Source of the DNA: Klebsiella phage ST13-OXA48phi12.1
Reading direction: 5' to 3' (one strand)
DNA length: 39,086 bases
Sequence record: MK422453.1
Program-made: the position numbers and the translations under genes
Shown: positions 1 to 39,086 of the stretch, piece after piece
How positions within the stretch are numbered: the stretch's first letter is position 1
Layout: the number at the start of each line of letters is the position of its first letter
Notes under the pieces: model-generated
The model's input: the letters and a program-made list of their open reading frames with translations, nothing else
Told to the model about the DNA's origin: nothing
Databases searched by the model: none

Positions 1-1467
<1,467 letters not shown>

Positions 1468-1471
1468 TCTG

Positions 1472-1490
1472 TTGAGAGCGACGCTCTCAA
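1472..1490 (+). terminator. rpsU-dnaG intergenic hairpin (TTGAGAGCG-ACGCTCTCAA), partial terminator/attenuator-like
   Basis: Perfect 8-9 bp inverted repeat immediately after the rpsU stop. There is no strong U-tract. Its position matches the known partial terminator between rpsU and dnaG in E. coli. Confidence 0.4.
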
Positions 1491-1578
1491 TTCAGACCGA
1501 GTTGTAGTTGTAAGGCCGTGCTTCCGAAAGGAATGCGCGGCTTATTTTCGTTTATAGTCATCAGAAATAACGGGGCTT

Positions 1579-3324
1579 ATGGCTGGACGAATTCCACGTG
1601 TATTTATTAGCGATCTGCTTGCCAGAACCGACATCGTCGATCTGATCGATGCGCGGGTAAAGCTGAAAAAGCAGGGCAAAAATTTTCACGCGTGCTGTCC
1701 GTTTCATAACGAAAAAACCCCCTCTTTCACCGTCAACGGTGAAAAACAGTTTTACCACTGCTTCGGCTGCGGGGCGCACGGCAATGCTATCGACTTCCTG
1801 ATGAACTACGACAAGCTCGAGTTCGTGGAAACGGTCGAAGAGCTGGCCGCCATGCACAACCTCGAAGTGCCTTATGAAGCAGGCAACGGACCCAGCCAGA
1901 TAGAGCGCCATCAACGGCAGAACCTCTACCAGTTACTGGATGGTCTGAATGCGTTTTATCAACAGTCTCTGATGCAGCCCGCCGCCGATCCTGCGCGCCA
2001 GTACCTGGCGAAACGGGGGTTAAGCAGCGAGGTGATTACGCGCTTTGCCATCGGCTATGCTCCCCCAGGTTGGGATAACGTTTTAAAACGGTTTGGCGGC
2101 AATCAGGAAAACCGCCAGTCGCTTATTGATGCCGGCATGCTGGTCACCAACGATCAGGGACGCAGTTACGACCGCTTCCGCGAACGGGTGATGTTCCCCA
2201 TCCGCGATAAGCGAGGCCGGGTGATTGGGTTTGGCGGACGGGTGCTGGGCGATGCCCTGCCGAAGTATCTGAACTCCCCGGAAACCGACATATTCCATAA
2301 AGGCCGCCAGCTGTATGGCCTGTATGAAGCGCAGCAGGATAACCCCGAACCACCGCGTTTGCTGGTTGTCGAAGGGTATATGGACGTCGTGGCGCTGGCG
2401 CAGTACGACATTAATTATGCCGTGGCCTCGCTGGGTACCTCGACCACGGCCGACCATATCCAGCTGCTGTTCCGGGTGACGAATAACGTCATCTGCTGCT
2501 ACGACGGCGACCGGGCCGGCCGCGATGCCGCCTGGCGCGCGCTGGAGACGGCGCTGCCGTACATGACCGATGGTCGCCAGCTACGCTTTATGTTTCTGCC
2601 TGACGGCGAAGACCCGGATACGCTGGTGCGTAAAGAGGGCAAAGCGGCGTTCGAGGCGCGGATGGAGCAGGCTCAGCCGCTCTCCACGTTCTTGTTTAAC
2701 AGCCTGCTGCCGCAGGTCGATCTGAGTACTCCGGACGGGCGCGCGCAGCTGAGCACGCTGGCGCTGCCGCTGATAACCCAGGTCCCGGGCGAAACGCTGC
2801 GCATCTATTTGCGTCAGGAGTTGGGCAATAAGCTGGGCATTTTAGATGACGCGCAGCTTGAACGATTAATGCCAAAACAGGCGGAAAATGGCGCGCCGCG
2901 TCCCGCACCGCAGCTAAAACGCACGACCATGCGTATACTGATAGGACTGCTGGTGCAAAACCCGGATCTGGCGCCGTTAGTCCCGCCGCTGGAGGGACTG
3001 GACTCGCGCAAAATGCCGGGACTGAGCCTGTTCAGCGAACTAGTGAAGAGCTGTCTGGCGCAGCCTGGTCTGACAACCGGGCAACTTTTAGAGCAATATC
3101 GCGGCACAAAAGAGGCGGCAACCCTTGAAAAACTGTCGATGTGGGACGATATAGCAGATAAAGACATCGCTGAACAAACCTTCACCGACTCGCTCAACCA
3201 TATGTTTGATTCACTGCTGGAACTGCGACAGGAAGAGTTGATAGCTCGCGATCGCACACACGGTTTAAGCAGTGAAGAACGCCGGGAGCTCTGGACCATC
3301 AGCCAGGAGCTGGCGAAAAAATAA
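1579..3324 (+). CDS. dnaG: DNA primase
   Basis: 581-aa ORF with a CHC2 zinc finger (CCPFHNEKTPSF...CFGCGAHG), the TOPRIM motif (EGYMDVV...YDGDRAG) and a DnaB-interaction C-terminal domain. The operon context supports the call. Confidence 0.95.
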   Translation: MAGRIPRVFISDLLARTDIVDLIDARVKLKKQGKNFHACCPFHNEKTPSFTVNGEKQFYHCFGCGAHGNAIDFLMNYDKLEFVETVEELAAMHNLEVPYEAGNGPSQIERHQRQNLYQLLDGLNAFYQQSLMQPAADPARQYLAKRGLSSEVITRFAIGYAPPGWDNVLKRFGGNQENRQSLIDAGMLVTNDQGRSYDRFRERVMFPIRDKRGRVIGFGGRVLGDALPKYLNSPETDIFHKGRQLYGLYEAQQDNPEPPRLLVVEGYMDVVALAQYDINYAVASLGTSTTADHIQLLFRVTNNVICCYDGDRAGRDAAWRALETALPYMTDGRQLRFMFLPDGEDPDTLVRKEGKAAFEARMEQAQPLSTFLFNSLLPQVDLSTPDGRAQLSTLALPLITQVPGETLRIYLRQELGNKLGILDDAQLERLMPKQAENGAPRPAPQLKRTTMRILIGLLVQNPDLAPLVPPLEGLDSRKMPGLSLFSELVKSCLAQPGLTTGQLLEQYRGTKEAATLEKLSMWDDIADKDIAEQTFTDSLNHMFDSLLELRQEELIARDRTHGLSSEERRELWTISQELAKK

Positions 3325-3338
3325 ATGACAGACAATAT

Positions 3339-3386
3339 CCTTCACGTTGTATCAAAGCAGTAAGAAAACGCAGAACAACGTGAAGG
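3339..3386 (+). promoter_or_regulatory. 11-bp perfect inverted repeat CCTTCACGTTG ... CAACGTGAAGG (25-nt spacer) in the dnaG-rpoD intergenic region
   Basis: Read directly from the sequence. It lies in the region that carries the RNA processing/antitermination elements and the rpoD heat-shock promoter in E. coli. Confidence 0.35.
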
Positions 3387-3542
3387 AAAAGTATTTAACG
3401 GCTTAAGTGCCGAGTATCGATCGGGAAGCCCCCGACAGCCGCGCAGAGGCGCAGCGGCAATAATATAAGTACGCCCTCGCTTTAAATGTCGACAGCCCGT
3501 CTGCCGACACCAATCAAACGAATTAAGTGTGGATACCGTCTT

Positions 3543-5384
3543 ATGGAGCAAAACCCGCAGTCACAGCTGAAGCTTCTTGTCCAACGTGGTAAGGAGCAAG
3601 GCTATCTGACCTATGCCGAGGTCAATGACCATCTGCCGGAAGATATCGTCGATTCCGATCAGATCGAAGACATCATCCAAATGATCAACGACATGGGTAT
3701 TCAGGTGATGGAAGAAGCACCGGATGCCGATGATCTGATGCTTGCCGAAAACACCGCGGATGAAGATGCTGCCGAAGCCGCCGCGCAGGTGCTCTCCAGC
3801 GTGGAATCCGAAATCGGGCGCACGACCGACCCGGTGCGTATGTACATGCGTGAAATGGGTACCGTAGAGCTGCTGACCCGTGAAGGCGAAATTGACATCG
3901 CCAAACGCATCGAAGACGGCATCAATCAGGTGCAGTGCTCCGTTGCCGAATATCCGGAAGCGATCACCTACCTGCTTGAGCAGTACGACCGCGTTGAAGC
4001 GGAAGAAGCCCGTCTGTCCGATCTGATCACCGGTTTCGTCGATCCGAACGCCGAAGAAGATATGGCGCCAACCGCCACCCACGTTGGCTCCGAGCTGTCT
4101 CAGGAAGAGATGGATGACGACGAAGACGAAGACGAAGATGAAGACGCCGACGACAACAGCGATGACGACAACAGCATCGACCCAGAGCTGGCCCGTGAGA
4201 AATTCGCCGAGCTGCGTACCCAGTACGAGCTGACGCGCGACACCATCAAAGCCAAAGGTCGTAGCCATGCCGCCGCCCAGGAAGAGATCCTGAAGCTGTC
4301 TGAAGTCTTCAAGCAGTTCCGCCTGGTGCCGAAGCAGTTCGATTACCTGGTCAACAGCATGCGCAGCATGATGGATCGCGTTCGTACTCAGGAACGTATC
4401 ATCATGAAGCTGTGCGTTGAGCAGTGCAAAATGCCGAAGAAAAACTTCATCACCCTGTTCACCGGCAACGAAACCAGCGAGACCTGGTTCAACGCCGCGG
4501 TGGCAATGAACAAGCCGTGGTCTGAGAAGCTGCTGGAAGTGAAAGAAGATGTGCAGCGCGGCCTGCAGAAGCTGCAGCAGATTGAAGAAGAGACCGGCCT
4601 GACCATCGAGCAGGTTAAAGATATCAACCGTCGCATGTCCATCGGCGAAGCGAAAGCCCGTCGTGCGAAGAAAGAGATGGTTGAAGCGAACCTGCGTCTG
4701 GTTATCTCTATCGCCAAGAAATACACCAACCGCGGTCTGCAGTTCCTCGACCTGATTCAGGAAGGCAACATCGGTCTGATGAAAGCGGTCGATAAGTTCG
4801 AATACCGTCGTGGCTACAAGTTCTCGACCTACGCCACCTGGTGGATCCGTCAGGCCATCACCCGCTCTATCGCGGATCAGGCGCGCACCATCCGTATTCC
4901 GGTGCATATGATTGAGACTATCAACAAGCTCAACCGTATCTCCCGTCAGATGCTGCAGGAGATGGGCCGTGAACCGACCCCGGAAGAGCTGGCTGAGCGT
5001 ATGCTGATGCCGGAAGACAAAATCCGTAAAGTGCTGAAGATCGCCAAAGAGCCTATCTCCATGGAAACGCCGATCGGCGACGATGAAGATTCGCATCTGG
5101 GGGATTTCATCGAGGATACCACCCTCGAGCTGCCGCTGGATTCTGCGACCACCGAGAGCCTGCGCGCGGCAACGCATGACGTGCTGGCCGGCCTCACCGC
5201 TCGTGAAGCGAAAGTGCTGCGTATGCGTTTCGGTATCGACATGAACACCGACCACACGCTGGAAGAAGTGGGTAAACAGTTCGACGTTACCCGCGAACGT
5301 ATCCGTCAGATCGAAGCGAAGGCGCTGCGTAAACTGCGCCACCCGAGCCGTTCTGAAGTGCTGCGTAGCTTCCTCGACGATTAA
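3543..5384 (+). CDS. rpoD: RNA polymerase sigma factor sigma70 (RpoD), 613 aa
   Basis: Start chosen at [13 protein letters not shown] (internal to six-frame ORF 3486..5384) to match the canonical RpoD N-terminus. It has the acidic region [19 protein letters not shown] and regions 2-4 ([43 protein letters not shown]...). Confidence 0.95.
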
Positions 5385-5413
5385 TCGTCGCGGGGCATCG
5401 TCTACAGCCTGTT

Positions 5414-5441
5414 AAAAAGCTCCCTGCGGGGAGCTTTTTTT
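5414..5441. terminator. bidirectional rho-independent terminator between convergent rpoD and mug (AAAAAGCTCCC-TGCG-GGGAGCTTTTTTT)
   Basis: GC-rich stem flanked by an A-tract on one side and a T-tract on the other, located between the rpoD stop (5384) and the mug stop (5484). Confidence 0.8.
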
Positions 5442-5483
5442 ATGGCGTTCAGGTGGCCATCCCGGGAAAGTCGCCTCTCTCCG

Positions 5484-5990
5484 CTACTGGCCGCGGGTTG
5501 CCAGGGCATCGTCCAGTTCACGATAGGCCGCCACCAGCTTATCGAGCGTCGCCCGGTTTAAGCCGCTGGGATTAGGCAGCACCCACACCTGGGTCGTCCC
5601 GATGGTCATAGCCTGTTTCCCCCACTTCGCGCCGCGCTGGTTAAAGGCCAGCTCGAAGGCCTGCTTGCCGAGCACCGCCAGCGCCTGCGGCTGATACTCC
5701 TCAATTTTACGTACCAGCTCACGGCCGCCGCTGCGTAACTCCTGCAAGGCGACCTCGCTGGCCTGCACCGTCGGACGCTCTACCAGCATGGTGATGCCGC
5801 AGCGCGTATCCAGCAGCTGCAGCTCCTCTTCCGGCCTGAGCTGCCGATCGGTGAACCCGGCCTGATGGATGACCTTCCAGAAGCGATTGCCAGGATGGGC
5901 AAAATGAAAGCCGGTATGGGCGGAGGACTTCCCCGGGTTGATACCGCAAAAGACAACGCGCAGGCCCGGCGCAAGGATATCGCTAATCAT
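5484..5990 (-). CDS. mug: G/U mismatch-specific DNA glycosylase (Mug), 168 aa
   Basis: [20 protein letters not shown]...NPSGLN matches the Mug/TDG family N- and C-terminal motifs. Its position between rpoD and ileX is as in E. coli. Confidence 0.9.
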
Positions 5991-6098
5991 GTTTTCTCCG
6001 GCTGTATGGCTAAAACATGATTATAAAGGATTGAAAATGCATTGTTTATAAAAACAGCAGCTGCGCGCTTTACGCTGGATTGCAATCGCCAGTTACTT

Positions 6099-6104
6099 TA
6101 TAAT
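6099..6104 (+). promoter_or_regulatory. -10 hexamer TATAAT followed by a GC-rich discriminator (CCCTCGCC) 10 nt upstream of the tRNA
   Basis: Perfect consensus -10. The nearest -35-like TTGCAA (6080-6085) has only a 13-bp spacer, so the -35 assignment is uncertain. Confidence 0.4.
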
Positions 6105-6114
6105 CCCTCGCCAC

Positions 6115-6190
6115 GGCCCCTTAGCTCAGTGGTTAGAGCAGGCGACTCATAATCGCTTGGTCGTTGGTTCAAACCCAACAGGGGCCACCA
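6115..6190 (+). tRNA. ileX: tRNA-Ile2 (anticodon CAU, lysidine-modified; ileX-type), 76 nt with encoded CCA
   Basis: GGCCCCTTAGCTCAGTGGTTAGAGCAGGCGACTCATAATCGCTTGGTCGTTGGTTCAAACCCAACAGGGGCCACCA is near-identical to E. coli ileX. The differences are compensatory changes in the T-stem (GTTGG/CCAAC here versus GCTGG/CCAGC in E. coli). It serves as the prophage attachment site. Confidence 0.92.
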
Positions 6191-6215
6191 AATTTTAGCT
6201 TTAAAATCATATAGT

Positions 6216-6242
6216 AAGCCACTTCTCGCGAGGTGGCTTTTT
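6216..6242 (+). terminator. rho-independent terminator after the tRNA (AAGCCACTTCTCG-CGAGGTGGCTT + TTTTT)
   Basis: About 10-bp stem followed by a T-run 25 nt after the tRNA 3' end. It is probably phage-supplied, since it lies inside attL-proximal DNA. Confidence 0.7.
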
Positions 6243-6317
6243 CATATCAGAAACGCCATTGGCAGCAAAATGGCAGCAGGTTTTTCACGTACTCATACTT
6301 TTTAAGGACAGACTCGT

Positions 6318-6695
6318 ATGAAAAAACCTCTTTTGGCCTTGCTACTTGTCGCATCTCAAAGTGCCTTCGCAGACAAAATCCCAGACTCTATTGAGAATCT
6401 CATTGCTGTTTACGATACAAGATCGCACAGCCTGGACAATGGCGAGCTAACCATTAAATACAGCAAACCAAAATTATTGATAGATGCCGCTGAATCACTT
6501 TTCAGCGGCATTTGCAATGATTACTTTATGAACAAATGGAAGCCAGAGACGATTAAAAAAATCACTCTGTTAAATGTTTCCCATGACCAAGGTTTTAGGA
6601 TTAATGGCGGTGGAGTTGAATGTAAAAAAACTGGCTCCATGGAAAACGAAAAGGCACGTTCTTACAGAACCAGTTTGATTGAACCTCTGCAATAA
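6318..6695 (+). CDS. small secreted (Sec signal peptide) hypothetical protein, 125 aa; prophage moron between attL and ogr
   Basis: MKKPLLALLLVASQSAFA|DK shows a signal peptidase I site. There are two Cys, and the gene is AT-rich relative to the flanks. It has its own SD (AAGGACAG) and is oriented opposite to the phage late genes. Confidence 0.65.
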   Translation: MKKPLLALLLVASQSAFADKIPDSIENLIAVYDTRSHSLDNGELTIKYSKPKLLIDAAESLFSGICNDYFMNKWKPETIKKITLLNVSHDQGFRINGGGVECKKTGSMENEKARSYRTSLIEPLQ

Positions 6696-6707
6696 ACTTT
6701 TGTTACG

Positions 6708-6926
6708 TTAAAAGTTCATATGCCCCTGCCCGGCGGCAGTGGGGTGCGGCAGGGCATTATCAATAACTCCAGGTGTCATGATGTATCGCACTACGGTTTC
6801 ATGAGTGATGAAGGTGGTTCCGCAATTAATATTCTGGCACTGACAGTAACGCTCTTTTGTCTGATCCGTTACCCGAAAGCTACTCCGCGTATGCGCCGCG
6901 TGGCCGCACTTTGGACAATTCATCAT
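6708..6926 (-). CDS. ogr: Ogr/Delta-family zinc-finger late-gene transcription activator (P2 Ogr / 186 B), about 72 aa
   Basis: Start chosen at MMNCPKCGHAAHTRSSFRVTDQTKERYCQCQNINCGTTFITHETVVRYI (C-X2-C...C-X4-C zinc finger). A GGGAG SD lies 8 nt upstream. The upstream part of ORF 6708..6956 is judged to be leader. Confidence 0.85.
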   Translation of the reverse strand: MMNCPKCGHAAHTRSSFRVTDQTKERYCQCQNINCGTTFITHETVVRYIMTPGVIDNALPHPTAAGQGHMNF

Positions 6927-6996
6927 TACATTTATCTCCCGCCCTGCACATTTCAATCACATAATGATACATACAACTTCCATTTTGTGAAGCTCA

Positions 6997-8094
6997 TCAG
7001 CTCATTTCTAAATCATCAATATTCACTTCCAGTTCGATGCTGGTCGTAAATCCGCTATCCGGGTTGACCGTGTGCGTTAACGTTGTGATGATCCATTCCG
7101 CATCATCAATGGGCTGTTTAAAACCGCTGACCTTAACGGGCATTTCTGTATACAGATCCGCGCGTCCTTCTGCCAGCTGGAGAGAAAATGTCGCCACGCC
7201 GCGCTGCAGCCGCTCCCAGTTCATTTTTGCTGCCCGTTCTGCATTACTGCGGTTCGCATAGGTACGGTTCAGAACCAGCACATTCTCATCCGTTCCGACC
7301 AGGTAATCCCCCTGCTTTGCTTCCGGCTCTTTGGGTTTTGTCGTCCTCCGGCGCCGCTTCACCTTTGCAGTTTCTTTCTTTTCCGGTTCCCGGGTATGCA
7401 GCCAGTGAGCGATAACACCTGTATATGCTCCCCTGTCAACCAGGCTAAACCGGTGACTGTCTCCGTCCTTACGGGTAATAGTGATGACCGGCAACGGTTT
7501 ACCACTTGCTGTTTTCCCCTGCCCCTGCCGGATAAACAGCAGATTACCGTCCTTGACTGAGGCAATCGCGCCATACTGCCGCGCCAGCTTCATTAAAAAG
7601 CTGGCGTCGCTTTCGTTGGTCTGATCCAGGTGATCCAGCGCCATCGCAGCAACATCATTTCCTATAGCAACTTTAAGGTTGTGCCGTGCGGCAATGTCTT
7701 TCACCACATCGCCCACCGTCGTTTTGTGCCAGGACTTCTCACGCCGGACATTCAGCGTTTCCCTGAAATCAGCACTACGGGCACGGATTGTCAGCCTGTC
7801 CGGGCTGCCGCTATGCTCTATTTCGTCAACGGTAAACTTACCTTTTGAGTACAGCGGCTCGCCTTTCCATCCCAGCGCCAAAGAAATCACTGCGCCACGA
7901 CGCGGCATAATTACCAGGCCGTCGGCGTCGTCCAGCTCCAGATCAAGCTGGTCAGCTTCAAATCCGCGGTTGTCGGTCAGTGTCATACCCAGCAGACGTT
8001 TATCCAGCGTCTGCGTGGCATCTTTGCCTTCAATCACGATCCGAAAGACCGGGGTCTTGCTTCCGAGGTTGAGTAAATCAGCCATCTCGCTCAC
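6997..8094 (-). CDS. D: P2 gpD-like tail protein (late control D)
   Basis: 365 aa. Its position next to ogr and U and its size match P2/186 D. Confidence 0.85.
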   Translation of the reverse strand: MSEMADLLNLGSKTPVFRIVIEGKDATQTLDKRLLGMTLTDNRGFEADQLDLELDDADGLVIMPRRGAVISLALGWKGEPLYSKGKFTVDEIEHSGSPDRLTIRARSADFRETLNVRREKSWHKTTVGDVVKDIAARHNLKVAIGNDVAAMALDHLDQTNESDASFLMKLARQYGAIASVKDGNLLFIRQGQGKTASGKPLPVITITRKDGDSHRFSLVDRGAYTGVIAHWLHTREPEKKETAKVKRRRRTTKPKEPEAKQGDYLVGTDENVLVLNRTYANRSNAERAAKMNWERLQRGVATFSLQLAEGRADLYTEMPVKVSGFKQPIDDAEWIITTLTHTVNPDSGFTTSIELEVNIDDLEMS

Positions 8095-8576
8095 TGCAGC
8101 AACCCTCCTACCGTGGATCTGATGTTCCCTACTGCGGCGGCGGCAGAATCCTGCAGACTGCTAAGCTGATCACTCAGACTGCCGAACATTTCAGACAGGG
8201 ACTCATCCACCCGTTTAAGCCCCAACGAAAACTCTATTTTCCTGGCTTCTCCACTGGCGAAAAATTCTGTTTTCGTCTGGTTAAGGCTCTCAATCACATA
8301 CATGCCGTAGATAGTCCCACCACCCTCGATCAGCGGCCACGCCTTCCCCTGCTCTGCCATCAGCTCCAGCGCCAGCAACGACAACCGGCCGCCGGTCACT
8401 TCCGGCATGAGGACGCCGGAGAGCGTCAGCTGATCGTTATCTGGCCCCAAAAATTGCGTTGTCGGACGGCGATTAACGCGGTTGTTGGTCACATGGCGCC
8501 AGTTCCGCTGATACTGCAGTTGCTGATAGGGAACCGTGCGCAGCTGAAACACAAACAAGCCCAGGACCATCATCAT
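8091..8576 (-). CDS. U: P2 gpU-like tail protein
   Basis: 161 aa, with ATGA start/stop overlap coupling to T upstream and D downstream, in the conserved T-U-D order. Confidence 0.85.
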   Translation of the reverse strand: MMMVLGLFVFQLRTVPYQQLQYQRNWRHVTNNRVNRRPTTQFLGPDNDQLTLSGVLMPEVTGGRLSLLALELMAEQGKAWPLIEGGGTIYGMYVIESLNQTKTEFFASGEARKIEFSLGLKRVDESLSEMFGSLSDQLSSLQDSAAAAVGNIRSTVGGLLQ

Positions 8577-11200
8577 GAATCGTACCCCCCTTGATCACTG
8601 AAATTGCTGCGGGCCTTCGCCTTCATGCGTCGCTCGCGCGCATCAAGCTGCCGTGCAACTTCCTGCGCAATATCCTGCGTGCTCTGACCGGGCAGAGCCT
8701 GGATAATAATTTGCGCATGGGTTTCAAACTGGAATACAGGCTGGCTGCCTGCTGGCTTATCAGTTACAGGACGGTATGAAGCTGCCGGCAGACTCATTGG
8801 ATGAAGCGGGGCGGCCTCTGCTGGCATTGCTCCCCCCATCATTCCGGCGACTACGGACGCCAGCGCGGCCGTTCTCCTGCGGCTGGTCACATAGGCCGGA
8901 CCGTTAATCAGCTCCGGGCCATTCTCGCCAGCAATACCCACCTGTCCACGTGGAATATAGCCACCACTGTCATACATCCCCGCGAAAAATCCTGGGGTCT
9001 TTTTCTGCGGTGAGGCGCCCTGCGAATTATCGCCGCCGGTCATCCAGTCCGGCAGGTAGCTTTTGACCGATGCCAGCTTGCTCTTAAGCGTTTCCCATTT
9101 CTCATTGATACCGCTCAGGATGCCGTCAATGATCGCCCCGCCCACCGCTTTAAATTTTGCGGGCAGCGCGGCAACATCACTCAGAATTTCATCCCATTTG
9201 CTGCTTATGGTCTGCTTAATCACAGCCCAGGCTACTGATACCCCTGACGTGATGGCATCCCACAGTGCTTTAAACTTCGGCCCCAGCGTTTCCCAGTTCT
9301 GCCAGATATAGATGGCTCCCATCGCAATCAGGCCAACTATCGCCAGAATGGGGTTAGCCATCATCAACCGGCCTAACCAGAGGACCGACTGGCCCGCACC
9401 ACCAATCACCTGCTTTATCAGACCAAAAGCGGAGGCAAACTTAATTCCCAGAACCCCAGCACTCACCCGCAGTACCGCCATAGGTCCCAAAATGGATGCC
9501 AGGGCCAGTGACACCACACCCGCAGCGGTAGCAACAACGGCAAATACCGCCGCAATCTTAAACAGCGCCGCCGTCAGTTGCGGATGACGCTTCACAAAAC
9601 CATCCAGCGCGGACGCCAGATTACCCAGCCAGTCCGCAATATTTTTCAGCACCGGCGCGACGGTTTCACCGATGCTCGCCATGGCGTTGGTAAAGGAGCC
9701 GCCAGCGGCTTCCCATTTGTTGTCTAGGGTATTAAGCGATGCATCGACGCGCTCGCGCAGGGTTGCCTGGTTCTCCAGCTTCGCTACTGTTTCACGATAA
9801 CCATCAATACCTTTTTGGATCATGATATCCAACGCCTGTAGCGTTTCTGAATCATTGCCAAACAGGTCTTTTTTTGTTGCCATCTGCTTCTCGGGAGTAA
9901 GTTTGCTCAGCTTACTTAGCTGGACATACATATTTTCCAGCCCACCAAATCCTCCCTTACCATCAGAAAAATTAAACTTAATGCCGGTCCCTTTTAGATC
10001 ATCATTAACAGCTTTAATTTTCTTTGCATCCAGGGCAGCCTGGAATATTTTCCGATACGCATTCCCAGCAGACTCCCCGGCCATACTTGCCTGGTCGGCC
10101 ATAACCAGCAGTGGGGCAAAGGTTTTAGCTGCATCTATCCCTTTTTTATTTAGGATACTCATCGCGCTACTAATTTTTGAAAAACCCTGCAGCATATTCC
10201 CGGGGTCTACGCCCGCATAAAAACCACGCTGGATAAGATCCATCAGGCTCATCATGTCATTTTCGGTGGTCTGCGTGGCGTCCTGCAATTTTGCGGCAAA
10301 CTCTGCCGCCTCCGTCGGCGCCATTTGCAGCTGCACGCCAAGGTAAGCCGCCGACTCACCCAGCCCGCCCAGGATAACCTGCGCTGACATCCCCTGACGG
10401 CGTAACATGGTCATCATGTTCTGAAAATCTGCCGTGGTACCGGGCAACCGGTCCCCCAGGGCAATCGCCAGCTTATTCAGCTTCAGGAACTCAGGCGCCA
10501 CCTTTCCGCCCGGTCCCATCATTGAGCCTGCCAGCTGGTTAGCGGCGTTCTCTGATTCCGAGTAGGCGCGAATGGGCGCCAGCAAGGTCGCGCCCGTTGT
10601 CACCCCGGCCGCCATCATCCCGGCCCCGTTCCCCGCCAGGCTGTTACGCACGTCGCGCATCTTGTCAGCTTTGGCCCTGATCGCATTCAGCTTGCGCTGG
10701 CGCTCGCCCACGTCCCGCAAGCGCCGCTCCTGCTCTGCCAGCTGCTGGTTATAGCGATCCGTTTCGCGGGTAATTCTGGCCGTTTCACGGGCGCCACCGC
10801 CCGCAGAGATGCCAAGGCGGTACAGCTCCGCCCTGGTTGCCGCCATCTGCCGCGTTTCCTGCTGCTGCTTTTGTTCCAGGCGTGATACGGCGCGCCATTG
10901 CGCCTCAAGCGCCTGCGTCTGTTTTTTCGTGGGGGATTCGAGCGCTGCCAGTTCGCGCGTCATCATCTGCGCACGCAGCCGCGCCTGGTCCAGCTCGTTG
11001 CTGGTCCGGTTCAGGCTCTGTGAGAGCTGATCAAAAGATTTTAACTGGCCCCCCGCGTCGTTAAGCCGTTTAAGCTGATCACGGGTCTGTCGGATGCCGG
11101 AGGCCAGCTCCTTCGAGCCAGCCAGCGCATTTTTTAAAGGGCGGGTGAGTTTATCAACCGCATTCAGAACCACCTGCAGGCGCAGGTTTTTATCACTCAT
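8573..11200 (-). CDS. T: tail tape-measure protein (P2 gpT-like), 875 aa
   Basis: Long coiled-coil, Ala/Gly-rich protein with hydrophobic stretches, located between E/E' and U. Confidence 0.9.
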   Translation of the reverse strand: MSDKNLRLQVVLNAVDKLTRPLKNALAGSKELASGIRQTRDQLKRLNDAGGQLKSFDQLSQSLNRTSNELDQARLRAQMMTRELAALESPTKKQTQALEAQWRAVSRLEQKQQQETRQMAATRAELYRLGISAGGGARETARITRETDRYNQQLAEQERRLRDVGERQRKLNAIRAKADKMRDVRNSLAGNGAGMMAAGVTTGATLLAPIRAYSESENAANQLAGSMMGPGGKVAPEFLKLNKLAIALGDRLPGTTADFQNMMTMLRRQGMSAQVILGGLGESAAYLGVQLQMAPTEAAEFAAKLQDATQTTENDMMSLMDLIQRGFYAGVDPGNMLQGFSKISSAMSILNKKGIDAAKTFAPLLVMADQASMAGESAGNAYRKIFQAALDAKKIKAVNDDLKGTGIKFNFSDGKGGFGGLENMYVQLSKLSKLTPEKQMATKKDLFGNDSETLQALDIMIQKGIDGYRETVAKLENQATLRERVDASLNTLDNKWEAAGGSFTNAMASIGETVAPVLKNIADWLGNLASALDGFVKRHPQLTAALFKIAAVFAVVATAAGVVSLALASILGPMAVLRVSAGVLGIKFASAFGLIKQVIGGAGQSVLWLGRLMMANPILAIVGLIAMGAIYIWQNWETLGPKFKALWDAITSGVSVAWAVIKQTISSKWDEILSDVAALPAKFKAVGGAIIDGILSGINEKWETLKSKLASVKSYLPDWMTGGDNSQGASPQKKTPGFFAGMYDSGGYIPRGQVGIAGENGPELINGPAYVTSRRRTAALASVVAGMMGGAMPAEAAPLHPMSLPAASYRPVTDKPAGSQPVFQFETHAQIIIQALPGQSTQDIAQEVARQLDARERRMKAKARSNFSDQGGYDS

Positions 11201-11626
11201 CGCTGGCCCCGCTACGCATTATCGCTCTGTGCCGCCACTCCAGCACTTCCGTCAGCGGCATAACGTCAGTGACGGACGGCGGCCAGTGAAAGATCGTGGC
11301 GATATCCGCCACCAGGTCATCTACCGTCAGGCTGTCGGCAAATCGGCAAGTGCCGACTTCGGCAACAAAAAAAGGACCACCTCGACAGACATCGCGGCCA
11401 GGTCTGCCGGGTCGAGGTCCGTCATTTCCTGCGGGGTCAGCGTTGGTGTGGAGATACGGGGGATCACGGTCATCATAGAGGCCACGTCCATCTCCATCAC
11501 CGCCTGCAGTCGCGTACCGCGCAGCGCGCCGGATTGCGGCTTACGCAGCACAATTTCCGTAATCGTGGTATCACCGCGCTTAATCGGGCTATCCAGTTTC
11601 ACCGTTGCTTCTGTTTTCTCACTCAT
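11193..11626 (-). CDS. E: tail assembly chaperone gpE and its -1 frameshift extension gpE+E' (slippery heptamer T_TTT_TTG at 11366-11372 on the minus strand)
   Basis: E (11327..11626, 99 aa) ends ...VVLFLLPKSALADLPTA. I translated the -1 frame by hand from the TTTTTTG site: it stays open for 59 more codons to a TGA at 11193-11195, which overlaps the T start codon ATGAGTGA, exactly as in P2 E/E'-T. Confidence 0.8.
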
Positions 11627-11678
11627 GCTCTTTTCCTGTTATGGGTTGGTTGGCGCGACCTCGCGCGCCAGAAAAAAA

Positions 11679-12194
11679 TTACAGACCAATGGCGTTACGG
11701 TGTTCTTCCATCAGGTCAACACCATCAACAACTTCAATCATGTTGATCGCATCGACCTCATAGAGCACTTCACCGTTAATGGTCAGCTTCGCGTAACAGT
11801 TAACGCTGCTGACTTTGGTGGAATTGCTCTCGCCGGTTTTCCACTCGCCGGAATCCACCTCTTTGTGGCGCCCACGGACGACCAGCTCAACGGCCTGAAC
11901 TTCGCCGGTGTCGTCGCGCTGAATAGACCCGGTAAAGCGCAGCTGCACGCCGTCCACCGTGGCTTTGCCCATCTGTTTAAACAAAAGCGCCTCCGTACCT
12001 CCGATGGTCATTTCCGTATCCAGCGCGCCATCATCCAGCCCCAGATCAATACCGACTGAACCGGGCATACCGCCGCCGCGGTAGTTTTCCAGCTTTCGGG
12101 TGAATTTCGGCAGGGTGACGGATTCAGCAATGCCCATCCAGTTGTTACCGGCGTTAAAAATATTCAGGTGTTTTAACTTGCGTGGTAAGGCCAT
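11679..12194 (-). CDS. FII: tail tube protein (P2 FII-like), 171 aa
   Basis: MALPRKLKHLNIFNAGNNWMGIAESVTLPKFTRKLENYRGGG resembles P2 FII, and the gene lies directly downstream of FI. Confidence 0.9.
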   Translation of the reverse strand: MALPRKLKHLNIFNAGNNWMGIAESVTLPKFTRKLENYRGGGMPGSVGIDLGLDDGALDTEMTIGGTEALLFKQMGKATVDGVQLRFTGSIQRDDTGEVQAVELVVRGRHKEVDSGEWKTGESNSTKVSSVNCYAKLTINGEVLYEVDAINMIEVVDGVDLMEEHRNAIGL

Positions 12195-12203
12195 GGGTCC
12201 CCC

Positions 12204-13376
12204 TTATGCGCTTACGCGGGTGGTGAAATCCACCAGGTAACGGTCAGTGATGCGCTGGCGCAGCATCAGGTTTTCCAGTGGCGGCACTGGCGTATAGTCG
12301 TAGTCGATCCAGAGTTTCCCGGATTTCAGCGTGTCTTTGTCATTCACACTGTCATCAATCCAGCAATCACCGCCGATGAGGTAGCCCTGATTTACCAGGC
12401 TGCGCATTTTGGCGCGGATACCTTCGATAATGTCGCGAGCCAGCGAAGGGTTAAGCGGCTGGTCCACCGCCCACATATGCGCCTCCGCCATGGTGTCTGC
12501 CAGCACCTGCGCGGTACGGGTGTAGTTTTCAAACTGGAATAACGGGTCATCGCTGAGGCAGCGGGAACCCCAGAAGCGGAAACCATCCTTGCGGATCAAG
12601 GTGGTGACGTCGTTCTGGTTCAGCAGTCCGGCATCGGTTGCCGGGTCCTGCAGATCCCAGAACACATCCGCAGACAAGCCGGTTACGCCGTTGACGCCCA
12701 CGTTAGAAAGGGTTTTATGCCAGCCGGTCTGCTCGTCGATTTTTGCACGCAGACCCAGCGCACGGGCAGTGGCGTAAGCAGTCGCATCTGCCTGCAGCAC
12801 CGTGTCAAAGTTGATGAAATCAGGCCAGATCAGCATCCCTTCTCGCTGACTGAAATTTTCGCGGTAGGCAATCGCTTCCTCCACAGTTTTACAACCGTAG
12901 GCAGACAGATACGCAAAGCCGCGCAGGCTCTGCGCCACGCTCAACAGCTCAGTGGAAACAGCCTGCGTGTCATGGCCCGGCACGCCCAGAATGCGCGGCT
13001 TCACACCCAGCTGCGACTGCGCCGAAAGCAGCGCTTTGATGCCCGTTTTCTTACCGTCAGCGGTTACACCGCCGATAATATTGGAGGTGGTTTCCGCTTC
13101 GGTTTCGCCCTGGGCAACACGCACCACAACGGTGACGGGTTTTGCCTGGTCGGCGATGGCGTCCAGTGAGCGGGCCAGCGTGCCGGACTCGCCCGCTTTG
13201 CCGCTGGCGGTCAGTACATCGGTAAGCAGAACCGGCTTATTGAGCGGGAACACAGAGGCATCGGCATCATCGCCGGTGCATACCATGCCCACAATCGCCG
13301 TGCTCACCGTCGTGATAGAGCGGGTGCCGTCGTTAACTTCAACAACACGCACGCCGTGGTGATAGTCTTGCGCCAT
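12204..13376 (-). CDS. FI: contractile tail sheath protein (P2 FI-like), 390 aa
   Basis: [34 protein letters not shown]...[20 protein letters not shown] is highly similar to P2 FI. Confidence 0.93.
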
Positions 13377-13445
13377 GAATGAATCTCCTGTTCAGGGGTT
13401 CACCCATGGTAGGGAAATCATTCACCGCAAGCCGTTGATGGCCGT

Positions 13446-13463
13446 TGTATCGTCAATGGCACA
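13446..13463 (-). promoter_or_regulatory. Ogr-type late promoter element TGT-N12-ACA (TGTATCGTCAATGGCACA) upstream of FI (PF-like)
   Basis: Dyad centred about 78 nt upstream of the FI ATG, consistent with a site at -55 of a transcript carrying a ~23-nt leader. It matches the P2/186 late-promoter activator-site consensus. Confidence 0.55.
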
Positions 13464-13477
13464 ACCGCAGACAGAAA

Positions 13478-13500
13478 AAAGCCCCTTATCGGGGCAGACT
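13478..13500 (-). terminator. rho-independent terminator after the H-like fibre gene (GCCCCGATAAGGGGC + TTTTTTCTG on the minus strand)
   Basis: GC stem plus T-run on the minus strand, between the fibre gene stop (13515) and the PF element. Confidence 0.7.
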
Positions 13501-13514
13501 GATACCGGGATTTA

Positions 13515-14597
13515 TCAGGCAACGCGGCTCCAGCACATCAGCAGCGTGTGGGACTCAACCACGTTGATTGATTTCCCTTCACCGAGGTTATCGGTTTTGC
13601 CAGTGGTCGTGTGTTTGTGGGCTGGCAAGTCCACAATATGGCTATGATCGGCCACCTCATCCGTATAATTTCGTGTGCGGCGGCTGTCGTTATCCGAACC
13701 GACTATGTAATTATCATCCCAGACATCACCCGGGGCGAGCATTCCGCCTTTGTGTTTATGCCGTCCGGCCCCCCTGGTGGTCAGTTCCTGCCTGGGGAGT
13801 TCGCTGGTTTCGCCACTGACATTAACCTGCACAGCTGGCAGGTTAGCCTGCTGGATAGTGACATTATCGCTGCCGCCGGTCGTACCGACGTTCGAGCCAT
13901 CCGCTTTGCCTACACGAATTGTTTTATTCTCGCCGGTGTACACCCATTCTGACCATGGCCATTTTTCATTCGGGTTGACGTTCTGATTAAAAAATCGCGT
14001 GGTGCCGACAGGGTTATCGTCCTCCCAGAAATTACGCTTTGCCTCCGTTATCGCATCAGCAATCACCTGCTGAATGTCCGTATCAAGCTGGCCTACAATC
14101 TTATCTGTATAATCCTTCACATCATTCTTCGCTCTTTCGACCTCGCTCACTGTCGCCAGAATGATGCAGGGGTCAGTGATTAGATTGACGCTGGCGGTAT
14201 TACTGACGGCAATCCACATATTGACGGATTGCAACCTGCCTGACCCCTCTGCCAGTAGCGGCTTATAGGTCGGTGCCATGTTCGCGACGGCGAGACAAAC
14301 CCCCTCGTCGTCATACAGTGCAGCCTCTCTTAGCCAGAAACCGCCGACCTGCGGCAGCATAATCATTTCCGCGCGAATAACGTTGGCCTGCTGGTCTGCT
14401 ATCACCACGCGATTCAGGGGGGCACGCCATACCTCGTTGATTAACCCGGTTTGTAGGGGGTCAGGTATAGCCGATACGCCGCCACCATCCCCTACGGCCA
14501 TCACAGAGAATCCCACCGGCTCCCCAGTGACTGCCGCACGGGTCATCGCTTCCTCACCGGCGCGCGTGAGGATGGCACAGAATTTTTTATCGCTCAC
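13515..14597 (-). CDS. short tail fibre protein with P2 gpH-type N-terminal (baseplate-attachment) domain and His-rich C-terminal tip, 360 aa (GTG start)
   Basis: MSDKKFCAILTRAGEE...MAVGDGGG...LINEVWRAPLN...VGGFWLREAALYDDEG...VANMAPTYKPLLAEGSGR aligns with the P2 H N-terminus. The C-terminus carries HKHKGG...HSHIVDLPAHKH HxH motifs like lambda Stf/T4 fibre tips. A GGGAGGG SD lies 7 nt upstream of the GTG. Confidence 0.8.
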   Translation of the reverse strand: MSDKKFCAILTRAGEEAMTRAAVTGEPVGFSVMAVGDGGGVSAIPDPLQTGLINEVWRAPLNRVVIADQQANVIRAEMIMLPQVGGFWLREAALYDDEGVCLAVANMAPTYKPLLAEGSGRLQSVNMWIAVSNTASVNLITDPCIILATVSEVERAKNDVKDYTDKIVGQLDTDIQQVIADAITEAKRNFWEDDNPVGTTRFFNQNVNPNEKWPWSEWVYTGENKTIRVGKADGSNVGTTGGSDNVTIQQANLPAVQVNVSGETSELPRQELTTRGAGRHKHKGGMLAPGDVWDDNYIVGSDNDSRRTRNYTDEVADHSHIVDLPAHKHTTTGKTDNLGEGKSINVVESHTLLMCWSRVA

Positions 14598-14617
14598 CTG
14601 TCACCCTCCCGATTCGG

Positions 14618-15355
14618 CTACTGCAATCCAAAAAACGCCTTAATAGGCACATACACCGCGTCAATCTCGGCATCAGTTAACGCCCGCGGATAAATCGCCG
14701 CAAAGTACAAGTCGCCTTTTGATGCTGTCGCCGCCGTGTAATGTGATCCCAGCAGGATATTCCCGGCCTGAAGCAGGACGCCATTAGCCGGAATGGCATT
14801 CTGCTGGCTTTTTTTGTTCACCAGGTCACGCAAACGCGTTGTCATCGCTGACTGGCTGAATACCGACGCAATAGCTCGCCTTTTAACCGTGTCGGCACCT
14901 GCTGTAATGCCATAGGACAGTGATAGCCTGGTCGCAAAATTATCGAGGGTGTACCCCAGCGACAACGTCGGGTTGCCCGTCGCATTTGACTGCTGCGCAA
15001 AATCAATGGAGGTTAATCCAGACCCGCCATTTGTAACTGGCGAGCCATAGTTAGACCAGTGGATAAAATTGCTGGTTGTCCCGGCTGGCTGCCCCAGCGT
15101 GATGATCGTCATTTCACCGGTCTGTTTCACGCCGGTATCAATATAGCTTTCCATGCTGGTCAGGGTAACGCTCCGGTCATTAACAACCGGCGAGCCAATG
15201 ACCGTCGCATCCGGCCGACCGTTGATCAGATTGCGGGCCGGGCTGCTGTCAGCACCGAAAATATTGGCGTAAACCGCGCCGTCAACAGGCAGTAAAAAAC
15301 CGGTCGCGAACGCTGAAATATCGCTGATGTTGCCTAACAAAAATCCTGTGCTCAT
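14618..15355 (-). CDS. hypothetical tail-fibre-locus protein, 245 aa (possible fibre accessory/adhesin/chaperone)
   Basis: Start chosen at MSTGFLLGNISD with an AGGGG SD 8 nt upstream. The upstream ATG of ORF 14618..15397 overlaps the preceding gene. There is no recognisable family. It sits between two receptor-binding genes. Confidence 0.55.
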   Translation of the reverse strand: MSTGFLLGNISDISAFATGFLLPVDGAVYANIFGADSSPARNLINGRPDATVIGSPVVNDRSVTLTSMESYIDTGVKQTGEMTIITLGQPAGTTSNFIHWSNYGSPVTNGGSGLTSIDFAQQSNATGNPTLSLGYTLDNFATRLSLSYGITAGADTVKRRAIASVFSQSAMTTRLRDLVNKKSQQNAIPANGVLLQAGNILLGSHYTAATASKGDLYFAAIYPRALTDAEIDAVYVPIKAFFGLQ

Positions 15356-15360
15356 TATGT

Positions 15361-17781
15361 TTACCCCTGCGTAAATGTCCGGGAGAAGGCTATGCACCAG
15401 TTCTCCATCGGGTATGGTTTACCGATTAATTCGGCGATATTTTCCTCAGGCCATTGCGTGAATTGCGGGTCGTATTCGTATACCTCGTCAGGCACATAGT
15501 CATCGCTGTCAGTCAGCATTCCCTGGCCCTCTGACTGTTTGGAGCCATAGAGGACGCGCACCGTCCCGACGGGAGGCGTAGTGCAGACAATTTTCACTAT
15601 TGTGTCGGCGACGATCTCCACGCTGGCAATAGTCAGTTCCGTACCGATCCCGGCGGCGTCAGCCTGGATGTTGTGGAAAACACGAAAGCCCTTATTGGCT
15701 ATGTCAATCCTCGAACCTACCCGGAACGGGCGCTGCCACTTTAGCGGCGGATGTTCAACCAGGAAGCTGTTATAAATCGCATTGCCAATGACATAAAAAT
15801 CTCGCGGAGCCAGCGGCTGAAACGGGCGGCGCTGGTTAAGTACCCTGTCCGCAACTTTGGCGAAATAGCATCCCATCCACCGGCTACCGTTAGTCATGAG
15901 GTGACCCTGTTTATCCGGGAGCTGATAATTTGGCCCCACCATCAGGCAGTTTTTGTTTTCCTGGCAAAACTCGTACTGAGCCTCACCAATCGGCAGCGTC
16001 ACTGCATTAATCGGCGAATTATCAGGGTTCGGGGTGTAAACATAGCCAGTCTGATACATGAGCCACACCGGATCGTCGGCTTGTCCGGTAATGGCGCGGA
16101 TAGTTGCCAGCATTTTAGTGCGCAACTGCCCCAGCAGCCCCTTGTAAACGGCTTTTGATGTGCCGTCCTGGTAGTCGCGCTCGCCCTGCATAAATGCCAG
16201 CAACGTAACGGAATAGCTCTTCCCCTCGCTGTCTGCCAGGGCTTTTGCTTTTGTCACGCAGTCAACAAAACGCTGATAATATTTCTCATCATCCAGCAGA
16301 GACGCAATTGACTGACCGGACAGGCCGACAGCGGATGCCACAAAAAGGCGTGAGTTATCGGCGCTGAAAGCGTTTTTTTCGAGGAAGTGGCGGCGAAAAC
16401 CATTTACAGCACCGACAATAGGGCTTTCCCCTTCGGGGCCAGCGTACCGGCCTAACGCCTGCTGCTCTGCATCTGTCAGGATCGTTGCCCCATCCACACT
16501 CTGAACCACGGATTTGAGCGGCTGGAAAGCTGCGTCGCCTAGGGGGGCAAATTCATTTTTGGACGCACTCGCCGGGCGCACGGAATTGCCGAGCATCAGA
16601 TTGCCGTATTTCGGGGTCTTTGAGACGGCAGGAAAGCACATAAACCCCATACCTAGCGACTGGCACTGCATAATAAAATGATTATATGCGTCTGACGGAA
16701 ATTTAAGCCGCGTCATAATGCGCCGGCCAGATTGTTCCATAACAGACAGGTTTACCGCATTCTGCTGGCGAATATACGCGGCTTCCGTCGTTTCCTCTCC
16801 ACCGCCACCATTACCATTGCCCTTTTTCAACCATGCCGGGACGCCATATTTATCAATAATGTCGTAAAAAAGGCCGTTACGGTCAGTCAGACGAATAATC
16901 GCGTCTGGCGTGCTGGTCAGATATACGCCATTACCCAGCGCGTATCGGGGGAAATTCGCGGAGCCGTCTTTTTTAATCAGGTCGCTGTAAATCCCATGCT
17001 CGCCGACCAGCCTTAAAATAGCGTCCGGTGTGCTCATGATTTGCAGGACGCCGGCGCGAATCCCCTCCTTGCTGATATAAGCCACGCCTGAACCAAAACC
17101 GCCCGCCCCGTCAACCTGCCAGGGGATAAGGCCGATTTCATCAACCAGCGCCAGCAAAAGATTGCCAATATCGGCCCGGCGAATCGTCCCTTTCAGGGGA
17201 AGCGCATCTGCACTGGCCTGCTCGGCCAGGGCCCGCACCGTATCCAGTGCCTGCCCACTTGCCAGAGTCATGATGAACCTGGCTTCGCCGTTATCGTTAA
17301 TGTAAATCACCTCGGACGGAGCGTTACTGTCATCGGTGATAACGCGGAACAGCTGGCCGCTAAACGTCGAGGCGATGCCCGTTTTCGTACCGTCTGGGTC
17401 ATCAACACCCGCCATTACGGTCGCGGCAACAGCCAGGCTGTTATAAATCAGACGTCCCGTCTTAACCGGTTCGCCTCCGACATTTTTATACTCAGCAACC
17501 CAAACACGCGGATCGGATGATCGTACAGAGAACACGGCACCATCGGGGATTTTCCCCTCATTGATGGCGGCGGCGGCGGCTTCCTCGCTGGCAAACGGCA
17601 TATCGCCTGATTTAATCAGCGTTCCTAATGCGTCCAGCTCATTTTTAAGGAATGCCGTTCGGTTTCCCAGCTGGGATGCCTGGATATTGGCCGCACCACC
17701 TCTGCCGCCTTCTACTTTTTCACCGCGGGTCAGCGCGTGGATTTCATTTTCCCAGCGTGGGGTTTCACTGATTTTGCTCAT
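15361..17781 (-). CDS. long tail fibre/tailspike protein with SGNH-type sialate-O-acetylesterase-like (SASA) domain, about 806 aa
   Basis: Start at MSKISETPRWENE, immediately after the I stop. A fibre-like N-terminus and an internal duplicated motif (STPDAILRL.GEHGIYSDLI / STPDAIIRLTDRNGLFYDII) are present. The esterase-type motifs LSGQSIASLL (GQSxx) and LLAFMQGERDY (QGE) suggest a carbohydrate esterase domain. Confidence 0.6.
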   Translation of the reverse strand: MSKISETPRWENEIHALTRGEKVEGGRGGAANIQASQLGNRTAFLKNELDALGTLIKSGDMPFASEEAAAAAINEGKIPDGAVFSVRSSDPRVWVAEYKNVGGEPVKTGRLIYNSLAVAATVMAGVDDPDGTKTGIASTFSGQLFRVITDDSNAPSEVIYINDNGEARFIMTLASGQALDTVRALAEQASADALPLKGTIRRADIGNLLLALVDEIGLIPWQVDGAGGFGSGVAYISKEGIRAGVLQIMSTPDAILRLVGEHGIYSDLIKKDGSANFPRYALGNGVYLTSTPDAIIRLTDRNGLFYDIIDKYGVPAWLKKGNGNGGGGEETTEAAYIRQQNAVNLSVMEQSGRRIMTRLKFPSDAYNHFIMQCQSLGMGFMCFPAVSKTPKYGNLMLGNSVRPASASKNEFAPLGDAAFQPLKSVVQSVDGATILTDAEQQALGRYAGPEGESPIVGAVNGFRRHFLEKNAFSADNSRLFVASAVGLSGQSIASLLDDEKYYQRFVDCVTKAKALADSEGKSYSVTLLAFMQGERDYQDGTSKAVYKGLLGQLRTKMLATIRAITGQADDPVWLMYQTGYVYTPNPDNSPINAVTLPIGEAQYEFCQENKNCLMVGPNYQLPDKQGHLMTNGSRWMGCYFAKVADRVLNQRRPFQPLAPRDFYVIGNAIYNSFLVEHPPLKWQRPFRVGSRIDIANKGFRVFHNIQADAAGIGTELTIASVEIVADTIVKIVCTTPPVGTVRVLYGSKQSEGQGMLTDSDDYVPDEVYEYDPQFTQWPEENIAELIGKPYPMENWCIAFSRTFTQG

Positions 17782-17782
17782 A

Positions 17783-18400
17783 TTAACTTTTCCCGGTGTA
17801 ATAATAACTGCCGTCGAAACTCGCCTGACCATCAAAATAAATACTGTCATCCGGTTCATAACCTGGCGGATATATATCTATTACCTCACCATCAAATATT
17901 GATATCCCGACATTAGCAGCGCCACGACTACTGACTCCGAGTGTCATCTGCGATATATGGCGACTGACCGGCTTTGCATCACCAATAATCCGCTCCAGCT
18001 CTTTAATCATTGACTCAGTGATACCAATATCATTGAGGTCAATCTCAAGGCGGAATGTCCCGGCAGGGTCGGCCACTTCCCACCATTCCTGGAGCGTCAT
18101 GCTATAGCCCAGCGTTTCAATCACGCGCCGCACGGCAGCGACGGTTCCCTTGCGTTGGTGGATCCAGAAAGCATCACTGACCGCCTGGCGCTTCTCTTTT
18201 TCCGACCATGTTTCTTCCCAGCGGTCGACAGAAAACGCCCACGCCAGATAAGGCAGGAATTTCACAGGGCATTTCCACGGGTTCCACAGGTCACGCAGCG
18301 GCACGTTTAAATCACTGATACCTGAACAGGCTTGCGCCAGCCTGCGCTCCAGCGCAGACGACCCCGGCGGTAACAGGCTGCTAGTCATCAGAGCCACCAA
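17783..18400 (-). CDS. I: baseplate/tail protein gpI-like, 205 aa
   Basis: ELWNPWKCPVKFLPYLAWAFSVDRWEETW is similar to P2 I (LWNPDTCPANLLPWLAWAFSVDRWDEKW). Confidence 0.9.
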   Translation of the reverse strand: MVALMTSSLLPPGSSALERRLAQACSGISDLNVPLRDLWNPWKCPVKFLPYLAWAFSVDRWEETWSEKEKRQAVSDAFWIHQRKGTVAAVRRVIETLGYSMTLQEWWEVADPAGTFRLEIDLNDIGITESMIKELERIIGDAKPVSRHISQMTLGVSSRGAANVGISIFDGEVIDIYPPGYEPDDSIYFDGQASFDGSYYYTGKS

Positions 18401-19289
18401 TTTCTGCTTTAAAATCGGTGCAATATGACGCCTGCGTTTTATCTAACACCATGTCCGCCAGGGGCTTCATCAGCTCAACACGCTGGACGCCCTGAACATG
18501 CAAAGCGGCGTAGATCGCAGACAGCCGCACGTCACGCCCCAGGCGACGCTGCTCGTTGATGTACGCCGCACCCTGCGCTTTCGCGGCCGCCAGGATGGGT
18601 TCCTTTGCCGGTCCGGGATAGACATAAAGAACCGCATCAATTTCATAGGGGACAATCTCAGCAGATCGGACACTCACCCGATCCGCCACCGGCCGCACAG
18701 CCTCATCATTCAGGGCCTCACCGACGACCTGCAGTAAGTCTTCCGGCGCAGTACCATCGCCGTCGCGGGCCAGAATAGTCACCACGACTTCCGCCGGTGA
18801 CGGGCTGAACGCCGACGCGTCCGCCACCCGACCATCCGAGCTAAGCGCGTGATATTCATATGCTCCGACTGGCCCGGCTACGCTCATCCCCTCAAAGGCC
18901 GCCGGGATTCGCTGGCGATAATCCGCGTCAGATTCCATTACTGCCTCCGTTGGCGGCGTAGTGGTGTCGTCCGCAGCTGTAATCACCCGGCGCTGTACGT
19001 TGTTATTCGCGCCTAAATTGTCCAGGTCATCCCCGCCGGAATAGGCCACCATCACGGCTTTCGCCGCCTCGTTAATCCGCTGGCGCAGCAGCAGCTCCCG
19101 GTACACATTTTCCTGCAGCATTTTCACCACCGGCTCAGATTCAAGCGTTAAGGTGCGGGCCACGGCCTCCTGCTCTTCTGCCGGAAATAACGCGACAAAT
19201 TCAGCCTTGCGCTCAGTCAGCAGGGTTTCAAAATCCGGCACATCCACTATTTGCGGCGGCGGCAGCTGGGAAAGGTCAATAACGGCCAT
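18381..19289 (-). CDS. J: baseplate assembly protein gpJ-like, 302 aa
   Basis: Internal start MAVIDLSQLPPPQIVDVPDFETLL matches the P2 J N-terminus and length. The upstream 80 codons of ORF 18381..19529 overlap W and are not counted. Confidence 0.9.
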   Translation of the reverse strand: MAVIDLSQLPPPQIVDVPDFETLLTERKAEFVALFPAEEQEAVARTLTLESEPVVKMLQENVYRELLLRQRINEAAKAVMVAYSGGDDLDNLGANNNVQRRVITAADDTTTPPTEAVMESDADYRQRIPAAFEGMSVAGPVGAYEYHALSSDGRVADASAFSPSPAEVVVTILARDGDGTAPEDLLQVVGEALNDEAVRPVADRVSVRSAEIVPYEIDAVLYVYPGPAKEPILAAAKAQGAAYINEQRRLGRDVRLSAIYAALHVQGVQRVELMKPLADMVLDKTQASYCTDFKAEIGGSDD

Positions 19290-19638
19290 TGTCTGCTCCT
19301 GTCGATACGGAAAGGGACACGGGCACGCCGTCATTACGCTGGCCTGCCAGCTCAATAACCATTGCGCCATCCATGCTGCTGCTGTTAACCGTGATGGTGT
19401 CCAGCTGCAGCCGCGGCTCCCAGCGTCGCAGCGCCACATACACTGCAGCCATGATCTGCAGGCGCAGCGCCGGGTTTTGCGGCTGGTCAATGAGCGCTGA
19501 AAGCAGGGAACCATACTCCCGGCGCGCAAGCCGGCTCCCTTGCGGGGTCAGCAAAATGTCACGCACCGACTGGCGCAGGTGGTCAGTTTCCGTTATGGCT
19601 CTGCCGGTATCGCGGCTCATCCCGATATAGAGCGTCAA
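19276..19638 (-). CDS. W: baseplate wedge protein gpW-like (GPW/gp25 family), 120 aa
   Basis: MTLYIGMSRDTGRAITETDHLRQSVRDILLTPQGSRLARREYGSLL is similar to P2 W. Confidence 0.9.
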   Translation of the reverse strand: MTLYIGMSRDTGRAITETDHLRQSVRDILLTPQGSRLARREYGSLLSALIDQPQNPALRLQIMAAVYVALRRWEPRLQLDTITVNSSSMDGAMVIELAGQRNDGVPVSLSVSTGADNGRY

Positions 19639-20207
19639 AATGGATCTCCCGTCGTTCCGCCACTGTCGCCAGGGTGTTTATGCTTATCAGCAACGACGCC
19701 GTTTGACGTCATCGCGCCGCCGCCGTGGGTCACATCGCCGTTCAGGATCACGTTGCTGTTAATACGGGTGGTGTCAGCCTCGATCACAAACTCACCGGTT
19801 TTACAGGAGACAACCTGAGAAGACTCAATCATCACGCTTTTCACGCCGCGAATAATCCAGCGTCCGGTGGCGGGGTCGTATTCGAACCAGCCTCCATCCT
19901 CGTATGCGGTCACGTCCGCACTTTCAGAGTCTGACGGCGGCGGGCAGGCGTTGGAGTAGATGGCCGGAAGCGCAAAGGCTGTTTCCAGATTGCCGCCCAG
20001 GCTGAACAGCACAACCTGCTCCCCTGGAGACGGGCACCACCAGGTGCGGGATTTACCTGCACGGTAGGTCAGCCAGTTAATCCAGTTGGTTTCGAGGTCG
20101 CCCGTTTTCACCCGGCACAGCCAGCCGTCCCGATCCACTTCGGTCACAATGCCGGTGCGGATCAGATTGGTGATAAGGCGCATTATTTCGGTTAATTGCG
20201 TATTCAT
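19635..20207 (-). CDS. V: baseplate spike protein gpV-like, 190 aa
   Basis: MNTQLTEIMRL...RAGKSRTWWCPSPGEQV...KHKHPGDSGGTTGDPF is similar to P2 V. Confidence 0.9.
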   Translation of the reverse strand: MNTQLTEIMRLITNLIRTGIVTEVDRDGWLCRVKTGDLETNWINWLTYRAGKSRTWWCPSPGEQVVLFSLGGNLETAFALPAIYSNACPPPSDSESADVTAYEDGGWFEYDPATGRWIIRGVKSVMIESSQVVSCKTGEFVIEADTTRINSNVILNGDVTHGGGAMTSNGVVADKHKHPGDSGGTTGDPF

Positions 20208-20275
20208 GAAGGCAAGATTGCCACGCGCGGAGGGAGTGCGGCAGCGTGGCGGGTTGTGTCATCCCTGACACAAAA

Positions 20276-20722
20276 TCACTGTGACAACCAACGCAATAAG
20301 ACGTCTCGCGTAATGTCTTCTGTTTCATCATTGATGCCGAGCAACCGGCGCTCTGCATATTTGACTTCCGGCCCTTTACGGCTGACCCGATCACGCAAGC
20401 CATAGTGATGCACGCGGGCTATGCGCTGCACACGGCTCTCAAACTCGACGCTTGCCGCGTCCTTGCTGGCGACGGCTTTCAGGTATTTAGTGGTGCGCAA
20501 TTTGGCGAACATCTGGCGCTTGATGCGCCCCTTTTTACTTCTGGCCGTCACCCGGCGCGCCTCAAAGGCGGTGCCGTCTGGATTGCGCTGCAGCCTGATG
20601 TTTTGCTGTTGCGACCGGCGCAGCTCCTGCGCCAGTTGTCGCATCATACGGTTGCGGGCTGCCGGTTCCAGATTCGCCAGCAGGGCCGCCAGCCAGTCAT
20701 CCACCCTCTGCAGTTCATCCAC
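20276..20722 (-). CDS. S: tail completion protein gpS-like, 148 aa
   Basis: Placed between R and V by position and size. The C-terminus ...YAERRLLGINDETEDITRDVLLRWLSQ is gpS-like. Confidence 0.8.
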   Translation of the reverse strand: MDELQRVDDWLAALLANLEPAARNRMMRQLAQELRRSQQQNIRLQRNPDGTAFEARRVTARSKKGRIKRQMFAKLRTTKYLKAVASKDAASVEFESRVQRIARVHHYGLRDRVSRKGPEVKYAERRLLGINDETEDITRDVLLRWLSQ

Positions 20723-21146
20723 GTTTCACCGTCCACATTTCTTCGGGTACGTCGGGTTCCGGCACCGCTTCAACGCTCGATACGGTGCCGTCTGTGCTGA
20801 CAATCACGCGCTCCGTAAGCTGCAGATTGAGGCTGAGATCACACAGATCGTTGCTCAGGATATCGACGTCAAAGGTAAAAAGTTTTTCGCGCAGTTCCGG
20901 GTTGTTGATGGCGTCCGGTTGATTGGTGATTAACCAGAGCAGCACGGGCGCCATCACTAAATTCTGGTTGCCGCTAAAGTCTTCAATCACCACGTTCAGG
21001 GTATAGCGGTATTCCCATGACATTGAACGGGCGCCGGTTGCAACCAGCGAACCGTTATCAACAAAAAGGTGCAGTTTGTCCGGGTTGTCACGGACATACG
21101 CCACCGATTTATTCAGAGCGTTGCGTAAGGACTGTGGCTTGTTCAC
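20715..21146 (-). CDS. R: tail completion protein gpR-like (GTG start), about 143 aa
   Basis: VNKPQSLRNALNKSVAYVRDNPDKLHLFVDNGSLVATG...RYTLNVVIEDFSG aligns with P2 R (MLKPDSLRRALTDAV...FVDNGSIAST...RYTLNVIVTDFTG). The upstream part of ORF 20715..21218 is excluded. Confidence 0.75.
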   Translation of the reverse strand: MNKPQSLRNALNKSVAYVRDNPDKLHLFVDNGSLVATGARSMSWEYRYTLNVVIEDFSGNQNLVMAPVLLWLITNQPDAINNPELREKLFTFDVDILSNDLCDLSLNLQLTERVIVSTDGTVSSVEAVPEPDVPEEMWTVKRG

Positions 21147-21399
21147 TGTCTCGCTCCTGACACGCAATGATCGTGTCCACTTTGTCGGCACATGCCGCCC
21201 AGGCGGCCTCAGTCTCATCCAGCACCTGATTCAGATCCCCATTACTGCGCGGCGCTGACCTGTCCAGACGGCACTGCGTCACTTTTGGACAACCACTCAC
21301 GGTAAGCTGCACCTCCGGCGAGGGCCGGGCGGTCCCGCAGCCGGATAATGCCAGCAGGCAAAGGAGTGTCAGCCCAGCGGCGTAAATCCTCGTTTTCAC
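21109..21399 (-). CDS. outer-membrane spanin lipoprotein (Rz1/LysC-like), 96 aa, embedded out of frame in the i-spanin gene
   Basis: Lipobox LLALSGC and a Pro-rich mature region. The gene overlaps the 3' half of the i-spanin gene in another frame, the classic overlapped spanin architecture. Confidence 0.75.
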   Translation of the reverse strand: MKTRIYAAGLTLLCLLALSGCGTARPSPEVQLTVSGCPKVTQCRLDRSAPRSNGDLNQVLDETEAAWAACADKVDTIIACQERDSEQATVLTQRSE

Positions 21400-21670
21400 G
21401 TTTTAGCTCCTCGATCCGGCGCTGGCGACTCCGCAACAGTGCGGAAGTCTCCTCCGCTGCAGCATAAAGTTGCATCTGCGCCCGGCTGTTGGTTTCGGTA
21501 AGAATGGACAGGCTGATGAGCTGGCTGTTTTTCTTCGCCAGCTCCAGCTTGTTCTTTTTAAGCGCCTCAGCCTGCGTCCCGATGGTGTGACCGGCATTAT
21601 TAAGCCGCCATGACTGCCAGCCCAGCAGTGCCAGCACCAGAGCCAGAATCACCGCCAGCGCGCGCGTCAT
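21242..21670 (-). CDS. inner-membrane spanin (Rz/LysB-like), 142 aa
   Basis: N-terminal TM segment (ALAVILALVLALLGW) followed by a coiled-coil, immediately downstream of the endolysin. Confidence 0.8.
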   Translation of the reverse strand: MTRALAVILALVLALLGWQSWRLNNAGHTIGTQAEALKKNKLELAKKNSQLISLSILTETNSRAQMQLYAAAEETSALLRSRQRRIEELKRENEDLRRWADTPLPAGIIRLRDRPALAGGAAYREWLSKSDAVPSGQVSAAQ

Positions 21671-22182
21671 GCCCCTGCCCCTTTAAGACACCAGGCAAGC
21701 TCACGGGCGCGCCGGTTTTCCAGCCCTTTATTCCATTGACCATTTACATAAACCCAGCGGGGGAGCTGGTTGCACGCCTTCCACCATTGCTGGCGATTGA
21801 TGTAAGAAACCATTGTTGACCGGCAGATTGCCCCTGTTCCGACATTAAAGCCGATACTGATCAGGGCATCGTAAACATGCTGAGGTGGTTTAACCTGCAG
21901 GCAGGCTTCAATCCTTTTTTCCGTCAGCAATACGTTATTAATCAGCCCCTGCGCGGCCTGTCGCTCCGTTATGCTTTTGCCCGGCACTACCCCGGACGTA
22001 TTGCCGATCCCGTCAGTCCAGACCCCGGCGCTGCACTGGTATGGCTGCAGGCGGCACCCTTCGAAATCAGCAATCAGTTTCAGCCCCTCAACGGAGGTAT
22101 GAAGCGACTGAAAGCCTGGCAGCGTGGCGGCAATCGCCAGCACCGCGCCGACCAGGCAACGCTTAACGATTGAAGGACTCAT
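21667..22182 (-). CDS. K: endolysin, GH24 lysozyme with N-terminal signal-anchor-release (SAR) segment, 171 aa
   Basis: The N-terminus MSPSIVKRCLVGAVLAIAATLPGF is weakly hydrophobic and Gly/Ala-rich, followed by a T4-lysozyme-like catalytic region (EGCRLQPYQCSAGVWTDGIGNT). Confidence 0.85.
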   Translation of the reverse strand: MSPSIVKRCLVGAVLAIAATLPGFQSLHTSVEGLKLIADFEGCRLQPYQCSAGVWTDGIGNTSGVVPGKSITERQAAQGLINNVLLTEKRIEACLQVKPPQHVYDALISIGFNVGTGAICRSTMVSYINRQQWWKACNQLPRWVYVNGQWNKGLENRRARELAWCLKGAGA

Positions 22183-22378
22183 ATTCCCCCCTGGATATTC
22201 TGCCGTCCCGCAGCAGCTGGTAGGCTTTCCAGCGTAAATAACAGGTCACCGCTGCAGTAATAATCCCCAGCGCAAGACCGGTAATGGTCGAAACATCTTT
22301 AAGAGACAAATCGCCGAGCCATGCCAGAAGCAGGGCAACGCAGTAAGTGATAAAGGCGCTGATTCGTTCAAGCGTCAT
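22163..22378 (-). CDS. holin, 71 aa
   Basis: Two hydrophobic TM segments and a charged C-terminus, located just upstream of and overlapping the endolysin. Confidence 0.8.
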   Translation of the reverse strand: MTLERISAFITYCVALLLAWLGDLSLKDVSTITGLALGIITAAVTCYLRWKAYQLLRDGRISRGEYESFNR

Positions 22379-22381
22379 AGT

Positions 22382-22585
22382 TCAGTCCCATAACTGGACA
22401 GTCTGCGCAGTGGTTGACGCCGTAATGTCCGGCAGCTCCACCTGCAGCCCGTGCGGTAAAAAGGGGCCATATTCAGCCAGCCCCGGATTCGCCTGCAGCA
22501 CCTGTTCAGTGACTCCCTGCGTGCGCCCGTAATGGCGCCAGCAGAGTGCGTCCACCGTGTCATACTGATGCGCACGCACTTTCAT
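22382..22585 (-). CDS. X: tail protein gpX-like (LysM-like), 67 aa
   Basis: Internal start MKVRAHQYDTVDALCWRHYGRTQGVTEQVLQANPGLAEYGPFLPHGLQVELPD matches P2 X and its length. The start codon overlaps the L stop (ATGA). Confidence 0.9.
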   Translation of the reverse strand: MKVRAHQYDTVDALCWRHYGRTQGVTEQVLQANPGLAEYGPFLPHGLQVELPDITASTTAQTVQLWD

Positions 22586-23052
22586 CAAATCAGCTCCACC
22601 GTCATATGCGGCATATCGCGCAGGCGGGACTCCGCCCAGCGCACATCTCGCCACAGCTCGCCTAAGGTTGTTTCGATATCTTCGGCTTTCTTGCTTCCGT
22701 CGCCGGTTGCGTCAAAATCGCGATAGCGCTCAACCAGGTTTGCTTTTGCCCAGCAAAACACCGCACGGCGATACAGCATGAGCCGCTGGCTTTCGCCGTC
22801 GATCACATCAGCCGGGACGTCGGCTAGGCTCGCATACCCCTGCGCCCGTTGTTTCTCGCGGAATTCATAAAGATCGGCGTTAACTTCAGCAATCGCTGTC
22901 AGCAACGCCAGACGCAGGCGCGGATCGGTGACACTCCCATCCATGCGCATATCACGGCGGAACTCTGAAACCCTGACATCAGGCCAGAAACTGGTGTTTT
23001 TAATAACGTCCTGGGTACTTTCCCCGGCCTGTTCCGGCGAAACGAATTGCAT
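22585..23052 (-). CDS. L: head completion/stabilisation protein gpL-like, about 155 aa
   Basis: Start MQFVSPEQAGES with a GGGAG SD. NTSFWPDVRVSEFRRDMRMDGSVT aligns with P2 L (NTFWPDISLKEFRNAQRLDGTTT). Confidence 0.85.
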   Translation of the reverse strand: MQFVSPEQAGESTQDVIKNTSFWPDVRVSEFRRDMRMDGSVTDPRLRLALLTAIAEVNADLYEFREKQRAQGYASLADVPADVIDGESQRLMLYRRAVFCWAKANLVERYRDFDATGDGSKKAEDIETTLGELWRDVRWAESRLRDMPHMTVELI

Positions 23053-23150
23053 ATTTCTGGCACTCCCAAATAGTTGGGCGGTGGACGGGGTTTTGACGCG
23101 GCATAAAGCCTGTCGCCACACCGTGCCGCCCCGCGCGTTGGCACGATTCG

Positions 23151-23804
23151 TTAAGCCGACATCGCCTGTCGCAATCGGCTTTCAAGCTTGTTGATTTCGG
23201 TTTTGACGCCAGAACTGTTATCCAGCTGCAGGGCACGCTTCAGATGGTTAAGTGCCGCCACTGCCTGATCGTTATCCCGCAGCGCGTAGCCCATCGCCTT
23301 ATGAAGTCGGGCGCGGGACTGATCCGGCATATCCTGACCTTCAACGATATCGAGCACCTGGGTAAGAATGGCGGCACTGAATGATTCACCGGCAGAAAAA
23401 GCGCGCATTGCCGCGTCGGCAAATTCTTCCGCAACAGCGGTCCCGCAGGTCCGGTTGAATCGCTGCGGCAGGACCCAGCCGTGTTTAATGGCATGGCGGG
23501 CAATGTCCAGCGCGCCGGTATAGTCTCCGGCATCAATGCGCCAGATCATGACGTACATCGCCACGTCGTCCTGGCCTGACGCGTCAGCATCCAGTAAACC
23601 GGCAATCCATGAGGCATAAGCGGGAAGAAACTCACGTTTGAGCTGAGCCTTGCGCTCATTTGACTGGACGGTTTTAAGGCGCCTGCGGTGTTCTGTCAGC
23701 TGTAACAGCATCTGGTTGTAGCCCGTCAGGCTGGCATTACTGCCGCCCTGCCGGGCGGCATCCTGTGCCTGTACATACTGAGTGTGAGCACGGAACGGAT
23801 TCAT
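23151..23804 (-). CDS. M: terminase endonuclease (small) subunit gpM-like, 217 aa
   Basis: Position between N and L. Protein-level resemblance to P2 M (REFLPAYASWIAGLLDA...). Confidence 0.85.
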   Translation of the reverse strand: MNPFRAHTQYVQAQDAARQGGSNASLTGYNQMLLQLTEHRRRLKTVQSNERKAQLKREFLPAYASWIAGLLDADASGQDDVAMYVMIWRIDAGDYTGALDIARHAIKHGWVLPQRFNRTCGTAVAEEFADAAMRAFSAGESFSAAILTQVLDIVEGQDMPDQSRARLHKAMGYALRDNDQAVAALNHLKRALQLDNSSGVKTEINKLESRLRQAMSA

Positions 23805-23807
23805 TTA

Positions 23808-24956
23808 TCACGCTCCGGCGTCAGCACCGCCAGCTGCCTGCGCATCAAGCGCACCTTTCACCGCTGCCGTGACGATTTCCTGGATGGTTTCAGTTGTCAG
23901 CGCTGGGCTGGCATTGCCACCTGCCTGCACGGGTAACAGTTCGATGTTCTCAACCAGGCAAACGCCGTCGTAATCTTCGACAACATACGCCTCGTTAACG
24001 GACTCGAAGTTCTCCACGCGGTCACGCTTCGGATTGTCGATGACCGAACGGCGACGGGAGCCTGATTGCCAGTAAATAGATAGGTTATCCAGGCGGGTGA
24101 TCAGCATGGCATTCGCCGGGAAGAACGGCGCGCGAACGGCCGGGAGGTTGCCGATACGCTTCTGGCTGACGATAAGATCTGCCGCCAGCGTTTCGCTGTT
24201 TGGCTGGTCACGGTTGACGATCGGGAAATATTTATCCGCCAGTAACTGGCGCCCGACGATAACCACAAGCTCCGTATCTTCCTGATACCACGGCGCGATT
24301 TTCTCATTCACGGCGCCCATAACCAGCGCGTCCAGATTCAGGAAATCACCGCCTTTACCGACACGGATAGTCTGAGAAATCACCTCGCCCTCGGACACGA
24401 TCTTATCCATCACCTGAACGGGTTTCTCCTGGCGGATTTTTTCCAGCCAGCCGATATTCACATCCTGCAGCAGTGGATAGGTCGCGCGGTCTGACGTTTT
24501 CTCACGCTTCACGCCGTTGAAGCCAATCATGATGCGGTCAAGCGCCTGGCGGGTAATGATGGCGTCACGGATGCGCGTCTGGAAGTCCTGGAATTTGGCC
24601 CATAAATCCAGCTTCGCATAGGGCAGCGCCGTATCAGAGTTGGTCTGGGTACACTTGTACCCTTCACCGTCGATGTAAGTCGGATCAACGGGTTCACGGT
24701 CTTTCTGGGTGGTATCAGTATTTCCGGCAATACTGGAACCAATACCCAGCCCCAGACGCTCGCCGGACTGCTCATCAACCGGGACAATGTTGATTTTCTG
24801 CAGGAACGAGGAAGACTCCTGGATTTTCGTTTCCAGCGTCTGCGCCACTGACGGCTCAGCCGTATATTTCGAGGCGATATCGCTCACAGATACGCCGTTG
24901 AGTTTGGCGAGCTGCGTCAGATAGCCGTTGAATTTAAAACGTGTCTCTTTTTTCAT
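23808..24956 (-). CDS. N: major capsid protein gpN-like, 382 aa
   Basis: MKKETRFKFNGYLTQLAKLNGV...VIVGRQLLADKYFPIVN...SQKRIGNLPAVRAPFFPANAMLITRLDNLSIY is near-collinear with P2 N. Confidence 0.95.
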   Translation of the reverse strand: MKKETRFKFNGYLTQLAKLNGVSVSDIASKYTAEPSVAQTLETKIQESSSFLQKINIVPVDEQSGERLGLGIGSSIAGNTDTTQKDREPVDPTYIDGEGYKCTQTNSDTALPYAKLDLWAKFQDFQTRIRDAIITRQALDRIMIGFNGVKREKTSDRATYPLLQDVNIGWLEKIRQEKPVQVMDKIVSEGEVISQTIRVGKGGDFLNLDALVMGAVNEKIAPWYQEDTELVVIVGRQLLADKYFPIVNRDQPNSETLAADLIVSQKRIGNLPAVRAPFFPANAMLITRLDNLSIYWQSGSRRRSVIDNPKRDRVENFESVNEAYVVEDYDGVCLVENIELLPVQAGGNASPALTTETIQEIVTAAVKGALDAQAAGGADAGA

Positions 24957-24971
24957 TGTGCTTTTGCTCCG

Positions 24972-25799
24972 TCAGCAATCGGTGGTTTGTTCTGCGCCGT
25001 TATTACCGGTCGCATTAGGGCGGCGCTCGCTGCGGCTGTCCTGAGTGGAAAGCTGCTCACGCAGAGTGGAGAGTGCGCTGGTTGTCTCATCAACAACTTT
25101 TTGCAAATCGCTCAGCTTGTTGCTGAAATCGGTTTGATAGGTGCTGACCTGCTCCGCCAGCGTCTGATGCTCACGCGCGATGGTTTCAACAGCCTGATTC
25201 ACATCAGCAAAGCGGGCGTTATCATCGGCGCCTTTGCGGGACAGCAGCTCTTTTACGCGGGTAAACAGGCTGGTTTTTTCCGGCACGTCCTCAAACTCGA
25301 TCAGTGTTTCAACAGCAGCGGTAAACAGGTTTTCTTTGTCCAGCTTGCGGCGCGCCAGGGGGTTATGTTCTGCGCTGGCGCTGAACTGCAGCATTTCAGT
25401 GCCGAGGCTTGCCGGATCGTCGGTAATCGCCAGGCCAACCAGATAAGCGGAGCCGGTATCGGCAAAACTGGTGTTAATTTCCATTGAGGTGAAAAGCTTC
25501 TGCCAGTTGCTTGTCATCGTGACCAGATCGTCAGTCGGGGCAATCCAGCCATACAGCGCCATTTTCCCGGACAATGCCCCCTCGGTGATTTCTTCCGCTT
25601 CAAGCTTTTCCACCATGCCAAAACGACGGAAGGGCCCATCAGGAGTAAAGCCCTTGATGTGCTCCATATTGATCAGCGCGGTGTATAACTGCGGGTTATA
25701 GCTCGCTGCCATCTGGGTGAGCCATTCACGCTCAATAACGCGCCCGTCAGTAGTGGCCCCTTCGACCCCAATACGAAAACGCTTAGATTTTTTTGCCAT
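24972..25799 (-). CDS. O: capsid scaffolding protein gpO-like, 275 aa
   Basis: MAKKSKRFRIGVEGATTDGRVIEREWLTQMAASYNPQLYTALINMEH is similar to P2 O. Confidence 0.9.
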   Translation of the reverse strand: MAKKSKRFRIGVEGATTDGRVIEREWLTQMAASYNPQLYTALINMEHIKGFTPDGPFRRFGMVEKLEAEEITEGALSGKMALYGWIAPTDDLVTMTSNWQKLFTSMEINTSFADTGSAYLVGLAITDDPASLGTEMLQFSASAEHNPLARRKLDKENLFTAAVETLIEFEDVPEKTSLFTRVKELLSRKGADDNARFADVNQAVETIAREHQTLAEQVSTYQTDFSNKLSDLQKVVDETTSALSTLREQLSTQDSRSERRPNATGNNGAEQTTDC

Positions 25800-25884
25800 C
25801 GGTCCGGCTCCGGTTAGTTAGTTCGTAACACGTTCAGAGCCTTATGTTTGCGGTGATAGGCGCGTGTAAACAACGCGTTGGGCT

Positions 25885-25902
25885 TGTGCGAACTCCCACA
25901 CA
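25885..25902. promoter_or_regulatory. Ogr-type late promoter element TGT-N12-ACA (TGTGCGAACTCCCACACA) in the divergent O/P intergenic region
   Basis: Dyad centred about 94 bp upstream of the O start codon (25799), compatible with a -55 site for leftward PO. The P ATG is 55 bp to the right, so a second, unrecognised site may serve PP. Confidence 0.5.
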
Positions 25903-25948
25903 ATGCGAAGCCGGGGAAAGTGCTGATTTGAGGCCGTATGTTTGTGCC

Positions 25949-27712
25949 ATGACAACACTGACCCCCGCAGACCTCGATCCCCGTCGTCAGGCAATGCTGA
26001 TGTACTTTCAGGGATACCGCGTAGCCCGCATTGCTGAAATGCTGGGCGAGAAAGTTGCAACCGTTCACAGCTGGAAAAAACGCGATAAGTGGGGCGAATA
26101 TGGCCCACTGGATCAGATGCAGCTCACCACCGCCGCACGTTACTGCCAGCTCGTCATGAAGGAGCAGAAGGAAGGAAAGGATTTTAAAGAAATTGACCTG
26201 CTGGCGCGTCAGTCCGAACGACAGGCCAGGATCGGCAAATTTAACAATGGCGGTAATGAAGCAGACCTGAACCCCAACGTGGCCAACCGCAATAAAGGCC
26301 CGCGCAAACCGCCGGAAAAAAACCTGTTTACCGACGAACAAATCGAAAAGCTGGAAGAGATTTTCCGCGCCGGTATGTTCGAGTACCAGCGCCACTGGTG
26401 GGACGCTGGTATCAAACACCGTATCCGCAACCTCTTAAAGTCACGCCAGATCGGTGCAACCTACTATTTCGCCCGTGAAGCGTTAATAGACGCCCTGACC
26501 ACGGGGCGAAATCAAATCTTTCTGTCAGCGAGTAAAGCGCAGGCGCACGTTTTTAAACAGTACATCATCGACTTCGCAAAAGAGGTGGACGTTGAGCTGA
26601 AAGGCGATCCGATGGTGCTGCCTAACGGCGCGTGTCTTTACTTCCTCGGTACAAATGCCCGTACCGCGCAGAGCTACCACGGCAACCTGTATCTTGATGA
26701 GTATTTCTGGATACCGAAATTCCAGGAGCTGCGCAAGGTGGCCTCCGGTATGGCGCTGCACAAAAAATGGCGTCAGACCTATTTCTCTACACCTTCAAGC
26801 TTGACGCACAGCGCCTACCCGTTCTGGTCTGGTGCCCTGTTCAATAAAGGGCGCCCGAAAGCCGACAGGGTAGAATTTGACCTTTCTCACAGTAGCCTAG
26901 AGCACGGCGTTTTGTGCCCTGACGGCCAGTACCGCCAGATAGTCACCATTGAGGATGCCGTAAACGGCGGGTGTAACCTTTTCGACCTGGACCAGCTGCG
27001 CCTGGAGTACAGCCCGGACGAATACAACAACCTGCTGATGTGTCAGTTTGTTGACGACCTGGCGTCCGTGTTCCCGCTGGCGTTGCTGCAGTCCTGCATG
27101 GTTGACAGCTGGGACGTGTGGGACGATTTCGAACCGCTTTTACTGCGTCCGTTTGCATACCACCCTGTCTGGATCGGCTATGACCCGGCAAAAGGAACGC
27201 AGAACGGTGACAGCGCCGGTTGCGTGGTCATTGCGCCTCCCGTCGTCCCCGGCGGTAAATTCCGCATCCTTGAGCGTCACCAGTGGCGCGGGATGGACTT
27301 TCGCGCCCAGGCCTCAGCGATTGAGGAAATCACCAGACGCTACAACGTGACCTACATCGGCATTGATTCGACCGGCGTTGGCGATGGCGTTTACAAAACG
27401 GTTAAGCAGTTCTTCCCTGCCGCGCGTGAGTTTGTCTACAACCCGACCGTTAAAAATGCCCTAGTGCTTAAAGCCTACGACATCATCAGCGGGCGCCGTC
27501 TGGAGTTTGACGCGGGGATGCTGGATATCGCGCAGTCCTTTATGTCCATTCGACGTTCAACCACCGCCAGCGGCAACCGGCCAACCTACGAAGCAGCCCG
27601 CACAGAGGAAGCCAGCCACGCGGATTTAGCCTGGGCAACCATGCACGCACTTTATAACGAACCACTGGCAGGAGCTTCCGCCAGTACCAGCAACATCGTG
27701 GAGATTTTTTAA
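25949..27712 (+). CDS. P: terminase ATPase (large) subunit gpP-like, about 587 aa
   Basis: Start chosen at MTTLTPADLDPRRQAMLMYFQGYRVARIAEMLGEKVATVHSWKKRD, which matches the P2 P N-terminus. A Walker-type ATPase and nuclease domains follow. The upstream part of ORF 25844..27712 is excluded. Confidence 0.9.
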   Translation: MTTLTPADLDPRRQAMLMYFQGYRVARIAEMLGEKVATVHSWKKRDKWGEYGPLDQMQLTTAARYCQLVMKEQKEGKDFKEIDLLARQSERQARIGKFNNGGNEADLNPNVANRNKGPRKPPEKNLFTDEQIEKLEEIFRAGMFEYQRHWWDAGIKHRIRNLLKSRQIGATYYFAREALIDALTTGRNQIFLSASKAQAHVFKQYIIDFAKEVDVELKGDPMVLPNGACLYFLGTNARTAQSYHGNLYLDEYFWIPKFQELRKVASGMALHKKWRQTYFSTPSSLTHSAYPFWSGALFNKGRPKADRVEFDLSHSSLEHGVLCPDGQYRQIVTIEDAVNGGCNLFDLDQLRLEYSPDEYNNLLMCQFVDDLASVFPLALLQSCMVDSWDVWDDFEPLLLRPFAYHPVWIGYDPAKGTQNGDSAGCVVIAPPVVPGGKFRILERHQWRGMDFRAQASAIEEITRRYNVTYIGIDSTGVGDGVYKTVKQFFPAAREFVYNPTVKNALVLKAYDIISGRRLEFDAGMLDIAQSFMSIRRSTTASGNRPTYEAARTEEASHADLAWATMHALYNEPLAGASASTSNIVEIF

Positions 27713-28761
27713 TGGCTAACCGCAAAAACCGCAGCAAGGCACCGCGCGGCCAGACCGCCACCGATACGGCCAACATGGTCAGTAATGCACATGCGGAGGC
27801 GTTTACGTTTGGCGATCCGATCCCCGTGATGGACCGCCGGGAGTTATTTGATTACCTGGAGTGCGTGCAGGTAGACCGCTGGTACGAACCACCGATCAGC
27901 ATGGATGGCCTAGCGCGAACTTACCGCGCCGCCGTGCATCACTCCAGCGCTATTCAGGTAAAACGCAATATTCTTACCAGTACCTTCATCCCTCACCGCT
28001 GGCTGTCTAAACAAGCCTTTTCCCGGTTCGCCCAGGACTTTCTGGTATTCGGTAATGCCTACCTTGAAAAACGCATGAACCTGTTAGGGCAGATCATGGA
28101 GCTGCGCGCCTCGCTTGCCAAATATACCCGTCGTGGCATTGACCCGGACACCTACTGGTTTGCACAGTATGGCTACAACTCACAGCCCTATCAGTTCGAT
28201 GAGGGAAGCGTGTTTCACCTGATGGAACCCGACGTTAACCAGGAGCTTTACGGGATGCCGGAATATCTCTCCGCCATTCCCTCCGCCCTGCTGAATGAAT
28301 CGGCCACCCTGTTTCGCCGTAAGTATTACCTTAACGGTAGCCATGCTGGTTTCATCATGTACATGAGCGACCCCGCCGCCGATCAGGAAGACGTGAACAA
28401 CATACGCGAAGCACTTAAAAAATCGAAAGGGCCAGGCAACTTCCGCAACCTGTTTATGTACAGCCCGAACGGCAAGAAAGACGGTATTCAGATCATCCCA
28501 CTGTCAGAAGTCGCAGCGAAAGATGAGTTTCTTAACATCAAGAATGTGAGCCGTGATGACATGCTGGCAGCTCACCGCGTGCCGCCGCAGCTGATGGGGA
28601 TTATTCCAACAAATACTGGCGGGTTCGGTGATGTTGAAAAAGCGGCGCGCGTTTTCGTACGCAACGAGCTGACACCGCTGCAGTGCCGCATCACTGAAGT
28701 TAACGAGTGGCTGGGTGACGAAGTTATACGCTTTAACCCATACCTGACCGATGAAGACTGA
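27712..28761 (+). CDS. Q: portal protein gpQ-like, 349 aa
   Basis: TAATG overlap with P. It is the last structural gene before the convergent terminators, and its size matches P2 Q. Confidence 0.9.
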   Translation: MANRKNRSKAPRGQTATDTANMVSNAHAEAFTFGDPIPVMDRRELFDYLECVQVDRWYEPPISMDGLARTYRAAVHHSSAIQVKRNILTSTFIPHRWLSKQAFSRFAQDFLVFGNAYLEKRMNLLGQIMELRASLAKYTRRGIDPDTYWFAQYGYNSQPYQFDEGSVFHLMEPDVNQELYGMPEYLSAIPSALLNESATLFRRKYYLNGSHAGFIMYMSDPAADQEDVNNIREALKKSKGPGNFRNLFMYSPNGKKDGIQIIPLSEVAAKDEFLNIKNVSRDDMLAAHRVPPQLMGIIPTNTGGFGDVEKAARVFVRNELTPLQCRITEVNEWLGDEVIRFNPYLTDED

Positions 28762-28787
28762 CGCGCAGCTTGTCAACCTTTGATAAC

Positions 28788-28812
28788 AACCGCCCTTCTC
28801 CGGGCGGTTTTT
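28788..28812 (+). terminator. rho-independent terminator of the P-Q transcript (CCGCCC-TTCTCC-GGGCGG + TTTTT)
   Basis: GC stem plus T5 located 27 nt after the Q stop. Confidence 0.8.
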
Positions 28813-28863
28813 GATTGCCCCCCTAAACCACCTCCCCAAAAGGTTGTTTAGGGGGGCAATCAA
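28811..28863. terminator. 18-bp perfect inverted repeat (TTGATTGCCCCCCTAAAC ... GTTTAGGGGGGCAATCAA, 17-nt loop) between convergent Q and the ATPase/TOPRIM cassette
   Basis: Read directly. It is a very stable hairpin immediately downstream of the minus-strand gene ending at 28871. It lacks a clean U-tract on the minus strand, so it may act as a terminator or as a cos-region/packaging-associated structure. Confidence 0.55.
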
Positions 28864-28870
28864 AACGCTC

Positions 28871-29590
28871 TTAAGATCGTTTCTGTTTACGATTCGACTC
28901 TATTTGTTTTTTAAGCTGGATAAGTCTTTCAACCAACTCAAAAACTTTTGTACTTGGATTATCAGTATCGCTAGCTTCAGCTGCCTGTAAACTTCTCTTA
29001 GCCCTCAGGACTACTTCATTTAAATCTTTTGAATCTAGAGCATTAAGGGTTTTATGAAAAATCCCTTTTGCGCCTTTCTCATAGTTCTTAATATATTTTT
29101 TTAACTCACTGACAATTTGATTTCCCGAACTGTTACCCGGTAAATTTCTAAATGCCTTTGTCGAATAGGTATAATGAAGAAGTAACCAATACTCAAAACA
29201 AGGTACTGAATTAACAGTAAACCAACTTGAACTTGGTTTACTTCTCCTGAGAGCATCGAGTGCTGCCACATAGTCAGTGTGGGCATCCTTATCAATCACT
29301 ACAAAGATTTGATCATAAGGAGCCCCCTTTTCAGTCATTTCTTTATGTTTTTCTTTTGCATGACGAACAACACACATTGGACTAGAGCCACACTCACCAG
29401 TTACATCAATTACACTAGCTGTAAGTAATTCATAATGGTTAATCAAATCCTCAAAATAGTTTGGTTCAGTTTTCTTACCCTCACAAACAATTAATATTTT
29501 AGCGAGAGGGGATTTAACTGCATTACGTCTTGCCAGATCCTTAGCAGTTTTAGGACCACGTTTCTTTTTAAATAAATCCTCGCTTCCCAT
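28871..29590 (-). CDS. TOPRIM-like nuclease partner (RloB/DUF4435-like; OLD-family C-terminal-domain analogue), 239 aa
   Basis: ILIVCEGKKTEPNYF (conserved Glu) and IFVVIDKDAHTD (DxD) fit a TOPRIM catalytic pair. The N-terminus is basic. The start codon overlaps the ATPase stop (translational coupling), and the gene is low in GC. Confidence 0.6.
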   Translation of the reverse strand: MGSEDLFKKKRGPKTAKDLARRNAVKSPLAKILIVCEGKKTEPNYFEDLINHYELLTASVIDVTGECGSSPMCVVRHAKEKHKEMTEKGAPYDQIFVVIDKDAHTDYVAALDALRRSKPSSSWFTVNSVPCFEYWLLLHYTYSTKAFRNLPGNSSGNQIVSELKKYIKNYEKGAKGIFHKTLNALDSKDLNEVVLRAKRSLQAAEASDTDNPSTKVFELVERLIQLKKQIESNRKQKRS

Positions 29591-29591
29591 A

Positions 29592-30857
29592 TCAAATCCC
29601 CGTCAATTTCTTGATGAACGGCAATGCTCCATATCTACCGTCTAGGTATGCGGCTTCTAGATTTTCCCTTCCCTTTCTTGGGCTAAAATCAGTCAATGGA
29701 TATAGATTGGTTTCACTGAGTTCATTTTTCTCACAAAACCAGACTTGATCGCGTCTAAAAATGCTTTGATTCAGAATGGATGTCTCATGCGTTGAGAAAA
29801 TTAACTGAGCACCTTTTTTATTAGTATCAGGACTATTAAAAAGATTTACCAAAAAACTAACCAGCTTTGGATGCAATGTATCGTGAAGCTCATCGATAAA
29901 TAGTACATATCCATTATCGAGGGCGTCCAGCCATGGACCAGCTAAAGAAAAAAGTTTTTGAGTGCCATGAGACTCTTCCTCAAGAGAAAAACTAACCGGC
30001 TCCCCTTTATCGTTATAATGCACGGTAGTAACATCAAAGATATCTTTATCCTTCATGTTAGAAATAACGATTTTTTTGATATCATCTGGCATATCAGAGG
30101 GCAAATCGTCTGGATTAAATTTTTCTTTTGTAACTAAAACATCATCAATGCCAATGTCTGCAGCTTTCAAGAAATTCAAGATATCTTTCTTCGTATCCTC
30201 AGTGCAGCGTTTGGCGGAGAATGTATTGGCCCATCCTTTAATACCAGAAAGTCTCAGTGTTTTTTTAAACCAAGTAAATACAGGCTTAAGCTGCTCACTA
30301 TTTAATTGGACAGCTGTAGATAAGAACAAGGCATTATTTCTAGTTGAGCGCTGCCAAACTTGTTTTTCACCAAGCAGTGATGCGCCAAAATCCCACTCAT
30401 ATTCCTGTTTCTCTTCATCCCAAGCTCTGAAATACCACTTTTGAGGTCTTCCTTTTGGGTACGCAAAGAGCCATTCATCAATAATTCTTTCATTTGTAGC
30501 AGAAAAACCAAACTGATACCGAATGCCCTCTGCAATAAAAGTAACTTCAAATTCAGTAGGATTTTTAATTGAATCTGAATCAAGCTTGAAAGGGAATACA
30601 GGAACCTCTTCGCCAGCCTGAGTATTAGATGCAGATTGAGTAACGATATCCATCATAGCTCTGACAGCGAGAAGCACATTCGATTTTCCCGCTGCGTTAG
30701 CACCGTAAATAACAGCTGACTTGAGAACATTAAGGTTAACGTTTCCTTCAACTGTAAAGATATTCTCTTCTAACTCATTACTTTTGTTAGCAATAAGTGA
30801 AAATGTTTGTTTGTTTTTGATTGAGAGATAGTTCTCAACATTGAATTCAATAAGCAT
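29592..30857 (-). CDS. ABC-type AAA_15/AAA_21 ATPase of an OLD/AbiL/PARIS-like two-gene module, 421 aa
   Basis: Walker A GANAAGKSN, a long inserted region, signature-like ESHGTQKLFSLAG, Walker B VLFIDELHDTLHP and H-loop IFSTHE. A strong SD AGGAGGGG precedes the start. The gene is AT-rich compared with the surrounding phage genes. Confidence 0.7.
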   Translation of the reverse strand: MLIEFNVENYLSIKNKQTFSLIANKSNELEENIFTVEGNVNLNVLKSAVIYGANAAGKSNVLLAVRAMMDIVTQSASNTQAGEEVPVFPFKLDSDSIKNPTEFEVTFIAEGIRYQFGFSATNERIIDEWLFAYPKGRPQKWYFRAWDEEKQEYEWDFGASLLGEKQVWQRSTRNNALFLSTAVQLNSEQLKPVFTWFKKTLRLSGIKGWANTFSAKRCTEDTKKDILNFLKAADIGIDDVLVTKEKFNPDDLPSDMPDDIKKIVISNMKDKDIFDVTTVHYNDKGEPVSFSLEEESHGTQKLFSLAGPWLDALDNGYVLFIDELHDTLHPKLVSFLVNLFNSPDTNKKGAQLIFSTHETSILNQSIFRRDQVWFCEKNELSETNLYPLTDFSPRKGRENLEAAYLDGRYGALPFIKKLTGI

Positions 30858-31034
30858 TTTTCCCCTCCTGGTGGTTGAATAATCTTAGTTGCAAAAGCAA
30901 CAAACGTCACCAACAACCAAATCTTAGGACACTTTATGACAAAAAACGTCAAAATGGTACTCATAAAACGGTTCAACGCCCATTTTAAGACTTAATCACC
31001 TTTGCTTTCAGCTAGCTTTGCGCCCTGAACGCGC

Positions 31035-31054
31035 GCTCGTATCCCCGCCACGCC
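31035..31054 (-). other. candidate cos site (minus-strand GGCGTGGCGGGGATACGAGC, matching 13/13 of the first bases of the 186/P2 19-nt cohesive end GGCGTGGCGGGGAAAGCAT)
   Basis: The only P2/186 cos-like string I found in the window. It lies in a 330-bp non-coding gap, at the place in the gene order where cos is expected (between the Q side and the A side). Confidence 0.4.
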
Positions 31055-31096
31055 TGCCCGCTTTGTGTAGTGGTTTTCATGCACCTGCATGAGATA

Positions 31097-31123
31097 TGAA
31101 AAAGCCCGCCAGAACTGGCGGGC
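31097..31123 (-). terminator. rho-independent terminator after orf85 (minus strand GCCCGCCAG-TTCT-CTGGCGGGC + TTTTTCAT)
   Basis: GC stem plus T-run on the minus strand, 70 nt downstream of the orf85 stop. Confidence 0.75.
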
Positions 31124-31189
31124 CGGAGCTAAAACGATCCTCAAACGATCATGCAGATTCATGCGGCATAGTCATGCACTCGCTTTTTT

Positions 31190-31447
31190 TCAGGTTAGCC
31201 TGAAATCCTCGTCAAAATCCATAAAGTTTTCAGCTACTCGCGATGAAAGGATGATGTACTTAATCCCCTCATCCAAGGGAACTGGGCGATCAAGTTCAAG
31301 CATAAAAACACCATCATAGGTTTTACCCAGCCAGAACCCGCCGCCGCAGGATTTTGGCCGCTGAAAAAGCACCCAGCCACCCTGAACAAATTTCGTTAGT
31401 GGCTCATAGCGATAAACGACCTGATAATTGCTGTCTTTAGACCCCAT
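31190..31447 (-). CDS. hypothetical protein, 85 aa (cos-proximal cargo; function unknown)
   Basis: MGSKDSNYQVVYRYEPLTKFVQGGWVLFQRPKSCGGGFWLGKTYDGVFMLELDRPVPLDEG... with a GAGG-type SD. It has its own terminator. No family was recognised. Confidence 0.55.
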   Translation of the reverse strand: MGSKDSNYQVVYRYEPLTKFVQGGWVLFQRPKSCGGGFWLGKTYDGVFMLELDRPVPLDEGIKYIILSSRVAENFMDFDEDFRLT

Positions 31448-31475
31448 AGCCTAACGCCTCGCCTTGCTCGTTGTT

Positions 31476-31524
31476 CAACGTTGCAGGCGGTAAAAACCAG
31501 TTTTATCGCCTGCAACGTTTTGTT
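31476..31524 (+). terminator. 13-bp perfect stem (AACGTTGCAGGCG ... CGCCTGCAACGTT) followed by TTTTGTT; plus-strand-oriented terminator/insulator between the dinI-like gene and orf85
   Basis: Read directly. The T-tract is present only on the plus strand. On the minus strand it directly follows the dinI-like stop, so it may also act as a processing or stability element. Confidence 0.5.
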
Positions 31525-31756
31525 AATGCAGCCAGCTGTCGTCTTCCCAGACCTGCTGCATAATTTCCATTACCCGCTGCTTATCCTCATCAAGTTTTAA
31601 GCCGGTCAACTCGATACCGTTGGCACTGCCTTTGCGAATGCGGATCGCCGTCTTGGGATATAAAGGGATCAGGTTGCGGTAAAGCTCGGTTTCGAGTGCT
31701 TCCAGTGTCGCCTGGCTAATTTTCTGCTCTTTATCAATCATTATTTCGACACGCAT
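31523..31756 (-). CDS. dinI: DinI-family protein (DNA-damage-inducible protein I-like), about 77 aa
   Basis: Start at MRVEIMIDKEQKISQATLEALETELYRNLIPLYPKTAIRIRKGSANGIELTGLKLDEDKQRVMEIMQQVWEDDSWL, which aligns with E. coli DinI (MRIEVTIAK...SVRYAAANNLSVIG...KQRISEILQETWESADDWF). The upstream part of ORF 31523..31804 is excluded. Confidence 0.8.
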   Translation of the reverse strand: MRVEIMIDKEQKISQATLEALETELYRNLIPLYPKTAIRIRKGSANGIELTGLKLDEDKQRVMEIMQQVWEDDSWLH

Positions 31757-31769
31757 GGAGATCATCCCC

Positions 31770-31958
31770 CTAACTGGAAACATCCATTGACCGGGTGTAT
31801 TCATGGCTACGAATTTTCGCCATTAATTCATCAGTCAGCTCAGAAACCCACTGGATAGCAAGTCGCTTCTCTTCATCGCTGCACTCACTAGCCGCTACAA
31901 GCTTGATAAAAAAATCAATACGCTGGAGTTTTAACGACTCCAAAAGATAGTCCTGCAT
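31770..31958 (-). CDS. small hypothetical protein, 62 aa, first gene of the SOS-box-controlled moron operon
   Basis: Start chosen at MQDYLLESLKLQRIDFF... because a strong SD (GGAGGGG) sits immediately upstream. The first ATG of ORF 31770..32048 lies inside the LexA-box/promoter region. Confidence 0.5.
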   Translation of the reverse strand: MQDYLLESLKLQRIDFFIKLVAASECSDEEKRLAIQWVSELTDELMAKIRSHEYTRSMDVSS

Positions 31959-32016
31959 TTCCCCTCCTATCCTCACTACGGGATATCCGTTGCCATATAC
32001 CCTCAAAGGGATATTG

Positions 32017-32054
32017 CCATACTGTATATACATCCACTGGATATCCATACAGTA
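32017..32054 (-). promoter_or_regulatory. tandem LexA (SOS) boxes overlapping the promoter of the orf62-dinI-like operon
   Basis: The minus strand reads TACTGTATGGATATCCAGTG (CTG-N10-CAG; compare consensus TACTGTATATATATACAGTA), followed by GATGTATATACAGTATGG carrying a perfect TATATACAGTA half-site. The region is AT-rich and promoter-like (TTTACA ... TATACT), directly upstream of the SD-marked start. Confidence 0.6.
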
Positions 32055-32141
32055 TAATATGATTTTCTCGATGTAAAATAGTTTTTATCATTCAATCAGA
32101 TGTGTCCGATGCAGGAGGATAAAGCAGAAAATGCGCCCCCT

Positions 32142-34586
32142 TCATCGGTACCACTGGCGCCATTTATCATCTTCCTGCAGCCTTTGGTTCCGGTAAAAGA
32201 CACGCAGACCGGCACCGGATGGAATACTGCCACCGCGCAGAAGCAGATCGATCTCCGCCTCCGAACCATCAAAGCCTCTCGATTTAAGTTCATACTCCAG
32301 CTGCAGGCGCTGCTGATTATCCACATCCTGCCTGTATCCTTTCCGGCGCTTAGGCTTAACCATGCGAAGCCGTGCGTTTAGCTCCCTCAGCTCCTTTTTG
32401 CTCATGCTATGGAGATACTCCTGCAGCTCCCGCTCATCCATACCCGCAATATCCGTTAAATCCTGTCCGCTTACGGCCCCGTTTTCGTTCATTTTTTCCA
32501 CAGGGGGACAGTTATTGCCACGAGTCCAAGGGGCGCAAGCGCCCTGGTCGGCTGGCGCCTCCTGAACGTCAACGGCCTTACGAACCATTTTCCACTTCAT
32601 CGCATGCGTGCAAATCCGGCCCTCAATAATCGGGGACCAAATGCCATAAATACGGATGCTGTGATCGCCATAGGCTGATGGCTCGTCATTGAGTTCATAA
32701 GCCGTGCGGACCAGGTGATGTTTACGCGGAACCAGTACGCCGCCCTGTTTCATGATGTAGGTGGCAAAACACCCGGCATCGGCTGCCGCCAGCACGGCAT
32801 CCAGACGCGGGTTATCCAGTACCGGCGCACCTGCTTTTTTATCGGCCTGCTGTCGCGCGGCCTGGCCCGCCAGCAAACGCAGCTCGCGATAAGCCTGGCG
32901 GCCCGGTATACCGAAAAAGCGGAATTGCTGGACGCGATGCAGCGAAGCCCAGGCATTGACATGTTCGGCATTGTCCCGCAGTGATCTGCCGGTTTCTTTG
33001 CTGATTTCGTTAGCCAGGCCACGCCCGTCGATGTTCTTACTGATGTACTTCGCGATGTAGCTGGTCGGCGTACCCTTGCGCGGGTTGATCAGCTCAGACT
33101 TAAAACGCGGGCCGGTATTGTTGCCCAGCTCCTCGCGGTCCTCACGGATGGCAAATTTACGCAGCAGCGCAGTGATGGACTTGCGGTCTTTTTTGCGCAT
33201 GAAGCAAAGCAGGTGCCAGTGCACGGTGCCGTCATGGTGTGGCTCAGCAACGCGGACGCCATACCAGCGCAGCCCGGCTTTGTGCATCGCCTTGCGGAAA
33301 GCGGCGAACGTATGCACCAGATAGTCGCTGCTCTGCCGGACCGTTGCACTGGTCCATTTCGGGTTTGGCCTGCCGTTATTGAGCGTTGCGTGAAAGCGTG
33401 ACGGGCAGGTGATGGTATAGAACACCGCGCAGTCTCCGCGCATTTCCGCGATTAACTCCAGCCCCTTAACACAGGCCATCATTTCATTACGACGGTGCGC
33501 CGGATTGCTGCTACTGGCGTTTACCACGTCTTCCATATCCAGCGTATCGCCCTGCTCATTGGTCAGCTCATGCGAGCGGAAGAACTCCAGCGATTTGCGG
33601 CGCTGTTCGCGTTTATGGATCACGGCCTCATAGCTGACATACGGGGACGCCTTTTTGTTAACCAGGCAGACGGCGCGCAGCTGTTCTTCCCGCCATTCAC
33701 ACCGCATCTGCCACAGCTTGCGATACCACCAGTCAGCACAGAGCATACGGGCAAGCGAACCCGGAATAAGTTCGTATTGTACCGGGTTACGGCGGTGCTT
33801 TTTGCGGCGCAGCTTCTCGAAGGCAGGCGGGAGAACATCAAGGCGCATGGCCTCAGCGGCCACCCTTTCCCATGACCGGCGGATCTCTTCTGGCGTAACG
33901 TCTTCATCCGTAAACAGCTCACCGCAGGCAGCATCCAGACACATGCTCATGTGTGCCGCCACCAGTGTTGATAAACGCTTAACCTGCTCCTGGTTCATTT
34001 CCGGCAGAACCAGCAGGCCCTCCAGCCCGTCGTGGCTCGCCATAAACCGGAATGACGCAGAAACCTGGCTGGCGCGCACGCGCTCCAGGCGATCAAGGCA
34101 CGGCCTGATGGTTTCACGCAGGTAGCGAGAATAGGCTTTTGCTCTGCCCAGACTATGGAAATATTTAATCCGCTCCAGCAGAGGCTTGCTGATATGGGAC
34201 GGCATGGCGTTAACATCAGCCAGAATAACCAGATCGGGATTAAAACGCTGCTGCTCGCGCGCCATTTTGGCATGGCTAATCAGCCGGTCCTGCTCCATTT
34301 CACGCTGGACAGGATCACGGGATTCATTGAAGAAATAGCGTTCCCAGACCTCATCGCTCATCGCCTCACGCCGCAGTTGCTCCTGCTCGTTGTCGCTGGC
34401 GTAGAGAGCGATCAGGTTTGAAAGCGCAGATACCGGCGCAACTTCCGCCGGGTCCGTGTATGGGTTAACCGCTTTTTTCGGGGTATTCCAGACAAAAGCA
34501 GCGGCGGCATCATCTGCGCCGCCGTAGTTTTTAACGTCGTGATGGCTCACACAAATACTCTCTTTGGAAAGTTTCGTAAGACGCAC
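32142..34586 (-). CDS. A: rolling-circle replication initiation endonuclease gpA (P2 A / 186 RepA family), 814 aa
   Basis: N-terminus [15 protein letters not shown] resembles the P2 A N-terminus. HWHLL motif and the active-site tyrosine motif YIAKYISKN (phiX174-gpA superfamily) are present. The 5' end overlaps the dam 3' end by about 56 nt, so the exact start is uncertain. Confidence 0.88.
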
Positions 34587-35418
34587 TCACGACTGGATAC
34601 GCTGCCAGATCAAACCCGGACCAGATCAGAGGTTGAGAAACAGCGATAATTTCAGTTTCAGACTTACCATCACCACCGGCAACGCCCATACTGCGTTTTG
34701 CGTTAATACGGTGGCGGGTAAAATTCTGGTAAATCGCGTTCGTCAGCTCGGTTTCACTGTTCGACACAACAACCTGATGGCCTGCTGATGCCAGTACATC
34801 AAGAGTCGTCGCCAGGCGACGCTGTTCAAGCTCATTGAAACCATCAGTGTGATAATCGGTAAATGTTCCGTCATAAGGTGGGTCGCAATAAATCACATCA
34901 CCTACTTTGACCATCGCTAAAGTTTCCTCATAGCTGGCACAAATGAAGGTGGCGCGCTTTGCTTTCTCTGCAAATGCTCTGATTTCGTCTTCCGGGAAAT
35001 ATGTTTTTTTATAATTCCCGTATGGAACGTTAAATTCACCTTTCCTGTTATAACGGCACAATCCACGATAACAGTGGCGATTAAGATAAAGGAAAAATAC
35101 AGCCTTCCAGAAATCAGTAGTTTCAGATGAATGATTAAAATCCTGACGAATATTGTAATAAGAGGTTTCGCTATTAGTGCTGGCAAAGAACCCTTTAGCG
35201 TTAGTAATAAATTTCTCGCAGTTAAATGCAATCTGCTTATAAAGATTAATCAGGTCTGAATTAATATCCGCGACAAGATAATGAGGATACTCTGTCGCCA
35301 TCATCACAGCGCAGGAACCCGCGAAAGGTTCAACCAGTCGCAGGCCTGCAGGCAGGTGCTTTTTCAGCTCATGCATGACGGCGGTCTTATTGCCCGCCCA
35401 TTTCAGGATGGTGCTCAT
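34531..35418 (-). CDS. dam: DNA N6-adenine methyltransferase (Dam-like, D12 class), 295 aa
   Basis: Internal start [18 protein letters not shown]. The SAM motif EPFAGSCAV and catalytic DPPY are present. Its ATGA overlaps the traR-like stop. The upstream 21 codons of ORF 34531..35481 are excluded. Confidence 0.85.
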
Positions 35419-35642
35419 ATAGCACCCCCGTTGTAGTGTTTGCCTTTCAGCTCTGCGATTTCCTGACAGGTGATGCAGCACTGCACGCCGGGAAGCGCAC
35501 GGCGGCGAGCGGGCGGGATTGGCGCATCACATTCGATGCATAAAACGCGGGAAACGCCCGGCTCTTTACTGCGGGCGGTGTGGATGTGCCGCTGGCGTTC
35601 TTCTTCAACGCGCTGCTGTACGAGGTCCATAGAATCAGCCAT
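35415..35642 (-). CDS. TraR/DksA-family C4 zinc-finger protein, 75 aa
   Basis: CIECDAPIPPARRRALPGVQCCITCQ (C-X2-C-X17-C-X2-C) is typical of phage TraR-like proteins. Confidence 0.8.
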   Translation of the reverse strand: MADSMDLVQQRVEEERQRHIHTARSKEPGVSRVLCIECDAPIPPARRRALPGVQCCITCQEIAELKGKHYNGGAI

Positions 35643-35875
35643 CAGTGGATCTCCTGCGCTTCGTTCTGGATGTTTTCCGCAGCAACGCGCAGCAGCTCCG
35701 CTGCCTCCACGTGATTAAGCTGGCGCGATGTGATGTGACACGCCAGGCTATCAAGGCGGGCAGCCATTGCCGCAGCACGTGCTCGGCGTTCTTCCATGCG
35801 GGCCTCTGTCAGCATCTGGTTAAGACCTGCATCATCCGGGCCGATTTTGTTGGAACGAGTTTCGATATTTCGCAT
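35642..35875 (-). CDS. hypothetical early protein, 77 aa
   Basis: ORF in the early operon with ATGA coupling to the downstream gene. No family was recognised. Confidence 0.5.
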   Translation of the reverse strand: MRNIETRSNKIGPDDAGLNQMLTEARMEERRARAAAMAARLDSLACHITSRQLNHVEAAELLRVAAENIQNEAQEIH

Positions 35876-35942
35876 TGTTGACTCTCCTGAATTTTGGCAA
35901 AAGAATGCCCGGCGGGTTTACGCCATTAATTTCTGTTACTGG

Positions 35943-36284
35943 TTAATTCGGCATGGTTAGCCGCTTTGGAAATAAGCTCACCACTGCACGAAAATGGTTC
36001 ATTGCTTTTATCAGCTCCCGCTTTTCGTCAGTCGTCAGCTCATTCATATTGACGTTATGACGATCCGCCGGAATCTTAGCCATAAAGAATATGGCGGCTA
36101 AGGCACGCTCATTTTGTTTATGGTTAATATCTCGCTGGTCCCGCATATCGCTAATAAAACGCTCCAGTTCAGGTTCTATATTCAAGCCGAACACTTTCGC
36201 CCTTAGCTCTGCAATATGATTCAGGCCATCCAGCCGATGTCCCGGACTTAGTGGAACAGTCGCAGAATCGCCTTCAATAGCCAT
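35943..36284 (-). CDS. hypothetical early protein, 113 aa
   Basis: Early-operon ORF. Its 5' end overlaps the fil-like gene, so the start is uncertain. Confidence 0.5.
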   Translation of the reverse strand: MAIEGDSATVPLSPGHRLDGLNHIAELRAKVFGLNIEPELERFISDMRDQRDINHKQNERALAAIFFMAKIPADRHNVNMNELTTDEKRELIKAMNHFRAVVSLFPKRLTMPN

Positions 36285-36454
36285 GGTTTCCCCTGTTTAT
36301 TAGTACGCAGTTCAGCCAGCAGCGCATCCTGCGAGCGGCACGGGTGCCAGCGCTTGCCATCTTTACCCATGATCCAGCCATGCCCGAAATGCGGTGATGG
36401 ACTTTGCTTAACGAGAAGCGATGCGATTGATGGTTGGTTATTCAACATAGCCAC
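36248..36454 (-). CDS. small early protein in the position of 186 fil (host cell-division inhibitor), 68 aa
   Basis: Immediately downstream of cII with overlapping stop and start. Assigned by synteny with 186 (cII-fil-dhr). The sequence is not confidently recognised. Confidence 0.4.
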   Translation of the reverse strand: MAMLNNQPSIASLLVKQSPSPHFGHGWIMGKDGKRWHPCRSQDALLAELRTNKQGKPWLLKAILRLFH

Positions 36455-36455
36455 C

Positions 36456-36965
36456 TCAGATCAAACCAAACGAGGCGCCCAGGCCAGTAACTGTATCAAT
36501 GGTGCTGGCCATCGCCGGGCTTGCCTGCAGGCGCGCCTGCAACGTCACTGCGGTTAATGCCATCAGTCGAGTAACTGAATTGATGCTATCAACAATCTGG
36601 CGACGCCCTGCCGTTGTGTGCGCTTCGCCGGAAACAGCGCCGGCAGCCACGCGGCCGATTTCTGCCGTAGCTTTTAGAACATATTCCGGCATCTTTTCGC
36701 GCGCGACTTCGTTTAGCGGCACGCACGGTAGGCAGTGGATCTGCGCCAGGAAACCATCAACCAACGCTGAATCCTCGGTCAGATCAGTAAGCAGCCAGAT
36801 ATCCGGTGCGGTAAGTTGGTGCGGCTGGTCAGGGTTTAGCTTATTGCGCAGTGTCTGGACATTCATTCCCGCGCGTTCTGCCAGTTTCGCCATGTTGTGA
36901 CGCAGCGCGAAAGCCCGGCAGGCTTCATCAAAATGCGGATGTTTGGAAATCCTGAAATCAAACAT
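36456..36965 (-). CDS. cII: 186-type CII transcriptional activator, about 169 aa
   Basis: Start at MFDFRISKHPHFDEACRAFALRHNMAKLAERAGMNVQTLRNKLNPDQPHQLTAPDIWLLTDLTEDSALVDGFLAQIHCLPCV, closely matching 186 CII (HTH). Confidence 0.85.
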   Translation of the reverse strand: MFDFRISKHPHFDEACRAFALRHNMAKLAERAGMNVQTLRNKLNPDQPHQLTAPDIWLLTDLTEDSALVDGFLAQIHCLPCVPLNEVAREKMPEYVLKATAEIGRVAAGAVSGEAHTTAGRRQIVDSINSVTRLMALTAVTLQARLQASPAMASTIDTVTGLGASFGLI

Positions 36966-36999
36966 GTTTTTGGCCTCTCTATATCCCAAAATGGAACTA

Positions 37000-37236
37000 T
37001 CAGGCTTGCATTGCGATTTCGCAGCCTTGAGCCGCTTCCATCGTCAATGCAAACATGTTTACTTCGATAAGGCTGTTTACCCCTTCCTTTTTACGAATTG
37101 GAAGGCGACCTTCACGGATCATTTGGCGGGCGTAGCTGAGTTTGTAACCGGTACGGCGGCAGAACTCATCCAGGGTAATGAATGGTTCAGACACCACAAG
37201 ATTGATGCTAGGGCGCATTGATAATTGGCGACTCAT
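37000..37236 (-). CDS. apl: Apl/Cox-type excisionase and lytic-promoter repressor, 78 aa
   Basis: HTH-containing small protein (ITLDEFCRRTGYKLSYARQMIREGRLP). It is the first gene of the early lytic operon, transcribed divergently from cI-int, as in 186. Confidence 0.8.
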   Translation of the reverse strand: MSRQLSMRPSINLVVSEPFITLDEFCRRTGYKLSYARQMIREGRLPIRKKEGVNSLIEVNMFALTMEAAQGCEIAMQA

Positions 37237-37336
37237 GATGCACTATTCCTCGGTTTGGGTGCCTAACTCACTATTAGGCACTGTTTAACACTATTCACAA
37301 CATCTTGAATCGAGATATTAGGATCACAAAACAATC
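37237..37336. promoter_or_regulatory. immunity switch region: inverted repeat GTGCCTAA-N7-TTAGGCAC (37259..37281), three CACTATT direct repeats, and candidate face-to-face promoters (minus strand TTGTGA-18-TAATAG for apl)
   Basis: Read directly. The 100-bp gap between the divergent apl and cI starts contains the operator-like dyad overlapping the putative -10 of the lytic promoter. Confidence 0.5.
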
Positions 37337-37957
37337 ATGTCAACACGAAACTTAACGAATAAAGATGACGTAAAGCTGATTCGAGATTTCATATCTCAAA
37401 ATAGAGGCGGAAAAGAGGTCATTGCTCGCATTCTGGAAGCTTATGGTTTCACTACCCGCATAGCCCTCTGCCATCAGCTTGGCGTCTCGCAAAGCACTAT
37501 GGCTAACAGGTATGCACGCGATACCTTCCCAGCCGACTGGGTGATCGTTTGTCATCTTGAAACAGGAGCATCACTAATTTGGCTTAGCACAGGGGAAGGA
37601 AGCAGGTTCCTTGGGGGCAACGATGAAAATATCACCTATTTAAAACGCATGGACATCACGAATGGGAATATCTCAACCCAAAAAGATGTCATAGCTGATA
37701 CATCGACAATTCCAGAGGGCTTGAATTCACCGTTCATCCTGAATGCTGACAAAACGACCTACCTTGCTGACCGTTACGATGGCGAATTGGTAGATGGGTT
37801 CTGGTTCATTGAAATTGATGGGATTGTAAGCGTCCGCGAGCTGTACCGCTTTCCTGGCGGACGCGTGCGAGTTGAGAATGGCAAGGCCTCTTTCGAATGC
37901 AAAATTGATGACATAAAAATCCTTGGGAAAATAATCACTCGTACAGAGAGCATGTGA
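37337..37957 (+). CDS. cI: 186-type CI immunity repressor, 206 aa
   Basis: N-terminal HTH (IALCHQLGVSQSTMANRYARDTF) plus a C-terminal oligomerisation domain. It sits immediately upstream of and co-oriented with int, as in 186/P2 C-int. Confidence 0.8.
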   Translation: MSTRNLTNKDDVKLIRDFISQNRGGKEVIARILEAYGFTTRIALCHQLGVSQSTMANRYARDTFPADWVIVCHLETGASLIWLSTGEGSRFLGGNDENITYLKRMDITNGNISTQKDVIADTSTIPEGLNSPFILNADKTTYLADRYDGELVDGFWFIEIDGIVSVRELYRFPGGRVRVENGKASFECKIDDIKILGKIITRTESM

Positions 37958-37960
37958 ATT

Positions 37961-39046
37961 ATGGCTGTTTCAAAACTACCTAACGGAAAGTGGCAGGCTC
38001 AGGTTTTCCCAAACGGTAGGGATGGAAAGCGCATCCGTCGCCAGTTCGCGACCAAAGGGGAGGCTTTAGCATTTGAGCGCCACATAAAAGATCAGGCTCA
38101 AGATAAGCCGTGGCTGGGCGAGAAAACTGATAAACGCCGCGTTCGGGATTTGGTTACAGCTTGGTATAACGCACATGGCGTTACGCTTGCTGATGGTGAA
38201 AAGCGTAAAGGCGCAATGGAGTTTGCCTGTCTCGCAATGGGCGATCCCCTCGCTACAGAATTCAACGCTAAACTGTTCTCAACTTATAGAGAACAGCGAC
38301 TAAGCGGAAAAATAACCCGCTCTGATCGCGTTAAGGCTGTCACCCCTCGCACGGTTAACCTTGAACTAGCTTACTTTCGGGCTATGTTCAACGAGCTGAA
38401 AAGACTTGATGACTGGACAGCACCCAACCCTCTTGAAAACGTCAGAGAGTTTAAGATCGCAGAAATTGAGCTGGCCTGGCTTACAGTTGAGGAAGCGGCT
38501 CGCTTGCTGGAAGAATGTGAAAAAAGCAAGGCGGAGGATTTAACCATGATTGTTAAAATCTGCCTTGCAACCGGAGCAAGATGGGGTGAGGCGGAAAGTT
38601 TAACTGGAAAGCAGATAAGCCCCGGAAAAATCACTTTTATCAAAACGAAAGGTAAGAAGAACCGAGCTGTTCCTATCAGTGACGAGCTTTATGAATTACT
38701 ACCCAAAAGCCGAACCTCTAAACCGCTCTTTACCGGATGTTACTCAGCATTCAGGAGCGCAGTAAAACGGGCGGGAATTGAACTTCCTGACGGTCAGCTT
38801 TCGCATGTTTTACGGCATACTTTTGCCAGCCATTTCATGATGGGCGGCGGCAATATTCTAGTTTTACAACGCATCCTCGGGCATACAGATATCAAAGTCA
38901 CGATGCGTTATGCTCACTTCGCCCCTGACCACCTTACAGAAGCGGTTCAACTTAACCCATTAAACCTGATAAGTGGCAGCAAAATGGCAGCACAGCGCAG
39001 CACTATGCAATACTTTTCGACAATATACGAAATGCTATGCGTTTGA
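37961..39046 (+). CDS. int: tyrosine integrase (P2/186 Int family), 361 aa
   Basis: MAVSKLPNGKWQAQVFPNGRDGKRIRRQFATKGEALAFE... aligns with P2 Int (MAIKKLDDGRYEVDIRPTGRNGKRIRRKF...). The catalytic R...HxxR...Y (HVLRHTFASHF ... RYAHF) is present. Confidence 0.92.
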   Translation: MAVSKLPNGKWQAQVFPNGRDGKRIRRQFATKGEALAFERHIKDQAQDKPWLGEKTDKRRVRDLVTAWYNAHGVTLADGEKRKGAMEFACLAMGDPLATEFNAKLFSTYREQRLSGKITRSDRVKAVTPRTVNLELAYFRAMFNELKRLDDWTAPNPLENVREFKIAEIELAWLTVEEAARLLEECEKSKAEDLTMIVKICLATGARWGEAESLTGKQISPGKITFIKTKGKKNRAVPISDELYELLPKSRTSKPLFTGCYSAFRSAVKRAGIELPDGQLSHVLRHTFASHFMMGGGNILVLQRILGHTDIKVTMRYAHFAPDHLTEAVQLNPLNLISGSKMAAQRSTMQYFSTIYEMLCV

Positions 39047-39086
39047 TTTAACTGTATATCTTTGTTTTTATTAGAATATAGTTCGG

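Follow-up and report, generated by a model that had tools for sequence, protein, structure and literature searches.

SGNH tail fibres have been called common in Klebsiella prophages in 2025-2026 (PMC13123978, PMC12115436), and the idea of an esterase fibre in these prophages has already been published in both papers. Otwinowska et al. (PLoS Biol 2026, PMC13123978) described such fibres as prevalent and reported two that hydrolyse pNPA; activity was shown on pNPA only, and capsule deacetylation was proposed. The K. pneumoniae prophage fibres 164_08-KL2 and 174_38-KL55 of that study, which we liken by description to the long fibre treated here, carry a C-terminal SGNH hydrolase domain, and the SGNH fibres often occur together with a gp11/gp12-type receptor-binding protein (RBP). 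A concanavalin or lectin partner gene has 0 occurrences in its text. In phage P2, the adaptor of gpH is gripped by the gpI C-terminus, and one fibre site per wedge is known (bioRxiv 10.64898/2026.09.14.750843). We analysed the fibre locus of Klebsiella phage ST13-OXA48phi12.1 (MK422453.1), the whole 39,086-nt stretch being referred to as the window. The locus resembles P2 gpH-gpG in its position after gene I, in the gpH N-terminal adaptor and in a terminator-like site before the FI operon. It differs from P2 in carrying the adaptor on a 360-aa fibre whose tip is different, in having two extra genes between I and the H-type gene, and in lacking both a Caudo_TAP/gpG chaperone and an insert before FI (the Z/fun slot).

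A sequence-only reading of this DNA had placed three genes between I and FI, and these are present on the minus strand (Table 1), where their PHROG matches identify all three as real genes. The long-fibre ATG follows the gpI stop after only 1 nt, and the ATG of the 245-aa gene follows the long-fibre stop after 5 nt, while the GTG start of the 360-aa gene is preceded by a 20-nt spacer with GGGAGGG; this tight packing suggests translational coupling. In public gene calls the middle gene starts at GTG 15397 and encodes 259 aa, and homologue alignment supports the 245-aa ATG start over that one. The 138-nt gap between the short-fibre gene and FI contains a terminator-like hairpin which, judged by pattern match only, may close the V-W-J-I-fibre operon ahead of the sheath operon. 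As had been stated, neither a G-like chaperone nor a Z/fun insert is visible: the locus leaves no room for a further gene between I and FI, and a Caudo_TAP phmmer query against window ORFs of at least 40 aa returned zero matches at E<=10. The window encodes a tail, baseplate, integrase and CI of P2 type, its gpI region (17942-18500) shares ~84% DNA identity with a Kapieceevirus (L001), and the best match of a flanking mug-like gene, at 100% identity, is to K. pneumoniae ATCC 13883, with the runner-up match at 89%.

Table 1. Features of the fibre locus and its neighbours (window coordinates).
Feature	Position	Strand	Evidence
Baseplate wedge gene I (gpI, 205 aa)	17783..18400	-	Pfam Tail_P2_I E 7e-49; phrog_48 E 3e-87
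Long tail fibre with predicted acetylesterase domain, 806 aa	15361..17781	-	phrog_4201 'tail fiber' E 3e-139
N-terminal anchor of long fibre, ~57 aa (MSKISETPRWENEI...NRTAFLKNEL)	17611..17781	-	Common to seven further PHROG families and Kapieceevirus gp33
Mobile cassette: long-fibre residues ~195-806 and whole lectin-fold gene	14624..17200	-	DNA comparison with L017
Duplicated beta-hairpin motif, ~24 aa, in shaft (residues ~247-312)	16846..17043	-	Self-alignment
Predicted SASA/SGNH-type acetylesterase domain (residues ~355-655)	15817..16719	-	Conserved blocks and Foldseek
Predicted C-terminal beta-sandwich of long fibre (residues ~656-806)	15364..15816	-	AF2 strands 659-745, 799-804, high pLDDT
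Predicted concanavalin-A/LamG-type jelly-roll protein, 245 aa, stand-alone	14618..15355	-	phrog_4390 (unknown function) E 1e-30
Short 'collar' fibre, 360 aa	13515..14597	-	phrog_4618 'tail collar fiber protein' E 8e-152
gpH-type N-terminal baseplate adaptor (residues 4-149)	14151..14588	-	Pfam Phage_tail_fib PF12571 E 1.2e-43
Collar and HxH tip domain (residues 170-360)	13518..14090	-	Tip profile A6
Terminator-like hairpin	13471..13495	-	GCCCCGATAAGGGGC, then TTTTTT; stem-loop GCCCC-GATAA-GGGGC at 13481-13495, five G-C pairs
Sheath gene FI	12204-13376	-	

The fibre-like N-terminus proposed for the 806-aa protein proved to be an anchor common to annotated tail fibres. In tblastn searches this anchor opened fibre genes 3' of gpI-like genes in 60 phage records, among them Klebsiella P2-like, BcepMu-type, Pseudomonas and jumbo phages. 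A duplicated motif of about 20 aa had also been noticed, and residues ~247-272 and 287-312 (STPDAILRLVGEHGIYSDLIKKDG and STPDAIIRLTDRNGLFYDIIDKYG) indeed align with a local score of 70 against 19.5 +/- 3.9 for shuffles; AF2 predicts strands there, and homologues carry one to three copies. Across the whole AF2 model the pLDDT is 69; residues 335-806 mostly reach 80-95. The extreme C-terminus is unusually conserved, with a mean pairwise identity over residues 741-806 (0.45) as high as that of the catalytic domain and with DSD758-760, NI781-782, YP790-791 and N794 invariant in the homologue alignment. Podo- and siphophage loci have the same esterase body behind other N-termini, in genes that lie amid tail genes.

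Structure prediction agreed with the earlier proposal of an SASA/SGNH-type esterase. Foldseek matched the AF2 model to the Pan3 tailspike 9vyh (E 4e-20) and, each at probability 1.0, to the sialic-acid esterase SIAE 8f9p (1.5e-9), XAC1771 7kmm (3e-9) and 1zmb (4e-8). With a sequence profile of the esterase domain the Pan3 tailspike was the only significant PDB match (E 2e-5), and 1zmb followed at 0.09 with its HQGESD opposite QGE. Weak as they are, the sequence signals for Pfam SASA and for 1zmb point the same way as the fold matches. The catalytic blocks comprise S375 (block I), G486/G489 (block II), Q532-G533-E534 (block III) and H627 (block V), all invariant or near-invariant in 19 homologues and in a 7-sequence domain alignment; within 'CQSLG' of block I, Q374-S375-L376 are invariant across the 19 homologues. 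Of the two motifs named by the sequence-only reading, QGE stands at 532-534, whereas the nucleophile motif is not the 'GQS' at 489-491, which belongs to the block-II glycine region where only the glycines are conserved; the conserved block-I serine is S375. An SASA/SGNH-type acetylesterase fold with predicted activity is supported by these data, and the conserved motifs indicate Ser375 as nucleophile together with QGE532-534 and His627. That the SGNH-like domain is catalytically dead and only a polysaccharide-binding module seems improbable to us. Such a loss could be read from Cys373 in place of the canonical GQS glycine, from a Pfam SASA match under threshold (E 0.03, 14.4 bits; gathering cut-off 24.8) and from a block-V aspartate that varies ('PDKQGH' in this protein but 'PSKGGH' in its homologues), in which case catalysis would run through an atypical triad or a Ser-His dyad; directly before His627 the modelled loop has a pLDDT <50. 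However, homologues down to 31-39% identity all keep Ser375, His627 and Q532-G533, and nearly all keep E534, which argues for retained chemistry, and the residue before QS is G, C or S in homologues, so this position tolerates variation. Atypical 'diluted' triads are moreover documented in structural neighbours (9h4u), and related Klebsiella prophage SGNH fibres are active.

The 245-aa protein had been called unassignable, but a fold can be assigned and its gene is tied to the esterase. Its AF2 model (pLDDT 76.5, pTM 0.82) is that of a stand-alone concanavalin-A/LamG-type jelly roll, which Foldseek matched to the lectin-like domains found in botulinum toxin Hc and in the sialidase of Trypanosoma rangeli (E ~2e-6, TM 0.55-0.62). 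A gpG-like chaperone fold, which would have contradicted the earlier reading, is ruled out by this model. With an SGNH fold and its Ser and His present and a 245-aa protein unlike gpG, the observation made in the sequence-only reading is confirmed and its core interpretation supported. The family comprises 1,329 cluster representatives at E<=1e-3, and the best 150 of these are mostly stand-alone proteins of 227-263 aa (six are shorter, 85-167 aa, and none longer), without a fusion to an esterase fibre among them. With a mean identity of 0.28 against 0.42 for the esterase, the lectin-fold protein is the faster to diverge, most of all in its central third; invariant positions in the family alignment look structural, and it shows no conserved binding-site residues.

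In all sampled loci but one, the lectin-fold gene lies immediately 3' of an SGNH-type fibre gene. This adjacency with the esterase fibre was found in the window, in seven phage loci (P2-like, podo-, Vequintavirinae, lambda-like sipho- and Mu-like phages), in the Mu-like phage metagenome contig L017 and in 21/21 IMG/VR loci. Three distant members follow GDSL-type SGNH proteins, with one of the three matches below the Pfam cut-off, and the one exception follows a BNR/sialidase-like protein. The esterase and lectin-fold proteins co-diverge (Mantel r 0.88, reached by 0/5000 permutations). A 2,578-bp cassette is 97% identical in DNA to positions 10578-13155 of L017, and window and L017 show no DNA similarity on either cassette flank. 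The collar protein of L017 has its own Caudo_TAP chaperone, and therefore the lectin-fold gene goes with the esterase, not with the collar fibre. The esterase body and the lectin-fold gene are thus inherited and exchanged as one unit.

This linkage is explained equally well by a lectin role on the virion and by a non-structural chaperone dedicated to the esterase fibre, which would aid trimer folding, be absent from the virion and functionally replace P2 gpG or lambda Tfa, a possibility that we consider somewhat unlikely. The position directly 3' of the fibre gene, like that of gpG, in a window without a Caudo_TAP gene would suit a chaperone, as would the joint movement with the esterase body and the domain never being fused to the fibre among the best 150 relatives. 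PMC13123978 reports no detectable protein for 34/50 prophage RBPs expressed alone, which would fit the need for an absent partner, but two SGNH fibres in that study were made in active form with no co-expression stated. Concanavalin-A/LamG jelly rolls typically serve to bind carbohydrates or other ligands and are not known as fibre chaperones, and the fast evolution of the loop-rich central third fits a selected exposed surface better than a folding helper. Surface-polysaccharide O-acetylation is a classic target of prophage conversion, and the cassette is horizontally mobile, as might be expected if the 806- and 245-aa genes were lysogenic-conversion cargo altering the host capsule and not virion parts. 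We hold this to be highly implausible, as both genes lie inside the late tail operon from I to the collar fibre with 1-20-nt spacers, the 806-aa protein opens with the tail-fibre anchor, and elsewhere its esterase body is joined to other N-termini amid tail genes. No signal peptide was noticed by eye in the N-terminal sequences, and the GC content agrees with that of the surrounding phage genes.

The placement of an H-type short fibre with an HxH tip last in the locus was correct. Sequence comparison shows the 360-aa protein to consist of a P2 gpH adaptor and a collar tip resembling T4 gp10/gp37. The tip profile (A6) matched the C-terminal domain of T4 gp10 (E 4e-4) and, taking in the HxH segment, the gp37 tip 2xgf (E 5e-4). 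Of its three HxH motifs (HKH 280, HSH 318, HKH 327), H280/H282 and H318/H320 are invariant in the tip alignment. The protein is 77% identical to gp36 of Klebsiella phage ST512-KPC3phi13.2, and its tip, which matched 343 phage records, is 30-36% identical to the tail-fibre tips of Felixounavirus. The collar and the HxH tip, of metal-binding type, are conserved in Klebsiella P2-like phages. Since the single fibre site of the P2 wedge grips the very adaptor that sits here on the 360-aa protein, and an anchor-bearing large RBP is paired with a collar fibre in all Klebsiella P2-like loci examined, the long fibre might branch off the short fibre and not the baseplate, giving one branched organelle comparable to that of G7C, in which gp66 holds gp63.1. 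This is in our view unlikely: the same anchor opens fibre genes right behind gpI-like genes in BcepMu-type and other myophages, and among the esterase loci compared the gpH-type short fibre occurs in Klebsiella P2-like loci only. The window gpI is also ~30 aa longer than the 176-aa gpI of P2 and could supply a second site.

Overall, the locus probably serves a P2-like (Peduoviridae) prophage of Klebsiella pneumoniae as its receptor-binding module, in which an esterase long fibre, a lectin subunit and a docked short fibre act together, and we place moderate confidence in this explanation as a whole. The three genes would be co-transcribed behind baseplate gene I. The long fibre, presumably a trimer by likeness to other phage fibres, would use its chassis-specific anchor and short shaft to carry the esterase and the conserved C-terminal beta-sandwich. 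It may recognise acetylated capsule or O-antigen and strip O-acetyl groups with Ser375 as predicted nucleophile, His627 as base and QGE as oxyanion block, giving a specific, enzyme-mediated primary adsorption in which the polysaccharide would not be depolymerised. The 245-aa protein may bind the conserved C-terminal end of this fibre and remain part of the virion as a subunit that binds carbohydrate in trans and whose fast-evolving central loops would help to set polysaccharide specificity. The gpH-type adaptor of the short fibre would dock on the gpI C-terminus, and its tip might then bind a conserved secondary receptor (e.g. LPS core or outer membrane) and lead to contraction. This arrangement leaves two fibres for the one known P2 fibre site per wedge.

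Escherichia phage G7C, according to PMC13123978 and PMC7693777, has with gp63.1 a virion SGNH esterase that deacetylates surface polysaccharide without cutting it and that is combined with a second fibre protein, gp66; the window locus likewise has a second fibre. G7C is however an N4-like podophage, and gp63.1 is absent from the top structural matches of the 806-aa model. The best of these, the tailspike of Pan3 (~710 aligned columns), comes from a podophage of a cyanobacterium and shares 13-14% identity with the 806-aa protein. T4 gp37 tip and gp10/gp12 collar proteins and Felix O1-type tips share the 'GGSDxVTLxxANLP' collar and HxH motifs with the short fibre, which has a far shorter 'needle' with three HxH only and putative metal binding. 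The T2/T6-type gp38 adhesin on gp37 and BppA of Tuc2009 are small, separately encoded behind the fibre gene, attached to a fibre or baseplate, and add receptor specificity. They would be functional analogues only of the 245-aa protein, sharing neither sequence nor fold kinship with it, and its attachment is a hypothesis. We found no description of esterase–lectin-fold gene coupling in the literature; the only published mention found of an SGNH fibre and a ConA-like protein concerns the Acinetobacter siphophages fLi-Aba02/03 (PMC11058221), likened by description, whose numbered-adjacent gp21 (SGNH) and gp22 (ConA-like lectin/glucanase) are given as two separate, unlinked 'tail fibers'. Closest in layout is Vimunumvirus ST147-VIM1phi7.1 (Peduoviridae), where gp24-gp27 follow the same order of I, a 754-aa esterase-type fibre, a 242-aa lectin-fold protein and a 359-aa collar fibre before the sheath, with N-terminal anchor and short spacers as in the window and products whose annotation goes no further than 'tail fiber protein' and 'hypothetical protein'. 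Its fibre is 34% identical to that of the window in full-length tblastn and 41% over residues 355-806, its partner protein ~25% and its short-fibre tip 66%. Kapieceevirus ST512-KPC3phi13.2 has the gene order of the window with a different large RBP. The order of I, large RBP, ~245-aa lectin-fold protein, collar fibre and sheath is thus standard in Klebsiella Peduoviridae (Vimunumvirus, Kapieceevirus), and the description of the locus as 'remodelled' holds relative to P2 itself but not within this group. Among Klebsiella prophages this layout is already a typical one.

Three proteins of 806, 245 and 360 aa are encoded between the baseplate wedge gene I and the sheath gene FI. All three open reading frames were recovered at the coordinates listed in the table and each had a PHROG match, so that the arrangement proposed in the sequence-only reading is real and correctly placed. 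The genes lie close together, with spacers of 1, 5 and 20 nt from gene I through the 806-aa and 245-aa genes to the 360-aa gene, and the 20-nt spacer contains a GGGAGGG ribosome-binding site ahead of the GTG start of the 360-aa gene. The fiber unit ends at a terminator-like hairpin (GCCCCGATAAGGGGC, then T6), and a 138-nt spacer separates the 360-aa gene from FI. GC content is uniform over the locus (0.53-0.56). Public gene calls give the 245-aa protein as 259 aa with a GTG start, overlapping the fiber gene by 37 nt; the ATG start at 15355 is favored by the homologue alignment and by an AGGGG motif upstream. The gene I product (gpI) has a C-terminal tail with many Tyr, Asp and Gly residues (…YFDGQASFDGSYYYTGKS). 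P2 gpI has 176 aa, which the protein encoded here exceeds by about 30 residues, and these features could matter for holding two different fibers.

Features of the window discussed in the text (window coordinates; coordinate order as reported)
Feature	Coordinates	Strand	Match or remark
Host flank at left end (tsaD, dnaG, rpoD, mug-like glycosylase, tRNA)	1-6190		
tRNA, anticodon CAT	6115-6190		within host flank
Sheath gene FI	12204-13376	minus	Phage_sheath_1
Terminator-like hairpin	13481-13495		ends fiber unit
Short fiber, 360 aa	13515-14597	minus	phrog_4618 'tail collar fiber', E 8e-152
Lectin-fold protein, 245 aa	14618-15355	minus	phrog_4390 'unknown', E 1e-30
Same gene in public gene calls, 259 aa	14618-15397		GTG start
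Long fiber, 806 aa	15361-17781	minus	phrog_4201 'tail fiber', E 3e-139
Extra segment of long fiber, ~62 aa	17419-17607		residues ~59-121
Cassette	17200-14624		fiber residues ~195-806 and whole lectin-fold gene
Gene I, 205 aa	17783-18400	minus	Tail_P2_I, E 7e-49
AbiL-type island	28871-30857	minus	GC 0.37-0.42
Orphan methyltransferase	34531-35481	minus	Pfam E 1e-70; PADLOC oMTase E 6e-103
CI repressor and integrase, prophage end	37337-39046		
Integrase	37961-39046		

Direct PDB sequence searches with the three locus proteins returned nothing useful, and profile searches were therefore needed. An AlphaFold2 model of the 806-aa protein, built on 19 homologues, was confident over most of residues 335-806 and poor in the N-terminal third, which is to be expected when a fiber is modeled as a monomer. 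Foldseek comparison of this model with the PDB revealed the three-layer alpha/beta/alpha fold of SGNH hydrolases that the sequence-only reading had suspected. Matches included the tailspike of cyanopodophage Pan3 (9vyh, E 4e-20), the sialic-acid esterase SIAE (8f9p, E 1.5e-9), the Xanthomonas acetylesterase XAC1771 (7kmm, E 3e-9) and a SASA-type esterase (1zmb, E 4e-8), followed by 2apj, the CE20 esterase 9ega and many GDSL esterases; the esterase matches all had probability 1.0. Invariant among the 19 homologues were Q374-S375-L376, located just past the strand at 366-373, Q532-G533 and H627-L628, and almost invariant were E534, G486 and G489. The block I serine, the block II glycine and the QGE of block III were all found, and Q374 is preceded by C in this protein and by G, C or S among homologues. 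Of the two motifs named from sequence, QGE (532-534) is conserved as a block, while the 'GQS' at 489-491 belongs to the block II region and the predicted nucleophile motif is that of S375. H627 is invariant, yet there is no conserved aspartate at position -3 (PDKQGH here, PSKGGH in some homologues), in a region with local pLDDT below 50. A profile of the domain alone matched the Pan3 tailspike (E 2e-5) and 1zmb (E 0.09) in the PDB, the latter with QGE aligned to HQGESD (HMMER). Assignment to the SASA family PF03629 itself was not obtained, the match reaching 14.4 bits against a gathering cut-off of 24.8 (E 0.03) over profile positions 86-222 only; one distant homologue (P0033) carries this domain. 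Together with a K. pneumoniae host gene and the tail fiber annotation, the SGNH fold places the protein among the SGNH fibers of Klebsiella prophages. In the best-supported model the long fiber would be an enzymatic primary receptor-binding protein (RBP), predicted to recognize and O-deacetylate capsule or O-antigen.

Outside the catalytic domain, the duplication noted in the shaft was confirmed as a doubled beta-hairpin motif of about 24 aa (alignment score 70 versus 19.5 +/- 3.9 in shuffles), present in one to three copies in homologues. The C-terminal ~150 residues form a beta-sandwich in which residues 741-806 are conserved like the catalytic domain (mean identity 0.45), which is unusual for the distal end of an RBP. 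An extra segment between the anchor and a 'DDPDGTxTGI...LFRV' module was modeled with very low confidence and is missing from gp33 of the Kapieceevirus, Klebsiella phage ST512-KPC3phi13.2. The anchor itself, residues 1-57, is conserved and is shared with seven further PHROG families and with an unrelated 983-aa large RBP of the Kapieceevirus. It opens the gene directly after a gpI-like gene in 60 phage records from Klebsiella P2-like, BcepMu-type, Pseudomonas and jumbo phages. That the anchor directly follows gpI-like genes in BcepMu-type phages speaks for docking of the long fiber to the baseplate itself. A branched arrangement resembling that of phage G7C, in which the long fiber would extend from the short fiber, is considered rather unlikely.

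The 245-aa protein had been considered unassignable from sequence. Its AlphaFold2 model (pLDDT 76.5, pTM 0.82) assigns it to the concanavalin A (ConA)/LamG-type jelly rolls. Foldseek retrieved the lectin-like domains of BoNT Hc and Trypanosoma rangeli sialidase (probability 1.0, E ~2e-6, TM 0.55-0.62), and among the viral models of BFVD uncharacterized phage proteins of the same family as well as many proteins annotated as 'Concanavalin A-like lectin/glucanase' or 'LamG-like jellyroll'. In Pfam, Laminin_G_3 showed C-terminal similarity at 14 bits versus a cut-off of 27.6, none of 23 diverse family members reached E 0.01 for any family, and two family profiles (A2 and A5) matched nothing in Pfam and, in the PDB, no more than a pentraxin or an unrelated protein (E ~1-3). 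An exhaustive HMMER search yielded 1,329 cluster representatives at E<=1e-3. Among the best 150 of these all but six were stand-alone proteins of 227-263 aa, the six being 85-167 aa, and none was longer. The family shares an N-terminal segment 'RNxAxGKPxAxVxGSP' and a C-terminal segment 'IYSRALTDxE', and its central third is the most variable part; conserved ligand-site residues were not evident in the family alignment. With more than 1,300 cluster representatives, the family has neither a Pfam entry nor a solved structure.

The position of the protein after a fiber gene recalls gpG, the fiber chaperone of P2, and the sequence-only reading had named a gpG-like chaperone as the finding that would speak against it. 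The ConA-like jelly roll rules out a gpG/Caudo_TAP identity, the position being all that is in common, and Pfam and PHROG gave no chaperone match for the protein. That it is instead a dedicated assembly chaperone of the esterase fiber is the main rival to the reading favored here, and we consider it rather unlikely. We favor a virion-borne carbohydrate-binding subunit, which would sit on the conserved C-terminal domain of the long fiber as its dedicated partner.

We scanned fetched loci with HMMs of the esterase fiber and of the lectin-fold family. In the window and in seven phages the lectin-fold gene was located directly downstream of an esterase-type fiber gene, both genes sharing a strand and lying ~0-20 nt apart. 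These phages were the Vimunumvirus ST147-VIM1phi7.1, the podophage vB_Kpn1-P3, Serratia phage Kashira (Vequintavirinae), Klebsiella phage Chronis, the lambda-like Serratia phage Opt-169, in which the pair is placed between gpI and gpJ, the Mu-like Burkholderia phage KS10 and Serratia phage Serbin. The same adjacency was found in a Mu-like phage contig from a metagenome (L017) and in 21 of 21 IMG/VR loci, which were retrieved with one family alignment (A4) and are close relatives only. Three distant family members (22-26% identity) follow proteins of 565-650 aa with GDSL-type SGNH domains, one of these three domain matches being sub-threshold. The sole exception was Synechococcus phage Ssp-JY37 (3046-5633 of its locus), where the family member follows a 609-aa protein with a Pfam match to BNR_2 (sialidase-like); an esterase identity of this upstream protein was ruled out (hhalign probability 0.2). 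The partnership may extend to other carbohydrate-active RBPs. Pairwise divergences of esterase and partner were correlated (Mantel r 0.88, reached in 0 of 5000 permutations), and within this co-divergence the partner was always the more divergent of the two (mean identity 0.28 vs 0.42 for the esterase). The fiber N-terminus differs with the phage chassis.

In five of the IMG/VR loci (L038-L041 and L044) the esterase fiber ORF was shorter or split in two; the lectin-fold gene was intact, being split only in L044. Pseudogenization, frameshifts or assembly errors may account for these ORFs. In phages Chronis and Serbin an ORF of 68-80 aa is found past the lectin-fold gene, and the window has no such ORF. 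In the Kapieceevirus (7938-11824 of its locus) the 983-aa RBP with the same N-terminal anchor has no Pfam domain; next come a Laminin_G_3 protein from another family and, after it, an extra 67-aa ORF. This Laminin_G_3 protein, gp34, occupies the same position and has weak BLASTP similarity at the C-terminus; HMM comparison did not support its membership in the lectin-fold family.

The esterase body of the long fiber and the complete lectin-fold gene showed 97% DNA identity to the Mu-like contig. There was no similarity to this contig on either side of the cassette, and the window flanks were 84% identical to the Kapieceevirus. This represents a recent exchange of the cassette between a Mu-like and a P2-like chassis. 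The contig encodes (8642-13161) Mu Gp48, a 247-aa Collar protein, a 207-aa Caudo_TAP chaperone and then the esterase-lectin cassette. Since the collar protein there comes with its own Caudo_TAP, the partner is to be grouped with the esterase rather than the collar fiber. Service to the collar fiber that follows in the window was ruled out also by pairs occurring where no such collar fiber was detected.

We tentatively propose, as a possibility that we would not yet call probable, that SGNH-esterase RBPs across tailed phages have an obligate and so far undescribed second component in phrog_4390 and its relatives, which would dock on the conserved C-terminal domain of the fiber and supply the hypervariable surface in contact with sugar. 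In that case two genes, one for the enzyme and one for the lectin, would together make up the functional RBP, as a cassette moving among myo-, sipho- and podophage chassis. If this is true, specificity predictions from 'SGNH fibers' alone and their recombinant expression alone would be incomplete. A partner needed for assembly or specificity could help to account for the many prophage RBPs that do not express on their own and for the difficulty of predicting K-type specificity from the fiber sequence, and such a partner should be included whenever esterase fibers are built into anti-Klebsiella phages or tailocins.

The 360-aa protein carries the P2 gpH N-terminal domain (PF12571, E 1.2e-43, residues 4-149), as had been proposed. 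Its tip (residues 170-360) is 90% identical to that of Kapieceevirus gp36, 66% to the Vimunumvirus tip and 30-36% to the tail-fiber tips of Felix O1-like phages; full-length identity to gp36 is 77%. In the PDB, a profile of seven tip sequences (A6) matched the C-terminal domain of T4 gp10 (E 4e-4) and, with the HxH region covered, the gp37 tip 2xgf (E 5e-4); Pfam Gp10_C had a weak match below cut-off (E 0.012). The HxH motifs noted earlier number three, at 280, 318 and 327, the first two being invariant in the tip alignment. The adaptor and the tip matches therefore describe a short conserved fiber that combines a P2-type adaptor with a collar/HxH tip. Among the loci scanned, only the Klebsiella P2-like ones and the Mu-like contig gave matches to the gpH-type adaptor and this tip family. 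A P2 cryo-EM preprint proposed that the gpH adaptor is held by the flexible gpI C-terminus, with one fiber per wedge (bioRxiv 10.64898/2026.09.14.750843). The short fiber would dock on gpI through this adaptor and engage a conserved secondary receptor. Whereas P2 gpH has a long shaft and a gpH-type distal tip and is followed by gpG/Caudo_TAP, the protein described here is short with a gp10/gp37/Felix O1-like tip, and no Caudo_TAP homologue was found in the window by a single-sequence phmmer search of limited sensitivity.

The P2-like prophage starts directly past the CAT tRNA and spans from ~6.3 kb to the integrase. The host flank identified the host, the mug-like product matching that of Klebsiella pneumoniae ATCC 13883 at 100% identity (next best species 89%). 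SRA assemblies and a 37.5-kb prophage contig of IMG/VR also contained the locus proteins at 99-100% identity; in E. coli genomes, gene I was the only part of the locus with a relative. Elsewhere in the prophage, a low-GC island adjoining the portal gene encodes an AbiL-type defense pair, AbiLii/RloB (239 aa) and an AbiLi/AAA_21 ATPase (421 aa), and looks like a typical P2 hotspot insertion. The early region further encodes a Dam-like D12-class N6-adenine orphan methyltransferase.

Among the enzymatic RBPs carried by Klebsiella prophages, those with an SGNH hydrolase rank with the most frequent (Kolupaeva et al. 2025, PMC12115436; Otwinowska et al. 2026, PMC13123978). They are often accompanied by gp11/gp12-type RBPs, and two hydrolyze pNPA (PMC12115436, PMC13123978). 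Earlier examples of SGNH fibers include G7C gp63.1 (as cited in PMC13123978 and PMC7693777) and Pectobacterium phage fibers. A concanavalin or lectin partner is not mentioned in PMC13123978, and a full-text search found no literature joining SGNH, phage tail and LamG. The sole related statement that we found on an SGNH fiber with a lectin partner concerns two Acinetobacter siphophages with an SGNH fiber (gp21) and a ConA-like protein (gp22), between which no link was drawn (PMC11058221). The interpretation as a remodeled receptor-binding locus is supported. The gene order also matches that of ICTV-classified Klebsiella Peduoviridae, and with the published SGNH fibers of Klebsiella prophages the locus type is therefore already known. 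The locus is one more esterase-type RBP system of a kind now recognized as common in Klebsiella prophages, and it confirms the presence of such systems on a P2-type baseplate, beside a conserved short fiber. What remains of interest is the large, uncharacterized family of lectin-fold partners and their near-obligate association with SGNH esterase fibers, with esterase body and small lectin-fold gene behaving as one exchangeable cassette.

What the first reader, a model, noticed from the sequence alone, without database searches (positions are those of the whole stretch)
28871..30857. Split OLD-family module (ABC ATPase + TOPRIM/RloB-like) inserted between cos and the portal gene: candidate anti-phage defence cargo
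Two translationally coupled, low-GC genes sit where P2 has essentially nothing, between cos and Q. They are transcribed convergently with Q and P and are insulated from them by a pair of strong hairpins. The first protein has an ABC/AAA_21-type ATPase (GANAAGKSN, SHGTQ, LFIDELHD, STHE). The second is a 239-aa protein with a TOPRIM-like Glu...DxD signature (ILIVCEGKKTEPNYF ... VVIDKDAHTD). This equals P2 Old split into two polypeptides, the architecture of the AbiL (AbiLi/AbiLii) and PARIS (AriA/AriB) abortive-infection systems. Those systems are known to occupy variable hotspots of P2-like prophages and P4 satellites. The 239-aa partner is shorter than typical AriB/AbiLii proteins and I cannot assign it to either family by eye, so it may be a divergent or new variant.
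Basis: partly seen in the sequence, partly recalled or inferred. Interest (0 to 1): 0.8.

Follow-up and report, generated by a model that had tools for sequence, protein, structure and literature searches.

The report
AbiL-type defence gene pair in prophage
A P2/186-like prophage carries, right next to its DNA-packaging site, a two-gene cassette (an ABC-type ATPase plus an RloB nuclease-like protein) of the known AbiL/RloAB anti-phage family; it is an ordinary new member of a known kind, sitting in a hotspot that has already been described.

Summary
Two intact, adjacent, low-GC genes (421 aa and 239 aa, minus strand) lie between the cos site (31036-31054) and the portal gene. They converge on the portal gene and are followed by two strong hairpins.

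The pair matches the AbiL models of PADLOC (AbiLi 1.4e-101, AbiLii 1.6e-29) and Pfam AAA_21 plus a full-length RloB match. It is not PARIS: there is no AriB/DUF4435 hit. It is not a recognisable split of P2 Old either. At 239 aa the RloB protein is typical of its family (221-255 aa), not short or divergent.

Identical proteins occur in roughly 98%-identical public prophage copies, the ATPase under a Klebsiella pneumoniae name. A 60%-identical pair fills the same cos-to-portal slot in Serratia P2-like prophages. Other relatives lie beside BREX, beside type I restriction genes, in other prophage types and on small plasmids. The gpA-gpQ hotspot is published, and AAA_21 + RloB arrangements in it are listed in Rousset et al. 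2022.

The likely mechanism is inferred, not shown: the ATPase senses infection and restrains the nuclease, and release causes abortive infection. Trigger and target are unknown. Novelty: new member of a known kind. Interest is low to moderate.

The parts
29592..30857 (-). abiLi / rloA-like gene: 421-aa ABC-type (Rad50/SMC-like) ATPase. Motifs: Walker A G52-K58-S59; signature S296-H-G-T-Q300; Walker B D322-E323; H-loop H357. The C-terminal tail (387-413) is strongly conserved.
28871..29590 (-). abiLii / rloB gene: 239-aa RloB-family protein, the putative TOPRIM-like nuclease effector. Conserved residues are E37 (CEGxKTEP), D100-x-D102-x-H104, S128/P130/E133/W135/H139 and N211-P212. The basic N-terminal tail (residues 1-31) is modelled with low confidence.
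30858..31029 (-). 172-bp leader of the cassette. It has a Shine-Dalgarno GGAGG at 30864-30868, 6 nt before the ATG. Only weak sigma-70-like candidates are present: CTGAAA-18-TAAAAT at 31011-30982, and by eye GTGACG-17-TAAGAT at 30910-30882.
   Evidence: Sequence and consensus scan. No promoter has been shown. The stretch belongs to the variable cargo and is not conserved with Klebsiella phage ST15-OXA48phi14.1.
28811..28863 (.). Long perfect inverted repeat: a 19-bp stem with an inner 4-6 bp extension, immediately after the rloB stop codon.
   Evidence: Folding at -61.2 kcal/mol with z -7.5 and -8.5. There is no U-tract on the minus strand. The left arm is deleted in the ETEC4091 copy, so it is not essential to the module.
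28788..28809 (.). 8-bp GC-rich hairpin after the portal gene. It occupies the same position as tQ in P2. It is terminator-like on the + strand and could also stop the converging cassette transcript.
   Evidence: Terminator scan and folding. It is conserved in ETEC4091 and L005.
28762..31029 (.). The whole variable cargo slot between the portal stop codon and the conserved cos block.
   Evidence: Similarity to Klebsiella phage ST15-OXA48phi14.1 ends at 28734 and resumes at 31030. That phage has a SEFIR-domain gene in the slot. GC is 0.38.
31036..31054 (-). cos cohesive-end equivalent (GGCGTGGCGGGGATACGAG). This is context only and marks the boundary of the slot.
   Evidence: Alignment to the P2 end junction. 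The same motif and flank occur in L001, L002 and L005, and a related motif in the Serratia prophages L015/L016. The conserved block 31030-31180 is shared with 39 phage records and 1247 E. coli records.

Best explanation
This is a self-contained two-gene AbiL-type (RloA/RloB family) anti-phage cassette. A 186/P2-like prophage, probably of Klebsiella, carries it as foreign low-GC cargo in the cos-proximal gpA-gpQ hotspot, on the portal side of cos.

**Proposed mechanism.** The cassette is expressed from the lysogen. The ABC ATPase (Rad50/SMC-like head) binds the RloB TOPRIM-like nuclease and keeps it inactive. When a competing phage infects, the ATPase senses a phage product or a replication or DNA state. 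ATP-dependent remodelling then releases or activates RloB. RloB cuts a host nucleic acid (tRNA by analogy with AriB and P2 Old, DNA as the alternative) and arrests the cell before the invader completes its cycle.

**Shown here.**
- Both genes are intact and under purifying selection.
- Both belong to the stated families.
- The ATPase motifs and the acidic E...DxD...E residues are conserved.
- The pair is conserved as a unit across unrelated mobile contexts.

**Inferred only.** Expression in the lysogen, complex formation, the trigger, the substrate and the abortive outcome.

**Confidence.** About 0.9 that it is an AbiL/RloAB-type cassette. About 0.6 that it works by the ATPase-gated nuclease mechanism described. 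The single figure given is a blend of the two.
For: - **Family.** PADLOC AbiLi 1.4e-101 and AbiLii 1.6e-29. Pfam AAA_21 (133 bits) and RloB (full length, 122.9 bits).
- **ATPase fold.** Rad50/SMC, retron ATPase, PtuA and AriA head-like. Walker A, signature, Walker B and H-loop residues are invariant.
- **Selection.** dN/dS is 0.05 and 0.11.
- **Mobility as a unit.** The pair is always adjacent and co-oriented:
  - in the same cos-to-portal slot of Serratia P2-like prophages, at 60% identity;
  - in a siphoviral prophage tail region in Providencia;
  - next to a lambdoid integrase and a type I R-M system in Enterobacter;
  - next to BREX in Methylomarinum;
  - on small ColE1-type plasmids, one of them annotated abiLI.
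- **The slot.** It is variable and holds a SEFIR-domain gene in a related Klebsiella phage.
- **Literature.**
  - The gpA-gpQ region is a defence hotspot (PMC9122126; PMC13586616).
  - AbiL is grouped with ABC ATPase + TOPRIM systems (PMC11464382; PMC13064643).
  - RloB is related to OLD_TOPRIM by HHpred, and AAA proteins neutralise TOPRIM_OLD toxins (PMC10440598).
  - The paper on AriB is titled and abstracted around tRNA cleavage by the AriB Toprim nuclease, and the 2026 preprint calls P2 OLD an abortive tRNase in its title (the preprint text was read only in part).
Against: - There are no functional data for this pair or for any close relative. The lactococcal AbiL prototype could not be compared directly.
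- No convincing promoter was found.
- The ATPase model is only moderate: pLDDT 71.6, with the conserved C-terminus below 50.
- The tRNA target is pure analogy. For lactococcal AbiL, the review's table (citing Deng et al. 1999) lists the stage affected only as 'after transcription' in Ceduovirus infection, with escape route and cause of death marked unknown.
Confidence: 0.72

Rival explanations
1. It is a PARIS (AriA/AriB) system that senses anti-restriction proteins such as Ocr and cleaves tRNA-Lys.
Confidence: 0.03
2. It is mainly a toxin-antitoxin addiction module (ATPase as antitoxin, RloB as toxin) that stabilises the prophage or the cargo itself, with no meaningful anti-phage role.
For: NetFlax validated AAA-neutralised TOPRIM_OLD toxins as TA pairs (PMC10440598). 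Related pairs are common on very small mobilizable plasmids, where addiction would be useful. The gene junction is tight.
Against: The pair sits in recognised defence contexts: the P2 hotspot, beside BREX and beside type I R-M. The named lactococcal AbiL gives phage resistance. TA behaviour and abortive defence are not exclusive, as PARIS shows.
Confidence: 0.12
3. It is a restriction-linked accessory (the RloA/RloB of type I R-M loci) that needs an hsd partner to work, and is inert on its own in this prophage.
For: A 61%-identical Neisseria homologue is named RloA. One Enterobacter copy lies next to HsdM/HsdS genes. The RloB family was first seen in type I R-M operons.
Against: No hsd genes are in the window. 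Most contexts examined lack R-M genes. The only methylase in the prophage is a Dam-type D12 enzyme typical of 186-like early operons. Strong purifying selection acts on the prophage-borne copies.
Confidence: 0.05
4. It serves the phage's own life cycle, for example processing near cos, replication, or control of P4-like satellites, rather than defending the host.
For: It lies within 6 bp of the cos cohesive-end sequence and next to the packaging genes. ABC ATPase/nuclease pairs such as SbcCD act on DNA ends.
Against: The slot is variable. It is nearly empty in P2 and holds an unrelated SEFIR-domain gene in a close relative. The cassette is compositionally foreign. The same pair occurs in non-P2 contexts with no cos site. 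No deposited P2-like phage genome carries it.
Confidence: 0.04

Closest known systems
AbiL (AbiLi/AbiLii) of Lactococcus lactis, as modelled in PADLOC/DefenseFinder; Pfam RloB (PF13707) plus AAA_21 (PF13304)
   Same: Two adjacent co-oriented genes, an ABC/AAA_21 ATPase followed by an RloB-family protein. Both PADLOC AbiL models are hit strongly, and the Pfam RloB model is covered end to end. The family is carried on mobile elements.
   Different: The host is a Gram-negative enterobacterium, and the carrier is a P2/186-like prophage rather than a lactococcal plasmid. The prototype sequences could not be fetched, so identity to them is unknown. tblastn of PLSDB listed no lactococcal match among the rows shown. 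No phenotype is known for this clade.
RloA/RloB 'restriction-linked ORFs' of Campylobacter and Neisseria type I R-M loci
   Same: The protein families are the same. The ATPase is 61% identical to a Neisseria wadsworthii protein named RloA. An Enterobacter homologue pair lies beside hsdM/hsdS.
   Different: No R-M genes are linked here, and the pair stands alone in a prophage cargo slot.
PARIS (AriA/AriB)
   Same: An ABC ATPase sensor plus a separate small nuclease effector. It is found in P2/P4 cos-proximal hotspots and has toxin-antitoxin-like logic.
   Different: The PARIS effector family is DUF4435, not RloB, and there is no AriB hit. The published HHpred link between AriB and RloB is only remote (90.6% probability, E 0.53). 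The trigger (Ocr) and target (tRNA-Lys) are known for PARIS and unknown here.
P2 Old (class 1 OLD nuclease) at the P2 old/tin locus
   Same: The same general hotspot next to cos in a P2-like phage, and the same ABC ATPase plus nuclease logic. The ATPase signature/Walker B/H-loop stretch is alignable (E 9e-5).
   Different: Old is a single 586-aa polypeptide on the other (gpA) side of cos. The RloB profile shows no detectable similarity to the Old TOPRIM region. This pair is therefore not a recent split of Old.
Defence hotspot between gpA and gpQ of P2-like phages (Rousset et al. 2022; PMC13586616, 2026)
   Same: The location is exactly this hotspot. Table S5 of Rousset et al. lists 'AAA_21 + RloB' arrangements and a catalogue entry 'AAA_15/AAA_21/SMC_N | RloB' with a count of 37.
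   Different: The catalogued entry whose sequence I could read (no. 90) is a different, divergent pair with a 172-aa RloB. No RloB system appears in their table of tested systems (0 occurrences in Table S2).

Membership tests
AbiL (PADLOC/DefenseFinder definition: AbiLi + AbiLii) | A protein matching the AbiLi ATPase model | tested here: met
   PDLC02335 AbiLi, E 1.4e-101, 337.8 bits, residues 1-418.
AbiL (PADLOC/DefenseFinder definition: AbiLi + AbiLii) | A protein matching the AbiLii model / Pfam RloB | tested here: met
   PDLC02337 AbiLii, E 1.6e-29. PF13707 RloB, E 2.4e-35, profile positions 1-195 of 195, 122.9 bits against a cut-off of 31.5.
AbiL (PADLOC/DefenseFinder definition: AbiLi + AbiLii) | The two genes are adjacent and co-oriented, ATPase first | tested here: met
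   One base lies between the stop and start codons, on the same strand. The same arrangement is seen in all homologous loci examined.
AbiL (PADLOC/DefenseFinder definition: AbiLi + AbiLii) | Direct sequence relationship to the Lactococcus lactis prototype proteins | not tested
No Lactococcus record appeared among the listed tblastn hits in PLSDB.
AbiL (PADLOC/DefenseFinder definition: AbiLi + AbiLii) | Confers abortive phage resistance that depends on both genes | not testable with these tools
   This needs plaque and toxicity assays.
ABC ATPase + TOPRIM ('OLD-like') defence systems | ABC-type ATPase with Walker A, signature, Walker B and H-loop motifs and a Rad50/SMC-like head fold | tested here: met
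ABC ATPase + TOPRIM ('OLD-like') defence systems | The effector has a TOPRIM fold with a catalytic Glu and a DxD motif | tested here: inconclusive
PARIS (AriA/AriB) | The partner protein belongs to DUF4435 (AriB) | tested here: not met
   No DUF4435 or AriB hit at E<=0.1 in Pfam or PADLOC.
PARIS (AriA/AriB) | AAA_15/AAA_21 ATPase encoded next to the effector | tested here: met
   AAA_21 at 133 bits and AAA_15 at 34.6 bits. This feature is shared by many systems, so it does not discriminate.
Class 1 OLD (P2 Old) | A single polypeptide with an N-terminal ATPase and a C-terminal TOPRIM domain | tested here: not met
   Two separate ORFs. The RloB profile does not align with Old.
MADS (MAD3/MAD4) | The ATPase reaches the NCBIfam MAD3 equivalog cut-off | tested here: not met
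   28.2 bits against a cut-off of 420.
P2-like gpA-gpQ defence hotspot cargo | Located between the replication gene A and the portal gene Q, next to cos, in a variable region | tested here: met
   gpA at 32142..34586, cos at 31036-31054, portal at 27712..28761. The slot content differs between related phages. The hotspot definition comes from PMC9122126.

The most novel reading that the evidence does not exclude
The most novel reading not excluded is that this highly conserved RloA/RloB clade does not work like PARIS or OLD.

- Its ATPase stays 58-62% identical from Enterobacteria to Neisseria, Nitrosomonas and Methylomarinum.
- My own fold and profile tests do not recognise the effector as TOPRIM.
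- The effector has its own invariant set: C36, H104, E133, W135, H139 and N211-P212.
- The two most conserved segments that are modelled with low confidence are the basic N-terminal tail of RloB and the C-terminal PLTDFSPRKGRENLEAAYLDGRYGALP tail of the ATPase. They could form a new gating interface or sense a new class of trigger.

If so, this prophage copy would be a convenient entry point to a widespread defence family whose mechanism is unknown.
Probability: 0.12. Interest if true: 0.6.

Novelty: new member of a known kind. Interest (0 to 1): 0.25.

Why it matters
The finding adds one more documented case of a P2/186-like prophage using the slot directly beside cos to carry interchangeable defence cargo. 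AbiL-type pairs have entered this exact cos-to-portal sub-slot in at least two enterobacterial lineages: the Klebsiella/E. coli copies, and Serratia at 60% identity.

The family is large and widespread, yet its trigger, substrate and structure remain unknown. A compact, natively expressed prophage copy from a clinically relevant host would be a reasonable experimental model. The finding itself reveals no new kind of system. Existing HMMs label it automatically, the hotspot is published, and identical proteins are already in public databases.

Tried and rejected
- **Exact P2 cos 19-mer, up to 3 mismatches:** 0 matches. cos was then located by aligning the P2 end junction.
- **PARIS:** rejected because there is no AriB/DUF4435 hit.
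- **'Split Old':** hhalign of the RloB alignment against P2 Old is negative. The ATPase matches Old only locally.
- **Profile searches of PDB sequences with both alignments:** nothing meaningful.
- **tblastn of RloB against deposited phage genomes:** only two distant metagenomic records, and no P2-like phage.
- **Megablast against 5,426 complete E. coli genomes:** only one genome holds the cassette.
- **Direct comparison with lactococcal AbiLi/AbiLii:** not possible, because no sequences were reachable and no Lactococcus record appeared among the rows listed from PLSDB.
- **Context look-ups for two Neisseria homologues:** not on record.
- **Supplements of the 2026 NAR paper:** not held.
- **Rfam scan:** no RNA family in or near the cassette, only a tRNA at 6115-6187.
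- **MADS:** rejected.
- **Third protein-database search, representative-library search and metagenome/genome scans:** deliberately not used, because their results could not have changed the verdict.
Full report
**What is in the sequence**

The two ORFs exist exactly as described. One runs 29592..30857 on the minus strand (421 aa) and the other 28871..29590 on the minus strand (239 aa).

The TGA stop of the first gene is separated from the ATG of the second by one base. A GGAGG Shine-Dalgarno sequence lies 6 nt upstream of the first ATG. The cassette has GC 0.38, against 0.556 for the neighbouring structural genes.

Two hairpins lie downstream, between the second gene and the converging portal gene. 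One is an 8-bp GC-rich stem at 28788-28809, terminator-like on the + strand. The other is a 19-bp perfect stem at about 28811-28863. The region folds far better than shuffled sequence, with z-scores of -7.5 and -8.5. The left arm of the long hairpin is missing in the E. coli ETEC4091 copy of the cassette, so it is not an obligatory part of the module.

**Genomic setting**

- Bases 1-5990 of the window are chromosomal: tsaD, dnaG, rpoD and a mug-type glycosylase gene.
- A tRNA with anticodon CAT lies at 6115-6190.
- The rest is a 186/P2-like prophage. Its genes include:
  - an Ogr-like zinc-finger ORF at 6708..6956 (identified by eye), gpD and the tail genes;
  - terminase at 25844..27712 and portal at 27712..28761;
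  - gpA at 32142..34586, a Dam-type methylase, CII, a CI repressor and an integrase at 37961..39046.
- The ATPase is 100% identical to a protein recorded from Klebsiella pneumoniae.
- Both proteins are encoded identically in roughly 98%-identical prophages in several public assemblies.

**Where cos is**

The exact P2 cos 19-mer is absent. Aligning the joined P2 ends to the window places the cos equivalent at 31036-31054 on the minus strand, GGCGTGGCGGGGATACGAG. The P2-like conserved flank lies on the gpA side.

Comparison with Klebsiella phage ST15-OXA48phi14.1 shows similarity up to 28734 and again from 31030. The variable slot is therefore 28762-31029, and it begins only 6 bp from the cohesive-end sequence. 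That phage carries a SEFIR-domain gene in the slot.

In P2 the same interval is about 167 bp and holds only the tQ terminator. P2 old and tin lie on the other side of cos.

The gpA-gpQ region as a whole is the published defence hotspot of P2-like phages (PMC9122126; PMC13586616).

**What the proteins are**

*The 421-aa protein*
- It matches Pfam AAA_21 (3.1e-38) and AAA_15, and PADLOC AbiLi at 1.4e-101.
- Walker A (G52, K58), the signature (S296, G298, T299), Walker B (D322, E323) and the H-loop (H357) are invariant across 40 homologues.

*The 239-aa protein*
- It matches Pfam RloB over the entire model (2.4e-35) and PADLOC AbiLii at 1.6e-29.
- Apart from one 161-aa partial match, its listed homologues are 217-255 aa, so its length is typical.
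- The invariant residues are E37 in CEGxKTEP, D100-x-D102-x-H104, the group S128/P130/F132/E133/W135/H139, and N211-P212.
- The AF2 model has pLDDT 87. Its beta-alpha-beta core puts E37 and the DxD motif at strand ends, as a TOPRIM fold would.

**How firm the TOPRIM and OLD link is**

- Foldseek finds nothing significant.
- hhalign of the RloB alignment against P2 Old is negative.
- Pfam gives no Toprim hit.
- The ATPase aligns with Old only across the signature/Walker B/H-loop stretch, at E 9e-5.

**Not PARIS**

The partner protein has no DUF4435 or AriB hit. The stronger PADLOC AriA hit spans the same residues (48-363) and the same 304-position profile as Pfam AAA_21, so it reflects a generic model. 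The MADS MAD3 model scores far below its cut-off.

**Evidence that the pair is a functional, mobile unit**

dN/dS against the 91-93% identical ETEC4091 copy is 0.05 for the ATPase and 0.11 for RloB. The same ATPase-then-RloB pair was found in these contexts:

| Host or carrier | Context |
|---|---|
| Serratia P2-like prophages | Same cos-to-portal slot, ATPase 60% identical |
| Providencia siphoviral prophage | Upstream of the tape-measure gene |
| Enterobacter | Next to a lambdoid integrase; in one strain also beside hsdM/hsdS |
| Methylomarinum | Beside a BREX system |
| Small ColE1-type plasmids of Klebsiella and E. coli | About 33% identity; one copy annotated abiLI |

This spread is typical of a stand-alone defence or toxin-antitoxin cassette.

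**How it most likely works**

Analogy with the ABC ATPase + nuclease systems whose mechanism is known suggests the following sequence.

1. The ATPase holds RloB inactive.
2. A cue from an infecting phage causes ATP-dependent release or activation of RloB.
3. RloB cleaves tRNA, or alternatively DNA, and this aborts the infection.

The analogies are PARIS (PMC11464382), the AAA-neutralised TOPRIM_OLD toxins (PMC10440598) and P2 OLD, which a 2026 preprint calls an abortive tRNase in its title.

Only the anatomy is shown here. Expression, complex formation, trigger and target are all inferred. For lactococcal AbiL itself, the review's table lists the stage affected as 'after transcription' in Ceduovirus infection and marks the escape route and cause of death as unknown. 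It says further work is needed to learn whether AbiL works like PARIS (PMC13064643).

**Rival readings**

Each of these is given a low probability in the rivals list:
- a pure addiction module;
- a restriction-linked accessory that needs hsd genes;
- a function in the phage's own life cycle;
- PARIS.

**Novelty**

- Existing HMMs label the pair as AbiL.
- PGAP already names the E. coli copy 'AAA family ATPase' and 'RloB family protein'.
- PHROGs holds families for both proteins, of unknown function.
- Table S5 of Rousset et al. 2022 lists AAA_21 + RloB arrangements in this hotspot, though none appears in their table of tested systems.
- The cassette is rare in E. coli, in 1 of 5,426 complete genomes, and absent from deposited P2-like phage genomes.

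It is a new, uncharacterised member of a known kind in a known place. The remaining interest is that the mechanism of the whole AbiL/RloAB family is still open.

Noticed in passing
window 6318-6695 (+): A low-GC (about 0.43) 125-aa ORF with a clear N-terminal signal peptide (MKKPLLALLLVASQSAFA). It lies at the prophage end, between the tRNA and the Ogr-like gene. It has no Pfam hit and matches phrog_3807 (unknown function, 1.1e-33). It may be a second piece of cargo or a lysogenic-conversion gene.
   Followed up: partly
window 6115-6190 (+): A tRNA with anticodon CAT lies directly after the mug-type glycosylase gene and before the prophage Ogr/gpD end. It is the probable integration site of the prophage. 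The other prophage end, beyond the integrase at 39046, is cut off by the window.
   Followed up: no
L002 3494-4927 (Klebsiella phage ST15-OXA48phi14.1): The same cos-to-portal slot holds a gene annotated as a SEFIR-domain protein, with its own perfect hairpin between it and the portal gene. The annotated 'hypothetical protein' at 4924-5133 overlaps the cos motif at 5014-5025.
   Followed up: partly
L015 and L016 6798-10035 (Serratia P2-like prophages): A 60%-identical AAA_21 + RloB pair occupies the same sub-slot between a cos-like motif and the portal gene. AbiL-type cargo has therefore entered, or persisted in, this slot in separate phage lineages. A KAP_NTPase gene lies next to the CI repressor gene at the edge of each locus, where the integrase lies in the window.
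   Followed up: partly
window 29592-30857 (-), residues 359-411 of the ATPase; window 28871-29590 (-), residues 1-31 of RloB: Two of the most conserved segments are modelled with low confidence. One is the ATPase C-terminal tail PLTDFSPRKGRENLEAAYLDGRYGALP. The other is the basic N-terminal tail of RloB, with invariant R11 and R21. They may fold only in the complex or on a ligand.
   Followed up: no
window 31190-31447 (-), 31523-31804 (-), 31770-32048 (-): On the gpA side of cos, where P2 has old and tin, this prophage has only small genes: an 85-aa ORF (phrog_2100, unknown function), a DinI-like protein and a 92-aa ORF (phrog_698). No recognisable defence gene is present there.
   Followed up: partly
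plasmid records such as AP022428.1, NZ_CP045021.1 and NZ_AP027646.1: Very small (3.5-6 kb) mobilizable plasmids of Klebsiella, E. coli, Enterobacter and Salmonella consist largely of a distantly related (about 33% identity) ATPase + RloB pair. AbiL-type cargo therefore makes up much of the coding capacity of these plasmids.
   Followed up: no
window 25844-27712 (+): The longest terminase ORF (622 aa) begins 35 codons upstream of the 587-aa start called in two of the near-identical public copies (L006 and L007). The longer form overlaps the divergent scaffold-gene promoter region, so the true start is probably the shorter one.
   Followed up: no

Follow-up and report, generated by a model that had tools for sequence, protein, structure and literature searches.

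Bacteriophage 186 is induced through its LexA-controlled p95-tum operon, whose product Tum binds the CI repressor and blocks its interaction with the operators (PMC7708051). In the sequence record of this phage, the p95 promoter, its LexA site and tum are located directly downstream of the replication gene A and are followed by orf97, with attP residing between B and int, and C-terminal truncated forms of Tum are annotated there merely as modulators of SOS induction. In Fels-2 and PSP3, tum is split by a stop codon and the upstream half functions as antirepressor (PMC3121763), an assignment that for PSP3 goes back to a personal communication quoted in the literature. In the P2-like prophage of E. 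coli HS (DuoHS), mitomycin C induction is abolished by the in-frame, markerless deletion of ECHS_RS04495, which was termed 'tum', and likewise by a lexA(Ind-) allele (PMC12055606). The dinI-antirepressor operons of the Gifsy prophages (GfoA/GftA) are also repressed by LexA and encode, next to a DinI homologue, a small antirepressor directed against a non-cleavable repressor (PMC3121763), although in these lambdoid phages dinI comes first and both antirepressors and repressors belong to other families. Finally, LexA boxes are found as pairs in colicin operons, where they bind two LexA dimers and thus ensure tight repression and late expression, so that a lethal product is not made at the wrong time (PMC2994835).

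In light of these systems, we have analysed a locus of the Klebsiella phage ST13-OXA48phi12.1 (MK422453.1) within a stretch of DNA of 39,086 nucleotides, which is here referred to as the window. We regard this locus, with a probability of about 90%, as the operon that governs SOS induction in a Fels-2/186-type (Peduoviridae) Klebsiella prophage and as counterpart of p95-tum-orf97 of 186, in which tum is split into tumA and tumB (Table 1). Split tum SOS operons as such are ordinary and have already been described, and they constitute the own switch of the prophage rather than foreign cargo. The first-pass annotation of the window had listed a CTG-N10-CAG LexA box with a second half-site, a small ORF marked by a Shine-Dalgarno sequence, a DinI homologue and the adjacent gene A, all of which are present at the described places. 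The order of these elements, with A followed by a LexA box, tum or tumA and a DinI part, is common to 186, Fels-2, PSP3 and E. coli HS, and the window is colinear with them.

Table 1. Features of the putative SOS-induction operon and of associated genes in the window.
Feature	Position	Strand	Description
Replication gene A, upstream neighbour	32142..34586	-	Pfam Phage_GPA 1.3e-129
TTTACA, -35 hexamer of the predicted p95-like promoter	32072..32077	-	17 bp upstream of TACTGT
LexA box 1	32035..32054	-	TACTGTATGGATATCCAGTG; CTG-N10-CAG, promoter-proximal, overlaps -10 hexamer
LexA box 2	32020..32039	-	CAGTGGATGTATATACAGTA; 5 bp in common with box 1, left half GTG instead of CTG
orf62, putative tumA-type antirepressor, 62 aa	31770..31958	-	homologous to 186 Tum N-terminal domain
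DinI-like protein, putative tumB, 77 aa	31523..31756	-	corresponds to C-terminal half of 186 Tum
Conserved RNA hairpin and near-invariant tail	31451..31519	-	hairpin 31477-31519; tail holds Shine-Dalgarno sequence of the next gene
orf85, optional third gene	31190..31447	-	phrog_2100 (function unknown)
Intrinsic terminator ending the operon	31103..31124	-	GGCCCGCCAGTTCTGGCGGGCT then TTTTC
186-type CI repressor, presumed antirepressor target	37337..37957	+	Pfam Phage_CI_repr 1.1e-25, Phage_CI_C 2.6e-24

The small protein encoded by orf62, whose start codon at 31958 is preceded by the Shine-Dalgarno sequence AGGAGGGG, does not show any match to 186 Tum or PSP3 TumA in BLASTP and tblastn searches. 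As judged from sequence comparison, its homology to the N-terminus of Tum is visible via profiles and intermediate sequences alone. orf62 matches phrog_698 (2.5e-36) and additionally phrog_8554 and phrog_1993, families that are also matched by the N-terminus of 186 Tum, and an hhalign comparison with an alignment of Tum N-terminal sequences superimposes columns 1-42 on columns 1-42 with a probability of 94.8% (E 5.4e-8). A much closer relationship is found to ECHS_RS04495 of E. coli HS, from which orf62 differs in 6 out of 62 residues (~90% identity). The first-pass annotation had considered tum to be absent from its usual place near att, and it had thus left the question of how the prophage senses SOS unanswered. 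In 186, this place is next to A and not att, and in the window orf62 and the DinI-like ORF correspond to the split tumA/tumB form described for Fels-2 and PSP3 (PMC3121763). Since tum is present in this split form and since the ~90% identical orthologue of orf62 is genetically required for SOS induction (PMC12055606), SOS sensing does not pose an open question.

The DinI-like ORF, whose ATG is located 13 nt past the TAG stop codon of orf62, covers positions 2-63 of the 63 positions of the Pfam DinI profile (PF06183, 8.5e-24), including the acidic C-terminal helix VWEDDSW. It shares 40% identity with residues 71-145 of 186 Tum (E 1e-23), and it aligns over its full length to E. coli DinI (PDB 1GHH; residues 1-75 of the DinI-like protein on residues 1-77, E 3.3e-8). 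With 51.1 bits, the protein stays below the cut-off of 111 bits of the NCBIfam DinI equivalog NF007893. By sequence, tumB is thus classified as a member of the DinI family but not as equivalent of chromosomal DinI.

The presence of both parts in a single polypeptide in 186, and the fact that PHROG and RefSeq labels extend the name DinI to the entire Tum protein, could be taken as indication that the DinI-like protein is the effective inducer, acting for example on CI or RecA, and that orf62 is a helper or serves another role. In such case, deletion of the upstream gene might cause its phenotype by lowering the translation of a downstream gene that starts only 13 nt further on. We consider this highly improbable, as the deletion in E. 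coli HS was in-frame and markerless (PMC12055606), the antirepressor activity in PSP3 was reported for the upstream gene (PMC3121763) and the C-terminal truncated Tum forms of 186 are assigned a modulatory function only. Moreover, several Peduoviridae, namely ENT90, YenM_324, YenM_201.16, ESSI-2 and some IMG/VR contigs, have a LexA box followed by a Tum-N-like gene but lack any DinI part. Distant Tum-N-like genes from four other genera of the Peduoviridae are also located after gpA and behind a LexA box of 24-28 bits.

The presumed target of the antirepressor is also encoded in the window. Its CI protein is related to CI of 186 (36% identity over 177 aa, E 3e-41), and Pfam does not detect a peptidase S24 domain, which would mediate autocleavage. 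A repressor without such a detected domain would require an antirepressor for its inactivation, and no other Tum-like sequence was found within the window. This composition bears on the proposal of the first-pass annotation that the locus would be a LexA-controlled moron operon, an accessory unit carrying DinI as cargo that is unrelated to the lysis-lysogeny switch, with SOS being sensed by another route. LexA control of an operon next to A, with genes for a small protein and for a DinI homologue, is supported by our analysis, while its description as moron is not, as the operon appears to be the induction module of the phage itself. In favour of an accessory role, one could refer to the label 'hypothetical protein', which orf62 and its homologues carry in nearly all database records, to the failure of BLAST in relating orf62 to 186 Tum and to the location of the operon, which abuts the region between gpA and gpQ, a hotspot of variable accessory genes (PMC9122126). 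However, hundreds of relatives retain the orf62-dinI pair at the same place and with a constant sequence, with variation being confined to the downstream content, and its location corresponds to the position of tum in 186. In the window, A and orf62 share a strand and are separated by 183 nt. Together with the profile homology to the Tum N-terminus, the properties of CI and the fact that E. coli HS genetically requires the orthologue for induction, this renders the assignment as a moron very unlikely and argues for a genuine part of the prophage switch.

Control by LexA is predicted from the sequence of the promoter region. The minus strand from 32054 to 32035 contains the CTG-N10-CAG motif noted in the first-pass annotation, and the second half-site TATATACAGTA (32030..32020) turns out to be the right half of a complete 20-mer, which defines box 2. 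For their evaluation, we used a position weight matrix derived from 27 E. coli LexA sites, which themselves score between 12.5 and 27.7 bits (median 20.3). On two independent known operators, this matrix provides values of 28.3 bits for the annotated LexA site of 186 and of 22.5 and 16.3 bits for the two boxes of ColE1 cea. With 23.1 bits for box 1 and 19.2 bits for box 2, the two 20-mers are the best matches of the window and their scores are not at background level. The third-best match (17.6 bits) is located in host DNA and the fourth reaches 9.2 bits.

The bare CTG-N10-CAG motif is by itself non-diagnostic, with 24 copies in the window compared to about 10 expected. This abundance, the absence of a perfect CTG in box 2 and the weak -10 hexamer would be in line with a fortuitous or vestigial match in an operon that is constitutive or otherwise controlled. 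Conversely, both boxes score as highly as real LexA sites do, and in 1000 random 39-kb sequences generated by a first-order Markov model, values of at least 19 bits were reached in 0.7%, whereas neither a score of at least 23.1 bits nor two boxes at a 15-bp offset were obtained in any of them. The arrangement is also conserved. Among 69 distinct related upstream regions, both boxes are kept in 55 (with a partner at +15 bp of at least 12.5 bits), 13 contain a single very strong box and in 65 of them TTTACA precedes box 1 at a distance of exactly 17 bp. In these regions, the CTG and CAG positions of the boxes are retained while the spacer sequence drifts. In combination with a geometry that is identical to the ColE1 operator, these features make a fortuitous or vestigial box extremely unlikely.

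The -10 hexamer TACTGT of the predicted promoter doubles as the first six nucleotides of box 1. A generic scan for sigma-70 promoters did not make a call at TTTACA-17-TACTGT, because TACTGT matches only three of the six positions of the -10 element. The identical hexamer is found in the annotated p95 promoter of 186, which has the layout TTCACA-18-TACTGT. An operator of equivalent architecture is found upstream of ColE1 cea (5061-5095), where two 20-mers at an offset of 15 bp share 5 bp within a total of 35 bp and where, as in the window, the second box starts with CAGTGG. The genes downstream of the colicin operators are unrelated to those in the window. By analogy to colicin operons, the double operator would probably confer tighter repression and consequently reduce spontaneous induction. 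No exact match to the 35-bp operator was found in species-representative genomes. A colicin-like double operator in this context may be undescribed.

The relationship to the described operons can be specified by comparison of their components. With 186, the window shares the position after A, the LexA box overlapping with TACTGT, the N-terminal antirepressor and C-terminal DinI modules, the 186-type CI and a further gene that is followed by a terminator. It differs in the distribution of the Tum modules on separate ORFs, the second of which starts 13 nt after the stop codon of the first, in the presence of a second LexA box that overlaps with the first, in the divergence of the N-terminal module beyond detection by BLAST, in the replacement of orf97 by the unrelated orf85 and in a hairpin without U tract where 186 contains the canonical partial terminator t95a. 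A closer resemblance exists to Fels-2 (STM2728 and STM2726.1) and E. coli HS (ECHS_RS04495 and ECHS_RS04500), which both encode a 62-aa orthologue of orf62 of about 90% identity and an orthologous DinI-like protein downstream of a TTTACA promoter with double LexA box. In these prophages, the third gene encodes a protein of either 243 or 225 aa instead of orf85 and the hairpin following dinI is absent, whereas the window, whose host flank was identified as Klebsiella pneumoniae by means of a probe, contains this hairpin and a 5' UTR that is about 30 nt longer. PSP3 resembles the window in its tumA/tumB split, which is annotated as such, in an upstream LexA box (30 bits) and in the hairpin and tail following tumB, but it contains a single box and, within the N-terminal family, its TumA falls into the 186-like branch.

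Based on this comparison, we propose the following mechanism. In the lysogen, two LexA dimers would reside on the overlapping boxes and thus extend over the -10 region and the beginning of the TTTACA-17-TACTGT promoter, as suggested by sequence and conservation. DNA damage would activate RecA and lead to the self-cleavage of LexA and the firing of the promoter, resulting in the transcription of tumA, tumB and probably orf85 up to the terminator. TumA would in turn bind the 186-type CI protein and keep it off its operators to release the early lytic promoter and initiate lytic growth, a step that has been demonstrated for 186 Tum and, by genetic means, for the ~90% identical orthologue of E. 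coli HS. TumB, as expected for a member of its family, would bind RecA filaments and tune the SOS signal. The modulation of RecA by the DinI-like product during induction, which was already suggested in the first-pass annotation, would agree with published thinking on such operons (PMC3121763).

Downstream of tumB, we find a conserved hairpin that is followed by a tail of the sequence GGTTGAACAACGAG-N4-GCGAGGCGTTAG, with the copy in the window containing one mismatch. The tail, which can also be written as GGUUGAACAACGAG-N4-GCGAGGCGUUAG, stops 2-3 nt short of the next start codon. Both elements are also present in PSP3. The hairpin consists of 14 pairs with 96.9% of cells in the alignment being paired and with compensatory changes at 10 pairs, and its covariation score of 0.48 exceeds those of shuffles (0.24) and of slid controls (about 0.08). 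The alignment contains about 19 G-U cells but only 3 A-C cells, and this excess indicates an RNA transcribed from the sense strand. The hairpin lacks a subsequent U tract, and a scan of the region 30900-32200 did not provide a meaningful match to Rfam, which does not contain a family for this hairpin. A covarying hairpin at this location may be undescribed. Its role as terminator of an antisense transcript, as flagged on the plus strand by a terminator scan, was rejected in view of a T-rich tail that is not conserved in relatives and of the G-U excess on the sense strand. Similarly, the hairpin does not qualify as cos, which in P2-like phages adjoins the portal gene (PMC9122126), whereas the portal gene in the window ends at 28761, about 2.7 kb away.

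The gene following the hairpin in the window, orf85, is a clean presence/absence cassette that is carried by approximately one third of the relatives. Searches in Pfam, NCBIfam and PADLOC did not identify any match, and the sole match in PHROG, phrog_2100, is a family of no known function. Homologues obtained in a word-indexed search and an exhaustive phmmer search are all unnamed small proteins, and few long matches extending over multiple stretches were discarded as compositional noise. An AlphaFold2 model with moderate confidence (pLDDT 70.5, compared to about 55 for the other four models) did not retrieve any structure with an E-value below 0.06 in Foldseek searches of PDB and BFVD, and a profile search against PDB sequences remained empty. 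The absence of a recognizable family, as described in the first-pass annotation, is thus upheld, while we did not find evidence in Pfam, NCBIfam, PADLOC, PHROG or Foldseek for its suggested involvement in anti-defence or superinfection exclusion. We assume that orf85 is probably co-transcribed with orf62 and the DinI-like gene by read-through of the hairpin. The terminator predicted at the end of the operon contains 9 pairs, 7 of which are G-C.

As a tentative and rather doubtful proposal, the hairpin and its tail might constitute an undescribed RNA element of SOS operons in the P2 family, which acts as leaky attenuator or processing site and also provides a fixed ribosome-binding site. Swappable cargo bordering the gpA-gpQ defence hotspot, here the optional orf85 cassette, would thereby be subjected to SOS control. 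In this proposal, orf85 would represent a new family of early accessory factors whose expression is induced by SOS.

As a consequence of the 'hypothetical protein' label of orf62 and its homologues, Fels-2-type prophages of Klebsiella, Salmonella, Enterobacter and E. coli seem to be devoid of an SOS sensor. Its recognition as split-tum antirepressor accounts for the induction of these very common prophages by DNA-damaging antibiotics and points towards a single small gene whose deletion would lock such prophages in. The double LexA operator, which is found in most relatives with a minority containing one stronger box instead, could matter for induction thresholds, and the hairpin with its shared ribosome-binding site could matter for the expression of cargo in the hotspot.

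The window comprises a segment of the Klebsiella pneumoniae chromosome encoding tsaD, dnaG, rpoD, mug and a tRNA; the host sequence at its flank corresponds to K. pneumoniae ATCC 13883. Beside this tRNA, a P2/186/Fels-2-type (Peduoviridae) prophage has inserted, with a gene order that is colinear with the map of phage 186. The first-pass annotation had expected the SOS antirepressor gene tum near att and considered it to be missing. In the record of phage 186, gene A is directly followed by the promoter p95 and its LexA site, next by tum and finally by orf97, and attP is located between B and int, away from tum. The premise is therefore wrong, and the locus after gene A is the tum position. 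The gene that was thought to have replaced tum, located at 6318-6695 on the plus strand between ogr and the tRNA/att end of the prophage, encodes a secreted-type protein of 125 residues with a clear signal peptide (MKKPLLALLLVASQSAFA), for which no Pfam or PADLOC family was found, and is likely a true moron.

Features of the prophage and of the SOS operon (positions in the window)
Feature	Position	Strand	Remarks
tRNA, CAT anticodon	6115-6190		host DNA
ogr	6708-6956		first in prophage gene order, late genes next
terminase and portal	25844-28761		after late genes
AbiL defence system, two genes	28871-30857	minus	between portal and SOS operon
orf85	31190-31447	minus	
hairpin and tail	31451-31519	minus	GGTTGAACAACGAG-N4-GCGAGGCGTTAG, directly after tumB stop
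DinI-like ORF (tumB)	31756-31523	minus	77 aa, Pfam DinI 8.5e-24
leader to orf62 (tumA) start	ATG 31958	minus	from box 2: ~60 nt, AGGAGGGG, ATG
LexA box 2	32039-32020	minus	CAGTGGATGTATATACAGTA, overlaps box 1
LexA box 1	32054-32035	minus	TACTGTATGGATATCCAGTG
-35 hexamer	32077-32072	minus	TTTACA, 17-nt spacer to box 1
replication gene A	32142-34586		after SOS operon, followed by dam
dam, then DUF2732, DksA-like and CII genes			between gene A and CI
186-type CI	37337-37957		
integrase	37961-39046		next to CI

The central point of the first-pass annotation, that the operon at this position is a moron operon, is wrong: it is not a moron and encodes a split tum. Its DinI-like ORF is a full-length member of the DinI family, as seen in the alignment with E. 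coli DinI (PDB 1GHH), and shares 40% identity with residues 71-145 of 186 Tum; the DinI gene of Fels-2 is noted in its record as similar to TumB. For orf62, BLAST revealed no similarity to Tum. The protein is a member of phrog_698 that also matches phrog_8554 and phrog_1993, and the same three families are matched by the first 60 residues of 186 Tum. A comparison of a profile of orf62 homologues with one of Tum N-termini, made from 186, ENT90, two Yersinia phages and PSP3 TumA, aligned residues 1-42 with residues 1-42 at a probability of 94.8% (E 5.4e-8), and inspection by eye identified the common pattern L-x-R-[IV]-[DE]-[LF]-[IF]-x-[KR]-[LM]-x-A-x3-C-x3-[DE]-[KR]-x-[LI]-A-[LI]-x-W-[IV]-x-E-[LI]. 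All compared genes of the Tum N-terminal type directly follow gpA and are preceded by a LexA box of 24-30 bits. A stand-alone Tum-N-like gene with a strong LexA box and without a DinI part is found in ENT90, YenM_324, YenM_201.16 and ESSI-2, which represent several Peduoviridae genera; the annotations of YenM_324 and ESSI-2 lack this ORF.

The proposed relationship agrees with previous work. Tum was described as a fusion of an antirepressor with a DinI homologue; in Fels-2 and PSP3, a stop codon divides tum and the antirepressor activity resides in the upstream gene (Lemire et al., 2011; PMC3121763), and the annotation of PSP3 lists tumA ('similar to 5' end 186 tum; UV induction of prophage') and tumB. 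When 'tum' (ECHS_RS04495) is deleted from the P2-like prophage that E. coli HS carries, mitomycin-C-induced lysis is abolished, as it is in a lexA(Ind-) background (Ortiz de Ora et al., 2025; PMC12055606). ECHS_RS04495 is a 62-residue protein that differs from orf62 at 6 positions and, as in the window, it is preceded by TTTACA and a double-box promoter and followed by a DinI-like gene. Thus tum is present, and how this prophage senses SOS is not the open question that the first-pass annotation took it to be.

The assignment of an operon under LexA control that lies beside gene A and includes a DinI homologue was borne out, and the sequence features on which it was based were all recovered at the positions given. 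What had been taken for a second half-site is present as the right half of a complete second LexA box. The bare CTG-N10-CAG motif alone is uninformative, with 24 copies in the window compared to about 10 expected. We used a weight matrix trained on 27 LexA sites of E. coli (training scores 12.5-27.7 bits), which assigned 28.3 bits to the annotated site of 186 and 22.5 and 16.3 bits to the ColE1 cea operator. Box 1 and box 2 score 23.1 and 19.2 bits, well apart from the remaining matches in the window, which reach 17.6 bits in host DNA and then at most 9.2 bits. Among 1000 Markov random sequences of the length and composition of the window, 0.7% contained a match of at least 19 bits and none contained either a match of at least 23.1 bits or a pair offset by 15 bp. 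The third-best match, CATTGTTTATAAAAACAGCA at 6040-6059 between mug and the tRNA gene, carries TTG in place of CTG and ranks near the 99th percentile expected at random; it may represent a weak SOS site of the host or a chance occurrence.

A generic sigma-70 scan did not call the promoter of the operon because no more than 3 of the 6 positions in its -10 hexamer TACTGT agree with the consensus. The identical hexamer is found inside the LexA site of the annotated, SOS-dependent promoter p95 of 186. In 80 IMG/VR relatives, Fels-2, E. coli HS and the window copy, which together provide 69 distinct upstream regions, both boxes are found in 55, a single box in 13 and a rearrangement in one, and TTTACA is placed exactly 17 bp 5' of box 1 in 65, with variable spacers and flanks. 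The ColE1 operator (401-435 of the compared record) shares the 35-bp two-box geometry of window positions 32020-32054, and box 2 starts with CAGTGG in both. In colicin operons, such operators hold two LexA dimers and keep a lethal function from being expressed at the wrong time (PMC2994835); by analogy, the double operator would keep spontaneous induction low. Single boxes are on average stronger (26 compared to 24 bits), which would fit a selection for overall repression strength. The 5' UTR (31959-32019, minus strand) contains GGATATCC twice and is about 30 nt longer in the subgroup of the window than in that of Fels-2 and E. coli HS, as judged from the relatives L005-L015. The extra stretch holds an imperfect stem (ATATCCC-TTTGA-GGGTATAT), whose counterpart in some relatives, such as L008 (GCTATATCCC/GGGATATAGC), is perfect over 10 bp.

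At the place after tum where 186 contains the canonical partial terminator t95a, the window instead carries a hairpin with a near-invariant tail, followed after 2-3 nt by the next start codon. This element is common to most Fels-2-like relatives (most of L004-L083) and PSP3 (5555-5617 of its record). Its stem covaries strongly, with 96.9% of cells paired across 14 pairs, compensatory changes at 10 pairs and a covariation score of 0.48 (shuffles, 0.24; slid controls, about 0.08). The excess of G-U over A-C cells (about 19 compared to 3) points to a sense-strand RNA. The element contains no U tract, and a scan of Rfam returned no family. Its tail motif is found in at least 120 IMG/VR contigs and directly follows a dinI-like gene in 60 of 81 examined occurrences, the rest being placed after a tumA-like or another gene. 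The element might act as leaky attenuator or processing hairpin combined with a shared ribosome-binding site. It borders the gpA-gpQ variable region (PMC9122126), and the literature searched contained no description of such an element. The AbiL genes, which reside in the gpA-gpQ defence hotspot of P2-like phages, are on the same strand as the SOS operon immediately beyond its terminator and encode a 421-residue AAA_21 ATPase (AbiLi, PADLOC 1.4e-101) and a 239-residue RloB-like protein (AbiLii, 1.6e-29).

The third gene, orf85, behaves among relatives as a cassette that is either cleanly present or absent; relatives without it have the conserved tail connected via about 7 nt to GTGCATGnCTATGCCGCATGAA..., the sequence located 3' of its stop codon in the window. 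Its sole family match is phrog_2100, of unknown function, with no further match in searches including Pfam, NCBIfam and PADLOC, and its homologues are all unnamed. The AlphaFold2 model (pLDDT 70.5) shows a four-stranded sheet with a helix and a disordered acidic tail, for which neither Foldseek against PDB and BFVD nor a PDB-sequence profile search detected a significant neighbour. Since homologues occupy the same slot in phage Cartapus and are also found in SSU5-like phage-plasmids and, in P22-like phages, within the early-left 'ea' region, we suggest that orf85 is an early-expressed accessory gene.

The presumed target of TumA is the CI of the prophage, a 186-type repressor containing Phage_CI_repr and Phage_CI_C domains that shares 36% identity with CI of 186. 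A peptidase domain was not detected in this protein and induction therefore needs an antirepressor. In 186, LexA cleavage, tum transcription, sequestration of CI and opening of the lytic promoter are established as consecutive steps (PMC7708051). By orthology and sequence, LexA would keep the operon promoter shut until its SOS-triggered cleavage permits transcription of tumA-tumB(-orf85), upon which TumA would sequester CI to open the lytic promoter, and TumB presumably acts on RecA filaments in the manner of DinI. The system is thus already known, with the window copy being the Klebsiella orthologue of the split-tum operon of Fels-2 and E. coli HS, and what remains of modest interest are the hairpin after tumB, orf85 as an optional cassette and the two-box operator.
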